The translations under genes were made by a program, and so were the position numbers. Below the pieces are notes generated by a model. The model worked only from the letters and a program-made list of their open reading frames with translations, did not search any database and was not told where the DNA came from. Below, in pieces: positions 1 to 64,000 of a stretch of 64,000 bases of DNA; the first letter of the stretch is position 1; each line of letters starts with the position of its first letter. Source of the DNA: an uncultured virus (IMG/VR IMGVR_UViG_3300032216_000918) (taxonomy: Duplodnaviria > Heunggongvirae > Uroviricota > Caudoviricetes); the IMG/VR virus record IMGVR_UViG_3300032216_000918; one strand, written 5' to 3'.

Positions 1-28
1 CTACTTCTTCGTTTGGCATCATTCCTCC

Positions 29-286
29 TTATTTGATTGAGCCGTCTGCTTTCCTTGGATAACTTCTATTGGCGCTAGCACTCTTTACTTTAAGATTGCT
101 TCGCACCGTCTTACCACCTTTACTCAATGGCTTAGTATGGTCAACATCTTTGCCATCACCTTTGCTAACTACACCTTCGCGTTCAAGCATACGTCTTGCT
201 TTGTTGCGTTGGGCGCGTTTCTTCTTAACTGCTTCTGTGCCATCGTAGTTAGCGTACTCGGCTTTGTAGTCTCTTTTGTAAACCAT
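29..286 (-). CDS. Small HNH endonuclease
   Basis: DVDHTKPLSKGG...SNL....SANR HNH-type motif; basic N-terminus. Confidence 0.8.
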   Translation of the reverse strand: MVYKRDYKAEYANYDGTEAVKKKRAQRNKARRMLEREGVVSKGDGKDVDHTKPLSKGGKTVRSNLKVKSASANRSYPRKADGSIK

Positions 287-295
287 ATCTATTCC

Positions 296-961
296 TTAGT
301 GCTTAGGGTGAAATTCGCAGCTTTTAACTTGGCACCAGCCGCATAGTGGTGTGCTTGTTGGGTTCCATACATTGTTAACGTAGCTAGCAGCTAGCTTTGC
401 CACGCGTTCTCTGTAATTCCGCCAATGAAAATCTCTATCTTCTAACAACATTTTATGCTTAACTGCGCTACCTTTCACCACAAATAATAGGGCTGAATTA
501 ACTTGCCGTATGTGGGGGAAGTGAGCAAACACCATCAAAGACATTAGGATTAACTGGTCTCGGTCTGGATACCTATCGTTGCCCGTCTTATAGTCAATGA
601 CCCAAGCCTTCAAGCCATCGTCATCAATAATAATTAAGTCGGCAATACCCCGAGCCCAAACATCCTCCGCATTAAAAGCGCAAGGTGACAAGTCTTCCTT
701 TACACCCATTTCATATTCGGGAAACTTGCGCCCTTCTTTCTTAAGTAGGCTATCCAGTATAGGTTGCATAAAGTCATACTCAGGCGGTAATGGCGTGCCA
801 TCTTTTATGTATAACTCAGCCGCCTCATGCACTTGTTTTCCGTAGATAGTGTGGACGGTATCGGTGAATGGGTAGTTTTTAAGTACCTTGACTTCGTGAA
901 ACCGCCTTGCACAACCTTCGTAATCCTTAAGCCCTGAATGGCTCCACTTAATTTTATCCAT
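296..961 (-). CDS. PD-(D/E)XK exonuclease (RecB/Cas4-like phage nuclease)
   Basis: GIADL..., IDYKTG catalytic motifs; N-terminal Cys and C-terminal CGWC...C cluster. Confidence 0.85.
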   Translation of the reverse strand: MDKIKWSHSGLKDYEGCARRFHEVKVLKNYPFTDTVHTIYGKQVHEAAELYIKDGTPLPPEYDFMQPILDSLLKKEGRKFPEYEMGVKEDLSPCAFNAEDVWARGIADLIIIDDDGLKAWVIDYKTGNDRYPDRDQLILMSLMVFAHFPHIRQVNSALLFVVKGSAVKHKMLLEDRDFHWRNYRERVAKLAASYVNNVWNPTSTPLCGWCQVKSCEFHPKH

Positions 962-1257
962 TAGAATTTTGCTGTCCGTATTGCTTGCTCGAGGCGGTCT
1001 GCAAACCCACTAACAAACTTCTCGTTGTGGTTAAGCTTGCTCTCACCCATGTCGTGCAAGATAGCATGGGTAATCTCATGCCATAAAGTATTATGCTGAC
1101 GAACCGCCGCTTGTTTAGCTATGGATATATGACCACCATCCCAGTTATACGCGCCTCGGCATTCTTGTTTACCAACAAACACAGTATCGTACAACTCTAC
1201 CTTGATCTTGCGTTTGCCAATTGTTACTACCTTTGGTACTGCATATTTCTTTTTCAC
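961..1257 (-). CDS. Small HExxH zinc metallopeptidase-like protein
   Basis: TLWHEITHAIL motif plus downstream Glu (NEKFV). Confidence 0.6.
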   Translation of the reverse strand: MKKKYAVPKVVTIGKRKIKVELYDTVFVGKQECRGAYNWDGGHISIAKQAAVRQHNTLWHEITHAILHDMGESKLNHNEKFVSGFADRLEQAIRTAKF

Positions 1258-3242
1258 TTCGCTTCTCCATATCGTTTGGCACAGCCGGTCTCAGCGTCAA
1301 GAGGGATTCCTGACATGTATTTTGGATCTGCAGCCATCTGCGCGTGTACCCAAACCTCAGCTTCTTTGGCTTCTGATTCGGGAACTAGTACTACAACTTC
1401 GTCATGCACTGTTAGAACGCAGGGGTACTTTTTCTGTATCCGTAGCATTCCGTCAGTCATAACACATCGTGCTACTGCTTGCACAATATTCTCTACAATT
1501 TTACCACCATACAACCGCTTGGGTTTGTTTTTGTCATCGCCACCATACTGCCATTGGATTCTACCCTTAGCATCAGGTATGCCCTCAAGGTGGGGGTAGC
1601 GTAGTGCCAAACCACTAGGTAGTTCTATCCTTTCTTTGGCAAACTTAATGCACTTATATTGATGCTCTTTTCCTTTTGATAGGCAAGAAAGAATTGCGTC
1701 GTTGCATAGTTGCCAAAAAGCAACAACTGGTTGAGAAGTACTTCTATAAATATCAATAATCCTCTTTGCTGCAACGCAATGAATAAGCAACTCATCACCT
1801 GTACAAGTGTGGGGTATCTCCAGCATCTTAGATAAGTTACTTTCCCAACCCATAAAGTCTTGCACATCCTGACCAGTAACGCCAAGCTGTTTAGCAAAAG
1901 CCTTATCGTACATTGTGGGAGGTGCGCCAAGAAAGCCAGTTAATAACTGAGCCGCAAAGCTAGCCCAACCCATGCCGTAACCACAACCTAATAACGCAGA
2001 CTTCGCACTCTGCCTGAGATCGGGATGTGTTTCTTTGGTGAGGTTCGGAATACCAAACATTTGCGCGCCAAACGCCGCGTAAGCATCTTTGCCTGAAGCG
2101 AAAATTTCGAGTAGAGCATCGTAGTCAGCAAGGTATGCGAGTACCCGAGGCTCGATCTGCGATAGGTCGCAGACGACGAGCGTATACCCCTTCGGCGCTT
2201 GGATAGCTTTACGTAAGAAAGATCCCCGCTTGAGGTTTTGTAGATTAAGCCCCGAGCCTTTGGACGCCGACCAACGACCGGTGTGGGCGCCGTAGTAATT
2301 GAGCGGGACAGGTAGTGTACCTCTTTCTGAAATATCCACGAACCTCTGCGCTCTTGTTCGCTCAAGTGTCGACTTAACTTTAAGGCGCGCTTCGCATATA
2401 AGCGATACGTCCTCGTTGTTTGAATTAAGCAACGCTTGGAAGAGGGCATCCGTCTTAGCGAAAGCGTAAGCTTCCTTACCAGTAGTTTTGCTAATTTTTC
2501 TTGGCGGGGATACCCCCAATGCTGTAAGCACTTCAGCAAACTGATCGTTACTAGCCAGCGCCGTTTCATCAACGTTAACTTTTTCAAGGATCGCTTCGCG
2601 CTTGGTACGCTCGTCAAGTATAGCTTCATCTAACATCTCCTTATCTAATTCAAGGACAGGGTTCACAAACATTTTTAGTGTGAGGTCGATGAGCCGCAAC
2701 TCGCCCTTAGGAAACCCGCCCTCTAGTTCGTCATTTAAATGGTCGAATATAGCTTCGCATAAGTACACATCGTGCAAGCAATACTGCGCTAGTTCTTCCT
2801 CTATGTTCATTGGTAACTCTTCCAAGCCGTCGGTAGAGTAGACTGCTTGTCCTTTTGGTGGGAGCTCGTAGTATTCTGCGAGTTTTGCAAGGCTGTTACC
2901 GACCTCGACCCCTCTAAGAGCACGAGCCATAGACAAAGAATCAAAAATAAAACAAGGGCTTGCGCCATACACCCACGAAAGAATAGCCACATCAAACTGG
3001 GCATTATGGGCAAGTACCGCCGTCCTACTCCAATCAATATCATCCACCCATGAAGGCAAATTGTCGTGAGTGACCCAATGCATCTGATCAACGCCATATT
3101 CTTTCCAACCAATACCAAACGCTTTAAATCTATCATCGCGTATGTACTCCTCCGTAGTCATCTTGGATAAGGTGTAATCTGCTCTGTCCCATCTTGTTTC
3201 AAAATCAATAACTAAAATCCTATCAAATGGTTTATTAGCCAT
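1254..3242 (-). CDS. polA: Family A DNA polymerase with 3'-5' exonuclease domain
   Basis: ExoI IDFET, ExoII HNAQFD, ExoIII YCLHD; TGRWS; motif A DLSQIEPR; motif B RQSAKSALLGCGYG; motif C VHDE. Confidence 0.95.
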   Translation of the reverse strand: MANKPFDRILVIDFETRWDRADYTLSKMTTEEYIRDDRFKAFGIGWKEYGVDQMHWVTHDNLPSWVDDIDWSRTAVLAHNAQFDVAILSWVYGASPCFIFDSLSMARALRGVEVGNSLAKLAEYYELPPKGQAVYSTDGLEELPMNIEEELAQYCLHDVYLCEAIFDHLNDELEGGFPKGELRLIDLTLKMFVNPVLELDKEMLDEAILDERTKREAILEKVNVDETALASNDQFAEVLTALGVSPPRKISKTTGKEAYAFAKTDALFQALLNSNNEDVSLICEARLKVKSTLERTRAQRFVDISERGTLPVPLNYYGAHTGRWSASKGSGLNLQNLKRGSFLRKAIQAPKGYTLVVCDLSQIEPRVLAYLADYDALLEIFASGKDAYAAFGAQMFGIPNLTKETHPDLRQSAKSALLGCGYGMGWASFAAQLLTGFLGAPPTMYDKAFAKQLGVTGQDVQDFMGWESNLSKMLEIPHTCTGDELLIHCVAAKRIIDIYRSTSQPVVAFWQLCNDAILSCLSKGKEHQYKCIKFAKERIELPSGLALRYPHLEGIPDAKGRIQWQYGGDDKNKPKRLYGGKIVENIVQAVARCVMTDGMLRIQKKYPCVLTVHDEVVVLVPESEAKEAEVWVHAQMAADPKYMSGIPLDAETGCAKRYGEAK

Positions 3243-3250
3243 TGGGTTCC

Positions 3251-3454
3251 CTATGTAAGTAATATAGCGCCAAAAATAACTGCTACTAATGAAGCGGCAT
3301 ATACAGCTACAGCCGCTCGTTGTTTCTTGATGCTTGATATATCCCCTATGAGTGCGGTCTGCAAATACTCCATGTCACAATCAATTGCAGGTCGCAAGTC
3401 AGGGTGGTAGTTACTGCCGATTTTTACTTTGCCAGTATCGTATGGAGTTCTCAT
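3251..3454 (-). CDS. Hypothetical protein with C-terminal transmembrane helix
   Basis: Hydrophobic C-terminus AAVAVYAASLVAVIFGAILL; ATGA overlap with upstream ORF. Confidence 0.6.
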   Translation of the reverse strand: MRTPYDTGKVKIGSNYHPDLRPAIDCDMEYLQTALIGDISSIKKQRAAVAVYAASLVAVIFGAILLT

Positions 3455-3624
3455 ATACGCCCCCCAGTTACCAAGCTTGCGGTGCTTCTATATATTTCTA
3501 AATCACGTTCGCGTGGGTGGACTGGTGGTTTGTACTCTATAAGAGGGGGTGGTTTTTTTGGCTGTGCCCATTTGATTGGGTCTGATTTATCTTCTTCGAT
3601 TATTTGTTTTGGTTTACTGCTCAT
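3451..3624 (-). CDS. Hypothetical 57-aa protein (not in ORF track)
   Basis: MSSKPKQIIEEDKSDP...GGRI*; SD AAGGAG 5 nt upstream; fills the gap in the operon. Confidence 0.6.
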   Translation of the reverse strand: MSSKPKQIIEEDKSDPIKWAQPKKPPPLIEYKPPVHPRERDLEIYRSTASLVTGGRI

Positions 3625-3633
3625 GTATTCTCC

Positions 3634-3861
3634 TTAGTTTAAAGTTCGGTTAGCCATGCGCTCTTGCACATAATGCCCCGTTGTTTTTGCCGCATCTTCT
3701 AACAGCTCAGGAACTTCCCACTCCTCAATGTTAAGTCCATAGATGCGTACTACTTGTGTTTCATAATCATACCCAACGACAATAGCACAACAGTTGGCTT
3801 CTTCTTCTATGCAATCGTTGAGTATTTCGTGTACTGCACTGAGGGTTTCATTCTGTTCCAT
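3634..3861 (-). CDS. Hypothetical protein
   Basis: ORF tiled in the minus-strand operon. Confidence 0.55.
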   Translation of the reverse strand: MEQNETLSAVHEILNDCIEEEANCCAIVVGYDYETQVVRIYGLNIEEWEVPELLEDAAKTTGHYVQERMANRTLN

Positions 3862-4153
3862 ACCAGTCCTTTATAAAGTCAAGAGCGTTTGCTACATCCT
3901 CGATGTTGTCCTCGTTTACTACAAAGGCTATCCCTTCGACGGCTTTTATTTTCTCCATCTCTGCTTCTTGTAACGCAGTCGGTTTATTACTGCCCGCTTT
4001 ACACTCGATAGCAATAAACTGACCAAAGTAACAAGCCACAACATCAGGTATACCACTACGCCCAAAACCTCCAGTAACAGGGTAGAAGTAATACGCCCCA
4101 TAATTTTTAAGAACATTGACTACTTTCTTTTTTACCTTGGCTTCGGGTGTCAT
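3848..4153 (-). CDS. VRR-NUC domain nuclease / Holliday junction resolvase-like
   Basis: PEAKVK...GIPDVVAC...IECKAG..KPTALQ signature. Confidence 0.85.
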   Translation of the reverse strand: MTPEAKVKKKVVNVLKNYGAYYFYPVTGGFGRSGIPDVVACYFGQFIAIECKAGSNKPTALQEAEMEKIKAVEGIAFVVNEDNIEDVANALDFIKDWYGTE

Positions 4154-4347
4154 TGTAGTTCCGCATTGCGTTTCCTTACTTCATCAATCCGTTGTAAACA
4201 AGAAATAATTTTAAATCGCTGGTCATCGAGCATTCTAAAATCACCCATTGCTTCGGCTTTAAGAGCAAGAATAACCTCAGCTTCGAGGTTACCTAGAGCC
4301 GCGTTCTCACGCATTATTTTTAACGCTTCTAAGTCACTTAACTGCAT
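4150..4347 (-). CDS. Hypothetical protein
   Basis: Overlapping operon tiling. Confidence 0.55.
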   Translation of the reverse strand: MQLSDLEALKIMRENAALGNLEAEVILALKAEAMGDFRMLDDQRFKIISCLQRIDEVRKRNAELQ

Positions 4348-4627
4348 GTTTTAATTTCTCCACAAGTTTTTCTCCCTTTACAGTAAGGGTGTAGTGTACT
4401 AGGCGTAAGTCTTTTTTGTCGTCGGTTTTTTGAACTAACCCTTTTGCAACCAGCATCTTGAGATACTTATTAGTAGATGCCGAAGTAAGGGCTTTCTGTT
4501 TATTTACCAACGAAGCAACGCGACTGTAAGTAGTAGGGGCGGTGCTTTCAAGCAGACCCAGCACATAATCCTCACCCCAACTTAGCCCAGCTTCATCACG
4601 GATATACTGCGCATCAAATATACTCAT
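4334..4627 (-). CDS. MarR-like winged-helix DNA-binding protein
   Basis: LVAKGLVQKTDDKKDLRLVHYTLTVKG matches the MarR wing (D.R....LT..G). Confidence 0.7.
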   Translation of the reverse strand: MSIFDAQYIRDEAGLSWGEDYVLGLLESTAPTTYSRVASLVNKQKALTSASTNKYLKMLVAKGLVQKTDDKKDLRLVHYTLTVKGEKLVEKLKHAVK

Positions 4628-5187
4628 TACTTGCCTTGTTTACCAAACACAATATCGAGCAACTGATATACATGGCGGGCATCGTAGATGTTCAAGCTAC
4701 TAACAAACTCTTCTGCATTGAACTTAGCCTTACCAGTATGAGGACGCGGCGCGTCTTGTGGGGCTGGGGTGTTCGTTTCTGCTACACCTTTTGTTTGCTT
4801 CTTTGTCACGATGCTGACTGTCTTTTTCTTCTTACTGTAAAGACCCTTGATCTGCGTCTCGTAAGTAGTAGCCACCGCCCAGTACACAAATATAACTCGT
4901 CGACCATACCCCTTGAACTCAGGGTTATCAATTGCTACACGCCCAATTAACTTGCGGTCGTACAGGGTCTTAAGTGTTGACGCAATAGATGCGTCGTCTT
5001 TGTTGGTAATATTAAATGCTCTGCGGATGTGTGGCATAGAGCACTTAGGGTTGGTCTTAATAAAGTCATAGATTTGTTCGCTAAACGATTTGTCTGACTC
5101 TCGTGGTGTTTTGGCTACCTTCGGGGCTTCCTCAGGTAAAGTCCAAGTACTAATGATTTTCTTAACTTCAGTTTGCATATCTGGCAT
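4627..5187 (-). CDS. Putative winged-helix DNA-binding protein
   Basis: IYDFIKTNPKCS..I...F....IASTLKTLYDRKLIGR pattern; SD AAGGAG. Confidence 0.5.
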   Translation of the reverse strand: MPDMQTEVKKIISTWTLPEEAPKVAKTPRESDKSFSEQIYDFIKTNPKCSMPHIRRAFNITNKDDASIASTLKTLYDRKLIGRVAIDNPEFKGYGRRVIFVYWAVATTYETQIKGLYSKKKKTVSIVTKKQTKGVAETNTPAPQDAPRPHTGKAKFNAEEFVSSLNIYDARHVYQLLDIVFGKQGK

Positions 5188-5263
5188 ATAAACTCCTTGT
5201 TTGTTGTTTGCCTATTAAATTTTACTACAGTTTTTTACAACAGTTTTTTATGTTGTTTTTATA

Positions 5264-5482
5264 CTACTTCTTCTCGAGTAGATTGAAAAGCTTTTCCATG
5301 GTGTCATCCATGTCAAGAGCCAAGTCGATTAACGCTAACAGCTTTTTGTTAAATTTAAACGATAGGTTATCTGCTTCCCTGCTTTTAATTCCTGATACCG
5401 CTTCGTCTATTGTTGCGTCCATAACTTCATGGTGCAAGGTTCTTATATCAGACCCTAACTCATTTATGCGTTGTTTGTTCAT
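5264..5482 (-). CDS. Hypothetical protein
   Basis: Operon tiling (ATGA overlap). Confidence 0.55.
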   Translation of the reverse strand: MNKQRINELGSDIRTLHHEVMDATIDEAVSGIKSREADNLSFKFNKKLLALIDLALDMDDTMEKLFNLLEKK

Positions 5483-5706
5483 TTCTCTTGTGCCTTTCTT
5501 AAAATTGCTCTAGCAAATTCTCGTCTACCAGCATAGGTATCAATAAGATTTGAAACTTCATCACCTATTGAATCTATTTCCTCATCTGTTAGTGTCTTTG
5601 CTGGATGGGTGTAAAGTGGCTGACCATCAATACTCATAGGGTCTGCCTTCCAATTGATGTAGTCATTACACATACTGTTTACATACGCTACTGGTTCATT
5701 GTTCAT
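5479..5706 (-). CDS. Conserved phage hypothetical protein (EPVA...PLYT...LTDEEI...FARAI type)
   Basis: Motif pattern common in proteobacterial phages. Confidence 0.65.
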   Translation of the reverse strand: MNNEPVAYVNSMCNDYINWKADPMSIDGQPLYTHPAKTLTDEEIDSIGDEVSNLIDTYAGRREFARAILRKAQEK

Positions 5707-5930
5707 TTTGCTTGTGCCTTTAACTGTTTATTAAATTCCTCAACTTCTTTCCACCATTCAGCTGAATACTTTGACGGCTTTGACGACATTGCAGCAGCGT
5801 CATATACCTTTGTTGTTATATCCAGTATGTGTTTTACATCTTTCAAACTAAGTTGACCCATCAATTGCAAAACTTTCATCACCGCAACATCGTTGTCTAA
5901 CGACTGGGGTTTTACGATAGCTTCAATCAT
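5703..5930 (-). CDS. Hypothetical protein (likely start MIEAIVK at 5930)
   Basis: SD GAGGAG upstream of 5930; overlaps neighbours. Confidence 0.55.
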   Translation of the reverse strand: MIEAIVKPQSLDNDVAVMKVLQLMGQLSLKDVKHILDITTKVYDAAAMSSKPSKYSAEWWKEVEEFNKQLKAQAK

Positions 5931-6139
5931 CCTACATACTCCTCTGCCATGTTTTCTGCGTAAGTTAACCAAGGTTTCCATGCTCTGCGTATCTCACCAA
6001 AAGCATAGTGGTGCGGGTTGCCTTGTAGTACTAGGACACGCTTGGCTTCTATGCTTTCTTGTTGTGGGATTGTTGTGAACAAAGAATTGCGGTTAGCTTC
6101 TTCAAGTAGTTTGTTTCTTGTGCGGTGCTTATTTTCCAC
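5927..6139 (-). CDS. Hypothetical protein
   Basis: Operon tiling. Confidence 0.55.
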   Translation of the reverse strand: MENKHRTRNKLLEEANRNSLFTTIPQQESIEAKRVLVLQGNPHHYAFGEIRRAWKPWLTYAENMAEEYVG

Positions 6140-6332
6140 AGTCGTCCTCTAGTTGTTTGGTTTTTGTCTGAAGAGCGATGATGACCGTTGATAAGGTCTG
6201 TAGTTCCCGACAGATTGTGTTGATACTTTGCCTGACTTGTTGAGCATGGGGGCTAGTGTCCATAAAACTATACTGCGCACCTGTCGCCCCTTGAATTACA
6301 GCTTCCCTATCTTCTGTTGTAAATGTTGTCAT
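6129..6332 (-). CDS. Hypothetical protein (MTTFTTEDR N-terminus)
   Basis: Strong SD AAGGAGGA; ATGA coupling. Confidence 0.6.
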   Translation of the reverse strand: MTTFTTEDREAVIQGATGAQYSFMDTSPHAQQVRQSINTICRELQTLSTVIIALQTKTKQLEDDCGK

Positions 6333-6655
6333 ACTTCCTCCTTGTATTGTTTAATTAAACCTTGCACTTTCTCTAACTCGTGCATCTTGCCTGCAATAAA
6401 CCCAGCTTCCCATAGTGGATCTACCATACCGCTAGCTATGTACGCTTCATACTGTTTGGGTATGGGTATCCAGTTAGCGTAAGCGTCGTCGTATAAAGGT
6501 TGGTCATCATTACGCAAAGCCTCATAATCCATAGCGTAACTTTGTAACTCCAAACCCAAATCCGAATCGGCAGTTAATAGATTCTCATCAAACTCCTCTA
6601 TCTTGCCGTCATTCCATATAAATCTTAATTGCACCTTCGTTATTGTTTTGCTCAT
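6329..6655 (-). CDS. Hypothetical protein
   Basis: SD AAGGAGG; ATGA coupling. Confidence 0.6.
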   Translation of the reverse strand: MSKTITKVQLRFIWNDGKIEEFDENLLTADSDLGLELQSYAMDYEALRNDDQPLYDDAYANWIPIPKQYEAYIASGMVDPLWEAGFIAGKMHELEKVQGLIKQYKEEV

Positions 6656-6819
6656 ACAACCTCCTTTTCGTCAAAAGAACCAACGAACTCCATCATGCAA
6701 TCGCCTTCCATAAATCTAGTCCAAAACTCAGCGTCTATCTGTGGTTTGGGTTCGTCAACTTCCGTTCCCATAATTACATAATCGTTTTCATCTATTAAGC
6801 TAAACCTATACACTTTCAT
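6652..6819 (-). CDS. Hypothetical acidic 55-aa protein (not in ORF track)
   Basis: MKVYRFSLIDENDYVIMG...FDEKEVV*; SD AAGGAGG. Confidence 0.65.
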   Translation of the reverse strand: MKVYRFSLIDENDYVIMGTEVDEPKPQIDAEFWTRFMEGDCMMEFVGSFDEKEVV

Positions 6820-6977
6820 ACAACCTCCTTAATTCGATCAGCTTCCTCACATATAAAATCAAACTGCATATCCAAAACATTAAAGTGTTTACCCGCTTCA
6901 GCTTCGGCATCATCGCAGTTATCTGCCTCCACTTCTACATATGCACACCCAGTTACTAATACATTCCATCTGCTCAT
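6816..6977 (-). CDS. Hypothetical acidic 53-aa protein (not in ORF track)
   Basis: MSRWNVLVTGCAYVEVEADNCDDAE...RIKEVV*; SD AAGGAGG. Confidence 0.65.
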   Translation of the reverse strand: MSRWNVLVTGCAYVEVEADNCDDAEAEAGKHFNVLDMQFDFICEEADRIKEVV

Positions 6978-7747
6978 ACAACCTCCTTTATTGCTTGAAC
7001 ATATTTGTTAACAGTCGAACCTTCTAGACCGCACGCTGTATTTACTTCTAACACATAGCACTTATCTTGTGCCTCATTCCATATAACATCTACTGCACCG
7101 AAGTCTAGCCCTAACGCATTAACGGCAGACACAGCCACGCCCCTAAGATCATGAGGTTCTTCGATGTCACCTCTACAAAAGACATACCCATTTGCATGGT
7201 TTCTAATATAAGGGTGATGGTCATCAACAGCAGAACTCCTACGCTTTTCTTGTATGTCAAGAATTTTACTATTAAATACATGAACTCTGAACTCCTTTTG
7301 TTTGCGTATGTATTTTGTATACAACGGGGCATCTACCAACTGATCGTGTTGCTTGGCTACAACAATACCCTGACCCGAGTGAGCGGTAAGTAGGGTGCGA
7401 CACATAACCTTATGCCCTTGGTCTATCCACATCTGTGCGTCTTCTTTGAATGTTGAATAGGGTGGGTGTGGAACTTCGCACGCAACAAAGGCTTGGATAC
7501 TACTAAGCTTGTTAGCGGCTAAGTGAACTGCAACAGGGTGATTGAGAATACGACAGCCCCCCTCAAAGTCCACGCTACTACTACCCCAGTTAATAACAAT
7601 ACGACTGGGTTTACACAACCCGACCCGCTCAGGGTTAATGAACAACACATTACGACCCAGCTCTTGCGTCAACGCATCACGCAATAGCCTTGCACTTCTA
7701 CTGCCTCGCTTGTAGGGTGCGATTGCCACCCTTGATGTGTTTGTCAT
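6974..7747 (-). CDS. RimK-like ATP-grasp ligase
   Basis: NKL, SGQGI, EFRVHV, DFGAVDV and LEVNTACG ATP-grasp motifs. Confidence 0.85.
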   Translation of the reverse strand: MTNTSRVAIAPYKRGSRSARLLRDALTQELGRNVLFINPERVGLCKPSRIVINWGSSSVDFEGGCRILNHPVAVHLAANKLSSIQAFVACEVPHPPYSTFKEDAQMWIDQGHKVMCRTLLTAHSGQGIVVAKQHDQLVDAPLYTKYIRKQKEFRVHVFNSKILDIQEKRRSSAVDDHHPYIRNHANGYVFCRGDIEEPHDLRGVAVSAVNALGLDFGAVDVIWNEAQDKCYVLEVNTACGLEGSTVNKYVQAIKEVV

Positions 7748-7748
7748 A

Positions 7749-7976
7749 CTAAGTATGCTCCCTCAATGTAATTTCATGATCACCCATATCGACAGTCAAG
7801 CGACCATCAGGGTGGGTTTTTAATTCGGCTTTGCCAGTAGCAATAGCCTCAAGCATTACGCATAGTATTACCCCTCCTCTCATAGCCTTGCGTAAGTTAG
7901 TATGAAAATAGCCCGCCGCAACTGTCGCTATGCAAGCCCATGCCAACAAAAATACTTCGCTATATTCCATGGTCAA
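7749..7976 (-). CDS. Hypothetical membrane protein
   Basis: N-terminal hydrophobic helix. Confidence 0.55.
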   Translation of the reverse strand: MTMEYSEVFLLAWACIATVAAGYFHTNLRKAMRGGVILCVMLEAIATGKAELKTHPDGRLTVDMGDHEITLREHT

Positions 7977-8277
7977 CCCTTTCTAGTTCTTTGATTTGCT
8001 TGAGCAAATCCCGTATCTGCTCGTCGTTTTGATAGGTGTATACATCTGTGCCTAGTGTTGTTGAGTAATCCAAATAGTAGTGGTCATCTTCATCTACAAA
8101 CCTAATGACCGCCAACTCATACGGCTTGCTTAAATCACCAAACACAGATACAGTATCGCCACCCCATACAACACTAGCCCCGTAGTTATTTGGGAATCTA
8201 TATATGCGTTGTGTAGCGTTGTCTATGAACTGGTGAGGTCGCTCTACTGCTATGTGCTCCTTACTATGATCTTTCAT
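7960..8277 (-). CDS. Conserved phage hypothetical protein (F.NNYGASVV...YELAV type)
   Basis: Recognisable phage motif. Confidence 0.65.
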   Translation of the reverse strand: MKDHSKEHIAVERPHQFIDNATQRIYRFPNNYGASVVWGGDTVSVFGDLSKPYELAVIRFVDEDDHYYLDYSTTLGTDVYTYQNDEQIRDLLKQIKELERVDHGI

Positions 8278-8279
8278 AT

Positions 8280-8441
8280 TTATTCCTCCTCTATTTCTTT
8301 AGCCCATGCATCGAGTTCTGGTTCAGACATACTTTCTAGCACCGACTCAGCCAGCACATATGCTGGTGCATCTAACAATCTGTCCCACATACTGTCGTAT
8401 GTGTCAGGCTTATACTTCTTTTTTATATCTTTTATATCCAT
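8280..8441 (-). CDS. Hypothetical 53-aa acidic protein ending EIEEE (not in ORF track)
   Basis: MDIKDIKKKYKPDTYDSMWD...AKEIEEE*; SD AAGGAGG. Confidence 0.6.
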   Translation of the reverse strand: MDIKDIKKKYKPDTYDSMWDRLLDAPAYVLAESVLESMSEPELDAWAKEIEEE

Positions 8442-8450
8442 ACTGCCTCC

Positions 8451-9611
8451 TTAGTTAATTGCTGTTCTAACAGGCTTGGTACTCTCAAGCCAAGGGAAAG
8501 ACTGACGAGCGGTAACAAAGTCAGTAACAACACGCTCGAACCAACTGCTGTCAATCATCTCATCGAGTGCCATGTAACTGATCTCCATGAAGTTGTCGAT
8601 ACCGAACTCCTCAACGAACTCGTAAGCGGCGGTGCGACTGATGTGCTTGATCTCGAACTGTGCCTCAATCTCCATAAGCAAGTCCTCCATCACATCGTCC
8701 ATCTCTTTCTCCGACACACCATAGACCTCGGTGCGTGGCACACCATCTTCACCCATAACTGTGTACTCGCCATCAATGAAGTCACCATCTTCATCTTCAA
8801 AGCCACCAACAGGCGGGACATACACAGGGCGATCATATTGTGGTCGTGTTGCAGTTGCGGTTGAAGCTTTGCTATACCCACGCCAGTAGTCTTCATCATC
8901 ATAGCTATCGTAGCCAGTCATATAAGTTGATGACCAACTCTTGTAGTTTGATTTAGGATAGACTGGTTTGTATGGGGTGGACTCGATCTCGTCTAGTGCA
9001 GTATCGTAGTCATCAATGAAGTCCTTAGATACCTTGGTTGGGCTAGACCATGCGTATGTATTTGATAACCAACGACCGCCCCAATACACACCTGAGCTTT
9101 GGTTGACAGTCTGTATACGACCCGTGCTATCCATGAGCACGAACTTGTTTGACCCACCGATATGATCACCCACAATCTCAGCGAACGCATCGGTAAACGC
9201 AAAGTCAATGTTGTTAGCAAGCATAGGGCGTAGATAGTCACGGATATAGTGCCATGTATCTGACTTGGTTAGGTCACCCGCATTACCTGTGGATAGCACG
9301 CCGTTGTGCATGAGCCATACATCTAGACCATGCTCGGACTTGTTAAACACTTCGTATGGGTGGCAGTTCTCCATGTCGATATTGCCGTGGGTTTTCATAC
9401 GCAGATGGAACGCACAATCGTAACCATCAATGTGGTTGTTGTAGAACTCGACAAATTCCTGTGCATTGGCAGGAAGAATCTTCTCGATAAGAAGTTCGCC
9501 ATCTACACTACGCATGATACCAACGCCATCGGAGTTGGTTGCATAAAAATCCTCAAGCCATTCTTGCGTGAGGGTCGGGGCTGTTGCTGACTGAACAATT
9601 AATAAACACAT
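8451..9611 (-). CDS. Class II (Ntn) glutamine amidotransferase with acidic C-terminal extension
   Basis: N-terminal MC nucleophile; N.DG.G, HLRMKTHG, NCHPY, MHNG and SDT motifs. Confidence 0.9.
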   Translation of the reverse strand: MCLLIVQSATAPTLTQEWLEDFYATNSDGVGIMRSVDGELLIEKILPANAQEFVEFYNNHIDGYDCAFHLRMKTHGNIDMENCHPYEVFNKSEHGLDVWLMHNGVLSTGNAGDLTKSDTWHYIRDYLRPMLANNIDFAFTDAFAEIVGDHIGGSNKFVLMDSTGRIQTVNQSSGVYWGGRWLSNTYAWSSPTKVSKDFIDDYDTALDEIESTPYKPVYPKSNYKSWSSTYMTGYDSYDDEDYWRGYSKASTATATRPQYDRPVYVPPVGGFEDEDGDFIDGEYTVMGEDGVPRTEVYGVSEKEMDDVMEDLLMEIEAQFEIKHISRTAAYEFVEEFGIDNFMEISYMALDEMIDSSWFERVVTDFVTARQSFPWLESTKPVRTAIN

Positions 9612-9660
9612 AATTTACTTCCTTTCATTTGATTGGTTTGTTGGATAGGTTTCTATCCGC

Positions 9661-11145
9661 TTATACTTCAACTGATACTGCCTGTTTGTCCATGCGTGGG
9701 TTGGGCTTGACGACTGCCTGTTTATCTAGGCTGAATCCCTTAGACCGCAAGAATGATCGTAGATAGATAGTGTCCTTGCGATTGTCAGGCTGGCTAATAA
9801 ACTTGAGGAAGTTATCAGAGGTTAAGTCTTGTTGCCCTGTGTCACGAGTAAAGAACCATGACGCATATGTAAACTCCAAGCAAGCCATGATGGTCTCATA
9901 GCGTAGCGTACCCTTGAACAGTCTGAACTCTACTGTGCGTTCGGGTTGGAAGTTGACTGACTCGTAGCGATCCTCGTTGAGCCTACGCATACCATCGGAC
10001 TTAGCGTGCTTGAGCCATGAGTAGTCAGCGGTCTTGTTCTTGACTTGGCTGTATCTGCTTGAGTCACGGCGGGCAATAGCCCTGAACAGGCGTTGGTTTC
10101 TACTATCGTGCATAAACAAGATTAGCTTAGCGGCATGGAACATACTCATACCCTTCTTGCAGATATGCACATGAAGACCACAAGTCTTGGTATCGTGCGA
10201 CTTCATACCCTCGAATGGTTTCTTAAAGAACGCTAGTTGCTTAGCGTGTACATCAAGACCCGTATAGCCTGTGACCATCTCGAAGCCGTGGTTGAGCGAG
10301 CCGTCTTCCTCAAGTAAAGCATAGGTATGAACCTTGCCTGTTGACTCGTCAGTATAGTTACCGATCTCTTCCACTAACTGCTCGGCTTTCTCAGAGCGTG
10401 GGGTATCACCGACAGACTCCATCTCCAACTCTAGCCCCATGAAGACAGGGGTTTTGCGTTGTGAATACTTAGTCGGTATGAGTCCGAGCTTGGACTTGCT
10501 ACTGTGATAACCGCCGATCGGACCACGATCGTCATCATGGTCGTCATCATCATCATCGTCATGGTCAGGCTCTTCGTCATCTTCATGCACCACGCAATCA
10601 TGGTAGTCAGACCAACGATAGTTATTGTCCCGACAATCTGAACAAATCCAGCGATCGCCGTTATACACCCACGAGCCATCATGCTCAGGCTCAATATAGT
10701 CGCAGTCAGAACAGTAGTCATACTCAGGTGCATCGGGGAATTTGTCTGAGTCGTTAAGGAAATCGCACCACTCACTAGCCCCTCGTCTATCCCTGATCTC
10801 GCTATTGTCGTTGAGTAATTGGACTAGAGTGTTATGATCTTGGGTCTTGAAACACTCGGCTATACCCTTGCCGATCTCGTAGTAGTTGCGTCTGTAATTC
10901 ATGAGTAAAATATAGTGATCGGTAGTAGAACCGCTCAAGTGCCTCCGATACGACTGGGTAGCCGTAAGGTTGCGTTTGAGTTGGCTACGACCTACCCCCA
11001 TATACTCCGCAACAGTCCACAACTCGGGGCGACGCATATGCTCCAATTTGTAGCGGAAGAACTCACGGGTTAAGACTGCTGTTGCGTCGCGATACTTAAT
11101 TTCCATCGCCGCAATTTCTGATACTGTGTATGTTTGTGATGGCAT
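9661..11145 (-). CDS. Putative amidoligase (COOH-NH2 ligase, glutamine synthetase-like fold)
   Basis: GLELEME, EEDGSL..GFEMVT, TCGLHVH, RYESVN and TVEFRLFKGT; N-terminal CxxC..CxxC and poly-Asp linker. Confidence 0.85.
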   Translation of the reverse strand: MPSQTYTVSEIAAMEIKYRDATAVLTREFFRYKLEHMRRPELWTVAEYMGVGRSQLKRNLTATQSYRRHLSGSTTDHYILLMNYRRNYYEIGKGIAECFKTQDHNTLVQLLNDNSEIRDRRGASEWCDFLNDSDKFPDAPEYDYCSDCDYIEPEHDGSWVYNGDRWICSDCRDNNYRWSDYHDCVVHEDDEEPDHDDDDDDDHDDDRGPIGGYHSSKSKLGLIPTKYSQRKTPVFMGLELEMESVGDTPRSEKAEQLVEEIGNYTDESTGKVHTYALLEEDGSLNHGFEMVTGYTGLDVHAKQLAFFKKPFEGMKSHDTKTCGLHVHICKKGMSMFHAAKLILFMHDSRNQRLFRAIARRDSSRYSQVKNKTADYSWLKHAKSDGMRRLNEDRYESVNFQPERTVEFRLFKGTLRYETIMACLEFTYASWFFTRDTGQQDLTSDNFLKFISQPDNRKDTIYLRSFLRSKGFSLDKQAVVKPNPRMDKQAVSVEV

Positions 11146-11201
11146 ACTATAAACTCCTTCTGTTTATGTTGATGGTTTGATGGGATAGAAACCTATCCCG
11201 T

Positions 11202-11309
11202 TTATTTAAACAACAGCCCTACTAAATACCTAGTTACTTGACCTACGATAAAAATACTGCAAAACAATAAAGCTAACCTACTAAATAAATCAAAGTTAAA
11301 GTAACGCAT
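11202..11309 (-). CDS. 35-aa hydrophobic peptide (not in ORF track)
   Basis: MRYFNFDLFSRLALLFLQYFIVGQVTRYLVGLLFK*; preceded by AGGAGGTTGT. Confidence 0.55.
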   Translation of the reverse strand: MRYFNFDLFSRLALLFCSIFIVGQVTRYLVGLLFK

Positions 11310-11317
11310 ACAACCTC

Positions 11318-11500
11318 CTATTTAAGTTTTGTTTCCCAAACTCGGTTCTTTAATTCCTCACGCATTAGCCTACGCACTAACTGACTAGCGTTAATGTCTA
11401 GGCTTTCGCAATAAGAATCCCATGCTTGTTTAAGTTCTAAGTCCATACAAAAAGAAACATGGGGTGTGGCTGGTTTAGTGGGTTTAGTTTTTGCTTTCAT
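11318..11500 (-). CDS. Ribbon-helix-helix (CopG/Arc-like) DNA-binding protein
   Basis: HVSFCMD strand, then ELKQAWDSYC helix, then NASQLVRRLM helix. Confidence 0.7.
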   Translation of the reverse strand: MKAKTKPTKPATPHVSFCMDLELKQAWDSYCESLDINASQLVRRLMREELKNRVWETKLK

Positions 11501-11514
11501 ACAACCTCCTTTAG

Positions 11515-12054
11515 TTAATCGTCTTCGTCATCTAGCACGAGCCGATACTTCATGATGTCCCCACCGCTTTCACCTGACACCATCCAGTCCCAAGACCTAG
11601 CCCTGCGTGTATCTTCTTGCGGGATAGGGTAGTCTCGTAGCCATATCTTTACTATGGGGTTTGTTTCCGCTAGTGCTAACGGCACACCGCCGAGGCTAGT
11701 TTCTAACTCCTCGCCCCTATCAAACTTAATCCCCCACTCAACCCATGGGTTTTCTAGCTTGATAATGCGATACCCCACAATCGCATCCTCACAATGCGGG
11801 TTATCACCCCACCATAGACGCCCACCTTTAGCCTTACCTTGCAGACCGCTACGCAGTATGAATCTAATAGTGGTGTCTAACTCTACCCCCGCAGGTCGCA
11901 AGTCTTCTTTAGTTACTGCTTGATCTCGATCAAGGGGGTGTAGCTTTTTATAGGCGTTGGGGATTTTGATTTCAGGTGGGGGTGGTGCTGGTCTAGATGC
12001 AATTTCTCCCCGCAACTGCTCAATCATTTGTTCCACAGTTAAATCGTTAGGCAT
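11515..12054 (-). CDS. Hypothetical protein with two tandem copies of a small phage domain
   Basis: P...LR...W...AIVGYR and P...LR...W...DIMKYR repeats. Confidence 0.6.
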   Translation of the reverse strand: MPNDLTVEQMIEQLRGEIASRPAPPPPEIKIPNAYKKLHPLDRDQAVTKEDLRPAGVELDTTIRFILRSGLQGKAKGGRLWWGDNPHCEDAIVGYRIIKLENPWVEWGIKFDRGEELETSLGGVPLALAETNPIVKIWLRDYPIPQEDTRRARSWDWMVSGESGGDIMKYRLVLDDEDD

Positions 12055-12388
12055 TTGCTACCTCCTTTCTCATCTTCTCTCGTTCAACAAACCTCTCAAA
12101 CGGGAACTCTTTCATACCCGCTATCAAAGCATCTATATACCCGAAGTCATAACTAACCACGCTTTCACACAGGCTTTCTAACTCCCACAAGTATTTCAAC
12201 TCAGGGGCAAACTCTGTGTATTCAGTATCTGGAAATGTGATTTCTTCAAACTTAGTCAAGCGAACCCATTGCCTATCGCTTTCATACATAACCTTACTGT
12301 ATTCAAACTTAACTTCCTTATTGCCTATTTGAATCGTGGCTTTTGGTGCGTTGGCTAACCAATCTATTACTGCCTGTTCGTATGTCAT
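12047..12388 (-). CDS. Hypothetical protein (likely start MTYEQ)
   Basis: SD AAGGA upstream of 12388. Confidence 0.55.
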   Translation of the reverse strand: MTYEQAVIDWLANAPKATIQIGNKEVKFEYSKVMYESDRQWVRLTKFEEITFPDTEYTEFAPELKYLWELESLCESVVSYDFGYIDALIAGMKEFPFERFVEREKMRKEVANA

Positions 12389-12401
12389 ACGCTTTCCTTT
12401 G

Positions 12402-12623
12402 TTAGTTGGTTGCATTTAGAACTTCGTTGAACTCGACTGTTAGGTCGTGCTTTTCTTCGGAAGTCAGACCTTTCAAGGCTGGGCTTAAATCAAACTCCCA
12501 CCCACCAGCCCACTTACTATCTGAGTGGTAGGTATGCGTTGCCTTAATAGGTGTGCCTTCTACATCTACTACATACTCTTGACATACTTTTTTGTATACC
12601 AATGTAGGGTTCTTTATACGCAT
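12402..12623 (-). CDS. Hypothetical protein
   Basis: SD AAGGA; operon tiling. Confidence 0.55.
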   Translation of the reverse strand: MRIKNPTLVYKKVCQEYVVDVEGTPIKATHTYHSDSKWAGGWEFDLSPALKGLTSEEKHDLTVEFNEVLNATN

Positions 12624-12659
12624 GGTTTTTCCTTTCGTTTGTTAGTGGTTACTATGGGT

Positions 12660-13262
12660 TTACTTGGATAGGTTTCTATCCCTGTCGTATTTGTTTAGTT
12701 CATTGGTTCTCCTTTGTTGTGAATTTTTATACTGCGTTTCCAAAACCGCCAAGTGGTCTAGGCGTTGTTGTATTAGTTCCTGTCTTTCTTGTTCATTACT
12801 CCACTTGGTTTGTCTTGTGGGTGTGATTAGCGGATAGGTTTCTATCCTGTGCTTGAGGGTTCGGTATGCGTTGCCTGCCCGTCTTACTTCTTTATCTAGG
12901 CTTGCCTTGAGTGCATCTCGTTCCTTGTTTTTTTCTTTTTGCCAGCGTTCCCGCATGATGCGTTTACGGGATAGGTTTATATCCCTTCTTTTTTGTTCGA
13001 TTAGCAGTTCCCCTAAGTAGGGGTTTATGCGTTTGTTTGTGATCTTGTTGCGTAGTTCCTTGAGGGTGAGCTTTGATCGTGGTTTGCGTTTTGGTTGACA
13101 CGATTTGCATAAAGAGCTGATGACCGTAGTTCCTGTTTCTACTCGCCTGTTTAGGGCTTTACTGTATTGTTCGGCAGTTAGCCTACGCTTGAACTCGGTT
13201 CTCTCCTTCACTTCGTTACACTTCTTGCATTTTATAAAGTCGGGCTTGGTTAGTTTTTTCAT
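12660..13262 (-). CDS. Basic protein with N-terminal CxxC...CxxC zinc ribbon
   Basis: CKKC...CKSC; Lys/Arg-rich; contains 3 dyad copies. Confidence 0.6.
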   Translation of the reverse strand: MKKLTKPDFIKCKKCNEVKERTEFKRRLTAEQYSKALNRRVETGTTVISSLCKSCQPKRKPRSKLTLKELRNKITNKRINPYLGELLIEQKRRDINLSRKRIMRERWQKEKNKERDALKASLDKEVRRAGNAYRTLKHRIETYPLITPTRQTKWSNEQERQELIQQRLDHLAVLETQYKNSQQRRTNELNKYDRDRNLSK

Positions 13263-13310
13263 ACAAGTTCCTTCGGTTCGGATAGGTTTCTATCCCGTTT
13301 AGCCAAAAAA

Positions 13311-13601
13311 GTAGACAAATGTCCACCTTGTAACACATAGTTGTCCACAGTAGTTGTCCTATGTTTGAGCCTTATACTACTACGCTTTTTACCCATGCTA
13401 ACACAGCTGTCTACGCAATTCCAGCAATTTAAAGACTAAGAAAGTAAGACAGAAAGAAACAGTCCCACTTATTTACCCTTATATATATATATTTAGAATT
13501 TAGTATTTATATATATAGGTGTGCTGGGAATGTGGTAGACGCACATAGGATAAAGGGTTGCGGGCGTCAAGGTAGTGTCCACTACGGATTTAAACTAGAC
13601 A
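13311..13601. other. Putative replication origin-like non-coding region
   Basis: ORF-free; TA-repeat core (about 13480-13517), imperfect inverted arms and repeated TGTCYAC/GTAGAC units. Confidence 0.4.
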
Positions 13602-13671
13602 ATTACCAAGTGCTTATTTTTTAAGCACACTAGCAGAAACGGGATAGAAACCTATCCCAAACCCCTTCCAA

Positions 13672-13938
13672 TTACAGCCAAACGAATCCACAACGGGCTA
13701 ACTGATCTGAGGTAATGCTGACCCAGCCTGAGTCTTTCCCATCTCTCCTGAGTAGGCTACGGCGTTTCCTATCGGTTCGTGCAAGTGAGGTGTATGGGTG
13801 CTTGATTACTTCGCCTATCTCATTACCTTTCTTGCGGACTATGAGCCATACATTACTACGCCCTATGATGGGGTGTTCTGCGTTTTCAAGCATGAGTTGC
13901 TTTAATACAGCATTGGGTTTGAGGGTGATTGATTTCAT
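13672..13938 (-). CDS. Hypothetical protein
   Basis: Operon tiling. Confidence 0.55.
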   Translation of the reverse strand: MKSITLKPNAVLKQLMLENAEHPIIGRSNVWLIVRKKGNEIGEVIKHPYTSLARTDRKRRSLLRRDGKDSGWVSITSDQLARCGFVWL

Positions 13939-14090
13939 GATGTTGCCTTTCTTTTGTTGGTTGATACTAGGTTTAGATACTGCTCTACTTCGGGGGTGCT
14001 TAACTGCAACTGCCTTGCTATCGCCATGATGGTGTAGCCCTGTGCATATAAAGCCTCACAGTCAAAGGCTAGGTCTTTCATCGCACTCAT
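13935..14090 (-). CDS. 51-aa helix-turn-helix protein (not in ORF track)
   Basis: LYAQGYTIMAIARQLQLSTPEVEQYL HTH pattern; ATGA overlaps at both ends. Confidence 0.6.
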   Translation of the reverse strand: MSAMKDLAFDCEALYAQGYTIMAIARQLQLSTPEVEQYLNLVSTNKRKATS

Positions 14091-14257
14091 AGCATACCGC
14101 CTGCTAGATAACAGCCTAGCTTAGCCATGAGTGGGGTTATGACTTCGGGGTTTGCGTCTTCGTCATTACGCAATGCCAGCACTATGTAGGCTATTTCTTG
14201 GTCGGTTAGATCTACCTGTGCGAACACAGGGGTTGTGGGTTTAATCGGCTTTTTCAT
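14087..14257 (-). CDS. Hypothetical 56-aa protein (not in ORF track)
   Basis: MKKPIKPTTPVFAQVDLTDQEIAYIVLALR...; ATGA overlaps. Confidence 0.55.
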   Translation of the reverse strand: MKKPIKPTTPVFAQVDLTDQEIAYIVLALRNDEDANPEVITPLMAKLGCYLAGGML

Positions 14258-14424
14258 TCGAATTTCCCTTTCTTGTAGTCGTTGAGGTTAAACGACATAA
14301 AGACTTCGCCCATTGTTATGGGCTTGTGGCGGTCAGGCTTAGCCTTGGTGTCGGATAGAATCCTATCCCGTTGTTCTCTAGCCATTTGACGCATGGCTAG
14401 TTGTTGGGCTTTGCTTAGATGCAT
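14254..14424 (-). CDS. Hypothetical protein (likely start MHLSK)
   Basis: SD AAGGAG upstream of 14424. Confidence 0.55.
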   Translation of the reverse strand: MHLSKAQQLAMRQMAREQRDRILSDTKAKPDRHKPITMGEVFMSFNLNDYKKGKFE

Positions 14425-14435
14425 GGTAGTTCTCC

Positions 14436-14579
14436 TTATGGTCGTGATGAAATCATTTTGAACTGCGTGTTGAGTTTGTCCCATACTTCGCCAGCTTCTT
14501 CTAGACCATGCACATCAGTCTTGAAAATGAAAGCGGTTGATGGGTTTGAATCAGGCATTACAAAGTAAATGGTAAACAT
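14436..14579 (-). CDS. Hypothetical 47-aa protein (not in ORF track)
   Basis: MFTIYFVMPDSNP...SSRP*; SD AAGGAG. Confidence 0.55.
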   Translation of the reverse strand: MFTIYFVMPDSNPSTAFIFKTDVHGLEEAGEVWDKLNTQFKMISSRP

Positions 14580-14649
14580 AACAACTCCTTAGTTTGTGGA
14601 TAGAAACCTATCCGATTTGACATAAAACTAAACAGCGAGAAAGCCTCGT

Positions 14650-15078
14650 TCACTTAACGATACGGAAGAACTTAGCTTGCTCTGCTTTACTCAACTGCTC
14701 AAACAACTCAACAACCTTATCGACTGTGACCTTGACTTGCTTGGATACCCCTGACTTCTCGGCTCTCACAATGTGATACCCAAACTGAGAGTTGGCTCTC
14801 ATGTATGCCTTCTGATGCTCAGGCTTTCTCTCGGTTCTCGGTTGGGATAGGATTCTATCCGCTTCCTTGCTAGTGATACTCAAGAACCCCATGAGGTAGT
14901 TCACTCTCCACTCTTGAGCCCATTCCTTCTGGGCTTCCTTATCTTCCTTGATGTATTGCTTGTGCCATACCTCTGACTCCTCAAGTGTGATACGGGCTTG
15001 CTGTCCTAGACCTAAAGCGAATTGGTCATAGGTGATGTCAGAACCAACTGAGGTTGTTAAGTAAATTGCTTTCTTCAT
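14650..15078 (-). CDS. First early-arm gene, hypothetical (likely start MKKAIY)
   Basis: SD AGGAG upstream of 15078. Confidence 0.6.
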   Translation of the reverse strand: MKKAIYLTTSVGSDITYDQFALGLGQQARITLEESEVWHKQYIKEDKEAQKEWAQEWRVNYLMGFLSITSKEADRILSQPRTERKPEHQKAYMRANSQFGYHIVRAEKSGVSKQVKVTVDKVVELFEQLSKAEQAKFFRIVK

Positions 15079-15093
15079 TTGATAACTCCTAAT

Positions 15094-15118
15094 AAAAAGC
15101 CCAGCTAATCGGCTGGGC
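15094..15118 (-). terminator. Intrinsic terminator-like hairpin in the leader of the first early gene
   Basis: Minus strand GCCCAGC-CGATTA-GCTGGGC-TTTTT. Confidence 0.5.
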
Positions 15119-15418
15119 AACGAATGGATAGCAATCTATCCATGTAAACAGTATAGCTTTAGGGTCTATTCCCCCCTTCGTCATGGCTATATGGCGACCC
15201 CACTAGGGGGGTATGAGGCTGTTTTGGGTGGCATGGCACGAGCACACTAGATCATTGTTCCTTAACCGCACAGCTAAAAAATGTCAAATTATGTAAAGTT
15301 TTGCCTGATTATTGTAAAGTTGTAAAATTTTCTATAAAAATCAAGGGGTTACGTGTCAAATCTTTTACTTTTTACGCTAGCCGGCTAGCAAAAACTTTAT
15401 AAAAAATCGACATATTAA

Positions 15419-15450
15419 ATGTTGCACTGCACCATAATGTTTCGTATACT
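15419..15450 (+). promoter_or_regulatory. Sigma70 promoter TTGCAC-17-TATACT overlapped by a PhaR-box-like dyad ATGTTGCACTGCACCAT
   Basis: -35 at 15422-27, -10 at 15445-50; dyad at 15419-35. Confidence 0.6.
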
Positions 15451-15502
15451 ACACAAAATCCCAGAAACGTACAGTATGGGAAACAACCTAAAGGAAAACA
15501 CC

Positions 15503-15619
15503 ATGTTTGATTTTGTTAAAGTAACCAAGCAGTACGAAGAGTTGGCAGAGCGCATTAAAGAAGTAAACGAGTTCTGGATTAATTCCGTTATCTCCAGCCT
15601 CAAGCAGTTCGTTAAGTAA
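15503..15619 (+). CDS. 38-aa amphipathic helical peptide (phasin-like)
   Basis: MFDFVKVTKQYEELAERIKEVNEFWINSVISSLKQFVK; SD AAGGA. Confidence 0.65.
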   Translation: MFDFVKVTKQYEELAERIKEVNEFWINSVISSLKQFVK

Positions 15620-15650
15620 AAAAAACCCCCGGGCGTTTTAAGTCCGGGGG
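15618..15650 (-). terminator. Intrinsic terminator (minus strand)
   Basis: CCCCCGG-11 nt-CCGGGGG followed by T8 on the minus strand only. Confidence 0.75.
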
Positions 15651-15713
15651 CTAAACCATCAACAACAAAGGAGATTTGCGCAAGGCCCAAACGAAGGAGG
15701 AAAAGCCGTACGC
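15618..15713 (-). ncRNA. Predicted ~95-nt sRNA with two anti-Shine-Dalgarno seeds
   Basis: Extended -10 TGgTATGAT (15720-28); 5' hairpin with loop UUCCUCCUUCGUUU; linker AUCUCCUUUGUUGUUGAUGGUUU; terminator plus U8. Confidence 0.55.
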
Positions 15714-15794
15714 AAAAGAATCATACCACAAAAATAAAACTGTTGTATACTTCCAACATTCGCTCACCCCAGCGCAACCAAGGAGGTAGTTAAT

Positions 15795-16427
15795 TTGCTT
15801 TTAGAGCATTTGGTCTCAGCGCAAGCTGCTGATTTTGTACCAGACATCGAGTCTGGCGTGGGTAACTTTGCCCCCCTAGATGACTTAACTGCACCTCAAA
15901 CCCTTGGCGCCCAAAAGCAAACAGTCGATTGGCTCAGCCAATTCTCCTCAGAAGAGGACGAGGCACAAATCTTATCAAACGCCCAAGAACAGCAAGTAGC
16001 CAACGCTTTTGCTGCGCTAACCACAAACTCCCCCGACGCAAAGAATCAACTTCTCAACCTTCAAGTCCCAGAAGAAATTGTAAGTGCCGTGGCTATGGTA
16101 TCTGGGTACCAGTGGGAGTTTGTAAAGCAGGCTAATGAGCTGCGCTCAATGAGTGTAGCCAAAATTGTTAAAGAAACTGAGCACCCCGATGCCAGGATAA
16201 GGCTAAAAGCGCTGGAGTTATTGGGTAAGGTGACTGAGGTTGCTCTGTTTACCGAGCGTGTCGAGGTCAATAAGAAAGAAATGAGCGACGAAGAGCTAGA
16301 AAAACGGATTCGCGAGAAGCTATCTAAGTACATGGGCAAGGTCGATGTGGTTGAAGTTGACGATATTGAGATTGTGGAGAAGGTTATAGCGCCTGAGTAC
16401 ACCAGAAAAGACGACGACACTGAATGA
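15795..16427 (+). CDS. terS: Putative terminase small subunit
   Basis: Immediately upstream of terL; RLKALELLGK motif; TTG start after SD AAGGAGG. Confidence 0.65.
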   Translation: MLLEHLVSAQAADFVPDIESGVGNFAPLDDLTAPQTLGAQKQTVDWLSQFSSEEDEAQILSNAQEQQVANAFAALTTNSPDAKNQLLNLQVPEEIVSAVAMVSGYQWEFVKQANELRSMSVAKIVKETEHPDARIRLKALELLGKVTEVALFTERVEVNKKEMSDEELEKRIREKLSKYMGKVDVVEVDDIEIVEKVIAPEYTRKDDDTE

Positions 16428-17956
16428 ATTTAGATTCTTTGACCCCAGAAGAAGCTCTTGCTGCGCAGTTGGCGCTAAAAGACATGAGTACGGAAGAGAA
16501 GTTATTATTTTTAGCGGATCTTGAAGAGCAAGAACACCGCGTGCACCTAAATAAAGCGCAAAATCAACCACTTGAGTTTGCAAAAGCAGTATATCCAGGC
16601 TTTAAGATAGGGCCCCAGCACCGCAAACTAGCTAAAATCTTCCAAGATGTGGTTGAGGGTCGCAAAAAGCGCGTAATTATTAATATTGCACCACGTATGG
16701 GCAAATCGGAGTTTTCCAGCTATCTGTTTCCGGCATACTTTCTAGGTCAGTACCCCGAGAAGAAAATCATTATGGCCACGCACACCGCAGGGCTCTCGGA
16801 AGACTTTGGACGGAGAGTGAGGAATTTAATTGATTCGGATGAATACAAGAGTGTGTTCCCAGGAACAGTCGTTGCAGACGACCAAAAAGCAGCGGGTAAG
16901 TGGTCTACATCTACTGGCGGCCAGTATTATGCTGCTGGTGTTGGGGGAGCCTTGGCAGGACGAGGCGCTGATTTGTTTGTTATTGATGACCCCCATTCTG
17001 AACAAGATATGAAGGCGAACTCAAGGCTGGCGTTTGATAACGCGTGGTCTTGGTTCCAAACGGGTCCGCTGCAGCGGTTAATGCCGGGGGGTGCGATCAT
17101 AGTAATTATGACTAGATGGTCTTTGCTTGACCTTACTGGGCGCATTATCGACTACAACATAAAAAACCCCCATACAACCCCGTGGGAGATTGTTGAACTA
17201 CCGGCGATCCTTAATGAAGATACAGAAAAAGAAAAGTCGTTGTGGCCAGAGCAGTGGCCGCTTGAAACCTTAAAAGCTACAAAGGCAGTACTAGATCCGC
17301 GTTATTGGAACGCCCAGTACATGCAGAACCCCACGTCCGATATGAGCGCTGTCATTGGGCGAAAAGACTGGATGATGTGGGAACAGGAAGACCCGCCTAC
17401 CGTGGAGTACATAATTCAGAGTTGGGATACGGCGTTTGAAACAAAAACAACATCTGACTATTCCGCATGCACAACCTGGGGTGTTTGGTATAACGAGGAG
17501 GATGGCAATAGCCCAAACATAATCTTGCTCGACGCATTTAAAGACCGCATGGCATTCCCGGAACTAAAGGCTACGGCGCTAAAGCACTACAAAGAGTGGA
17601 ACCCCGATGCGTTCATCGTGGAGAAAAAAGCATCGGGAGCCCCGTTAATTCAAGAACTTAGGATGATGGGTATACCAGTCCAAGAGACCAACCCATCGCG
17701 CGGTAATGACAAGATGGTGCGGCTAAATGCGGTATCTGATTTATTTTCTAGCGGTAAAGTCTGGGCTCCAGATAGGCGGTGGGCTAGGGACGTGATAGAA
17801 GAACTGGCGTCGTTCCCGGTTGGCGAGCATGATGACTATGTGGATACGACAACCCAAGCGCTTATGCGCTATCGCCAGGGCGGGTTTATTAGTTTGGACT
17901 CGGATGAAAAAGATGACTTGCAGTACAAATATAGGCGGAAGGCTGCGTACTACTGA
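16424..17956 (+). CDS. terL: Terminase large subunit
   Basis: Walker A APRMGKS, Walker B FVIDDP, MTRW; nuclease SWDTA...SDYSA...HDDYVD. Confidence 0.95.
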   Translation: MNLDSLTPEEALAAQLALKDMSTEEKLLFLADLEEQEHRVHLNKAQNQPLEFAKAVYPGFKIGPQHRKLAKIFQDVVEGRKKRVIINIAPRMGKSEFSSYLFPAYFLGQYPEKKIIMATHTAGLSEDFGRRVRNLIDSDEYKSVFPGTVVADDQKAAGKWSTSTGGQYYAAGVGGALAGRGADLFVIDDPHSEQDMKANSRLAFDNAWSWFQTGPLQRLMPGGAIIVIMTRWSLLDLTGRIIDYNIKNPHTTPWEIVELPAILNEDTEKEKSLWPEQWPLETLKATKAVLDPRYWNAQYMQNPTSDMSAVIGRKDWMMWEQEDPPTVEYIIQSWDTAFETKTTSDYSACTTWGVWYNEEDGNSPNIILLDAFKDRMAFPELKATALKHYKEWNPDAFIVEKKASGAPLIQELRMMGIPVQETNPSRGNDKMVRLNAVSDLFSSGKVWAPDRRWARDVIEELASFPVGEHDDYVDTTTQALMRYRQGGFISLDSDEKDDLQYKYRRKAAYY

Positions 17957-18519
17957 TGTTTAAAAACTCATACTGGCGCTTTGAAAAAGCTCTAAGCCCT
18001 GAATTTTGTAACTTGGTCATTAAAGAAACCGACTGGGAAAGTGGTATTACAGCGGGTGTTGGCGCAGGCATGGACCCCACAAAACCATCATCTGTCCAAG
18101 ATAGCATGCGTAAAACTGATATAGTATGGGTACCACTGGAGACTCCAATTGCTTGCGTAGCCCAAACCTACATAAATTATGCTAATGGCTTAGCCGCATG
18201 GAACTTTTCAGTGGCTTTTATTGAGCAGATGCAGCTTGGTAGGTATACGCAAGGCGGCCACTATGACTGGCACTACGATATTTTCCATCCAGATCAAAAC
18301 AACCTGCAGCGCAAGCTAAGCGTTAGTATTTTATTAAACGACCCTTTGGAATATGAGGGTGGTGAATTACAATTGGAAGGTGTGGATGAATGCAACTTGC
18401 TGAAAAACCAAGGGGATATAGTAGTGTTTCCTTCTTTTGCTAAGCATCGCGTTGCGCCAATTACTAACGGAACTAGATATTCAGCAGTTACTTGGGCATT
18501 AGGCCCAGCTTTTAAATAG
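17956..18519 (+). CDS. 2OG-Fe(II) oxygenase (PKHD/prolyl hydroxylase-like)
   Basis: HYD...RKLS...YEGGEL...FPSF..HRV.P...GTRYS. Confidence 0.9.
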   Translation: MFKNSYWRFEKALSPEFCNLVIKETDWESGITAGVGAGMDPTKPSSVQDSMRKTDIVWVPLETPIACVAQTYINYANGLAAWNFSVAFIEQMQLGRYTQGGHYDWHYDIFHPDQNNLQRKLSVSILLNDPLEYEGGELQLEGVDECNLLKNQGDIVVFPSFAKHRVAPITNGTRYSAVTWALGPAFK

Positions 18520-18528
18520 GAAATAATT

Positions 18529-21024
18529 ATGCCAGTAGATAAGGGTTTATACCAAGCGCCAAAAGGCTTAGAACAACTAACTTCGCAAGAGCCGGATATT
18601 GAAATTGAAATTGAAGATCCAGAAGCGGTGCACATTAGCGGTGACGGCTTTGAGCTTGACATTGAAAAGATGGACGAAGAAGACGGTAGCGAAGAGTTTA
18701 ATAAAAACTTAGTTGAAGAGCTAGATGGGGGCGCGCTTGAAACTTTAGCTGGCGAGTTGTCTTCTGATATTGATAACGACTTAAGCTCCCGCAAAGACTG
18801 GGAGACAATGTACAAAGACGGTATTACCCTGCTCGGTCTTAAGTTTGAAGAACGCGTAGAACCTTGGGATGGCGCGTGCGGTGTATTCCACCCAATGATT
18901 ACAGAAGCTGTTGTGCGCTTCCAGTCAGAAACAATTATGGAGACTTTCCCAGCTAAGGGTCCAGTTCGCACGCAGATTATCGGCAAAGAAACACGCGAGA
19001 AGCTACAAGCTGCGCAGCGCGTTGAAGCTGACATGAATTACCAGTTAACAGAAAAAATGCCTGAGTTTAGAAATGAACATGAGCGCATGTTATGGAATCT
19101 GCCATCTGCTGGTTCTGCATTCAAGAAGGTGTACTACGACCCAAGCATTGGCCGTCAAATTTCAATATTTATTCCAGCAGAAGACATCATTCTGCCTTAC
19201 GGAGCTAGTGAAATTGCATCTTGCCATCGCGTCACACACCGCATGCGCAAGACTAAACAAGACTTAATCAAACTACAACGCGCTGGTTTTTATGCAGATG
19301 TTGAGCTTGGTGAGCCACAAAAATTCCGTACCGAGATTCAAGAAAAGAAAGATAAAGAGACTGGCTTTACTGCTAGCTATGACGACCGCTTTGAGTTGTA
19401 CGAAGTACATGCTGATTTAGATTTACCTGGATTTGAAGACAAAGACGACAATGGTGAAGAGACAGGGGTTGCTCTGCCATATGTTGTAACAATGATTCGA
19501 GGCACAAATGAAATTCTTGCAATTCGTAGAAACTGGAAAGAAGAAGATCCTCTCCGCCTTAAACGCCAGCATTTCGTTCATTACCAGTACATACCCGGCT
19601 ACGGTGCTTATGGTTTTGGTTTATTCCATCTTGTTGGCGGTTTTGCTAAGTCAGCTACTTCCATATTGCGACAGCTTGTCGATGCCGGCACCTTATCGAA
19701 CTTGCCGGGTGGGTTAAAGAGCCGCGGTTTAAGAATTAAAGGCGATGATACGCCGATTGCTCCAGGTGAATTCCGTGACGTAGATGTTGGTTCAGGAACA
19801 ATTCGCGACAACATCTTGCCGCTGCCGTATAAAGAGCCGTCTGCCGTATTAGCTGGACTCATGGATAAAATCATTGAGGAAGGCCGCCGCTTTGCAGCTA
19901 CTTCTGATATGCAGGTGTCAGATATGTCTGCTAACGCTCCTGTTGGTACGACGCTGGCTATTCTAGAAAGAACGCTGAAAGTTATGTCAGCTGTTCAGGC
20001 ACGTGTGCATTACGCACTTCGCCAAGAGTTAAAGCTATTAGCAGGAATTATTCGTGACTACACAGATGATGAGTACAACTATGAGCCAGAGCACGGCGAT
20101 ATGCAGGTTAAGCAGGATGACTACAAGCACGTAGATATTCTTCCTGTTTCTGACCCAAATGCGGCCACTCTTTCTCAACGCGTTGTTCAATACCAAGCGG
20201 TTATTCAGTTAGCCCAGTCAGCCCCACAAATTTACAACTTACCAGAACTACACCGCCAGATGCTTGACGTGTTAGGCATTAAGAACGCTGACAAGTTAGT
20301 TCCGCTTGACGATGACCAGAAGCCAAAAGATCCAGTAAGCGAAAACATGAATGCCCTCAAAGGCAAACCAATGAAAGCGTTTATGTTCCAGGATCACGAA
20401 GCGCATATCAAGGTGCATCAAATGGCTATGCAAGATCCAATCGTCCAACAACTTATTGGCCAAAACCCACAAGCCCAAGCAATTATGGGCGCAATGCAAT
20501 CACATATTGCAGAGCACGTTGGCTATGCGTATCGTAAGAAAATTGAAGATGCCATGGGCGCTTCGCTCCCATCTCCAAAAGAAGATATGCCACCAGAGTT
20601 GGAAGTTGAACTTTCTCGTTTGATTGCTCAAGCAGCACCCCAAGTATTGGCACAGTCTCAAGCTATGGCTGCTCAGCAGCAAGCCCAGCAAAATGCAAAA
20701 GACCCGTTAATGCAAGCTGAGTTAATTGACCAGCAAGTTAAACAGGGTGAGCTGCAACGCAAAGTAGCTAAAGATCAGATGGATGGGCAACTAAAAGCAA
20801 AAGAGCTAGCCTTAAAAGAAGAGCAACAAAAAGCAACTCGATTAGAGGCGGCTTCTAAACTTTTGCTACAACAGCAGCAGGCCCACGATAGCCAAAAGGA
20901 AAAAGGTGCTCAGATAGCTATGTCAGCAGCAGAACTTGCTATGCGGAATAAACACCATAGACTAGATACAGCAGTAGATTTAAACCAACAGCAGCAAAAA
21001 CCTAAGGAGAGTGAAGTTAAATGA
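18529..21024 (+). CDS. Portal protein (podovirus P22/BPP-1-like)
   Basis: 831 aa after terL; PW.GAC, GSAFKKVYYD and YG.GL motifs; Q-rich coiled-coil C-terminal barrel. Confidence 0.85.
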   Translation: MPVDKGLYQAPKGLEQLTSQEPDIEIEIEDPEAVHISGDGFELDIEKMDEEDGSEEFNKNLVEELDGGALETLAGELSSDIDNDLSSRKDWETMYKDGITLLGLKFEERVEPWDGACGVFHPMITEAVVRFQSETIMETFPAKGPVRTQIIGKETREKLQAAQRVEADMNYQLTEKMPEFRNEHERMLWNLPSAGSAFKKVYYDPSIGRQISIFIPAEDIILPYGASEIASCHRVTHRMRKTKQDLIKLQRAGFYADVELGEPQKFRTEIQEKKDKETGFTASYDDRFELYEVHADLDLPGFEDKDDNGEETGVALPYVVTMIRGTNEILAIRRNWKEEDPLRLKRQHFVHYQYIPGYGAYGFGLFHLVGGFAKSATSILRQLVDAGTLSNLPGGLKSRGLRIKGDDTPIAPGEFRDVDVGSGTIRDNILPLPYKEPSAVLAGLMDKIIEEGRRFAATSDMQVSDMSANAPVGTTLAILERTLKVMSAVQARVHYALRQELKLLAGIIRDYTDDEYNYEPEHGDMQVKQDDYKHVDILPVSDPNAATLSQRVVQYQAVIQLAQSAPQIYNLPELHRQMLDVLGIKNADKLVPLDDDQKPKDPVSENMNALKGKPMKAFMFQDHEAHIKVHQMAMQDPIVQQLIGQNPQAQAIMGAMQSHIAEHVGYAYRKKIEDAMGASLPSPKEDMPPELEVELSRLIAQAAPQVLAQSQAMAAQQQAQQNAKDPLMQAELIDQQVKQGELQRKVAKDQMDGQLKAKELALKEEQQKATRLEAASKLLLQQQQAHDSQKEKGAQIAMSAAELAMRNKHHRLDTAVDLNQQQQKPKESEVK

Positions 21025-21230
21025 TGGACCTACTAACGGCGGATTTCATAGCCGCAATGCGTGACAAGTTGCGCACAGATATGAATAACTACACTGATGA
21101 TTTGGCAAATGGTCAGTGCACAAGTTTTGAGCAATACAAAGAGCTCTGCGGCGTGATTCGAGGCCTAGCGTTTGCAGAGCGCCACTTACTTGACCTCGCT
21201 GACCACATGAAAGAAGACAACGATGAGTGA
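21021..21230 (+). CDS. Conserved head-module hypothetical protein
   Basis: Y...CG.I.GL pattern; position between portal and GroES-like gene. Confidence 0.65.
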   Translation: MMDLLTADFIAAMRDKLRTDMNNYTDDLANGQCTSFEQYKELCGVIRGLAFAERHLLDLADHMKEDNDE

Positions 21231-21678
21231 CACCATCGCATTACCCCCGCAAGGGCTAGTTTTACCGGATGGCACTATGCATTCGCTTGAAGAAGTAGTA
21301 GATGAAGTAAAAGAGCCAACACCTGAAGAAGTTCAGGCGCAAATGGCAAAGCAGTTACCAGATCCCCGCGGTTGGAGAATGCTGTGCTCGCTAGTAACGG
21401 CAACAGACCAATACGACAGCGGTTTGCTCAAAGCTGATGAAACCAAGAAGATTGAAGAATTAACGTCTCCAGTCCTATTTGTTTTAAAGCTAGGTGATTT
21501 GGCGTACAAGGACGAAGCTAAGTTTCCAACGGGACCATGGTGTAAGGAAGGTGATTTTGTTATCACACGCCCATACACAGGAACCAGAATTATGATTTAC
21601 GGAAAAGAGTTTCGTGTTATTTATGACGACCAGGTAGAAGCGGTTGTTGAAGACCCCCGCGGAATTACCCGCGCTTAA
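21223..21678 (+). CDS. GroES-like co-chaperonin
   Basis: P.GWRML, SGLL, VLKLG, KEGDFV..YTGT, FRVI.DD.V.AVV. Confidence 0.8.
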   Translation: MSDTIALPPQGLVLPDGTMHSLEEVVDEVKEPTPEEVQAQMAKQLPDPRGWRMLCSLVTATDQYDSGLLKADETKKIEELTSPVLFVLKLGDLAYKDEAKFPTGPWCKEGDFVITRPYTGTRIMIYGKEFRVIYDDQVEAVVEDPRGITRA

Positions 21679-21687
21679 GGAGCAAGT

Positions 21688-22659
21688 ATGACTTATAAAT
21701 TCCCTGATGAGAACGAAGAGTTCGATAAACAGCCAGACTTAGAATTAGATGTAACTGCAGAAGGCGATGTAGTTGAAGCAGATATTGTTGTAGAAGACGA
21801 TACTCCTGAGTCAGACCGCAGAGCCCAGCCATTGAACCGTGATGTAGAAGACCCAACTGATGAAGAGATCGATGGCTATACAAAAGGCGTTCAATCCCGT
21901 ATTAAAGAGCTAACCCATGCCCGCCATGACGAACGTAGAGCAAAAGAAGCAGCTCAACGTGAAAAAGACGAGGCTATTCGTTTAGCTCAAATTGCGATAG
22001 AAGAAAACAAAAAGCTCAAGCAGTATGTTCAGAGTGGCGAAACTTCTTATCAAGAAATGATGCGTGAAAAGGCTGAAGCTGAATTAAACATGGCTCGTGA
22101 TAAGTACAAGAAAGCTAGTGAGGAATATGACTCCGAAGCCCTACTTGCTGCTCAAGAAGCGTTAACTGAAGCAAAGATGAAAATTGAAGCTGCTAAAAAT
22201 TTTCGTCCAACCTCTTTACAAACGCAAGAAAAAGATGTACAAATGCAATATGCGGCTCCAGATGTACCCAAGCCCGACGAAAAAACCTTGCGCTGGCAAG
22301 CCAAAAACCAGTGGTTCGGTTCTCCTGGGTACGAAGAGATGACAGCCTTTGCTTTAGGCTTGCATCAAAAACTAGTTGCCACGGGCTATGACCCGCGTAG
22401 TACTGAATACTTCGAGAAAATTGATTCTCGCTTAAAGTCTGTGTTCCCTGATTTACTTCAGGATGACGAGCCAGCTAGCCGTAGATCCGGTGAACCTAGT
22501 AAAAAGCCTGCAACAGTCGTGGCTTCTGCTACCCGTTCAACGGGAGCGAAAAAAACTATCAAACTTACAGCGACCCAAGCAGCTCTAGCTGATAAGTTAG
22601 GTATCTCACGCGAATTGTATGCTAAGGAATTTTTAAAACAGGAGGCCCGTAATGGCTAA
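21688..22659 (+). CDS. Putative capsid scaffolding protein
   Basis: Acidic N-terminus, long coiled coil, W...N.WF motif, C-terminal A..LG...YA helix; upstream of capsid. Confidence 0.65.
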   Translation: MTYKFPDENEEFDKQPDLELDVTAEGDVVEADIVVEDDTPESDRRAQPLNRDVEDPTDEEIDGYTKGVQSRIKELTHARHDERRAKEAAQREKDEAIRLAQIAIEENKKLKQYVQSGETSYQEMMREKAEAELNMARDKYKKASEEYDSEALLAAQEALTEAKMKIEAAKNFRPTSLQTQEKDVQMQYAAPDVPKPDEKTLRWQAKNQWFGSPGYEEMTAFALGLHQKLVATGYDPRSTEYFEKIDSRLKSVFPDLLQDDEPASRRSGEPSKKPATVVASATRSTGAKKTIKLTATQAALADKLGISRELYAKEFLKQEARNG

Positions 22660-23104
22660 TACTCGTAAAACACGCGATCTCGAGAATCGCGAAACAGTTT
22701 CAACCCGTCCAATCTACCGCCCAGCGGCTACTCTCCCTGATCCTACGCCAGAACCTGGCTACAGTTTTAGATGGGTTGCTAAAGAGGTACTAGGGCAAGC
22801 GGTTCCAACCAATATTTCACAGAAGTTCCGTGATGGCTGGGTACCGGTTAAAGCTGTGGATCACCCAGAACTTATGATTGTGGGCGACCCAAATGGAAAT
22901 GTTGAAATCGGTGGTTTGATCTTATGCAAAATCTTAACTGAACAACTCGCAGCTCAAAAAGAGTACTACGAGTCACAAGCACAAAATCAAATGGACTCGG
23001 TTGATAACCATTTCATGCGTAATAACGATGCACGTATGCCTTTATATAGTGAGCGTAAAAGCACAGTAAGTAAAGGTGGCGGTTTCGGAAGTGGTACACG
23101 TTAA
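22652..23104 (+). CDS. Conserved head-module hypothetical protein
   Basis: PG..FRW, GW.PV and GGLILC motifs; position. Confidence 0.6.
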   Translation: MANTRKTRDLENRETVSTRPIYRPAATLPDPTPEPGYSFRWVAKEVLGQAVPTNISQKFRDGWVPVKAVDHPELMIVGDPNGNVEIGGLILCKILTEQLAAQKEYYESQAQNQMDSVDNHFMRNNDARMPLYSERKSTVSKGGGFGSGTR

Positions 23105-23125
23105 TTAATTTTTTAGGAGACCTTT

Positions 23126-23782
23126 ATGTCTACAGTATCAAGTCCTTATGGACTAAAACCTGTTAGCTTAATTGGTGGTCAATCCTTCACTGGCGGCACA
23201 ATCCGCGAGTATTTGATGACTACAAACAACTCAGCAGCCATTTATACCGGCGACTTAGTTCAATTAGGCGCATCTACAGCTGGGCAACCAACTGTTGTAG
23301 CTGCAACCCCAACTACCAGTACTGCTGGTATCGCTGGTGTTTGCGTAGGCGTTCGCTACCAGTTAGCTGGTCAGCAACTAGGCTATCCATTGTATGCAGA
23401 ATATTTACCTGCAAACGCTGTGACAGCTGGCTACACAAACATTTTCATCCGCGTTGTTGAAGATCCAGATCAACTGTATCAAGTACAGTCTTTGGGTTCT
23501 GTTGGCTATGCCTCAATCGGCAAGACTGTTGCTTTGGCAAACTTCTCTGCTGGTACCGGTAGTTCAACTGGTAATACAACTTCAGGTAACTCTGTTGTTG
23601 CGTTGTCAGCTACTATTGCTAACACAAGCGCGTTGGCCTGCAAGATTGTTGATTTGGTTAACTCCAGCTCTACTTTCGGCGGCAACTTCCCTTCTAACCC
23701 TGGTGACGCATATACCGATGTTATTGTCAAATTGAACTTTGGCGTACATCAGTACTATCAGTCCGCTGGTACAACTGCTTAA
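23126..23782 (+). CDS. Putative capsid decoration / minor capsid protein
   Basis: PYGLKP N-terminus, I..GD.V, DP...Y; directly precedes MCP. Confidence 0.6.
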   Translation: MSTVSSPYGLKPVSLIGGQSFTGGTIREYLMTTNNSAAIYTGDLVQLGASTAGQPTVVAATPTTSTAGIAGVCVGVRYQLAGQQLGYPLYAEYLPANAVTAGYTNIFIRVVEDPDQLYQVQSLGSVGYASIGKTVALANFSAGTGSSTGNTTSGNSVVALSATIANTSALACKIVDLVNSSSTFGGNFPSNPGDAYTDVIVKLNFGVHQYYQSAGTTA

Positions 23783-23797
23783 TAAAGGAGCTATAAC

Positions 23798-24709
23798 ATG
23801 GCTATTTCACGTTCACAGCTCTTAAAAGAGTTACTCCCAGGACTAAACGCGTTGTTCGGTTTAGAGTACAAACGCTATGGCGAAGAGCATAAAGAGATTT
23901 ATGATATCGAAGCTTCTGAGCGTTCATTTGAAGAAGAGACAAAACTGTCTGGTTTCTCGGCTGCTCCAGTCAAGAATGAAGGCGGCGCAATTTCTTATGA
24001 CAATGCACAAGAAGCTTTTACAGCTCGCTACTCACACGAAACTATCGCTTTGGGCTTCTCAATCACTGAAGAAGCGATTGAAGATAACTTGTATGACTCT
24101 TTGTCTGCTCGTTACACCAAAGCATTGGCTCGCGCTATGTCTTACACCAAGCAAGTTAAAGGTGCTTCTGTATTGAATAACGGTTTTTCCTCTAGCTACC
24201 TCGGTGGCGACGGTGTTGCTTTGTTCTCTACAGCTCATCCATTGGTAAACGGTGGCACAAACAGCAATACTGCTGCTACCCCTGTTGATTTGAACGAGAC
24301 TTCTTTGGAAGCCGCAACAATTCAAATCGCTGCCTGGACTGATGAGCGCGGTCTCTTGATCGCTGCTAAGCCACGCAAACTGGTAATTCCACCTGCTTTG
24401 ATGTTCGTTGCTACTCGTTTGTTGGAAACTAACCTCCGTGTTGGTACTACTAACAACGATATCAATGCGTTGAAAAACAATGGAACAATCCCAGAAGGCT
24501 ACGCTGTTAACCACTTCTTGACCGACACAAACGCATGGTTCTTGTTGACCGACGTTCCAAACGGCCTGAAGATGTTTGAGCGTACACCACTCCAGAATTC
24601 TATGGATGGTGACTTCGATACTGGTAACGTTCGTTACAAGTCTCGTGAGCGTTACAGCTTCGGCTGGTCAGACCCACTCGGAGTCTGGGGCTCAAGCGGT
24701 TCATTCTAA
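23798..24709 (+). CDS. Major capsid protein (Mu gpT-like, HK97 fold)
   Basis: MAISRSQLLKEL.PGL, DGVALFSTAHP, LVIPPAL, AWFL and RERYSFGWSD; strong codon bias. Confidence 0.9.
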   Translation: MAISRSQLLKELLPGLNALFGLEYKRYGEEHKEIYDIEASERSFEEETKLSGFSAAPVKNEGGAISYDNAQEAFTARYSHETIALGFSITEEAIEDNLYDSLSARYTKALARAMSYTKQVKGASVLNNGFSSSYLGGDGVALFSTAHPLVNGGTNSNTAATPVDLNETSLEAATIQIAAWTDERGLLIAAKPRKLVIPPALMFVATRLLETNLRVGTTNNDINALKNNGTIPEGYAVNHFLTDTNAWFLLTDVPNGLKMFERTPLQNSMDGDFDTGNVRYKSRERYSFGWSDPLGVWGSSGSF

Positions 24710-24725
24710 CCTGAATGTACCCAAT

Positions 24726-24756
24726 AAAAACCCAGCTCACAAGGCTGGGTTTTTTT
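24726..24756. terminator. Bidirectional intrinsic terminator after MCP
   Basis: A5-CCCAGC-7 nt-GCTGGG-T7. Confidence 0.8.
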
Positions 24757-25087
24757 CATTGTAGTGATGTATTCGGTGGCAGTTTGCGCATAAAACAATG
24801 CACTTTTTTATTTCTTCTTCCGCTTTTTTAAACTGCCCATTTGATATTAAACGGTTAACGTCATACTCTTTTGTGGTTGGGTCTTCATGATGAAAATCTA
24901 GTGCCGCTATATGACTAAACCCACACTGTGCACAGCACAAACTTGATTTATAGTCCTTCCACTCTTGCCATTTTCTTTTTTTATATTTAGAGTTTGCCTC
25001 TATAAGACGTTCTTTGTTACGTAAATAATGTTCACGGCTGTACTCCGCATGTTTGGCTTTTTTTACGCTCGCGTCTTTGTATGGCAT
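24737..25087 (-). CDS. HNH endonuclease
   Basis: CAQCG...LDFHH...KC.VLCANCHRIHH. Confidence 0.85.
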   Translation of the reverse strand: MPYKDASVKKAKHAEYSREHYLRNKERLIEANSKYKKRKWQEWKDYKSSLCCAQCGFSHIAALDFHHEDPTTKEYDVNRLISNGQFKKAEEEIKKCIVLCANCHRIHHYNEKNPAL

Positions 25088-25520
25088 CGGGCTGTACCTT
25101 ATACCGCCAATAGATTGAGTGCTTCCAGCTCCAAGGCTGTCCGGGCTGGTAGATTTTGAAACCCGCGTTGATTAACGAGTTTGCTGATGCTGGGTTGTTT
25201 GTTGTATCGGTAATTAACCAATTCCATCCTAGCTTTCTTGCCTGTTTAATTCGCGCCAGTATAAGTCTTTTTTGTAAACCATGTCCAGTATATCCATCTA
25301 GAACACCCGCCCTACATAAATAACCTGTATCGTTCCATTTCATCGAGCGGACCAAACCCGCAAAAGCGACAGGCTTTCCATCTTCCGCATACGCAACCCA
25401 CCAATGACCCCGATCCGGTTGGTATGGCGTATCCTGAGGAAGTATTTTCTTTTGTAGAAAAAGTAGTGTGGTTTGAACTGACTGGACTCTGATGTCCACT
25501 TTTTTCACTGTGAATTTCAT
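25032..25520 (-). CDS. GNAT acetyltransferase (likely start MKFTVKK)
   Basis: Motif A V..GYTGHGLQKRL; motif B N.ASANSL..AGF. Confidence 0.85.
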   Translation of the reverse strand: MKFTVKKVDIRVQSVQTTLLFLQKKILPQDTPYQPDRGHWWVAYAEDGKPVAFAGLVRSMKWNDTGYLCRAGVLDGYTGHGLQKRLILARIKQARKLGWNWLITDTTNNPASANSLINAGFKIYQPGQPWSWKHSIYWRYKVQPDAIQRRERKKSQTCGVQP

Positions 25521-25612
25521 ACATAATCCCCCGCCCAATTATTTATCTTATTAGGTTCATTTTACCCAAAAAGTATGTTGCAAATATTAAAAAAGATGTA
25601 TACTTACGCTAA

Positions 25613-25681
25613 CTGGGTGATTGCTTATACCGGACTGCCCCAGCAGACGATGCAACGATTGGTATGAGCGTACTTTTGCAT
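25613..25681 (+). ncRNA. Pseudoknotted RNA element, candidate Mu-gpT-DE motif
   Basis: Three interleaved helices: CTGGG/CCCAG, GCTTATACCG/TGGTATGAGC, ATGCAA/TTGCAT. Confidence 0.55.
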
Positions 25682-25694
25682 AGGACAATTTATT

Positions 25695-26396
25695 ATGGCA
25701 CGTTCCACCTTTGAAGGCCCAATTCTATCGGGCGATAACCGTTTTGGCGCATTGCGTAACGTAGGTTACTCACAGTTAGTACAAAATGTTGATTTAGACT
25801 TATCTGTAACTACAAATGGCTCTGCCAACTACGCTGGCGGTTCTGGTCAGTTTGTTAGCTCAAACGGTATCCCTAACGTAAATGCTACTGTTTACACCCC
25901 ATCTGCCTCTACATACCCATCAGTAGTTCAGACTATTCCTGCTGACACGGCTACTAACGTATATCGTGGCGCTGTATTTTATGTTCCAACTGGTGCCGAC
26001 TTAGATAATATTTATATTGATTGTTTAGCTTTGGTTGCTGTTACTGGTGGTTCTGCTGCTATTACTTCGCAGACTGTTTATATTTCTAACAACTACACCG
26101 CTGCTGCGGGTACTGCTGCTTATTTCAATACAGGCGCTATTTCTGCTACTGGTCGTCAATCTTTGTCTACTTTTACAGCTACCCAAATGGGCAACCAAAC
26201 AGCTACCTCTACGGATATTTTACAAGCTAACGGCCAGCCAAATATCTCTCAAGTTGTTGTGACTATTGCTATTGTTGGTACTGCGTTAGATACACGTACT
26301 GCGCTAACAGGTAAATACAACTTTACCCTTCAGTACACACAACCAGATAACAACATTGGCACTAGAACAGTTTACCCATATGGTAACTTTGACTAA
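25695..26396 (+). CDS. Virion structural protein
   Basis: MARSTFEGP N-terminus; Thr/Ala/Gly-rich beta character; followed by a terminator. Confidence 0.65.
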   Translation: MARSTFEGPILSGDNRFGALRNVGYSQLVQNVDLDLSVTTNGSANYAGGSGQFVSSNGIPNVNATVYTPSASTYPSVVQTIPADTATNVYRGAVFYVPTGADLDNIYIDCLALVAVTGGSAAITSQTVYISNNYTAAAGTAAYFNTGAISATGRQSLSTFTATQMGNQTATSTDILQANGQPNISQVVVTIAIVGTALDTRTALTGKYNFTLQYTQPDNNIGTRTVYPYGNFD

Positions 26397-26405
26397 TTAA
26401 TCCCG

Positions 26406-26426
26406 GGGGTCTTCGGACCCCTTTTT
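26406..26426 (+). terminator. Intrinsic terminator with UUCG loop
   Basis: GGGGTC-TTCG-GACCCC-T5. Confidence 0.8.
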
Positions 26427-26446
26427 AAAAATTTAGGAGATTAATT

Positions 26447-26953
26447 ATGACAATGCAATATGATGTAAAAGGCACGCACTTTAGTGGCTCTGGTTTAGCA
26501 GTATCTGGTCGAGTACGCCTTAAAAACTTGGTGTACCTTGGTACTGGCACGGCTGGTAGTATTGATTTATTTGATACAACAACAGCCCCAGTATCAGCTA
26601 CCTACGCTCGTTCTGGTACAACTATTACTGTAACTTCAACGGGTCACGGTTTAACTACTGGGCAAAATATTGGCATATCTTATGCTGCTGCTTCCGGGGT
26701 TGCCGCCGTTGCTGGAAACTATGTAATTACAGTTACTGGCGCTAATACATTTACTATTACAGATTTAAACTCTGGGACTATTGCCTCTAGTACTGCTTGC
26801 GTATATTCAACTGGTAAATTTTTAACTAGTTACAACACAGGCACAGCTGTTCAGCCATTCCAAGCTATTTTTTCTGGTGAAGGTATTTTGGCCCAAAACG
26901 GTATTTATGTTGTTGTAACTAACATTAACTATCAGACTATTCAATATGGCTAA
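26447..26953 (+). CDS. Virion structural protein (FCCH-like beta domain insert)
   Basis: TVTSTGHGLTTGQ...NYVITV...NTFTI pattern. Confidence 0.6.
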   Translation: MTMQYDVKGTHFSGSGLAVSGRVRLKNLVYLGTGTAGSIDLFDTTTAPVSATYARSGTTITVTSTGHGLTTGQNIGISYAAASGVAAVAGNYVITVTGANTFTITDLNSGTIASSTACVYSTGKFLTSYNTGTAVQPFQAIFSGEGILAQNGIYVVVTNINYQTIQYG

Positions 26954-27203
26954 GAAAAAAGGTGTTTCGCTTGCAGTTGGTCGTGGTGAAAAGTTGCCTG
27001 TATCTAAGGGAGCTGGGCTTACCGCCAAAGGTCGTGCTAAGTATAATGCGGCTACTGGTTCGAATTTAAAAGCCCCGCAGCCTGAGGGTGGTTCCCGCAA
27101 AAAATCATTCTGCGCTAGAATGTCTGGAATGCCAGGACCAATGAAAGACGAAAACGGCAAGCCTACACGTAAAGCTGCTAGTTTAAAACGGTGGAAATGT
27201 TAA
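26946..27203 (+). CDS. Small basic conserved phage protein
   Basis: GLTAKGR...NLKAP...RKKSFCARM...SLKRWKC. Confidence 0.7.
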   Translation: MAKKKGVSLAVGRGEKLPVSKGAGLTAKGRAKYNAATGSNLKAPQPEGGSRKKSFCARMSGMPGPMKDENGKPTRKAASLKRWKC

Positions 27204-27452
27204 ATGAACGACATGAACCCAATTGAAACCGCTAGGGAATTAGCAACGCACGCTAATGATATTGAACACTTACAGGCTGATATGGATAAACTTGTACAAG
27301 ATATGGAAGAGGTTAAAAAATCCTTAGCTGAAATTCAACGTCTGTTGTCTGATGACCGTGCTAGCAAAAAGACTATGCACACTGTAGTTAACGTAGTAGC
27401 GGTGTTGTTTGGTGGTTTAATCGTGGCTTTGTTTGAGAGGTTTGTAAAATGA
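27204..27452 (+). CDS. Coiled-coil protein with C-terminal TM (XhlA/holin-like)
   Basis: Heptads followed by VVAVLFGGLIVALF. Confidence 0.55.
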   Translation: MNDMNPIETARELATHANDIEHLQADMDKLVQDMEEVKKSLAEIQRLLSDDRASKKTMHTVVNVVAVLFGGLIVALFERFVK

Positions 27453-27721
27453 AAGACAGAGTACAAAGTCTTGATGCCGCTTATAAAGAACAACAAAGTG
27501 AACCTCCAAATACTGGGTACGATATGAACCCTAATTGGGCAAAAGAACATCCAGAATGGGCTGCGGAAGCAGCAAAAACAGCTAAAGAATACGAGGACAG
27601 GTCAAAAAAAATTCGTATGGATGAACTTAAAAAAACTGTTAAGCCGTTTAAAAAAGGTGGTAAAGTTGCTGGTAAATTGGCAACTCGTGGTTATGGCATT
27701 TCAAAGCATGGTAAAAAATAA
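27449..27721 (+). CDS. Small protein with FKKGG motif
   Basis: C-terminal FKKGGKVAGKLATRGYG. Confidence 0.6.
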   Translation: MKDRVQSLDAAYKEQQSEPPNTGYDMNPNWAKEHPEWAAEAAKTAKEYEDRSKKIRMDELKKTVKPFKKGGKVAGKLATRGYGISKHGKK

Positions 27722-28065
27722 TGCCTAGTGTCTCTAAAAAACAACACAATTTTATGGCGGCTGTTGCTAAAAACCCACAGTTTGCTAAAAAAGTAGGTTT
27801 AAAGCCCTCCGTTGGTGAGGATTTTTTAGAGGCTGATAAAGGCCGTAAATTTAGGAGTGGTGGTATGGCAAAGAGCGATATGAAAGAAGATACAAAGATG
27901 GACAAAGCGCAAGATAAGGCGATGATTAAAAAAGCCTTTCGCATGCATGATGCCCAAGAGCATAAGAGTGGTAAAGGCACAAACCTAGCCAAACTTAAAA
28001 AAGGTGGTTCAGTTCGTGGTTGCGGTGTTGCACAACGTGGTTTAACTAAAGGAAAAGTATTATGA
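27721..28065 (+). CDS. Small basic protein with xxxGG motifs
   Basis: MPSVSKKQHNFMAA; FRSGG, LKKGG..RGCG.A.RG. Confidence 0.65.
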   Translation: MPSVSKKQHNFMAAVAKNPQFAKKVGLKPSVGEDFLEADKGRKFRSGGMAKSDMKEDTKMDKAQDKAMIKKAFRMHDAQEHKSGKGTNLAKLKKGGSVRGCGVAQRGLTKGKVL

Positions 28066-28268
28066 AAGAAACAATGGGACCAAAAACAATGGCTAAAGAT
28101 GTGGAGAAGTTTCCTCAGTTTGAAAGCCACGATGCTGCTACAGCTAAACACGGTGCAGGCCATTTGCCACACCACAAGTTTTTTCAAGAGCACAAAGCGG
28201 GCCACGATGTTCACACTGATGCTGTACAAAAGATGTGTGGCGGCGGTATGGCTAAGGGCAAAAAGTAA
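28062..28268 (+). CDS. Small His-rich protein with MCGGG motif
   Basis: Operon tiling. Confidence 0.55.
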   Translation: MKETMGPKTMAKDVEKFPQFESHDAATAKHGAGHLPHHKFFQEHKAGHDVHTDAVQKMCGGGMAKGKK

Positions 28269-28528
28269 TGAGAGCATCCCGTGGCATGGGTGATATTAAC
28301 CCTGCTAAGGAACCAAAAGGTACTAAGTCCGCAGTCCTGATGAAGGAAGGCGGAAAAACAAATTGGATCGCGGGAGCTATCAAGAAACCCGGCGCTTTAC
28401 ATAAAGCTTTGGGTGTACCAGAAGGTAAAAAGATTCCGTCTAGCAAACTGGCTGCGGCTGCAAAAAAACCCGGCAAGATGGGTAAGCGAGCTAGGCTAGC
28501 GGAAACCTTAAAAGGGTTTAAGAAATGA
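28268..28528 (+). CDS. Small basic protein
   Basis: MKEGG; WI..AIKKPGALHK.LGVP.G.KIP...RARLA.TL. Confidence 0.65.
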   Translation: MRASRGMGDINPAKEPKGTKSAVLMKEGGKTNWIAGAIKKPGALHKALGVPEGKKIPSSKLAAAAKKPGKMGKRARLAETLKGFKK

Positions 28529-28833
28529 GTGAATATAAAGGTACAGACAACCCCGACAAAAAACGGGGTGAACTGCTAAAAGATAACGTTTCTACTGGAG
28601 ATTATTTTCCGGATCGCAAGGGTGTTTTTGTTGATACCCCCGGAGTTGAAGATGCTCAAAAAGAAGCAGACAAACGAAACGCTGCAGAGCGTCGTAGTGC
28701 TAAGGCGGAGAAAGATAAGCCTATTGTAGAAGAACTTAAAAAAACTGTTAACCCTTTCAAAAAAGGCGGCGCAGTTAAGGCTAAAAAAGTAGCAGGTAAG
28801 CTCGCAACTCGTGGGTATGGTAAGGCACGTTAA
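28525..28833 (+). CDS. Small protein with FKKGG motif, paralogous C-terminus to 27449..27721
   Basis: ELKKTVNPFKKGG...VAGKLATRGYG. Confidence 0.6.
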   Translation: MSEYKGTDNPDKKRGELLKDNVSTGDYFPDRKGVFVDTPGVEDAQKEADKRNAAERRSAKAEKDKPIVEELKKTVNPFKKGGAVKAKKVAGKLATRGYGKAR

Positions 28834-29567
28834 TGACTACAACCGGCACCTCGTCGTTTAATCTAGACTTAAATGATCTAGTAGAAGAGGCGTTTGAGCG
28901 CTGTGGGAAAGAGCTGCGTACTGGTTACGATTTTAGAACTGCTCGTCGTTCTTTAAACTTGCTCACTATTGAGTGGGCTAATCGTGGTATTAATCTTTGG
29001 ACGATTGAGCAAGGCTCAATTACACTTGTACAAGGTACGAATACATATGACTTACCAGACGACACAATTGATTTACTCGAGCATCAGATCCGTACAAATG
29101 CTGGCTCACAAAGCAATCAGACCGATATCACCATCAGTCGCATCAGTGTATCTACCTATGCTACTATCCCAAATAAATTAAGCCAAGGCCGTCCAATTCA
29201 AGTTTGGATTAACCGTCAATCTGGAGCTTCATACCCTACAGGCGATAACCCAGACCGGCACCCACAAATAACTGTCTGGCCTACACCAGATGGTTCGCAA
29301 ACGTATACTTTTGTTTATTGGCGCCTACGTCGTATTCAAGACGCTGGCAACGGTGTTAATACACAAGATATTCCGTTTCGTTTTATCCCTTGCATGGTTG
29401 CTGGGTTGGCGTACTACTTGTCTATAAAGTTAGATAATGTGCCGCCCGAGCGTATAGCTGGTTTAAAAGCCGACTACGAACAACAGTTTCAGTTGGCATC
29501 GGAAGAAGATAGAGAAAAAGCGCCGATTAGATTTGTGCCACGTAGGATGTTTATTGGGAGCTATTAA
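28833..29567 (+). CDS. Putative head-tail adaptor protein
   Basis: EEAFER, ARRSLN...W.N.G..LW, GRP, VWPTPD and GLAYYL motifs typical of connector proteins. Confidence 0.65.
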   Translation: MTTTGTSSFNLDLNDLVEEAFERCGKELRTGYDFRTARRSLNLLTIEWANRGINLWTIEQGSITLVQGTNTYDLPDDTIDLLEHQIRTNAGSQSNQTDITISRISVSTYATIPNKLSQGRPIQVWINRQSGASYPTGDNPDRHPQITVWPTPDGSQTYTFVYWRLRRIQDAGNGVNTQDIPFRFIPCMVAGLAYYLSIKLDNVPPERIAGLKADYEQQFQLASEEDREKAPIRFVPRRMFIGSY

Positions 29568-29944
29568 TGCCTAATAAATTTGCTTCAGGTAAGTATGCAA
29601 TTGCGGAATGCGACAGATGTGCATTTAGATATAAATTGGTTGAGTTGCGTACTGAAATTATTAAAACAAAGCCGTATCAGTTAAAAGTCTGTAATACCTG
29701 TTGGGACCCTGATCAACCTCAGTTACAATTGGGGATGTATCCTATAAATGACCCGCAAGCAGTGCGGGAACCAAGACGGGATAATAGTTATGTGCAGTCT
29801 GGTTTATCTGCTTATGGTTACCAGTCTGGTGGTAGTAGAGACACGCAGTGGGGTTGGAGCCCGGTAGGTCAGGGGTACGACTATAACGAGACGCCAAATT
29901 ATTTGGTTGGGCAAGGGCAAGTAGGAACAGTAACAATTAACTAG
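29567..29944 (+). CDS. Conserved structural-module protein with CxxC pairs
   Basis: CDRC...CNTC.D..QPQL...DPQA. Confidence 0.6.
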   Translation: MPNKFASGKYAIAECDRCAFRYKLVELRTEIIKTKPYQLKVCNTCWDPDQPQLQLGMYPINDPQAVREPRRDNSYVQSGLSAYGYQSGGSRDTQWGWSPVGQGYDYNETPNYLVGQGQVGTVTIN

Positions 29945-29953
29945 GAGTAGGAC

Positions 29954-30136
29954 ATGGGATATAAAAGTGCAGCTGACGGTATAACAAGTAAAGGTAGAAC
30001 TAAGGGTAAAAATCTTGGTGATTCTGGCTCATCTGTTGGTTTTGACAAAATGAAAAAGGGTTCAGGCGGATTAGATCAGAATAAGATGGAAGCCGTAGGA
30101 CGTGGTTTGGCTAAAGTAGCAGCTAACGGGAAATAA
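29954..30136 (+). CDS. Small basic protein
   Basis: SD AGGAG; DG...KGRTKG motif. Confidence 0.55.
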   Translation: MGYKSAADGITSKGRTKGKNLGDSGSSVGFDKMKKGSGGLDQNKMEAVGRGLAKVAANGK

Positions 30137-30138
30137 TC

Positions 30139-30381
30139 ATGGCAATTAATAACAAACCTGCATCTAAATATGCACCGCCACACACAATGAGCGGTAAAGC
30201 TGTTGGTAACGATCTGCCAGCGATGTCCAATGAGCGTGGTTCTAAGTACATGGACGAGATGAATATTTCTTTAGGAAATATTAGCAAAGACAACTACAAG
30301 CCAACTAAGACTTCTGGTATTGAAATGCGCGGTGGTAAAGCTCAGACTAAAGGTAAAATGTCTCGCGGGCCGATGGCTTAA
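30139..30381 (+). CDS. Small basic protein
   Basis: C-terminal RG..A.TKG..SRGPMA. Confidence 0.6.
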   Translation: MAINNKPASKYAPPHTMSGKAVGNDLPAMSNERGSKYMDEMNISLGNISKDNYKPTKTSGIEMRGGKAQTKGKMSRGPMA

Positions 30382-30393
30382 GGGTAAACCCTA

Positions 30394-31335
30394 ATGAACT
30401 ACGAGACGTTATATAACAACATTCAGGCGTATGCCGAGAACACCGAAGCGCTATTTGTAGCGTCTATTCCTGTTTTTGTGCAGCAGGCTGAAGACCGCAT
30501 ATACAACTCAGTTCAAATTCCATCACTACGTAAAAACGTTACAGGTACTTTAACTTTAGGAAACCAATATCTGTCTTTGCCAGCTGACTATTTGTCATCG
30601 TATTCTGTAGCTGTTATTGACTCATCTGGTAACTATAATTACTTACTCAATAAAGATGTTAATTACCTTCGTGAAGCATATCCATCCGCTACTTTAACGG
30701 GCAGTGTTTATCAGGGTATTCCTGGCGGGGTCCCAAAGTACTATGCATTGTTTGGCGCTCAGTATGGAAATATAGACTCTTTATCGTATATTTTAGCCCC
30801 AACACCAGATAGCAATTATGCAGTTGAAATGCACTATTTTTACTATCCCCCAACTATTGTACAAGGGCAGATTGCTACATTAAATACCCTTGCTGGGGGC
30901 TCACTATACACCAATGGTGTATATCAAAATGTATCATTAACTGGAGGTTCAGGTGCAAACGCTACTGCAGATATTGTCATTGTTGGGGGAGTTGTCACCT
31001 CTTGTAACCTTAAGTTTGGCGGGAATTTCTACGTTGTCGGCGATACTTTATCTTGCTCTTCATTAGGCTCTACTGGCTCTGGATTTTCTATTAAAGTAGC
31101 TACCGTGTCTAACGCTGCCGGAACAAGCTGGCTTGGTGATAACTATGACCCAGTACTATTTTATGGCACTATGCGTGAAGCTACGATATTTATGAAGGGC
31201 GAACAGGATATGGTTTCTTATTACGAAAAAATGTACCAAGAATCCCTTGCACAACTTAAACGCCTTGGCGATGGTCTTGAGCGTGGTGACGCGTATCGTT
31301 CTGGACAAACACGGTTGGACTACAATAAATTATGA
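30394..31335 (+). CDS. Putative head-tail connector / tail protein with beta insert
   Basis: F..QAE.RI, G.PKYY, APTPD and W...NY..L.YG. Confidence 0.6.
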   Translation: MNYETLYNNIQAYAENTEALFVASIPVFVQQAEDRIYNSVQIPSLRKNVTGTLTLGNQYLSLPADYLSSYSVAVIDSSGNYNYLLNKDVNYLREAYPSATLTGSVYQGIPGGVPKYYALFGAQYGNIDSLSYILAPTPDSNYAVEMHYFYYPPTIVQGQIATLNTLAGGSLYTNGVYQNVSLTGGSGANATADIVIVGGVVTSCNLKFGGNFYVVGDTLSCSSLGSTGSGFSIKVATVSNAAGTSWLGDNYDPVLFYGTMREATIFMKGEQDMVSYYEKMYQESLAQLKRLGDGLERGDAYRSGQTRLDYNKL

Positions 31336-31766
31336 TTTCCCAAGGGCAGACAACAGTTTTTAAAACTAACCTATTAAGTGGGTTGGAGAATTTTGCCGTT
31401 GGAACCCCGTATACCTATAAAATAGCCTTATATACAGGCAATGCCAATTTAAATAACGCTACAACTATATATACAACAGCCAATGAAATTACTGGGTCTG
31501 GCTATACAGCTGGGGGTAAGACTTTAACAATTAGCCAGGGTCCAACCGGGGATACCGCTACAAATACGGCATATATTAATTTTGCTAACGTAACTTGGAA
31601 CCCAGCTTCCTTTACTACTAGATGTGCTTTAATATATAATTCAACTACTGGAGCGGCTGTAGCGGTGTTGGATTTTGGTTCAGATAAAACAAATACAGCA
31701 ACAGGTACTTTTACTGTGACTTTTCCAACGGCGACATCGACAACTTCTATTTTAAGGATTTCTTAA
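31332..31766 (+). CDS. Virion structural protein
   Basis: KIALYT...NE..GSGY.AGG...ALIYN...VLDFG. Confidence 0.65.
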   Translation: MISQGQTTVFKTNLLSGLENFAVGTPYTYKIALYTGNANLNNATTIYTTANEITGSGYTAGGKTLTISQGPTGDTATNTAYINFANVTWNPASFTTRCALIYNSTTGAAVAVLDFGSDKTNTATGTFTVTFPTATSTTSILRIS

Positions 31767-31767
31767 T

Positions 31768-32535
31768 ATGCATAACGAATTATCAAACTGCGGTGACATT
31801 AGCTCCGCATCATTAATTAAAAACGCTGACTTTACAGAAACAGTTGGCATGGAAGGTCGTTATGTAGCCCAGTGCTTCGATAAAGACGGTAATCTTAAGT
31901 GGGAAGACACCATTGATAACGTAGTTACTGCTGCTGGTAAACAGCTAATGCTTGACACTATTTTAGCTGGTAGCGCATTTACTGCTACTGTTGTTATGGG
32001 TCTAGTTGGCTCAACAGGAACTACTGTAACTGCTGGTTCTTTTGTTACTGGCGCTACTTATCAGATTTTAGTGCCAGGTACTACTAACTTTACTTTAATT
32101 GGCGCAGCTAACAGCACTGCTGGTACAGTTTTCGTTGCTACAGGCGCTGGTACAGGTACTGGTACAGCTACATTGATTGGAACATTCCTAGCTGCTGATA
32201 CACAATCTTCTCATGCTGGTTGGAACGAAATTGGTTCTACAAATACCCCAACATATTCTGGAACTCGTAAGACACCAACATTTAGTGCAGCTAGTTCTTC
32301 TGGATTATCACCATCAAACGTAACTACAAAAGCTACTTCAGCCGCTGTGTCATTTACATTTAACGGCACAGTAAGCGGACCTGTTGGTGGTTGTTTTATT
32401 AATATTAATGGTACATCGGCTATTGATAACACAACAGGTACTTTGTATTCTGCTGGCGCATTTACTGGCGGTTATAAAACTGTTGCCCCAACAGACGTAC
32501 TTAACGTAACTTACTCAACAACAGCTACTAGCTAA
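31768..32535 (+). CDS. Virion structural protein
   Basis: G.LKWE...N.VT..G pattern; Thr/Gly-rich. Confidence 0.6.
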   Translation: MHNELSNCGDISSASLIKNADFTETVGMEGRYVAQCFDKDGNLKWEDTIDNVVTAAGKQLMLDTILAGSAFTATVVMGLVGSTGTTVTAGSFVTGATYQILVPGTTNFTLIGAANSTAGTVFVATGAGTGTGTATLIGTFLAADTQSSHAGWNEIGSTNTPTYSGTRKTPTFSAASSSGLSPSNVTTKATSAAVSFTFNGTVSGPVGGCFININGTSAIDNTTGTLYSAGAFTGGYKTVAPTDVLNVTYSTTATS

Positions 32536-32547
32536 TAGGAGCCTAAT

Positions 32548-34812
32548 ATGGCTCTTGTACTTTTAGACCGTGCGCAGGAAACCGCAACAGCAAATACGAC
32601 TGTTAGTTTTACCCTGCTCGGGGCTTCTACTGGCTATCAGTCTTTAGCTGGGGTTGGTAATACTAACACGACTTATTACGGTGCTTCTGACGGTACAAAC
32701 TGGGAAGTAGGGATTGGAACCTATTCAACTACAGGTCCAACATTAACTCGTACAACCATTCTGTCTTCTAGCAACTCAGGTTCAGCTGTAACTTTTAGCG
32801 GTACTATAACTGTTTTTATTGACTATCCATCTGGTAAATCAGTTACTACAGACTCTTTAGCGTATCCTCCAGCTATTGGCGGCACTACCCCTGCCGCTGG
32901 TAAATTTACTACTTTAGAAGCAACAGGGAATACCACTTTAGGAACGGCATCTGCAAATTATATAGCTGCAACTGGTGCTGCTGCTGGTTCTGCCCCATAT
33001 TTTTCTGTCGCTGGTTCTGATGCTGATATATATTTTCAATATAGAACTAAAGGAATTGGTGCGCATGATTTTTATACGAATGGTGCACTTCAATTCAGGG
33101 TTGCCAATACAACTTCAGCAGTTAATCGACTTCAAGTAACTGGTAGTGCAACTGGTGTTGGTATTCTAATATCTGCTGTAGGAACAGATGCAGACATTCC
33201 ATTAGTCTTACAACCTAAAGGCACAGGTGCACTACAGGCACAATTAACTGATTCTACTGCTACTGGCGGTAATGCTAGAGGTACTAATGCGGTAGATTGG
33301 CAAACATCAAGAACTACTGCGGCACAAGTTGCAAGTGCATTTAACACAACTATTGGTGGTGGATTAAGAAATACTGCTTCAGGGCAACAATCTACTGTAT
33401 CTGGGGGCTCAACTAATACTGCTGGTGGTGGTCAAAGTTTTATTGGTGGCGGTGGTTCAAATACCACAAATAGTTCTTATTCTGTCGTTGGTGGCGGTCT
33501 GTCTAATAGTTCCGCTGGGTTTTTAAACTTTATTGGTGGCGGCTTTACAAACTCTGGAACAGCCAATGCCGCTGTAACCACGCAAACAACTACCATTGCG
33601 GTAACTGCTGGAACAACTTTATATTTATCAGCTACCAATGCCAATATTAAAACTGGTCAATTATTGACTGGTACAGGTCTTACAAACTATACTTACGCAA
33701 CTGCAGGCGTAACTACTGGTACTGCCGCAGTAATGGCAACAAGTTCTATTTCAGGCACAACGCTTACTGTCGGCTCTGTATCTAGTGGCACAATCATTGC
33801 TGGTATGGTTTTAACTGGCACTGGTGTAACTGCTGGCACTTATATTGTTTCAGGCTCAGGTCTATCTTGGACTGTTTCAACTTCACAAACAGTAGCATCA
33901 ACCACTATCACAGGCACAGCCTACACAGTAACAATTAGCCAAGCGGCCACAATTGCGGCTGGTATCACTTTATCTTTCTATACTCCCCATGGAGTAGTAG
34001 TAGGTGGTGGTAATAACCAAGCAACAGGTGCTTACTCATTTATTGGTGGCGGTGGCGATGCTGGAACTACGGCTAACCGAAATGTAGCTAGTGGAACTTG
34101 GAGTGCAGTATTAGGTGGAGTTAAAAATACTGCATCAGGTGATGGCTCAGTAGTATGTGGTGGCGGTCTTTACGATTTGCCTAGTGGTGGTGTTTCTGCA
34201 AACTTAGCAAGTGGATTAAGTAGCTTTATTGGCAGTGGTTTTGGTAATCAAGCAACTAGTAATGCAACCGTTGTTTCTGGCGGTGTATCTAATACTGCAA
34301 ATGGATTTTATAGCGCAGTAGTGGGCGGTACTTATGGAACAACAAGAAGTATTACAGGAAATATTGTTTTACCTGCTTGCAATTTACCACTTTCAACTCC
34401 TCAAGGTTCTTCTCAAGCCGCAGTATTAGTTCTTGCAAGGCAAACAACAGATGCAACCGCTACTGTGCTTACTTCAACTTCTACTGCCGCAAGTGGAACA
34501 AACCAAGTAATCCTACCTAATAACTCTGCTTATTACTTTAAGGGTTCTGTTATTGCTGGAGTAACTGGTGCTGGTGATACTAAAGGCTGGAGCATTGAAG
34601 GAGTTATCAAGCGTGGTGCTGGTGTAGGAACAACAGCTTTAGTTGGAACTCCAACAGTTACTTCTTTATACGCTAACGCTGGTGCTTCTACATGGGCAGT
34701 AACAGCAACAGCAGACACAACCAATGGCGGTTTAGCAATCACAGTAACAGGACAAGCGGCAACTACTATTCGCTGGGTATGCGAACTAGACACAACTGAA
34801 ATGACATTCTAA
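32548..34812 (+). CDS. Tail fibre/spike protein
   Basis: DR.QET...WEVG.G N-terminal anchor; GG..N repeats (YadA-head-like). Confidence 0.75.
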   Translation: MALVLLDRAQETATANTTVSFTLLGASTGYQSLAGVGNTNTTYYGASDGTNWEVGIGTYSTTGPTLTRTTILSSSNSGSAVTFSGTITVFIDYPSGKSVTTDSLAYPPAIGGTTPAAGKFTTLEATGNTTLGTASANYIAATGAAAGSAPYFSVAGSDADIYFQYRTKGIGAHDFYTNGALQFRVANTTSAVNRLQVTGSATGVGILISAVGTDADIPLVLQPKGTGALQAQLTDSTATGGNARGTNAVDWQTSRTTAAQVASAFNTTIGGGLRNTASGQQSTVSGGSTNTAGGGQSFIGGGGSNTTNSSYSVVGGGLSNSSAGFLNFIGGGFTNSGTANAAVTTQTTTIAVTAGTTLYLSATNANIKTGQLLTGTGLTNYTYATAGVTTGTAAVMATSSISGTTLTVGSVSSGTIIAGMVLTGTGVTAGTYIVSGSGLSWTVSTSQTVASTTITGTAYTVTISQAATIAAGITLSFYTPHGVVVGGGNNQATGAYSFIGGGGDAGTTANRNVASGTWSAVLGGVKNTASGDGSVVCGGGLYDLPSGGVSANLASGLSSFIGSGFGNQATSNATVVSGGVSNTANGFYSAVVGGTYGTTRSITGNIVLPACNLPLSTPQGSSQAAVLVLARQTTDATATVLTSTSTAASGTNQVILPNNSAYYFKGSVIAGVTGAGDTKGWSIEGVIKRGAGVGTTALVGTPTVTSLYANAGASTWAVTATADTTNGGLAITVTGQAATTIRWVCELDTTEMTF

Positions 34813-34822
34813 GGAGAATTAA

Positions 34823-35092
34823 ATGGCACTAAAACTTAACCTAGAGCAAACACAATTTGGTGTACCAGCACCGCAAGCGTACGCTCGTATTACTAACTTC
34901 TTTGGCACTAAAGACCAAATCCAAGTGCAAGTAGCTATCTACTTTAATGAAGATGCTAGGCATGGCAATATGGCAACAGTTAAAGAAAACGCTCACTACA
35001 TCGCTATTGAAGACTTAAAGGGTGACTTAATCCCTGCAATCTACGAAGTTCTTAAGACTTTTGGCGATTATGAAGGCGCAGTAGACGCTTAA
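34823..35092 (+). CDS. Putative tail fibre chaperone
   Basis: Small ORF after the fibre, ending Y..LK....EGA.D. Confidence 0.5.
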   Translation: MALKLNLEQTQFGVPAPQAYARITNFFGTKDQIQVQVAIYFNEDARHGNMATVKENAHYIAIEDLKGDLIPAIYEVLKTFGDYEGAVDA

Positions 35093-35094
35093 TT

Positions 35095-36543
35095 ATGTTT
35101 GGCAAACAGGCTATATCCTCTAGACCATTTGTTGGGAGCGAGTTTAATACATATAGCCTAGCAATACTAGAAGCTTTTGTAATAGCAAGCATACAAGCAT
35201 CACAAGCAAATTTTAATTCTAGTAACACAGAATCTTTCACTGCAGCCGAAGCAGAATCTGTACAAGCAAATTTTAATTCTAGTGCAACAGAACTTATTAC
35301 ATCTGCTGAAACTGAAACTGCACAAGTCAACTTTGCTTCCTCTATTGCGGAACCACTAACTTCAGCTGAAACTGAAACTGCGCAGGCCAACTTTGCTTCT
35401 TCTATTACTGAACCGCTAACTGCAGCCGAAACAGAATCTGTACAAGCAAATTTTAATTCTAGTGCAACAGAGCCAATAACCTCCTCTGAAGCAGAATCTG
35501 TACAAGCTAACTTCAATAGTGATATAACCGAGCCATTTACAATAGCCGACAGTAGCAGTGCAGTGTATTTAATATCTGTATCTATTACAGAAACGCTTAC
35601 ATCTGCTGAAGTTCAATTTTTATCTACTGTTTTATCCGCAGCAGCTACTGAAGCTCTTACAGCTGGTGATGTTCAATCAGCGCTTTCTGTATTTACTGCT
35701 ACTCAAACAGAACCTACAACTCTTGCAGATACCCAGTCAGTTTCGGCTATTTTTGCTGTATCAAGAAACGAAGACTCTACTTTAGCGGATATTCAGTCGG
35801 TTATTGGGACATTCTTAAGCAGCATTGTAGAAAGCCTAAACAGTGCCGATATAGCCGCTGTAGTTCAAATAAATAATGTAACTGCCACAGAATCCTCAAC
35901 ACTGCTTAGTATAGAGAGCGCTTATAAGTCTTATGATGTAGTTGGGGCTGAGCCAATTACAATGGCGGATGTAGAAAGCGTAATTAAATCCCTATTTGCT
36001 GATAGAACTGAACCGCTAACCTCTGCTGAAACCGAGTCTACTCAGGTTAACTTTAACGCCAGTAACACCGAACCAACTACTGTATCTGAATCTGAGTCAA
36101 CCCAAGCTAACTTTAACGTCAGCAATACAGAGCCGACTACATTAGCAGACTCTAATAATGCTATTAAAACCCTAGTTTCTGCGATAACCGAAGCCCTTAG
36201 CAACGGGGATATATCCTCAGCAACTGCTATTTTTGTAGGAAACTTAACTGAAAACTTTACAGCGGCTGACTTTTTGTCAGTTCAAGCCAACTTTAACGCC
36301 AATTTAATTGAAAATCTGGTAATATTAGACCTACCGATTGGGCGTGGTTGGTTTGCAATTGTTGACAACCAGACTGTTGTTTGGAACCCTGTAGATAATG
36401 GGCAAACTTCAACTTGGGCATCTGTAAATAATGGACAAACGGCAACGTGGTCTTCAGTAAATAACGGGCAAACAGTAACGTGGCAAAATATTGGGGACGA
36501 CCAAAACCCAAATTGGCAGCGTATAGATAATACGCAAGAATAA
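35095..36543 (+). CDS. Repeat-rich tail protein (20-aa repeats, C-terminal 11-aa Trp repeats)
   Basis: (S/T)xQANFxSSxTEPxTxAExE repeats; W..V.NGQT repeats. Confidence 0.7.
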   Translation: MFGKQAISSRPFVGSEFNTYSLAILEAFVIASIQASQANFNSSNTESFTAAEAESVQANFNSSATELITSAETETAQVNFASSIAEPLTSAETETAQANFASSITEPLTAAETESVQANFNSSATEPITSSEAESVQANFNSDITEPFTIADSSSAVYLISVSITETLTSAEVQFLSTVLSAAATEALTAGDVQSALSVFTATQTEPTTLADTQSVSAIFAVSRNEDSTLADIQSVIGTFLSSIVESLNSADIAAVVQINNVTATESSTLLSIESAYKSYDVVGAEPITMADVESVIKSLFADRTEPLTSAETESTQVNFNASNTEPTTVSESESTQANFNVSNTEPTTLADSNNAIKTLVSAITEALSNGDISSATAIFVGNLTENFTAADFLSVQANFNANLIENLVILDLPIGRGWFAIVDNQTVVWNPVDNGQTSTWASVNNGQTATWSSVNNGQTVTWQNIGDDQNPNWQRIDNTQE

Positions 36544-36553
36544 AGGATAGAGC

Positions 36554-38170
36554 ATGTCAAGTACATACACAACTAGTCTAAAAATCCAAGAAATTGGTAA
36601 CGGCGAACAGTCCGGTATTTGGGGTTCTACAACTAATACTAACTGGACTTTGATTGAGCAAGCGGTAGCCGGTGTTCAGACTGTTACTATGGCAAACTCA
36701 AACCGTACTCTGACTGACCTAAACGGTCTTTTGGATGAAGCTCGTAATATGGTGCTTATCATAAACGGTACAAATTCAGGCATTTACCAAGTAGTTGCCC
36801 CACTAGTTTCTAAGCTGTATGTTATTTCTAACCAGACTACTGGCGGATATGCTATTACTATTGGCGCTTCTTCGGGGTCAATCGTAACTATCCCTAACGG
36901 AGTTACTGTCCAAGTTTATTGCGATGGGGTTACAGGGTTTTATTACGCCCAAACCGGCTCTGCTGGTAACTTTATTGTCAATGGTACTTTAACTGCTACT
37001 GGGGTAACCGATACAGGAAATATGAGCGTTAGTGGTACTCTAACCACAAGCAACGACGCTTCTATATCAGGTCTTACTGTTGGTAAGGGTGGTGGTAGTG
37101 TTGGTAGTAATAGCGCTTTTGGTCTTAGTGCTTTATTAGCAAATACAACAGGTGCTAGTTCAACCGCAGTAGGCTATCAAGCAAGTGCTACTAATACAAC
37201 AGGTGCTAATTTAACGGCGGTGGGCTATCAGGCACTTGTAAACAACACCACCGCTTCCAATAACACCGCAGTAGGCTACCAAGCTGGTTACTCTAATACA
37301 ACTGGTACAGATTTAGTTGCTATTGGCTATCAAGCTGGTTATGGAAATAGCACAGGCAATTATAACACCGCAGTAGGTCGTAGTTCATTACAATCAAATA
37401 GCACAGGTTTTTCAAATAGCGCATTTGGCTATGCTTCTTTAATATCAAATTCTACAGGTACTAATAATACAGGTCTTGGTTTTCAATCCCTTAATTACAA
37501 TAGCACCGCATCTAACAACACCGCAGTCGGTTATCAGGCTGGGTATTACATTACTACTGGGGCTAAAAATACTATTCTTGGTGGTTTTAACGGCAACCAA
37601 GGCGGTCTAGACATCCGTACATCAAGCAATAATATTGTACTATCTGATGGTGATGGTAATCCTAGAGTTGTTTGTGATAGCAACGGTATTGTTACTGGAC
37701 AATCAGGCAACTTAATGCTTGTTAGCGGTACTGCACAGGCTTCTACAAGTGGCACGAGCATAGACTTTACTGGTATACCTAGTTGGGTTAAACGAATTAC
37801 TGTAATGTTCAACGGGGTTTCAACAAATGGTACAAGCGCAGTAAGAATACAACTAGGTTCAGGTTCAGCACAAACAACGGGATATGTAACTTGTTTTCAA
37901 GCTGGCACTACTGGTTATGGGCCAACAAGTGCTGGTTTTGATATTTCGGCTTTTATAAGTGCATCTGATACAAGATATGGGGTTATCTCTTTTGTTTTAA
38001 TAACAGGAAATAATTGGGTAGGTTCAGGGATATTTTCTCAAGGAACAAATTTAGCTGGTATATCAACTGGTAGCGTTGCTTTATCAGGAATTTTAGACAG
38101 AGTTCGCATCACCACAGTAAACGGCACAGATACTTTTGATGCTGGCTCAATTAATATTTTGTACGAATAA
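36554..38170 (+). CDS. Tail fibre protein
   Basis: G...G.WG..TN.N N-terminus; 14-aa NTAVGYQA repeats; C-terminal SIDFTGIPSW...FDAGSINI.YE domain. Confidence 0.8.
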   Translation: MSSTYTTSLKIQEIGNGEQSGIWGSTTNTNWTLIEQAVAGVQTVTMANSNRTLTDLNGLLDEARNMVLIINGTNSGIYQVVAPLVSKLYVISNQTTGGYAITIGASSGSIVTIPNGVTVQVYCDGVTGFYYAQTGSAGNFIVNGTLTATGVTDTGNMSVSGTLTTSNDASISGLTVGKGGGSVGSNSAFGLSALLANTTGASSTAVGYQASATNTTGANLTAVGYQALVNNTTASNNTAVGYQAGYSNTTGTDLVAIGYQAGYGNSTGNYNTAVGRSSLQSNSTGFSNSAFGYASLISNSTGTNNTGLGFQSLNYNSTASNNTAVGYQAGYYITTGAKNTILGGFNGNQGGLDIRTSSNNIVLSDGDGNPRVVCDSNGIVTGQSGNLMLVSGTAQASTSGTSIDFTGIPSWVKRITVMFNGVSTNGTSAVRIQLGSGSAQTTGYVTCFQAGTTGYGPTSAGFDISAFISASDTRYGVISFVLITGNNWVGSGIFSQGTNLAGISTGSVALSGILDRVRITTVNGTDTFDAGSINILYE

Positions 38171-38179
38171 GGATAGACT

Positions 38180-38398
38180 ATGGCACAATTTACAATTCCA
38201 GGCGATACAAGTGGTACCCTTGCTTTAGCGGCTCCAAATGCTGCGGGTACTACAACAATTACTTTTCCTGCGGTGTCTGGTAATGCATTAGCTTCTACGG
38301 CTGTGTCTTCATCATCTACAAATACAGTAACTAATAAAATTGCGGTTAATATTGGCGGTACAGTATATTACCTCCTAGCATCTACATCAGGAACCTAA
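38180..38398 (+). CDS. Short fibre-like protein
   Basis: GDTSG..L.AP..AG..T.T.P motif. Confidence 0.55.
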   Translation: MAQFTIPGDTSGTLALAAPNAAGTTTITFPAVSGNALASTAVSSSSTNTVTNKIAVNIGGTVYYLLASTSGT

Positions 38399-38399
38399 T

Positions 38400-39269
38400 A
38401 TGGCAACTACTTTAAACGCTGGTACGACAACGGCAACATCGCTAAGCATCACTACAGATACTTCTGGGGCAATGGCTATTCAGACTAGTGGCACAACTGC
38501 AATTTCTATTAGCTCTTCACAAGCGGTTACTTTAACAAACCCGCTCCCTGCTGGTTCTGGTGGTACAGGAATTACTTCTTTAGGTTCCGGCGTTGCTACA
38601 TTTTTAGGTACACCGAGCTCCGCTAATTTAGCTGCAGCTTTAACAGATGAAACAGGCACAGGCTCCGCAGTATTTTCCGCATCGCCAACTTTTACTGGCA
38701 CCCCATTAGCCCCAACAGCAGCGGCAGGAACTAATACAACGCAAGTGGCTACAACCGCTTTTGTTACTACTGCAGTTGCAGCGGTAATTCCTGCTGGTTC
38801 AGTAATGCTATTTTATCAAGCTGCTGCGCCTACTGGCTGGACACAAGTAACGACCCTTAATGACTACGACTTGCGTTTAGTATCTGGTACAGGTGGTGGA
38901 ACAGGAGGCACAACGGCTTATTCAACGGTATTTGCAAACCAGACTGTATCAACTACTGTAAGCGGAACAACTGGAGCGACTACATTGTCTACGGCACAAA
39001 TGCCAAGTCATTCACACCAAGAGTATTCTATTTCGTTCTTTTACACCGTCGACCCAAGTAATTCTCCAACGGACGGAGTTAGTAGGTCAGCAATATATAG
39101 TAGTTGCGGAAATAATTTTTATCCTTATGGCAGCATACCAACTTATAACTATACAGGTGGTGCTGGTGGTGGCAGTTCGCATACTCACAGCTTTTCTGGT
39201 TCTGGTACTTCATCAGCCGTTACTCTTAACGTGCGCTACGCTAACATTATTATTTGTTCGAAAAATTAA
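38400..39269 (+). CDS. Short tail fibre with collar-like domain
   Basis: SPTFTGTP.APT...TQ.ATTAFV; P.G.VM.F...PTGW; LS.AQMPSHSH. Confidence 0.75.
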   Translation: MATTLNAGTTTATSLSITTDTSGAMAIQTSGTTAISISSSQAVTLTNPLPAGSGGTGITSLGSGVATFLGTPSSANLAAALTDETGTGSAVFSASPTFTGTPLAPTAAAGTNTTQVATTAFVTTAVAAVIPAGSVMLFYQAAAPTGWTQVTTLNDYDLRLVSGTGGGTGGTTAYSTVFANQTVSTTVSGTTGATTLSTAQMPSHSHQEYSISFFYTVDPSNSPTDGVSRSAIYSSCGNNFYPYGSIPTYNYTGGAGGGSSHTHSFSGSGTSSAVTLNVRYANIIICSKN

Positions 39270-39584
39270 ATGAAAATTGAACCTAAAGCAAATTGCCCAT
39301 TAAATAACTTTGAGCCTTGTAAGCAGCTTGATTGCGCTTGGTTTATCGAAATTCATGGCACACACCCTAACACTGGAGAACCTCTTAAAGACTGGGGTTG
39401 CTCTATGGCTATGATGCCAATGATGCTTATTGAAAATGCTCGCCAACAACACAGCACTGCAGCGGCGGTTGAATCATTTAGAAATGAGATGGTTAAGTCT
39501 AATGAGACAAGTCAAAAAGTATTGTTGGCAGCTGCAAATATACCGCAACAAATGCACACTTTAATTTTGGAGAATGAAAAATGA
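39270..39584 (+). CDS. Conserved Cys-containing phage protein
   Basis: CPL...C...CAWF...G.HP.TG...WGC...AAVESFRNEM. Confidence 0.6.
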   Translation: MKIEPKANCPLNNFEPCKQLDCAWFIEIHGTHPNTGEPLKDWGCSMAMMPMMLIENARQQHSTAAAVESFRNEMVKSNETSQKVLLAAANIPQQMHTLILENEK

Positions 39585-39877
39585 GATTAACAATTATTCC
39601 TAGCGATTCTTTTGTAGCAGTAGATGGGGATAGTTCACACCGTCCGTTGGATTTATCTACTTGCGGAATACCACAAAATGTTCACGCTTTGCAGTGGTAT
39701 GAAATAGAAGGTGAAATTGAGTTTATTGATAACCCAGATAGAACAAAACCGCAAAATGAAGTAATAACTGCTTTACCAACTTGGGCAGAAGCTTGTGTTT
39801 TAGTTTGGATGCAATGGACTCCACCTACCTCAACAACTCAAGCACAACCAGCAACAACTGGAACACAACCCGCATGA
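39581..39877 (+). CDS. Hypothetical tail-associated protein
   Basis: VHALQW...GEIE motif. Confidence 0.55.
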   Translation: MRLTIIPSDSFVAVDGDSSHRPLDLSTCGIPQNVHALQWYEIEGEIEFIDNPDRTKPQNEVITALPTWAEACVLVWMQWTPPTSTTQAQPATTGTQPA

Positions 39878-40152
39878 TTAATTTAGCTCCAAGACATTCT
39901 TTTACCTACGATGGCGCACAGCTTAATGTGTATCACGCTAATATTGGTGAAGGATTATCTAGGCATGAACATACATACAGCCACGCAACAATGTGCAACA
40001 GTGGCTCTTGTTTAGTTAGTCTTGAAGGGCGAAATTACACCATAGATAAAAACTCACAGCCGTTAAATTTACCAGCTAATGAATGGCATGAAATAGAAGC
40101 GTTAGAAGACAATACAGTATTTGTTAACGTATTTGCAGAAGGGAAATATTAA
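39874..40152 (+). CDS. Cupin-fold protein (start MINLAP)
   Basis: HEH...H...G and P.NEWHEIEALEDNT cupin motifs. Confidence 0.75.
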   Translation: MINLAPRHSFTYDGAQLNVYHANIGEGLSRHEHTYSHATMCNSGSCLVSLEGRNYTIDKNSQPLNLPANEWHEIEALEDNTVFVNVFAEGKY

Positions 40153-40153
40153 T

Positions 40154-40372
40154 ATGGATTTTAAATTTGGAATCGTTTGGTTGTTTGACAAGTTAGGTTA
40201 TATGCCTAAGATTGATATGGAAGTTGGCAAGGTAAAGATTGATACGCAATCTCCTGAGTTTAAAATGTGGCCTTTTCCTGTAGAAGAACCAAAGCCAGCG
40301 ACTAAGAAAAAACCAACGGCTAAAAAGCCTGCTCTTAAAAAAGCTACTACTCGTAAGCCTAAAGCAAAATGA
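40154..40372 (+). CDS. Small protein with basic histone-like tail
   Basis: WPFP followed by KKP(T/A) repeats. Confidence 0.5.
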   Translation: MDFKFGIVWLFDKLGYMPKIDMEVGKVKIDTQSPEFKMWPFPVEEPKPATKKKPTAKKPALKKATTRKPKAK

Positions 40373-40866
40373 ACTGGCTTGAACAAATTGCTCCTACTAT
40401 TGCTACTTGCCTTGGTGGTCCCTTGGCTGGTTTGGCTGTTACTGCTTTAAGTAAGTTATTTGGCGTTGCGCCTGATGATGTTAAAGGCATGATTGAAGAC
40501 GGCAAACTTTCTGCTGAGCAGATTGAGGCGGTTAAAGTAGAAGAAATTAAATTTAAAGAACAGACCCAAGCGCTTGGATTAAACTTTGAGCAGTTGGCGG
40601 TAGATGATAGAAAGTCTGCACGGGCAATGCAGTCCGAGACTAAGTCGGGTGTACCAGCGATTCTTTCCTACGCTATTACTATTGGGTTCTTTGGGATATT
40701 AGCTGCTATTATGCTTGACTATGCTAAAGAAAATAACCAGCCACTTTTAATTATGCTTGGCTCTTTGGGTACAGCTTGGGTGTCAGTTGTTTCGTTTTGG
40801 TTTGGCTCTACTAATGCAAGCCATGTTAAAGATGATATGCTGTATCACTCTACCCCTACAAAATGA
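40369..40866 (+). CDS. Holin (3TM, GTA-holin-like)
   Basis: APT.AT.LGGP; DRKSAR; two C-terminal TM helices ending FWFGS; adjacent to endolysin. Confidence 0.7.
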   Translation: MNWLEQIAPTIATCLGGPLAGLAVTALSKLFGVAPDDVKGMIEDGKLSAEQIEAVKVEEIKFKEQTQALGLNFEQLAVDDRKSARAMQSETKSGVPAILSYAITIGFFGILAAIMLDYAKENNQPLLIMLGSLGTAWVSVVSFWFGSTNASHVKDDMLYHSTPTK

Positions 40867-41306
40867 GTCCCAATTTAAAAGCGTTTCTTGATATGATTGC
40901 AGTATCTGAAGGTACTAAGGGGAGAGGCAACGATGGTTATAATGTCATTGTGGGTGGGTCTTTGTTTACTGATTATTCGGACCATCCAAAAAAGCTTATT
41001 TGGATACGAGATGGTTTAGCTTCTACAGCAGCTGGGCGTTATCAGTTGCTAGGCAGGTATTGGAGTGTTTATAAAAAGCAATTAAACTTGCAAGACTTTT
41101 CCCCAGCGTCACAAGATGCAGTAGCTATACAGCAGATTAAAGAACGCAAAGCATTAGATGATATTGAAAAAGGCTACATTGCTGTGGCTATTGATAAGTG
41201 CAAGAATATCTGGGCTTCATTGCCTGGCGCTGGTTATGGACAGCATGAAAATAAAATTGAAACACTATTAGCAGCATATAAAACTGCTGGCGGCACAGTA
41301 GCCTAG
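40863..41306 (+). CDS. Endolysin, lambda R-type lytic transglycosylase
   Basis: AFLDMIAVSEGT, STAAGRYQLL, FSP.SQD and IWASLPGAGYGQ. Confidence 0.92.
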   Translation: MSPNLKAFLDMIAVSEGTKGRGNDGYNVIVGGSLFTDYSDHPKKLIWIRDGLASTAAGRYQLLGRYWSVYKKQLNLQDFSPASQDAVAIQQIKERKALDDIEKGYIAVAIDKCKNIWASLPGAGYGQHENKIETLLAAYKTAGGTVA

Positions 41307-41314
41307 GATAAAAA

Positions 41315-43939
41315 ATGCCATTACAAAAACTACAATTTAGACCTGGCTTAAACCGTGAAGGTACTGATTATTCTAATGAAGGCGGTTGGTATGACGGAAA
41401 TAAGATTCGTTTTCGTTCTGGCTTTCCTGAAAAGATTGGGGGTTGGACGCAGTTATCTGGATACCAATTTAATGGCGTGTGTCGTTCAATATGGATTTGG
41501 CAAGACGGCGACTCTGGAGTAGGCAATCAATATATTGGTCTAGGTACTAATACTAAGTACTACATTTTTTTTGGCGGTGTATATAACGATATTACTCCAA
41601 TTTACCAAACAAACACGCTTACAAACCCATTTACTACAACTTCTGGTTCTACTACTGTTACAGTAACTGATGGGTCGCGTCAACCTAGTATTGGCGACTT
41701 TGTATATTTTTCTGGTGGGTCTATAGTAGGTGGTGTTTTTATTAGTGGTGATTACGTAGTTACAGATGTGCTATCCACTACTCAATATACTATTACGGCG
41801 ACTCAAACAGCGACAGCAAGTACTACTGGTGGCGGTACAGTTACTGCTCAATATGAGTATCCCACAGGCGGCGCTGTTTACTCTGTTGGCGGCGGTTGGG
41901 GTGCACCTCCTTGGGGTGGTGTTGCTCCAGCAATTGCATACGCACTACCAATTAATCCATTTAGTATAAACACAGGGAGCAATATAGTAACGGTTAACCA
42001 GCCTAATCATGGACTTACAGCAGGAAAATACGTGGCTTACTCTGGAGTTACTACCGTAACTAGCCCCTCCGTTACGTATCTATTTACCCCCGGAGCCTAT
42101 AAATTAACTTCGGGAGCTTATAGCTTATCTGGCGTCACTTTTGATTCACTAGGCGCCAATTATTTAAATGGTACCTTTACAGTTAATAGCGTTATAGACG
42201 CAAATACATACACCATTGTTGTGCAAAAAACAGTAATAGCTAATTTATCTGGGGGCGGAGGTTCTGTAATTGCTTACGAACAATCTGGTAGCCAAGGTTG
42301 GGGCGTGGGGTATTCGTCTGGTATTGGAACGCAGCTTCGTCTTTGGTCTAATGATAACTATGGCGCCGACCTTGTAATTGCACCTCGTGGCGGACCAGTA
42401 TTTTATTGGCAAGATAACGGTACTGTTAGTAATCGCGCTCAATATTTAAGCACTATAGCAAATCAAACAACAGCCTTAACTGATAACTCTACATTTGGGG
42501 CAGCTGTAACGGCTGGGGCATTTGTTGTTGGGCAGCAATATGTAATTCTTACGGTTGGCACAACTAACTTTACTTTAATTGGGGCTGCTTCTAATACAGT
42601 AGGGGTTACATTTACTGCTACTGGTGTTGGTACTGGAACTGGCACAGCTGCATTACTTCAAAGCTACATCACTGTTAGTGCGGCTAATGCGCCATATATC
42701 TATCCTTACATGGTTATAACTGGAACTAATTTACCAGCAAACACGCAAGTTGCTTCAACATATATTACAGGCGCTACAACAGTTCCAATTACTACAGTTA
42801 CTACCGGGACTAGCTCGGGCGCATATAGTTTTTCTTATGCGGGTGCATATGTACCAAGTTCAACATACCAAGTAATTGCTTCATCTATCCAAGAATTTAT
42901 TATTACCTTTGGTTCTGAACCCTATGTTCCTGGTAATGCTAACCAAGCGTTTAACCCAATGTTAGTTCGCTGGTCAGACCAAGGCAATGCGTATCAATGG
43001 ATACCACAATTAACAAACCAGTCTGGTGAATACTTGCTAACTAGCGGCTCATTTATTATGGGAGCCCGCACAACACGCCAAGAAATTTTAGTTTGGACCG
43101 ATTCTTGTATTTATTCAATGCAGTATTTGGGTGCTCCGTATGTCTGGGGTTTCCAAGTATTGATGGACAATATTTCTGTAATGTCCCCTAACTCCATGAT
43201 TACAATTAACAACGTGACCTACTGGATGGGGCGCGACCGTTTCTATATGTACTCTGGTCGAGTTGAAGTTCTTCCTTGTTCATTGCGCCAGTATATTTTT
43301 GCAGATATTAACCAAAACCAAGCCTATCAAGTATTTGCTGGCGCTAACGAAGCGTTTAACGAAGTATGGTGGTATTACTGCTCTGGCGATTCTACAACGG
43401 TAGACAAGTATATTATCTACAATTACTTAGACCGTGTTTGGTATTATGGAACTTTGGGGCGCACTGCCTGGTTACAGACAGGTACTCAACAGTATCCTGT
43501 TGCTGCCGATTATAACGGCAGACTGCTTTACCATGAAAACGGCTGCGATGACTTATCAACTTCTACTACGCTTCCTATATATGCTTATGTACAGTCTTCC
43601 GATTTTGATATTGGGGATGGGCATAACTTTGGTTTTGTTTGGAGAATCCTGCCTGACGTTAACTTTAATGGCTCTACTACAAATGAACCAAGTGTTACGA
43701 TGACCGTAAAGCCCCGCCAAAACTCAGGCACACCATACGGACAAGCAGATAGCCCACAAGTTACTAGCGCCCAAAACTATACAAACGTACCACAATATAC
43801 AGTACAAGAATTTACAGGTCAGGTTTATACACGACTACGGGGCCGCCAGATGAGCTTTAGAATTGAATCAACTGGAGTTGGGGTGGCTTGGCAGTTAGGT
43901 AGCCCACGTATTGATATAAGACCTGATGGGCGCAGATAA
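41315..43939 (+). CDS. Tail hub / DNA stabilization protein (P22 gp10 / T7 gp12-like)
   Basis: RFR.G.PEKIGGW, VRWSDQ and EVWW.Y; beta-propeller-like; position before ejection genes. Confidence 0.7.
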   Translation: MPLQKLQFRPGLNREGTDYSNEGGWYDGNKIRFRSGFPEKIGGWTQLSGYQFNGVCRSIWIWQDGDSGVGNQYIGLGTNTKYYIFFGGVYNDITPIYQTNTLTNPFTTTSGSTTVTVTDGSRQPSIGDFVYFSGGSIVGGVFISGDYVVTDVLSTTQYTITATQTATASTTGGGTVTAQYEYPTGGAVYSVGGGWGAPPWGGVAPAIAYALPINPFSINTGSNIVTVNQPNHGLTAGKYVAYSGVTTVTSPSVTYLFTPGAYKLTSGAYSLSGVTFDSLGANYLNGTFTVNSVIDANTYTIVVQKTVIANLSGGGGSVIAYEQSGSQGWGVGYSSGIGTQLRLWSNDNYGADLVIAPRGGPVFYWQDNGTVSNRAQYLSTIANQTTALTDNSTFGAAVTAGAFVVGQQYVILTVGTTNFTLIGAASNTVGVTFTATGVGTGTGTAALLQSYITVSAANAPYIYPYMVITGTNLPANTQVASTYITGATTVPITTVTTGTSSGAYSFSYAGAYVPSSTYQVIASSIQEFIITFGSEPYVPGNANQAFNPMLVRWSDQGNAYQWIPQLTNQSGEYLLTSGSFIMGARTTRQEILVWTDSCIYSMQYLGAPYVWGFQVLMDNISVMSPNSMITINNVTYWMGRDRFYMYSGRVEVLPCSLRQYIFADINQNQAYQVFAGANEAFNEVWWYYCSGDSTTVDKYIIYNYLDRVWYYGTLGRTAWLQTGTQQYPVAADYNGRLLYHENGCDDLSTSTTLPIYAYVQSSDFDIGDGHNFGFVWRILPDVNFNGSTTNEPSVTMTVKPRQNSGTPYGQADSPQVTSAQNYTNVPQYTVQEFTGQVYTRLRGRQMSFRIESTGVGVAWQLGSPRIDIRPDGRR

Positions 43940-44247
43940 TGGCTAATATTCCAATAAAAATTGCGGCTCCCCGCCCATCAAAAGCTCCTAACTTGTTGAT
44001 TGCGCCAGTAGACTATACACAGGCCTATCAAGACCAGATGAATAACGCTTTGCGTCTTTACTTTAACCAGATTGATAGCTTTTCCCAAGCCATAGCAATA
44101 CCCGATTCTGGTACTAAAGCGCAAAGACCCGTAGATAATTTGCAAATTGGACAGCAGTTTTTTGATACTAGTTTAAATTCTGGGGTTGGTTTGCCTATTT
44201 GGTGGACAGGAACAAAATGGATAAACGCTAGTGGAACGGCAGTTTAA
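43939..44247 (+). CDS. Hypothetical tail protein
   Basis: AP..Y......LRLYF; G...FDT.L..PIWW.G..W. Confidence 0.55.
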   Translation: MANIPIKIAAPRPSKAPNLLIAPVDYTQAYQDQMNNALRLYFNQIDSFSQAIAIPDSGTKAQRPVDNLQIGQQFFDTSLNSGVGLPIWWTGTKWINASGTAV

Positions 44248-44280
44248 GTGATAAAATCAGGAAAAAGTAAAGGATAAATT

Positions 44281-46119
44281 ATGTCAGGTGGCGGCGGCGG
44301 AAGTATAACTGGGAATAATTTCCTAGATATGGGCGTTATGATTGGTGCCAGTATGCTGGCACCTGAGCTTGCTCCTGAATTTTTAATGGCAGAAGAAGGC
44401 GGTCTAGGCCTTTCTGCTGCCCAAGCTGCCGGTGTTACTGGTGCTGCTTTAGGTGGTGGTATTCAAGCTATTGCTGGTGGTAACCCTCTTATGGGTGCAA
44501 TTACTGGCGGTATTGGCGGTTATGGCGCAGGCGGTGGATTTAATGGTTTGTTTGGCGGGGCTGAAACTGCTAACCCTTCTGGTTTAACAACAACCACTGG
44601 TGGTGGTATTACAGCCGCAGCTCCTGCAGCGGTTGGCCCTGAAGTTGCTGGTACGATTGGTGCATCTCAGTATGCCCCAGAATTTATGAGCGAGGCTGTT
44701 CCAAATGTAGCCCCAGAAGTCGGAGCTACTGGAGATATGGCTAGAAGCGCAGCTACTGGAGGAGCGCAAGTTGACGTTAATGGTCTACCATATAGTTCTA
44801 CCCCAGCCCCTACAAACCAAGTTCCCGGCGTAGATCAAGCATCTAAAGGCTGGTTTGGTAGCTTAAGCCCTTTAGCAAAAGCCGGTGTTGTAGGTGCTGG
44901 TGGTTTGGGAGCTTACTATTTACTTAACCAAGACAAGAAAAATTATGGTGTCCCAGCCAGTGCAACGCAGCCATATACCGGTGGTAATTTAGATAAACTC
45001 CACTACGACCCATCAAAGTACACACCTACAATAGCCCAGCCACCTAACCCAGTTTACCAAGCTAACTATGCTGGATATGCAAGACCGCCAGGTTATGCGG
45101 GTGGTGGTTTGCTTGACCCTAATTCTGAACCCGTTGATTTTATGGGCGGCGATATGTACCCACAGAGCCAACAACAGCGCTCTTATTATGCTACCCCAAC
45201 GCAAATGCCTACAAGCGCGCAGCAATCGGCAGCTTCTTACGAGCCTAAAACAAACCCATTAACAGGTGAGCCAAGTGTAGGTATGGCTGATGGGGGTTTA
45301 ACTTCTATTGCTCCTCCAGGTCAATTTTCTACACCTGTGCCAGATTACTCCTCAATGTACTTTGACCCCCAAACAGGTCAGTATGTTTCTAACCAAAAAC
45401 ATCAATCTGATTTAATTGCCCTTGCAGCTACAAAAGCTGCTCAAGATAAAGCTGCTGCCGATGCCGCCGCTGCCGCTGCCGCAAATGCAGGAGGAGGTGG
45501 GGGTGATGGTGGAGCTGGAGCTGGAGCTGGGGCTGGAACTGGGGCTGGGGCTGGGGGCACTGGTGGTGATGGTGGCGGAGACGGTGGTGATGCTCGTGGT
45601 GGTTACTATTCTAGAAATCGTTTTGATTACCATCCAGCAAAAATGGCCGGTGGTGGTTCTGGTATAGATGCCTTAAAAGATTTAATGGGTAGTCGCGCAG
45701 CAATTCAAAAATACAAAAGCCAATATTCTCAAAGCCCTTCAGCAGTTTATTCTAAAGCGCAAGACGGCGACTATAACGCTATGCTAGCTCTTAACCATCT
45801 ACGCGGCACCCCTAATGCAAACTATGCTAGCGGGGGTATTTCTAGTTTAGGAGGTTACTCAGATGGTGGACGTATGCTTAAAGGTCCTGGCGATGGTATG
45901 TCTGACAGCATCCCTGCTACTATTAAGGGCAAGCAGCCAGCCCGTTTGGCTGACAACGAGTTTGTTGTGCCTGCGGATGTTGTCTCTCATCTTGGGAATG
46001 GCTCTTCTGACGCTGGTGCTAAAAAACTATATAACATGATGGACAAAGTAAGAAAAGCAAGGACTGGTAAATCTAAACAAGCGCCTGCAATTAAAGCTGA
46101 TAAATACTTGCCCGCATGA
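44281..46119 (+). CDS. Putative internal virion/ejection protein with multiple xAxGG motifs
   Basis: Gly/Ala-rich; C-terminal GPGDG.SDSIPA...RLA.NEFV.PADVV domain. Confidence 0.65.
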   Translation: MSGGGGGSITGNNFLDMGVMIGASMLAPELAPEFLMAEEGGLGLSAAQAAGVTGAALGGGIQAIAGGNPLMGAITGGIGGYGAGGGFNGLFGGAETANPSGLTTTTGGGITAAAPAAVGPEVAGTIGASQYAPEFMSEAVPNVAPEVGATGDMARSAATGGAQVDVNGLPYSSTPAPTNQVPGVDQASKGWFGSLSPLAKAGVVGAGGLGAYYLLNQDKKNYGVPASATQPYTGGNLDKLHYDPSKYTPTIAQPPNPVYQANYAGYARPPGYAGGGLLDPNSEPVDFMGGDMYPQSQQQRSYYATPTQMPTSAQQSAASYEPKTNPLTGEPSVGMADGGLTSIAPPGQFSTPVPDYSSMYFDPQTGQYVSNQKHQSDLIALAATKAAQDKAAADAAAAAAANAGGGGGDGGAGAGAGAGTGAGAGGTGGDGGGDGGDARGGYYSRNRFDYHPAKMAGGGSGIDALKDLMGSRAAIQKYKSQYSQSPSAVYSKAQDGDYNAMLALNHLRGTPNANYASGGISSLGGYSDGGRMLKGPGDGMSDSIPATIKGKQPARLADNEFVVPADVVSHLGNGSSDAGAKKLYNMMDKVRKARTGKSKQAPAIKADKYLPA

Positions 46120-46529
46120 CATTAACAGTTCGCCATATATCAGTTCAGTACATTGCTCAGGCTTGGCCTTTGGTTGAAAAATATTTGTCTGATGCAGTAG
46201 CGTGGGGTGGCGGTGATTATAGTCTAGAGCAAGTGCAAGTTTATTTAAGCCAAGGAAATTGGGTTTTGTTGGCAGCAGTAGACGAACAAGGAGCAGTACA
46301 CGGAGCAGCAACAGTAACGTTTTTAAATTATCCAAATGATAGGGTTGCGTTTATTACATTTATAGGCGGTAAGTTAATTTCAAATAAAGACACATTTGGG
46401 CAACTTAAAGATTTACTAAAAGCTAATGGAGCCACTAAAATACAGGGTGCGGCTAGAGAATCAATTGCCCGTTTGTGGAGTCGTTATGGGTTTGAAGAGC
46501 GGTATAGAATTGTAGAGACAAATATATGA
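46116..46529 (+). CDS. GNAT-fold virion assembly protein (P22 gp14 / T7 gp13-like)
   Basis: Position before ejection proteins; GA..I.G..R...RLW..YGF. Confidence 0.55.
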   Translation: MTLTVRHISVQYIAQAWPLVEKYLSDAVAWGGGDYSLEQVQVYLSQGNWVLLAAVDEQGAVHGAATVTFLNYPNDRVAFITFIGGKLISNKDTFGQLKDLLKANGATKIQGAARESIARLWSRYGFEERYRIVETNI

Positions 46530-47632
46530 AAACAAATTATTCCAGACGCGAACTTTACGCACTAGGCGAAACCCTAGGTAATTCTGCCACCTATAAAAAA
46601 GTTACAGGTGGTTTAGTTCTTGGTGGTGGTGGTGGCGGTTCTCCTCCCCCTCCTCCTGCTTCCGCACAGCCAACTACAACAAACGTACAAAACACAAACA
46701 TCCCAGAATATGCTCGCCCCTATGTAGAGACAATGCTTGGAACTACTCAACAGCAGCTGTATAACTACGATTCTAGTGGTAACGTAACTGGTTTAAAACC
46801 ATACCAGCCATACAGCCAAAACCCAACTGACTATGTAGCGGGCTTTAGCCCAATGCAACAGGCAGCGCAGGAACAAACGGCTAATCTACAAGTTCCTGGA
46901 CAGTTTGGTGCAGCTACACAAATGACTGGTGTGGGCGGTCTAGGTACTCTTGGTACTGCTAGGCAAGAAGCGCAAGCTGGTAATCGTTACAACCAGATGG
47001 CTACAAACCCAAATGCTATGGGCGCTTTTATGAACCCATACGTTCAAAACTCTTTGCAACCCCAGCTTAATTTAATTGCGCAACAAGGTGGGATTCAGGG
47101 TTCGCAACAACAGGGTGCTGCTACTCAGGCGGGTGCTTTTGGTGGATCTCGGAATGCTTTACAACAAAGTTTAAATCAACAAAACACTTTACTGGCGCAG
47201 CAACAAGCTATTGGTCAAGGATACAACCAAGCGTATAACCAAGCTCAACAATCTATGCAGTATGGGGCTGGGTTAGGCTTACAAGGTCAACAAGCCGCTC
47301 AAGCAGGTTATGGTCAATTAGGTCAGCTCGGTGGCCAGCTTGCTGGTATTGGCGGTCAACAGTTAGGTGCTCAGCAAAGTATTATTGCAGCTCAAAGCCA
47401 GGCTGGTACACAACAGCAGCAGCAGCAACAGAATATTATTAATCAAGCTGTACAAAATTATGCTACTGCACAGCAGTACCCACAACAACAGCTATCGTTT
47501 ATGAATGCTATGTTGCGCGGTTTGCCTACCCAACAAACTACTACAAATTCATACCAAGCTACCCCAAGTACGTTAAATCAGATTACAGGTTTGGGTGTTG
47601 CTGGTTTGGGCGCGTATCAAGCTTTTAAATAA
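46526..47632 (+). CDS. Putative DNA ejection/pilot protein
   Basis: GGGGGG near N-terminus; Q/G-rich; AGAFGGSR motif; hydrophobic C-terminus. Confidence 0.65.
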   Translation: MKTNYSRRELYALGETLGNSATYKKVTGGLVLGGGGGGSPPPPPASAQPTTTNVQNTNIPEYARPYVETMLGTTQQQLYNYDSSGNVTGLKPYQPYSQNPTDYVAGFSPMQQAAQEQTANLQVPGQFGAATQMTGVGGLGTLGTARQEAQAGNRYNQMATNPNAMGAFMNPYVQNSLQPQLNLIAQQGGIQGSQQQGAATQAGAFGGSRNALQQSLNQQNTLLAQQQAIGQGYNQAYNQAQQSMQYGAGLGLQGQQAAQAGYGQLGQLGGQLAGIGGQQLGAQQSIIAAQSQAGTQQQQQQQNIINQAVQNYATAQQYPQQQLSFMNAMLRGLPTQQTTTNSYQATPSTLNQITGLGVAGLGAYQAFK

Positions 47633-47645
47633 TAAGGAATAGACT

Positions 47646-49103
47646 ATGCTCGGCATGGAACAAATGTACAAGATGGCGCTTGATCCGCGCATCTATCCAG
47701 ACTCACGTTTACTTTCTATTATGCAAGGCAGAGACCAGTCTTTACCTATGGCTATTGCCATGGCTGCCAAACAACAACGCGACAAGCTACATACTGCTGG
47801 GCAAGGACAAGAAGCACAACAAGGCGCTAAACAACCTACAATTAAAGACCAGATGCTGGCTCGCGATTTACCCCCTGAACATTCTGGTTTAGGTATGTTA
47901 CCTGCTGAAAATATGCAGGGCATGGATGAAGTTCATATGGCTGGCGGCGGAATTATTGCGTTTGCTAATACAGGTAGTGTGCCGGCTCCTGAGGGTGATA
48001 TTAAACTTGAAAGCGATGAAGATAAACAGTCTAAAAAAGATAGAAGCGATTTAAAGTACGGTTGGGAACACACTAAAGCAGCGGCTCGTGATATTTTGAC
48101 TTTACCTGGTCGTGGTATTGCTGGCGCTTTTGAAACTGCTGTAACTCGCCCAGTTCGTGCAATGGGCATTGATATGCCTTATTTGCCAGCTAGTTTTTAT
48201 GGTGGAGATGCTAGCTCATTAACCCCGCATATGGATCAGCTACGTAGAGCAGAGGCGGCTGCCGCCCCTCAAACTGGAGCAACAACACCAACAATTAACA
48301 ATACCCCAACTGCTGCTGAATTAGCAACGTTGCAAAAAGGCGGCCCACAAGCCGGAGGCCTTACTAAAGAACAGCAAGATGTAATCAACGCTAAGAACGC
48401 TAATAACCCAATAAAAACAGGTGGTGTAGGTACACCCCCTGCAGCAGCGCCTGTTGCAAACCAAGACCAAGGTATAGCTGGGTTAGCAAAACGCCCAGAT
48501 AGATACGCTGGTTTAGGTGAAACACAAGAAGCGTTTGATAAAAAAATAACTGGTGAAAAAAATGCTGCTCAAGGCGAATTTTTAATGAACATTGGTCTTA
48601 AAATGATGACCACAGTTGGCCCAATCGGTAAAGCTGTTGGTGAAGGCGGTTTGGCTGGATTGCCCGGTTTAACCGCTAGCCGTAAGACTATTAATGAGCT
48701 TGAGAAAAACCGTAAAGATTACCAGCTTAATATGGCTAAATACCAAACTGCTGCCGATGAGGGTGACCAAGAGTTAGCGTTTAAATACAAGCATTTGGCA
48801 GAACAATCAGTCTACCATGCAGGTCTTGTAACTGCTGACATGATGAAAGCCCGCGCTTATTCTGCTGGGGTTGGAAGTAAAGAAGATATGGCCGACCAAC
48901 GGCGTGAAACTTCTATTATGGGTATTGCTAAAGGCTTGCTTGAGAAAAACATGAAGTACAACATGCCAAACACTAAACCTGAAGAACGCCAGGCTATGGA
49001 ACAAGCAGCTATTAATTCTGCGGTTAACATGTATAATAACGCTAAAACCGCTACTAAAGGTAGCGCTGGGTTTAAACTGCTAGGTGTAGAACAACAAGGC
49101 TAA
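47646..49103 (+). CDS. Putative internal virion/ejection protein
   Basis: MAGGGIIAFA motif; position between pilot and large virion protein. Confidence 0.55.
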   Translation: MLGMEQMYKMALDPRIYPDSRLLSIMQGRDQSLPMAIAMAAKQQRDKLHTAGQGQEAQQGAKQPTIKDQMLARDLPPEHSGLGMLPAENMQGMDEVHMAGGGIIAFANTGSVPAPEGDIKLESDEDKQSKKDRSDLKYGWEHTKAAARDILTLPGRGIAGAFETAVTRPVRAMGIDMPYLPASFYGGDASSLTPHMDQLRRAEAAAAPQTGATTPTINNTPTAAELATLQKGGPQAGGLTKEQQDVINAKNANNPIKTGGVGTPPAAAPVANQDQGIAGLAKRPDRYAGLGETQEAFDKKITGEKNAAQGEFLMNIGLKMMTTVGPIGKAVGEGGLAGLPGLTASRKTINELEKNRKDYQLNMAKYQTAADEGDQELAFKYKHLAEQSVYHAGLVTADMMKARAYSAGVGSKEDMADQRRETSIMGIAKGLLEKNMKYNMPNTKPEERQAMEQAAINSAVNMYNNAKTATKGSAGFKLLGVEQQG

Positions 49104-49106
49104 AAT

Positions 49107-52100
49107 ATGGCGATTTACCGCGTTCAGGGTCCGGATGGAAACATTTACAAAATCGAAGGACCGGACGGGGCTAAACCCCATGATATTGAAGCTTTTGCCG
49201 CGCAGCAGTATGCAAACCGTACTCAAGCGGCAGCAACTCCTACCGAACCAGAAGTTAAACCAGATACAGGCGCATTTACGGGGTCAGCTAAAGCTGGATT
49301 AGCTGGGTTAAAAGCTGGGGCACATCGTGTTGCGGGTAAATTAGGCTTAGAAGATATTGGTAAAGCCGAAGAAGAAGCCAAAAAGCAAGAAAAATACGCA
49401 GAACAAATTTATAAGCCAACCGAAGAAGGTTGGCTTGAAGCCCCGTGGACTAAATTAAAAGAAACAGCTGGCGGCTCTTTGCCGTACACGGTTGCCCCTG
49501 TGATAGCTGGTGCTGCTGTTGGTGCCGCTCCTGTTGCAGGAGCTCTTGGCTTAGGCGCTACTACTGCCGCCATGTTAGGTGCGGGCGCGGCTTCTGCTGC
49601 CCAGTTTACTGGTTCTAACCTTTCACGCCAAGTCCAAGAAGGTAAATCATTACAAGACGCTAGCCTTATGCAGGCAGCTGCGGCGGCTATTCCTCAAGCT
49701 GCTTTAGACGTAGTTGGTTTGAGATACATTCCCGGCATTCAAAAGATATTTAAATCTGTAGGGCAAGACATAACTGAGCAAGCAGCTAAAAAAATGCTTG
49801 AGCAAGGCACACTGCGTACAGCTGGTCAGTATATTGCTGGCGGTGCAAAGATTGCTGGTATTGAAGGCGCTACAGAAGCTGGACAACAATTCTTTGAGCG
49901 TTTACAAGCCGGCCTGAACATAGCAGACCCCGAAGCCCGTAAAGAGTATCTTGACAATTTTATTGGCGGCGCTGCACTAGGAGCTGTTGCTTCTCCGTTT
50001 GGTGTTCGTGGTACTCGTGGACAAGCAAAAGAAGTAGTAGCTAAAGCACAGGCCGGACGTGATGCACAAGCACTCCAAGAAGAAGAAAACCGCAAAGCTC
50101 AAGAAGCCGAAACATTGGCTGCCCAAAAAGAAATGCAGGGCATGGCTCCTAGCGGCTTAACGGAAGTTGAAACAGAACAAAATAGAATTCGTTTAGAGCG
50201 TTCTGCCGCACAAATCACAGATCAAAGACGTGTATTAGAAAATAAATTAGACGAATTGCGCACACAAGCAAGCGAAGAAACTGATTTAGGTAAGTTACAA
50301 GCGATTAGCGAAGAAGCACAAAAGTACCATACTGCGTTAGACGATATTGACCCAGATAAAATTAAAACTCAAATTGCTTCTTTAGCAAAAGATAACACAG
50401 CCATTCAAAAGCAGCTTAAGAAAATTAAGGATGATCCAGAAGCGGCCGCTGAACTTCAAACTAGCTTGGAACAAAACCAAACTAAAGCGCAAGAACTAAC
50501 TGATCGTTTAGCTGCAATTGCCCATTCAAACCAAAAAGAAGTTACTGCTGAAAAAATTAATTCAGACCTAGCCAAGAAACAAAAAGCGCTAGATAAAGCT
50601 AAGAGTGAAGGTGACTTGCTTTCTGTTGGCAAAATTGTTCAGTCAATGAAAGAATTGCAAGCGCAGCATCCAGGCGAACAACCATCTTTATTTGAAGGCG
50701 AAGGTGAAGATACAACCTACCCTGATTACCAAAAGCGGTTGGCTGAAGAAGACCGTCAGCGTAAAGCTAAGTCACAAGAAGTGTTAGACCAAGAAGCCAT
50801 TGAAAACTATCAACAGCAAGAGATTGCGCAGTCTATTGGCGAAAAACCTAAGCTAAGCAAGTATAAAGAAGAAATGACTCAAGATGAGTACATGGATTTG
50901 TTGTCTCAAAAGCTAGTCGATCTTCATACACGCCCAGATACACATGTTCCTGCTCCGTTAACTCCAGCACAAAAGGCAGCTGAAACTAAACGTGTAAATG
51001 CTATTAATGCGGCTAAAGCAGACTTTGATGCAAAAAGTAAAGAGTACCAAGATTTAGTAGCTAAAGCCGATGAATTGGGCCGTGGTGAAAAAGGGCGTGG
51101 TACAGAAATTTATACTGCTCGCGGTGATGTTGCAGCGTTAGGTAAGCAAGTGGAAGCCGCTAGAAAAGCGGCCAATGAAGCTAAAGCAAAAATGATTGCG
51201 GCTATTCCAGATGGCACAAAAACAACAATTGAATCTGGTCGTGCTAGCGAAGCAGCGCAAGACGTACACCTTTTAGACCTTACAGACACTATAGATAGTA
51301 TGCGTAAGGGTGAATGGTTTGGTGGCCCAAACCCAGAAATGGCTACTGGTTCATTAGCAACCAAAACTATGAAAGCCCGTAAGTCTTTGGATAAGTACAT
51401 CCAAGCTACCGTAAGTAATATTAACTATGCTCGTTTAGCAAAAGGCATGGACCGCCTTAATGAAAAAGAAAAAGCGGACATAGTTCATACTTTAGATAAG
51501 CTCATGACTGGAAAAATTCAGCGGGCTACTGGCAAAAAAGCCATGAATTTGATAATAGCTGACAGGCTAAAATCTCCTATCCAAGAAAATCTAAATAAAA
51601 TTAATGACCAAATTGCTACGCTCAGAAAAAACGGGCAGACAATTCGCACGTCCCCAGCAATGGCGGAACTTACAAAACGTTCTCAAGCATACAAAGATGA
51701 AATAGCGAATATAGACGCTGCCGTTACTGAAAATAAAATTGATAAGCTAGTAAATAAAGGTAACTTAGATACTGAAGTTATGCGGGCGGCTTTGGAAAAA
51801 GCAGGATTCCGTTTTACAGAACAAGAAGTTCTTACTGGTTTCCATCGCAATGAATACAAAGCTGTTCAGCAAGAAGCTACCAAACTTAAAAATAAATACA
51901 CCAATCAAGGTGTTAAAGAAGTTGGCAAGTTACAAAAAATCCCCCCAGAGGGCGCTAGTCGATATGCAGTTCAAAATGTTCTTGCTAAAAAGCAAGCTGT
52001 TAAAAATGCTAAAGAAGTTAAGGCAGCTCCACAAAAAACAACGCAAGAACGCACAAAAGAAACAGAACAAGAAGCCGCTCAACAAACTGGTTTAGGTTTA

Positions 52101-55100
52101 GCCGGTAAAAAACAAACATTTGAAACAGCAGAAAAATTACAAGCCGCTTTGCCGCATCAAGGGCCTAAAGTACAAGCCGCGTTTAATTTTGCTAAACAGT
52201 ATTACAAAGAAATGCTTGCGCGTCGCAGCATGATTATGAATGCAAAACAACGCGAGGCTTTAAAAGCAGCGCGTAAAAAATACATTGAATCCCGTGCAGC
52301 ATTAAACCAACAATTTAAAAATAGCCGTGTTGATCCGCGCATTGCAAAAATAATGAATTGGATGGTAACCGCCGATGAAAAGACTGCTCGTTATAGAAAA
52401 GCTGAAAATTTAATCATTGGCATGGAAGAGAAAATGCAGCAACAGGTGTTTGCTAAAACCCCTAAGAAGCAGGTGGAGACTATTGCGCCTGCTAAAAAAG
52501 AAGAACAAGAAAAACTAACAGAAAAAGAACAACAGCTTAAAGAAGAGCTTGGCTATACTTTAGATAAAGAAAAAGTTGAAGAAGAAGTTGGCCGTATTTC
52601 AGAAATTGGCTTAGCTAAAATGCGTAAAACTATGCAAGACCGCGTAGATTTTATTACTAAACGCCTAGAATCACAAAAAGCTCCAGTTAAAGACCGTGAA
52701 AGTTTAGTCAAAGAAAAAGACAAACTTATGGCGCAAATTAAAGCAACTGATCAGATTCTTAATGCCCGCCGCATTGGTATGATTATTGGTCAAGCGCAAG
52801 AAGAAAAAGGTGCTAGACGATATAAAGCCACTAAGACCGAAAAGAAAATGGTTAAAGAAGGTAAGCTTGGTGAAAAAGGTATTACCCCCGAAGCTTATGA
52901 TCTTGTTCTTAAAGCATTTCATGAAAACCAAAAAGGGGCTTCAGAAGCTGATTTTAACCAAAAAATTAGAACGCTAACTTCAATTGAGCTGCGCTTAGAG
53001 CGTGCCGGTAAAGGCTACGCTAATGTACCTCCATTAACTGCTAAACGTAAAAAACAACTTGAAAAACAGCAAGCGTTGTTACGAGATGAATTAAAACCGT
53101 TTAATGATAAACAAACTGCAGAAGAAGAAGCTGAAGAACTTGGTATTAAAGATGTAGAAGCATATAAGCGTATGCTTAACGCTATGAATATTAAATTTTC
53201 TCGCGGTACACCTCAAGAAAGCCAGACAGTTAATGAAGTAGTTTCTACTTTAGAAAAAGCGTTTGGCGAAGAAGGCGTTTTAGGCAATCAAGATCTTGAA
53301 AATATGTTTGAGGTTAGCCAATTGCCTAAGGTTAGCGTGCTGCAGTCTATGGATACCGCTCCCAAATGGATTCGTGATTTGTATGCTGCGCATGTTCCAG
53401 CAGACGCTAAAGGATTTACTGATGGCGACAAAGCGTTTTTAATTGCTGACAATTTGGGAAAGAACGAGGCCCTTGGCGTTTTACTACATGAAGTTGGTAC
53501 GCATATTGGCTTTAAAAACTTCTTTAACAAAAACCAATACAACACACTTGTAAACGTAGTTAAAAAATGGGGGACGCTGGCAGACAACTCTATAGAAGCC
53601 AAAGTAGGTCGCTTGGCAAAAGAAAGAGTTGAAGCTGCTGGAACAGCAGAAAAAGATGTAAACGACGAGCTCTTAGCTTATGCAATAGAAGAAGCCGTTA
53701 AATTAGGCATAGATCCATATGCTATGAAAGGCGGTCGGCCTATTACAAATTGGCTACGCTCTTTATTTGATGCGTTTAAAAAATACCTTAAGCAAATAGG
53801 TTTATCGCCAGAAACATTAACGGCCGGTGATCTAGTTAACATGGCATATGGTGCGGCGCATTTAGAATTACATGGTACTTGGCATGGTTCTCCTGTTAAA
53901 TTTAAAAAATTTGATTTAACTAAAGCTGGAACTGGAGAAAAAGAAGTAACAGATCGTTTTACCCAAGAAAGAATTGGTAATGGCCCGTATGTTACTAATA
54001 GCGAAGAAATGGCTAAAACGTATTATGCAAAAACGCTAGCTATGTCCAAAGCCGCAAAAAAAACTCTTGAGTATGATGGCGAAAAATGGGACCCAGAACC
54101 GCAGCCAGAAGATGCGCCAGCTAAAAAACGCGCTATTCAAGCTATGCTAACGACGTACATGGCTAGTGTTCGAGATGGCGGCGTAACTGATCCCGCACAT
54201 AACAAAGCTGTAAAAAATTTCATTGAGCACTATATAACTAACGCTAGCAGTCCACAAGAACGTGAACTTTTTAAATCACTAGATCCAGCAAAAATTAAAG
54301 TTGAGTGGGGCAAAAATCCTGCTGGTCACTTATACCGCACACTAGATGATGTACCTAAAGATAAAGTCTACCAAGTTTATGGTAACCAAATTAGACAAGG
54401 GCAAAACCCAAAACTAGATGCGCTTGTTGAAAAGTTTGGTTCTCCACACGGCTCAAAAGGGCCTTGGGATTACGATGATGGGGATGGCCCATATCATCCT
54501 GGTAATTTTTTATGGTTTGACCTTGTTAAAAAATTTGGCGATGTTAAAGCTGGAGAGTTGCTGCATGAAGCAAGTTTTGACGCAATTGAAAGAACAGATA
54601 AAAATGGCCACCATGAACGCGCATATCTTGGCGGCTACTTACCAGAAATATTTGGGGTAGATTTAAACACGGTTGGAACTAGTGGTGTTAGAGATAGATT
54701 TGATCGCGTTAAAGAAGGCGAATTGCTATTTAGCAGAGGCCCAAAGTACAACAGTACATTTTCTGATTTAGGCGATGACGTAAATAAGATTGTCCACGCT
54801 AACAAAAGTGTGCGCGATAAAGTTCATGCAGCGGCGGCTGGCTTTAAAACCCCTAAAGACATTATTAAAGACGGCGGCGCGTTATCTCCTAAAAATATTT
54901 TAGCCCTGCGTACCAGACTTATTGATCGTTTTGCACCCATGGAAAAAGTTGCTGAAGCGCTATCAAAAATGCAAAGTTCTTTAGAAGGCACTCAGTTAAT
55001 GTATTACCTGCGTATGTTTGATCAAGGTATTAACTGGGTAGCTCAGACTGCTTCGCATGGCCCAATGAGTATCATTGAGAAGAAACGCGCAGACGGTAAA

Positions 55101-57392
55101 GTAGAACGCATTATTGAAACCAAAGAGGGCGCCAGCCTTCTCAAAGTATCTCAGGCTCTTAAAGAAGCCGATGTAGGCGATGCTAACGCGGCTAACCAGT
55201 TGTTTACATTTTATTTAGCAGCTAAACGCGCCAAGAACAAAGGCTTAAGTAAACTTAATTTTGGTGAAAATGTAACTCAAGAAATGCTTGATAAGGTCAT
55301 GGCGCGTATTGAGTCTGACCCAAAAACAGCAAAAGCGTTTGCAAATGCGGCCGATATTTACAACGAGTACAACAAAGGGTTAATTAACTTTGGCGTTCAG
55401 ACTGGTCGATTCTCCAAAGAAGAAGCGGCAAAACTGCTTAAAGAAAATGACTATGTTCCGTTCTACAGAATTAATAAAACTACTGGAGAAGTATGGCTAG
55501 ATATAGGCGGAGCCGACCCAGTTCATATTGGTAACATTAAAGAGCAACCTTATTTAAAAGAACTTGCTGGCGATAACAAGCCTATTCTAGACGTATTTAC
55601 TAGTGCGTTGCAAAACACTCGCATGCTTACAGATATGGCTTTGCGCAATTTAGCTACTCGTAATGTGGCATTTAGCTTGCAGCAGTTGGGCGGATTACAG
55701 ATTAAGAAAGCACGGTCTGGTAAAGATTTTGGTTCAGGTATTTATCCAACTAAAGGCCCGGCTAGCCCAGACGTTATTCGTTTTAAGATTGACGGCGTAG
55801 ATCATCATGCTATTGTTGACACTGATGCTATGGGAATTCCAGCAGAATTGCTGGTTAAAGGAATGGACGGAGTTAGCACTTCTATGCCTACTTTGGTAAA
55901 AGTAGCTGGATACCCTGCTAAGTGGTTGCGTTCATTTATTACTCGTAACCCAGCTTACGCTATTCGTCAGATTGCTCGCGACTCATTATCCAACGCGTTT
56001 ACTACCGGTTCAAATTCTTTGCCTATTATTGATAACTTAAAGCAGCTAGGTTCTATGCTAAAAAACACCAATGAAGGCGAAATGCTACTCAAGCGCCGGG
56101 GTGTTTTAGGCGGTCAAGTTCTTGGTAATGCATCTGACGCTATGCAAAAAGCTATGCTGCAAATCATTGACGGCAAGCCAGGTTGGGAAAAAGCTATGGC
56201 TTACTTAGACCACGTTGCTATGATGGGCGATGCTTCTTCTCGTGTAACATCTTATGAGAGCTTTGTTAAGCAAGGCTTGTCCGATATGGAAGCTACATTA
56301 GCGGCTTTAGAAGCCATGAACTTCAGTAAGAAAGGCACGTCACCTAGTTTATACCTCCTAAACCACATGGTTCCGTTCTTAAATGCGCAGATCCAAGGTA
56401 TGGATGTTCTTTACAAAGCGTTTGCTGGCAAGATGCCATTTGCTGACAAGCTAGATATTAAGTCTAAGATTTGGAAACGCGGCGCTATGATGGCTGCATT
56501 TACTATGGCGTACACAGCTATGTCATACGATGATGATGACTACCAAAATGCAACTGCCGCTGAGAGAATTGGTAACTGGTTTATTAAAGTACCGGGTATT
56601 GACGAAAAGGTTAAAGTACCTATTCCATTTGAAGTGGGCGGCATCTTCAAAATGTTCCCAGAGATGATTTACTCTACTGCGTTTAAAGATAAGAAGCTTG
56701 GCGACGCTGCTTCTGAAATTTCTAAGTACGCTGTGGATAACTTCATGCCTTCGTTTACACCTACAGCTATTAAGCCGATCATTGAACTTGGCGCTAACTA
56801 CTCGTTCTTTACCGGCAAGCCAATTGAAAGCCAGCGCTTACGTGAACTTGCGCCGGGTGAACGTGCTTATGCAAATACGCCAGAAGTTTTAAAAGCTTTG
56901 GGTAGAGCTACTAACATGTCTCCAGTGCAGATGGAATACCTTATACGTACTTATACAGGTTCGTTACCTTTGGCGTTGTTATCTCTTGCTAATCCAGTTG
57001 CAAGTGAAGCAGAAGCTCCTGAAGGTCGCGGCGCATTGAGTAGCACAACCCCAATCATAGGCGCTTTCTTCCAGCCTAAAGATGCAAACGGTTTGATTGA
57101 TAAAGCGTACCAAGAAATGAACAATGTCATTCAAGCCGAGCGCACATTTAAAAACTACGTAGAAAGCGGACGTGATGAAGAAGCCGAAGCGTTCTTAACC
57201 AAAGAAGCTGACTTGATTGGTATGGCTAGCTTCTCAGGTAAGTTTAGAAAGCAAATGGGCGACTTGGCTAAACAAGAACGCATGGTAAGGTCTATGACTG
57301 GTATTAGCGGTGCTGAAAAACGTCAGATGCTAGATGAAATTAAAGAAGCTAAGATAGAAATTTCTAAAGCTTTTACTAGCGCACGCGAGTAA
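49107..57392 (+). CDS. Large polyvalent virion protein (zincin-like, ART-like and LPD38-like domains)
   Basis: 2761 aa; LLHEVGTH...DELLA; WHGS...FKKFD...G.GPYVT; C-terminal PFLNAQIQG...PIPFEVG. Confidence 0.7.
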   Translation: MAIYRVQGPDGNIYKIEGPDGAKPHDIEAFAAQQYANRTQAAATPTEPEVKPDTGAFTGSAKAGLAGLKAGAHRVAGKLGLEDIGKAEEEAKKQEKYAEQIYKPTEEGWLEAPWTKLKETAGGSLPYTVAPVIAGAAVGAAPVAGALGLGATTAAMLGAGAASAAQFTGSNLSRQVQEGKSLQDASLMQAAAAAIPQAALDVVGLRYIPGIQKIFKSVGQDITEQAAKKMLEQGTLRTAGQYIAGGAKIAGIEGATEAGQQFFERLQAGLNIADPEARKEYLDNFIGGAALGAVASPFGVRGTRGQAKEVVAKAQAGRDAQALQEEENRKAQEAETLAAQKEMQGMAPSGLTEVETEQNRIRLERSAAQITDQRRVLENKLDELRTQASEETDLGKLQAISEEAQKYHTALDDIDPDKIKTQIASLAKDNTAIQKQLKKIKDDPEAAAELQTSLEQNQTKAQELTDRLAAIAHSNQKEVTAEKINSDLAKKQKALDKAKSEGDLLSVGKIVQSMKELQAQHPGEQPSLFEGEGEDTTYPDYQKRLAEEDRQRKAKSQEVLDQEAIENYQQQEIAQSIGEKPKLSKYKEEMTQDEYMDLLSQKLVDLHTRPDTHVPAPLTPAQKAAETKRVNAINAAKADFDAKSKEYQDLVAKADELGRGEKGRGTEIYTARGDVAALGKQVEAARKAANEAKAKMIAAIPDGTKTTIESGRASEAAQDVHLLDLTDTIDSMRKGEWFGGPNPEMATGSLATKTMKARKSLDKYIQATVSNINYARLAKGMDRLNEKEKADIVHTLDKLMTGKIQRATGKKAMNLIIADRLKSPIQENLNKINDQIATLRKNGQTIRTSPAMAELTKRSQAYKDEIANIDAAVTENKIDKLVNKGNLDTEVMRAALEKAGFRFTEQEVLTGFHRNEYKAVQQEATKLKNKYTNQGVKEVGKLQKIPPEGASRYAVQNVLAKKQAVKNAKEVKAAPQKTTQERTKETEQEAAQQTGLGLAGKKQTFETAEKLQAALPHQGPKVQAAFNFAKQYYKEMLARRSMIMNAKQREALKAARKKYIESRAALNQQFKNSRVDPRIAKIMNWMVTADEKTARYRKAENLIIGMEEKMQQQVFAKTPKKQVETIAPAKKEEQEKLTEKEQQLKEELGYTLDKEKVEEEVGRISEIGLAKMRKTMQDRVDFITKRLESQKAPVKDRESLVKEKDKLMAQIKATDQILNARRIGMIIGQAQEEKGARRYKATKTEKKMVKEGKLGEKGITPEAYDLVLKAFHENQKGASEADFNQKIRTLTSIELRLERAGKGYANVPPLTAKRKKQLEKQQALLRDELKPFNDKQTAEEEAEELGIKDVEAYKRMLNAMNIKFSRGTPQESQTVNEVVSTLEKAFGEEGVLGNQDLENMFEVSQLPKVSVLQSMDTAPKWIRDLYAAHVPADAKGFTDGDKAFLIADNLGKNEALGVLLHEVGTHIGFKNFFNKNQYNTLVNVVKKWGTLADNSIEAKVGRLAKERVEAAGTAEKDVNDELLAYAIEEAVKLGIDPYAMKGGRPITNWLRSLFDAFKKYLKQIGLSPETLTAGDLVNMAYGAAHLELHGTWHGSPVKFKKFDLTKAGTGEKEVTDRFTQERIGNGPYVTNSEEMAKTYYAKTLAMSKAAKKTLEYDGEKWDPEPQPEDAPAKKRAIQAMLTTYMASVRDGGVTDPAHNKAVKNFIEHYITNASSPQERELFKSLDPAKIKVEWGKNPAGHLYRTLDDVPKDKVYQVYGNQIRQGQNPKLDALVEKFGSPHGSKGPWDYDDGDGPYHPGNFLWFDLVKKFGDVKAGELLHEASFDAIERTDKNGHHERAYLGGYLPEIFGVDLNTVGTSGVRDRFDRVKEGELLFSRGPKYNSTFSDLGDDVNKIVHANKSVRDKVHAAAAGFKTPKDIIKDGGALSPKNILALRTRLIDRFAPMEKVAEALSKMQSSLEGTQLMYYLRMFDQGINWVAQTASHGPMSIIEKKRADGKVERIIETKEGASLLKVSQALKEADVGDANAANQLFTFYLAAKRAKNKGLSKLNFGENVTQEMLDKVMARIESDPKTAKAFANAADIYNEYNKGLINFGVQTGRFSKEEAAKLLKENDYVPFYRINKTTGEVWLDIGGADPVHIGNIKEQPYLKELAGDNKPILDVFTSALQNTRMLTDMALRNLATRNVAFSLQQLGGLQIKKARSGKDFGSGIYPTKGPASPDVIRFKIDGVDHHAIVDTDAMGIPAELLVKGMDGVSTSMPTLVKVAGYPAKWLRSFITRNPAYAIRQIARDSLSNAFTTGSNSLPIIDNLKQLGSMLKNTNEGEMLLKRRGVLGGQVLGNASDAMQKAMLQIIDGKPGWEKAMAYLDHVAMMGDASSRVTSYESFVKQGLSDMEATLAALEAMNFSKKGTSPSLYLLNHMVPFLNAQIQGMDVLYKAFAGKMPFADKLDIKSKIWKRGAMMAAFTMAYTAMSYDDDDYQNATAAERIGNWFIKVPGIDEKVKVPIPFEVGGIFKMFPEMIYSTAFKDKKLGDAASEISKYAVDNFMPSFTPTAIKPIIELGANYSFFTGKPIESQRLRELAPGERAYANTPEVLKALGRATNMSPVQMEYLIRTYTGSLPLALLSLANPVASEAEAPEGRGALSSTTPIIGAFFQPKDANGLIDKAYQEMNNVIQAERTFKNYVESGRDEEAEAFLTKEADLIGMASFSGKFRKQMGDLAKQERMVRSMTGISGAEKRQMLDEIKEAKIEISKAFTSARE

Positions 57393-57567
57393 ACCACACC
57401 CCAATTTTGCCGTCCTTGCGTCCTACTTCAGCTTTTGCTAAGACTTGGTGGTAAAGGGCGGCTTTTAAACCGTTTACCTTTACCTCTTCAAACTTCAATG
57501 TAGGAACAAAGAAGCCCCCATTAGCGGGGACTTCTAACCACGGGAAATGCACCTTAATCTTCCTCAC
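57376..57567 (-). CDS. Small conserved phage protein
   Basis: FPW......GFFVP...GVWF.RV pattern. Confidence 0.6.
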   Translation of the reverse strand: MRKIKVHFPWLEVPANGGFFVPTLKFEEVKVNGLKAALYHQVLAKAEVGRKDGKIGVWFTRVR

Positions 57568-60415
57568 TTATTACCAGCGGACGTGTAATTCTCATCACGT
57601 TAACCCGCATTGATGGGCCACGTGTCTTAGCCAGCATGTCTTTGCGCATGTACGCAATCTTGTAGTTAGGTAGAGACTCAAGTTCTTTCTTTAAGTCAGA
57701 GTACCCGTAGCTCATAGTAGAACAGTGCTGTTTAAGTAACTGCTCCTCAATGTAGTAGTCAACGTGCCCCGGGGTTACATCGTGCTCAATTCTACCTGCA
57801 ACATCAGAGCGTGTTAGGGATTCGTCTACTTCTTTTGAGCCGCCAAGCAGTGCCCTGTTTGTGCCTTCTACGTTTTTAACCACAACAAATTTACCGTAGC
57901 ACTCGCGGGTGTAGGCATTAAGAACATCCTCAGCGGAGCGGCGGTTACCACGAACTGCGGATCTTGCTTCATTAACCATACCGCGAAGCGTTTCTATGAT
58001 GGGGCGGATGGGTACATCAATAATGTTTGCGTATTTTTTGCTCATAAGTATCACTATAGCTACGATGGCGGCATTACCAGCAGTCCAATAACGCTCGTCA
58101 TCTGATGAATTAAATTCCGCTTTTAACTTCTCGCGGGTCTCGTTGTACACCTGTATAGCCGTAAGTCTGTTCTTAACAATCCAGCGAATCAATTCACGAC
58201 CTACGACACCGTAATTTGATTTAAGAATATCGACTGTACTGCTCTCGGTTGATGATGCCCATTGAACTTCCTTGGCTGGCTTAACTTCTAACATACGAAG
58301 CATCTCAGCTTGGGAAGTGTGCTTGCGTCCACCTGATAAGAAGTCGTAAATATGAGTGTTGCTTGAAAACAACACCATCAAGTTCCACACAGTAGTATTC
58401 AACCGCTCCTTATTGGCGCCTTGTTCCATGCGCTCTTTGCCCTTACCTTGGGTTAAATCTAGTAGGAACTGTGGTAACCACTCAAATGACTCGCGGTTTT
58501 TGTTTGTAATCTCATCCATTACAAGCGGTAGGCTGTTTAATAAGCCCTGTCTTTGCTGCGCCGCTACTGCTGAAGTTGATTGCGTAACCCTGTAGAGCTC
58601 TGGATGACCCCAAAAACTAGCTGCAAGGGCTAAGGCAAGCGATTTACCACGACCTGAACCCGAGGAACCAAGATGATAAACAACGCCCCTAAAGCCCGAG
58701 AAGTGCATCAGGATAGAGGCAGGCCCTACCATGCCCATGGTAACAATCTCCCATAGCTCCTTGGCGATGTACATATTAAGGACTTTTTTCCATTCATCAA
58801 GGGTGCCCATAGGTTTAGTAGCGTAATTGACGTTTGCCATACTTGGCGTTGGAACATAAAGCTCCTTGCCATCAGGAAAGAAAATATGGCTGTCATAAAC
58901 AAATGAATTGTCCTCTTGCCAACCGCAACTGTGCGGAACCCTGACGGCTACCTTATTAGAACTGGCATACTCAACGCAACCCCTGATGTACTCATATAGG
59001 TTAACGTCATTACCTTTCCCATAGACCGCAATGATATTGTGGCTAGCTAGCATCTTAACCGTCTCGTCCTTACTGACCACAGATTTCTGGGGCATGATAA
59101 TGTCGATTGTGTTGTTAGGGCGGCAAGCTATCATGTGAACCAAATGCTCGTCGCCGTTATCTAAGATGTCAACGACAAACAAATCGTAAGGCAGAATCAT
59201 TACCTGTTTCTTAGCCTTCTCTCCACCTTCAGCTTCCTCAACCATTTTGTCAACGAAGATACCGCCGTTGGCGCCATAACTAAATCCGCGTGGTGGGATA
59301 GGACGAAGAAGCATTACTTGCTCAGCCGGCTTAGTGTCGGTAGCCGCTTTAGTTTCTAGAATGATTTCTTTAGGTTTGTTGTCAACTTTAATCTCGCGCC
59401 CTAATGCTAATGGGTTAGTGATCTTGCCAAAATGCGGGCAGCTTTTACACACACCAGGATTTGCCTCATCAAACTTCAAACAACCATACGGCCCTTTAAT
59501 CTGATGCCACTTAGTGCTATGCCTATCCAAATCGTATGGGTGCATGGCAGATAGCGCCAAACCTTCTTCTTCTCCATCTTCGCAAAATTTAGCTATGCTA
59601 AGGACACCGCGCCACAAAGGTTCCATGCCGTCATCTTTAGCGTGGTCTATGTAGTGCTGAATTTGTCTGCACTTTGGTGCTAGATTTTTAAAGAACGTAA
59701 TGCTGTTCTCAACCATCTTGACGCTAGATGCTGTGCCTTTTAAGTCTGGGCGTTTGCCGGGCAAATCAAATTTTGGTAGGAGTTCATGGGAATCTTCCCC
59801 GACTTTATCTTTGATGACCGTAGCTAATTGAGTAAAGTCAAACGTACTACCAACCACCTTGATAATTACAGCCCGTGGTTTTTCTTGCTTGTAATTTTGT
59901 GTATCAGGTACCCGCAGTACTCGAGCAGCGTCGCCAGTAACCATAGCATCAATATTCAAGCCTTCCTTTTTGCATAGGCGCTTGAGATTTTCAGCTGCTG
60001 GTTTCCATGTGGCAATATCTACTTCTTCTGTGAACGGCCAGTATACGTGTAGTCCGCCGCCACTAGATACGATGTATGGCGTTCCGAGGGTATCTAGCGA
60101 AGTTTCAGATAAAAATTTCCCCAGTGCCGCTGCTGCCGCCTGTTTATTAGGATAATCCTTTCCTTCCCCACAATCAATATCCAAGAATAAAGATTTTATT
60201 TTTACTGCGTTTGTGGCTAATCGCTTGCCACTTGTATTAAATGATGCTAGCGCATAAAAAGCGTTTAAGCCTTCACCACTAAAATGTGTAGCGTTGCTGT
60301 ACAGCTCATCAATCGTGTCAACAAAGACATGTTCTTTTTTTGCTGTGCTAAGTTCGCAGGCGCAGTATTTACCCGAAGACGGAAGCACAGTCGCTAGGAA
60401 TTCCTGCGACTTCAT
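57554..60415 (-). CDS. Primase-helicase (AEP/RepB-like primase plus DUF927-type helicase)
   Basis: LDID, SGGGLHVYW and RVLRVP primase motifs; CKSC; Walker A SGRGKS; Walker B VMDE. Confidence 0.85.
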   Translation of the reverse strand: MKSQEFLATVLPSSGKYCACELSTAKKEHVFVDTIDELYSNATHFSGEGLNAFYALASFNTSGKRLATNAVKIKSLFLDIDCGEGKDYPNKQAAAAALGKFLSETSLDTLGTPYIVSSGGGLHVYWPFTEEVDIATWKPAAENLKRLCKKEGLNIDAMVTGDAARVLRVPDTQNYKQEKPRAVIIKVVGSTFDFTQLATVIKDKVGEDSHELLPKFDLPGKRPDLKGTASSVKMVENSITFFKNLAPKCRQIQHYIDHAKDDGMEPLWRGVLSIAKFCEDGEEEGLALSAMHPYDLDRHSTKWHQIKGPYGCLKFDEANPGVCKSCPHFGKITNPLALGREIKVDNKPKEIILETKAATDTKPAEQVMLLRPIPPRGFSYGANGGIFVDKMVEEAEGGEKAKKQVMILPYDLFVVDILDNGDEHLVHMIACRPNNTIDIIMPQKSVVSKDETVKMLASHNIIAVYGKGNDVNLYEYIRGCVEYASSNKVAVRVPHSCGWQEDNSFVYDSHIFFPDGKELYVPTPSMANVNYATKPMGTLDEWKKVLNMYIAKELWEIVTMGMVGPASILMHFSGFRGVVYHLGSSGSGRGKSLALALAASFWGHPELYRVTQSTSAVAAQQRQGLLNSLPLVMDEITNKNRESFEWLPQFLLDLTQGKGKERMEQGANKERLNTTVWNLMVLFSSNTHIYDFLSGGRKHTSQAEMLRMLEVKPAKEVQWASSTESSTVDILKSNYGVVGRELIRWIVKNRLTAIQVYNETREKLKAEFNSSDDERYWTAGNAAIVAIVILMSKKYANIIDVPIRPIIETLRGMVNEARSAVRGNRRSAEDVLNAYTRECYGKFVVVKNVEGTNRALLGGSKEVDESLTRSDVAGRIEHDVTPGHVDYYIEEQLLKQHCSTMSYGYSDLKKELESLPNYKIAYMRKDMLAKTRGPSMRVNVMRITRPLVISEED

Positions 60416-60429
60416 AGATGCTCCTTGGG

Positions 60430-60585
60430 TTAGCCGTTAATGCGTTGATCGAATCTTTTTATTAGTTCCTTTTGAAAACTCAACGGCATGCTGGTATCAA
60501 GGTAGCGTTCTGCAAAGCGAATTAATTCTTTGTCTGTAAGGGCAGCTGGTGAGATCACCGCTTGGTTTATTTTTTCTGATTGCAT
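60430..60585 (-). CDS. Hypothetical 51-aa protein (not in ORF track)
   Basis: MQSEKINQAVISPAALTDKELIRFAE...RING*; SD GAGG; fills the gap. Confidence 0.55.
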   Translation of the reverse strand: MQSEKINQAVISPAALTDKELIRFAERYLDTSMPLSFQKELIKRFDQRING

Positions 60586-60833
60586 TTTTTCATTGCCTCT
60601 TCAACTGTGCTGCTTGTTTGTAATATGAGTAACAAATTTGTTACGCCTGTTCTGTATGAGGGTGTAACTTCAGTTCCGGAAAACCAGTTATAAACCGTCT
60701 GTCTTGTTGCGCCTGTGTACTGCGAAATCTGAATCACAGGAAAATTCAGTTTAATAGCCCATCGACCTAGCTGGTTACCCAGCGTTTTAGGGGCGCTGGA
60801 TATTGTTTGTTTTATTGTTTCTGAGTAAGCCAT
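60567..60833 (-). CDS. Cro/XRE-like HTH protein
   Basis: VIQISQYTGATRQTVYNWFSG HTH. Confidence 0.75.
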   Translation of the reverse strand: MAYSETIKQTISSAPKTLGNQLGRWAIKLNFPVIQISQYTGATRQTVYNWFSGTEVTPSYRTGVTNLLLILQTSSTVEEAMKKCNQKK

Positions 60834-60929
60834 ATTATTCTTTTAAAAAAAGGCGGGGAGGCATCCTTCTTAGTCTGAAATCTCTAAGAGCCATAGAGCT
60901 GAATAGTGTCAGCCTCCCCAAAACCACCC

Positions 60930-61079
60930 TCACGTGGAACAGGTCGTGAAACAGTTTCCAGAACCATCACAGCAAATCGTGCAGATCTTTCCTGTTTCAC
61001 TCATAGTCGTTGTCATGCAGCCAGCATAAGCAGCGGATACCGCTAGCAGCAACCCAAAGGATACGATAGTCTTACTCAT
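60930..61079 (-). CDS. 49-aa secreted six-cysteine miniprotein (not in ORF track)
   Basis: MSKTIVSFGLLLAVSAAYA-GCMTTTMSETGKICTICCDGSGNCFTTCST*; start overlaps the upstream stop. Confidence 0.65.
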   Translation of the reverse strand: MSKTIVSFGLLLAVSAAYAGCMTTTMSETGKICTICCDGSGNCFTTCST

Positions 61080-61962
61080 CATCTGTATCCCACTCATCAA
61101 CAACCGCCGCTAAGTCCCCAGTTTTTTTCTTCGGAACAGCTGACGGTTTAACCGCTGGCTTGCGCTTCTCAGGCTCGTCAAATGACTCTGCTGCTTCTTT
61201 CGGTGCGGCTAAAGCTGGTGCGGGGGCTGTCTTCTTAGTGCCGCCCATACCAAAACTCATAACTACTGCCGCTTTAGCTTCAGTCGACTCGCTCTTTTCC
61301 TTAACGGTTTCAAACTCGTCTTGCTCTAGCCAACGCATTGGTTGGAAGAATAGCTTAGGTACAGCGGCTTTAGTATCAAAACGCAAACGGGTTACCACAG
61401 TCTCAGGGTTAATACTTTGAGCTGCTAAGTAACGGGCGTACGCTTGCAATGGGCGCTTATCGCCTTCTTCTTTACCAAAGATTGATGTAGCAGACAGGGT
61501 TAACTGCATAATATCGCCACCAACATCATTAGCCAATACTACTGCTAGACGCTGGCTATAACGACAGGCGCGTGAATTACCTTGACCTGATCCAGCAGAA
61601 TTCTGTGGGCATGAGGCGCAATTACTAGATTGAGGATCTTCTGCATGGGCGTCAGGTTTTTCACCATCGGCTGACCAGCAAGCTGGGCCTTTAGTAGAAC
61701 CTTCTTCGTATGTGCCTGCATAAAATGTACGGCTGATTTTTGGTGCCGCTTGAACAATGACTACATCAAGATGGCGATCATCAATAGACGCTACTTCTTC
61801 GCTACCAGCCAACAGACGGAACACACCACCTTTGATGGAAATGCGCTTGCTAAAACTACTACCGCCACCACCAGCTAGGCTTTTGGCTAAGTCTGAAAGT
61901 AATCCTGATTTAGCGAACGCTGGTAGTTTAGCGGGGTTAAATGCTGTGAGTTCTTTACTCAT
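61072..61962 (-). CDS. Putative ssDNA-binding/annealing protein
   Basis: RISIKGG; C.S.DG..P...C..CP.N...RAC Zn motif; acidic C-terminal tail WDTDDE; replication context. Confidence 0.5.
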   Translation of the reverse strand: MSKELTAFNPAKLPAFAKSGLLSDLAKSLAGGGGSSFSKRISIKGGVFRLLAGSEEVASIDDRHLDVVIVQAAPKISRTFYAGTYEEGSTKGPACWSADGEKPDAHAEDPQSSNCASCPQNSAGSGQGNSRACRYSQRLAVVLANDVGGDIMQLTLSATSIFGKEEGDKRPLQAYARYLAAQSINPETVVTRLRFDTKAAVPKLFFQPMRWLEQDEFETVKEKSESTEAKAAVVMSFGMGGTKKTAPAPALAAPKEAAESFDEPEKRKPAVKPSAVPKKKTGDLAAVVDEWDTDDE

Positions 61963-62170
61963 TTGTTACTGCTCCTGTTTCAGTTGGCTTGGCAATAGCC
62001 ACGCCTGTTTGTAAAAATTCTAAAAATACTTCGGCTGTTTCTGTAACTTCATAGGCTGAGCCCTCATACATGCTTTTTGCAGCTGTATCTAAAGCCATTC
62101 TGCGAAGGTCTAACTCAAGCATAATGTTCCGAGCGGCTTGCTCTACTGCTTGTTGTTGTGCTGAATCCAT
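61955..62170 (-). CDS. Hypothetical protein
   Basis: LR..AL..A...A..F..FL helical pattern; SD AAGGAG. Confidence 0.55.
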   Translation of the reverse strand: MDSAQQQAVEQAARNIMLELDLRRMALDTAAKSMYEGSAYEVTETAEVFLEFLQTGVAIAKPTETGAVTNE

Positions 62171-62180
62171 TTACTTCTCC

Positions 62181-62585
62181 TTATTTAGTTGGTTTACGTA
62201 CTGATACTGATACTTCGGACATGGAGTTTAACCCAGCTGGTACTGCCCCAGGATTTTCCTCCAAGAACAACGCCATATTCTTTTGCGAAATGCGTCTCTC
62301 AAATAAATCTAGCGCATCGTGCTCCATAGCAAACGACTTAAATGAATCCCAATCGTCTGTGTAATAGCGTGTTTTTTGTGACAGGATAATTGTGCCTTCG
62401 TCTGTTTTTACAGATTGAAGACCGAGTGCCACCATCTGATCCTTCATGGCATTTTTAATTTCCTCCTGTTGTGCTTTAAGCTCTTCAAGCTGTGTTTCAT
62501 ACTGCGTGGTTAGCTCGTTGACCTTTGTGTATATCTTGCGATATACCTTTGCTAGTTTGTCTAGCGGAATAGCTTCGTCTGACAT
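62181..62585 (-). CDS. Conserved coiled-coil phage replication-module protein
   Basis: SVKT..GT...DW..F...L.ERRI.......PAGL pattern. Confidence 0.65.
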   Translation of the reverse strand: MSDEAIPLDKLAKVYRKIYTKVNELTTQYETQLEELKAQQEEIKNAMKDQMVALGLQSVKTDEGTIILSQKTRYYTDDWDSFKSFAMEHDALDLFERRISQKNMALFLEENPGAVPAGLNSMSEVSVSVRKPTK

Positions 62586-62604
62586 ACTTCCTCCTTTGTC
62601 AATA

Positions 62605-62633
62605 ATTATACATCATTGCTGATGGCAATACAA
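62605..62633 (-). promoter_or_regulatory. Sigma70 promoter TTGTAT-17-TATAAT
   Basis: -35 at 62628-33, -10 at 62605-10, followed by SD AAGGAGG. Confidence 0.6.
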
Positions 62634-62648
62634 CCCGAATACGGGTTT

Positions 62649-64000
62649 TTAAATTTCACCAATCTCCTCCTTATACAGATTGAGCAGAATGTCGTGTCCT
62701 TCTACACGCTTCTCCAGTTGTGCAAACATCCGCTTTTCTATATCGCTACCTTGTAAGTGTATCACAGTTACATTTTTACCCGTCTGACCAATTCGGTCGG
62801 CACGGGCGATACATTGTAGGTAGGTCTCAACAGACATAACGGGGCCATAAAATACTACTGTGTCAGCCGCTGTTAGGGTTACGCCATGGGAGGCTGACTG
62901 GGGTTGTACAACTAATATGCGGGGGTTAGGCTCGGTCTGAAACCGTTTGAATATATCAGTACGTTTGTTAACCGATACGTCCCCGTGGATAACTTCCGCC
63001 GCCACATTGTGCTTTAAAAGAAACTCGTGGATAGCCTCAATACTGTGCCTAAATGGTGCAAAGACAATAACTTTTCTGTTGGTTTCTTCCAACACTTCTA
63101 GAAGAACGTTCAAACGTGGGGCGCAATCAAACTCCACAACCTCATGGGCATCTGTATAGGCAGCACCTGCTGAAATTTGTAGCAACTTTGATACGCCTGC
63201 CGCTGCATTGACAGCTGTAATAGTCTCGCCTGAAGCCTGCATAACCATGCGCTCTTTAATGAGCTTGTAGTATTTAACCTGTTGCGGTGTCAGAGGTATC
63301 TCGCGAGTCTCTGTTAGTACTGGGGGTAGGTCTGTACACTCTTCTTTGGTAAACCTAATGGCTGGTTGCAGTGCAGCAAACACAGCCTCAGCCGCTCCGC
63401 TCTTAGGTACCCATTTAAACTGCGTGAGCTTTTTCATCACCTTATCACGCCATGCGGTAGCAAACTTAGGCACACCAGCTGGATTAACTAACTTAGCCAA
63501 ACCATACGCATCCATCGGCGATTGAGCTGAGGGAGTTCCAGTCATCATCCACAGCATAGACTCAGGGCGTACGATTTTGCTCAACGACTTCCACCGTTTA
63601 GTAGATGCGTTCTTGTATGCGTTTGCTTCATCTACTATGACTAAATCAAACCGCCCGTCTTTAGCAACTTCATCGGCAATTAAATTGAGCCCATCATAAT
63701 TAACAATCACAAACTCATAATCACCTTGAACCATCTCGATACGTCTACTAGCCTGAGCGTGGTGCGCCACAATTGCTGATCTGTTAATAACGCTATTAGC
63801 AATACCGCTCATCCAAGCGTCGTGCATGATTGACAAAGGGCACAGAATTAAACAACGGCGTACTTTCTTTAATCGCATCAAGTAGTCTGCTGCCCATAAA
63901 GCGCTAAGTGTTTTACCAGTTCCGGGGTCGTTAAATACAAATGCTTTTGGGTTAAGCGTTAAGAATGAAGCTGTTTCTACTTGATGGGCAAAGGGTCTGT
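62649..64000 (-). CDS. SNF2-family helicase (5' end truncated by window)
   Basis: Frame open to the window edge; PGTGKT, DEAN, TGTP, HGVTL and Q..ARADR. Confidence 0.9.
   Translation of the reverse strand, partial: RPFAHQVETASFLTLNPKAFVFNDPGTGKTLSALWAADYLMRLKKVRRCLILCPLSIMHDAWMSGIANSVINRSAIVAHHAQASRRIEMVQGDYEFVIVNYDGLNLIADEVAKDGRFDLVIVDEANAYKNASTKRWKSLSKIVRPESMLWMMTGTPSAQSPMDAYGLAKLVNPAGVPKFATAWRDKVMKKLTQFKWVPKSGAAEAVFAALQPAIRFTKEECTDLPPVLTETREIPLTPQQVKYYKLIKERMVMQASGETITAVNAAAGVSKLLQISAGAAYTDAHEVVEFDCAPRLNVLLEVLEETNRKVIVFAPFRHSIEAIHEFLLKHNVAAEVIHGDVSVNKRTDIFKRFQTEPNPRILVVQPQSASHGVTLTAADTVVFYGPVMSVETYLQCIARADRIGQTGKNVTVIHLQGSDIEKRMFAQLEKRVEGHDILLNLYKEEIGEI

Follow-up and report, generated by a model that had tools for sequence, protein, structure and literature searches.

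To our knowledge, it is mostly unknown how early genes are turned off in phages without an RNA polymerase or sigma factor of their own. The c4 and P4 CI RNAs are processed from a longer transcript. The c4 antisense RNA of P1/P7 (RF01695) is phage-encoded, pairs through its loops and blocks the translation of the phage's own mRNA near a ribosome-binding site (RBS), and it controls one antirepressor operon in immunity (PMC12197685). In phage T4, an extended Shine-Dalgarno (SD) motif, GGAG plus flanks, marks early mRNAs for translational inactivation by the endoribonuclease RegB, a protein nuclease needing S1 (PMC3014915). SviR of the V. cholerae PLE is a trans-acting, multi-target RNA with two seeds that lowers the translation of lytic-phage mRNAs (10.1101/2022.04.08.487710), and VpdS and PreS are likewise trans-acting, multi-target small RNAs (sRNAs) of mobile elements (PMC12197685). 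As of the 2022 preprint, sRNA control of lytic phage transcripts was predicted, not validated (10.1101/2022.04.08.487710). In bacteria, RNAs that are short, end in a terminator and contain unpaired CU-rich segments able to pair with RBSs, often two per RNA, are represented by the Burkholderia double-hairpin or 'toxic' sRNAs (RF02278), anti-hemB/ncS04 (RF02837), ncS16 (RF02866) and the Neisseria NmsRs (PMC5688073). The CU-rich stretches of the Burkholderia double-hairpin RNAs cover the RBS in 55-80% of the predicted interactions (PMC5688073), and the toxic sRNAs are described as expressed and of unknown function (PMC4603805).

Here, we analyzed a 64,000-nt stretch of DNA from an uncultured virus of the Caudoviricetes (IMGVR_UViG_3300032216_000918), referred to as the window, in which a short RNA gene is predicted upstream of the terminase small subunit gene terS (Table 1). 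Like the bacterial RNAs, its product is short, ends in a terminator and carries CU-rich unpaired stretches complementary to RBSs, with at least one anti-SD motif in 49 of the 50 RNA bodies compared. Whereas the Burkholderia sRNAs are chromosomal and multi-copy (three to five homologues per bacterial genome for RF02278) with predicted targets in host metabolism (PMC5688073), the covariance model found one copy of the phage RNA per phage record, and this RNA matches phage early leaders via lineage-specific extensions. In contrast to c4 (PMC12197685), it has its own promoter and terminator and would address several unlinked early genes, and where RegB is a protein, the phage RNA would recognize its mRNAs by base pairing (PMC3014915). 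SviR is a satellite RNA directed against its helper phage, unlike an RNA for the phage's own genes (10.1101/2022.04.08.487710), whereas VpdS and PreS are temperate-phage RNAs acting via Hfq or host targets (PMC12197685).

No Rfam family reached its gathering threshold in the window. The weak matches included RF02278, RF02837 and RF02866, with 19.6-29.2 bits against gathering cut-offs of 48-50; RF02278 scored 20.3 bits in the window and 26.9 in the related locus L041 (threshold 50 bits), and RF02837 scored 21.3 bits in the window and 29.2 and 23.8 in relatives (threshold 49.5 bits). The C4 family (RF01695) gave no match at either the gathering or the E-value level, and no antirepressor was found among the 41 ORFs scanned in PHROGs or the 19 scanned in Pfam. 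In the available excerpts of the literature on SviR, VpdS and PreS, no precedent was found for an anti-SD regulon of a phage's own early genes. A description of the RNA family was likewise not found in the accessible literature; four tables or documents of PMC10690425 held no match, the opened table having no sequence column, and the family may be an unnamed entry among the 10,006 viral candidate RNAs of that work. Anti-RBS sRNAs are already known in bacteria; what is new is a phage sRNA family whose seeds co-vary with an extended-SD tag on early mRNAs.

Table 1. Coordinates of the predicted RNA gene, its predicted targets and neighbouring features in the window.
Feature	Position	Strand	Remarks
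Predicted 96-nt small RNA	15618..15713	-	+1 G at 15713; single copy in the window (covariance model)
Extended -10 box	15720..15728	-	Hexamer TATGAT at 15725-15720; T-tracts upstream; no -35 consensus
Hairpin 1	15678..15713	-	11-bp stem, 15713-15703 with 15688-15678
Loop seed 1, UUCCUCCUUCGUUU	15689..15702	-	Anti-SD plus conserved UUCGUUUG extension
Linker seed 2	15653..15677	-	Anti-SD UCUCCUUU plus UGUUGAUGGUUU; varies by lineage, replaced in L024-L032
Intrinsic terminator	15618..15652	-	GC stem, then U8
Divergent terS -10, TATACT	15746..15751	+	Occupies the expected -35 place of the sRNA promoter
Terminase small subunit terS	15795..16427	+	phrog_51, E 6e-4; terL next; syntenic anchor, outside the RNA
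38-aa ORF	15503..15619	+	Converges on the RNA terminator; variable slot; no Pfam match
Amidoligase leader, best predicted target	11146..11180	-	12-mer and SD pair with seed 2; p 0.047 alone
Leader of 73-aa early gene, predicted seed-1 target (CAAACGAAAGGAAAA)	12624..12645	-	p 0.028, uncorrected; motif recurs in relatives
Leader of 134-aa gene, possible target	62586..62605	-	p 0.038, uncorrected; ortholog margin 2.5, n = 9
Glutamine amidotransferase leader, possible seed-1 target (CAAATGAAAGG, G-U wobble)	9612..9635	-	Not significant in the window
GGATAG dyads	9643, 11183, 12666, 12832, 13280, 13642, 14353, 14598, 14845, 15126		Early block

The RNA gene and its conservation

On the minus strand, TGgTATGAT and six further bases precede G 15713, where an 11-bp stem begins; its loop measures 14 nt, and a linker of 25 nt leads on to the GC stem and U8. 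All strings quoted in the initial annotation were recovered in place, namely TGGTATGAT at 15728-15720, TATACT at 15746-51, CTCCTT at 11154-59 and the 12-mer at 11167-78, as were its target matches at 14585-96 (11/12), 12627-41, 5193-5208 and 62591-99. The extended -10 box is present at 15728-15720, while its TG is not universal in the family, with G at -14 in 25 of 48 promoters. Hairpin 1, which had been described as favoring this strand, indeed folds better on the minus strand (-15.4 kcal/mol) than on the plus strand (-10.6 kcal/mol), reaches a z of -3.27 on the minus strand with 0 of 200 shuffles as good, and contains one C-U mismatch besides its G-U pairs. The terminator had been thought to function on the minus strand only; its stem is in fact stabler on the plus strand (-20.3 vs. 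-16.9), and it is the U8 tail that exists only on the minus strand. As for the second anti-SD, which had been taken as unpaired, the linker is open in the centroid structure but weakly self-paired in the minimum free energy structure, and the probability of being unpaired is 0.09 for this anti-SD, next to 0.46 for the loop.

Related loci were collected by terS-anchored scans of viral contigs and genomes, plus one pattern scan, which gave 128 loci, many of them redundant, each with at least 230 nt upstream of terS. According to an automatic terminator rule, the RNA lies beside terS in 123 of these, comprising 50 distinct RNA bodies at terS identities of 48-100%. Among the five loci missed by the rule, L043 and L048 have the RNA with a longer stem, L145 and L147 carry it elsewhere, and L164 is ambiguous and was left uncounted. 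Of 33 metagenome pattern matches, 22 were located beside terS and 5 were the same element on cut contigs; the remaining 6, which have no terminator, were rejected as chance, as were the chance pattern matches L108, L110 and L115.

The -10 box was picked without reference to the hairpin, and 48 of the 50 bodies have a purine 7 nt further downstream; the predicted stem begins at +1 or +2 in all 50, a count taken without a shuffle control. Within the promoter, T-12 (47/48), A-11 (48/48) and T-7 (48/48) are conserved together with the T-tracts, and the 48 promoters share no -35 consensus. The sRNA and terS -10 boxes are spaced by 19-23 nt in 33 of 48 cases, although the scan was biased towards approximately 20. 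The first nine stem positions of the 34 bodies with a UUCGUUUG loop amount to 221 Watson-Crick, 64 G-U, 3 A-C and 18 other pairs (306 pairs), and the minus strand is the better fold in 47 of the 50 bodies. Compensatory two-sided changes were found at 6 of 7 stem pairs in 17 diverged sequences. The presence of the element in relatives, on which the initial annotation had staked its proposal, was borne out, and its stem covaries: stem covariation was 0.608 vs. 0.255 after shuffling (0 of 500 as high), slid controls stayed at or below 0.164, and the stem is 97.9% paired in 10 close relatives, while the loop remains near-invariant as the stem changes. At least two anti-SD motifs are present in 41 of the 50 RNAs, one in 8 and none in 1. 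A U-run of 5-12 closes all 50 bodies, with at most 3 T per 8 nt on the opposite side, and the G-U bias and this U-tail fix the strand of the RNA.

We are thus nearly certain that the minus-strand RNA gene is real. Judged from its sequence, it is a discrete, structured gene with exposed anti-SD seeds, and the sequence supports a transcription unit reaching from a -10-only promoter to its own terminator. As in trans-acting sRNAs, there is a dedicated promoter, an intrinsic terminator and no conserved ORF. A plus-strand peptide starting from an ATG of a few subtypes was rejected because the frames are unequal in length and none exists in the window.

The locus could also be read without any pairing RNA, as an insulating terminator combined with a by-product of a bidirectional terS promoter, or as a cis-antisense RNA or SD decoy for a plus-strand transcript. 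The overlap of the sRNA and terS promoters, a comparable back-to-back promoter pair at 5225-5270 and the meeting of the terminator with the 38-aa ORF would fit such a reading. However, a terminator needs no covarying 5' stem with a conserved anti-SD loop, the G-U bias and the U-tail set the strand, and the unit is retained where the small ORF is absent (L024) and also after relocation and inversion (L145/L147), which renders this reading highly improbable. In the latter two loci, the covariance model placed the whole unit approximately 490 nt from terS on the opposite strand, where the order of TATACT, +1 G, stem, anti-SD loop, second anti-SD and terminator is kept. The relocated, inverted unit speaks against a mere insulator or plus-strand decoy. 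The promoter of the L147 copy sits among look-alike tRNA, small-ORF and terS promoters on the late strand. The changed loop of this copy matches its own amidoligase leader at 11 of 11 positions, and the full leader set of L147 gave a p of 0.097.

Two further candidates were discarded. The hairpin beside terS in L145 and L147 was rejected as an inverted RNA copy, being without a match to the phages' own leaders; the true copy lies further off. A type I toxin-antitoxin antisense RNA was rejected as well, as there is no obligate toxin partner: the convergent slot 3' of the RNA is occupied by other, unrelated small ORFs, by a tRNA (L033) or by nothing (L024-L032), and the L147 RNA and the genes around it share one strand.

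Pairing with early leaders

The initial annotation had proposed a multi-target, trans-acting anti-SD RNA and had named five target leaders in the window. Its amidoligase leader proved to be the best of 82 leaders, with -22.2 kcal/mol after opening of the RNA. The target list as a whole did not exceed chance, as 4 of the 82 leaders had p ≤ 0.05, about the number that chance would give, and of the five leaders named, two scored at chance level (14579, p 0.44; 5187, p 0.50). The leader of terS, a late gene, ranked third of the 82 (-18.2). Pairing beyond the SD was borderline against shuffled controls in the window alone, where shuffles with a fixed SD yielded p 0.080 for the leader flanks (early set) and p 0.052 for the RNA flanks, and it became apparent at the family level. 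Hence, the RNA gene and, at the family level, the preference for own early leaders were supported, while the significance of single 9-12-nt matches in the window was not.

Two observations concern the genes themselves. The longest exact seed match (13 nt) is found at 12700-12720 (-), where an SD within the 3' end of a 200-aa ORF precedes a two-codon frame, ATG-AAC-TAA, just upstream of the 73-aa gene. At 6974-11145 (-), genes for an amidoligase, a class-II amidotransferase and a RimK-like ATP-grasp protein form a cluster, which in other lineages is replaced or joined by an early-block module of approximately 327, 371, 403 and 290 aa; leaders of both modules match the RNA. The amidotransferase leader is matched by the L024 and L075 linkers in their own genomes, in L024 by the replaced linker over 10 nt.

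For the comparison across lineages, a simple script called genes in 28 records, 19 of which are lineage representatives, and some of the starts are wrong (L118 amidoligase). Minus-strand genes at most 12 kb from the RNA were defined as early, and L165 was excluded from the target tests, having non-phage genes where the early block is expected. The leader motifs A to C were taken from the RNA complements after the data had been seen. In 14 type-A genomes, 27 of 287 early leaders have the motif AACGA(0-2 A)GG, a share that drops to 3 of 147 among replication leaders and 2 of 274 among late ones (Fisher p 1e-6). The type-B genome has motif B, ACCAAGG, in 6 of its 27 early leaders, and the type-C genome has motif C, CACAAGG, in 5 of its 13; of the 287 early leaders in type A, 1 contains motif B and none contains motif C. 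Covariation of seeds and target leaders in relatives, as anticipated by the initial annotation, is thus seen in leader motifs that switch with the seed type. Seed types B, C and D each form a single clade in the terS tree, so that only about five independent seed changes are represented.

Own pairs surpassed the expectation by 1.27 kcal/mol in an energy matrix of 19 x 19 (permutation p 5e-5), and this advantage was retained in the deeper lineage sets (p 4e-4 for 11 and 1.3e-3 for 6 lineages), with the own RNA in first place in only 4 of 19 columns. Early leaders paired better than late leaders in all six long records (p 1e-6 to 8e-4), and 5 of the 6 remained below 0.05 when only leaders with an SD of at least 5 were considered. 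Flank shuffles with a fixed SD gave p ≤ 0.05 for early leaders in 8/19 and 9/19 lineages, the leader shuffle being missed by 11 of 19, and for late leaders in 1 of 13 lineages, where the hit was a false ORF on the RNA itself. The margin of own over foreign RNAs among orthologs was 2.6 for the amidoligase (n = 12), the largest among the large ortholog groups, 3.2 for a 137-aa gene (n = 5) and 1.6 for the 371-aa gene (n = 9); DNA polymerase orthologs had no own-RNA preference (margin -0.8). No excess was found for L113 (0.69), L050 (0.45) and L060, in which the own RNA ranked 16th, 10th and 18th of 19, respectively. L004, L009 and L113 keep the AAACCATCAC linker, and no own early leader within the first 12 kb has it. 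The G/A variant of the loop is accompanied by no clear matching change in the leaders, the A-loop set comprising 14 leaders only. With regards to these data, a statistical match of each lineage's seeds to its own early leaders is supported at the sequence level, and the match to unlinked leaders that characterizes a trans-acting sRNA exceeds chance in the family and is borderline in the window.

A real sRNA could alternatively be aimed mainly at host mRNAs, by general SD masking or against one host defence gene, and would then match phage leaders as a by-product of its origin as an inverted leader copy. The loop varies far less than most of the predicted phage targets do, the own-leader excess is missing in some lineages, and the similarly built Burkholderia double-hairpin RNAs are predicted to cover many host RBSs and slow growth when overexpressed (PMC5688073). 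However, at least two independent clades show a joint change of the seed and of the leader motifs of several non-orthologous early genes, and a phage with a host-aimed RNA would presumably keep its own early genes free of such matches; we consider a mainly host-directed function unlikely. Still less credit is given to an RNA that mainly silences the early leaders of co- or superinfecting relatives as a c4-type immunity. In another clade (G002), the amidotransferase leader agrees with the complement of the L075 linker at 19/20 positions, and seed A, common to lineages at approximately 60% terS identity, would pair with many relatives, but own pairs beat foreign pairs on average, and silencing of relatives would be compatible with a role in the phage's own early genes. 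The position beside terS, fixed in 123 of 128 loci, together with the known Hfq-competing phage sRNAs (VpdS, PMC12197685), might suggest a protein-binding RNA, such as an Hfq or S1 sponge or a terminase-associated RNA, with the C/U-rich loops as the protein site. This would leave the lineage-matched leader motifs and the relocation unexplained and appears to be the least probable of all readings. A phage-encoded, trans-acting small RNA that turns down the phage's own early genes is, in our judgement, the best explanation and a likely one, and we expect with similar, fairly good confidence that the own early leaders are its main targets.

Proposed action and timing

Because its loops mirror early ribosome-binding sites and change with them, the RNA probably turns down the early genes to which these sites belong. 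In the proposed mechanism, a host sigma-70-type RNA polymerase would transcribe the RNA from the -10-only promoter that overlaps the divergent terS promoter, and transcription would stop at the RNA's own terminator. The 5' stem would keep the anti-SD loop open, with the second anti-SD following after the stem, and in some of the phage's own early mRNAs the seeds would base-pair with the SD together with the A/C-rich stretch that directly precedes it. These mRNAs bear a lineage-specific extended SD, e.g., AACGAAGG, ACCAAGG or CACAAGG, for which there is statistical support across lineages, and the predicted set includes the amidoligase/amidotransferase module, the 371-aa gene module and small early genes. 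With the SD covered, 30S binding would be blocked and the early genes lowered together; we infer this block of ribosome loading because anti-SD sRNAs are known to act in this way.

An action at the early-to-late change is suggested tentatively, because of the coupling of the promoter to terS as its one indication; in L045, however, an early promoter is scored by the sRNA promoter matrix as well. A second back-to-back promoter pair was noticed at 5225-5272, where a minus-strand -10 with A-tracts for a 186-aa gene faces a plus-strand T-tract/TATACT site. The latter is the second-best match of the sRNA matrix in the window and would read antisense into the early block.

It is conceivable, though we would not yet rely on it, that the family constitutes an RNA-only early regulon, in which early mRNAs would bear a lineage-specific extended-SD 'address' and one terminase-coexpressed sRNA would read it and shut them off at the late change. 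Seed and address would have been re-coded together several times, and the RNA might also silence superinfecting kin. If true, such a regulon would be the RNA counterpart of T4 RegB. A direct swap test is possible in this family, for which the RNA is defined, targets can be named and seed-target variants occur naturally.

The phage genome and neighbouring elements

The window makes up the greater part of a podophage-like genome. Its minus strand encodes the early and replication functions (1-15120 and 57554-64000), its plus strand those of packaging and structure, beginning with terS at 15795, and the RNA gene sits in the gap between these two divergent blocks. No RNA polymerase or sigma factor was detected among the 41 ORFs scanned (PHROGs). 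The closest terL relatives are HTVC023P-type pelagiphages and their kin at 44-53% identity, and the window encodes GroES, a core gene of the HTVC023P-type group (PMC9599517). The RNA-bearing family is part of a widespread group related to these phages, and the phages carrying the RNA are uncultured and from freshwater. Cultured phages gave neither a blastn match nor a tblastn match to terS. The terL relatives HTVC023P, HTVC027P, DSL-LC04 and MinM2 have other layouts, and the covariance model found no RNA in 11-15 kb of each. A genome scan returned five MAG contigs of mixed phyla. In L165 (G012:C24), on a Chitinophagales MAG contig, the RNA lies at a junction where phage late genes and a split terL adjoin non-phage genes, which may reflect a prophage remnant or a misassembly.

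Several minor features were observed around the RNA gene. Helical-looking ORFs of 38-46 aa (window 15503-15619 (+); L147:9219-9359), which belong to no Pfam family, occupy the slot beside the RNA in several lineages, and a GNAT acetyltransferase is encoded at 25032-25520 (-) within the late block. Repeated TTTGACA/TTTTACA motifs occur at 15270-15400 between the RNA and the first early gene, and distant relatives have similar repeats plus a TGTC-AAA-N-TTTGACA dyad; this region is a possible terminase/packaging site or early promoter cluster.

The early block of the window further contains ten GGATAG-N4-CTATCC dyads, some of them within ORFs. The link between these dyads and the RNA, drawn from their position beside several target leaders, was not sustained, as the dyads are limited to one clade and not linked to the RNA. 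None were found in L119, L121, L074, L075 and L134. In the close relatives L004, L124, L118 and L113, which have 5-6 copies, the dyad reads GGACAG-N4-CTGTCC and is altered in both arms throughout. The dyads probably serve as an operator or a protection site, bound by a protein whose specificity has changed. A 60-aa ribbon-helix-helix protein encoded at 11318-11500 (-) (Pfam RHH_9, 23.9 bits vs. a cut-off of 23.4) is a candidate for the binder of the GGATAG dyads.
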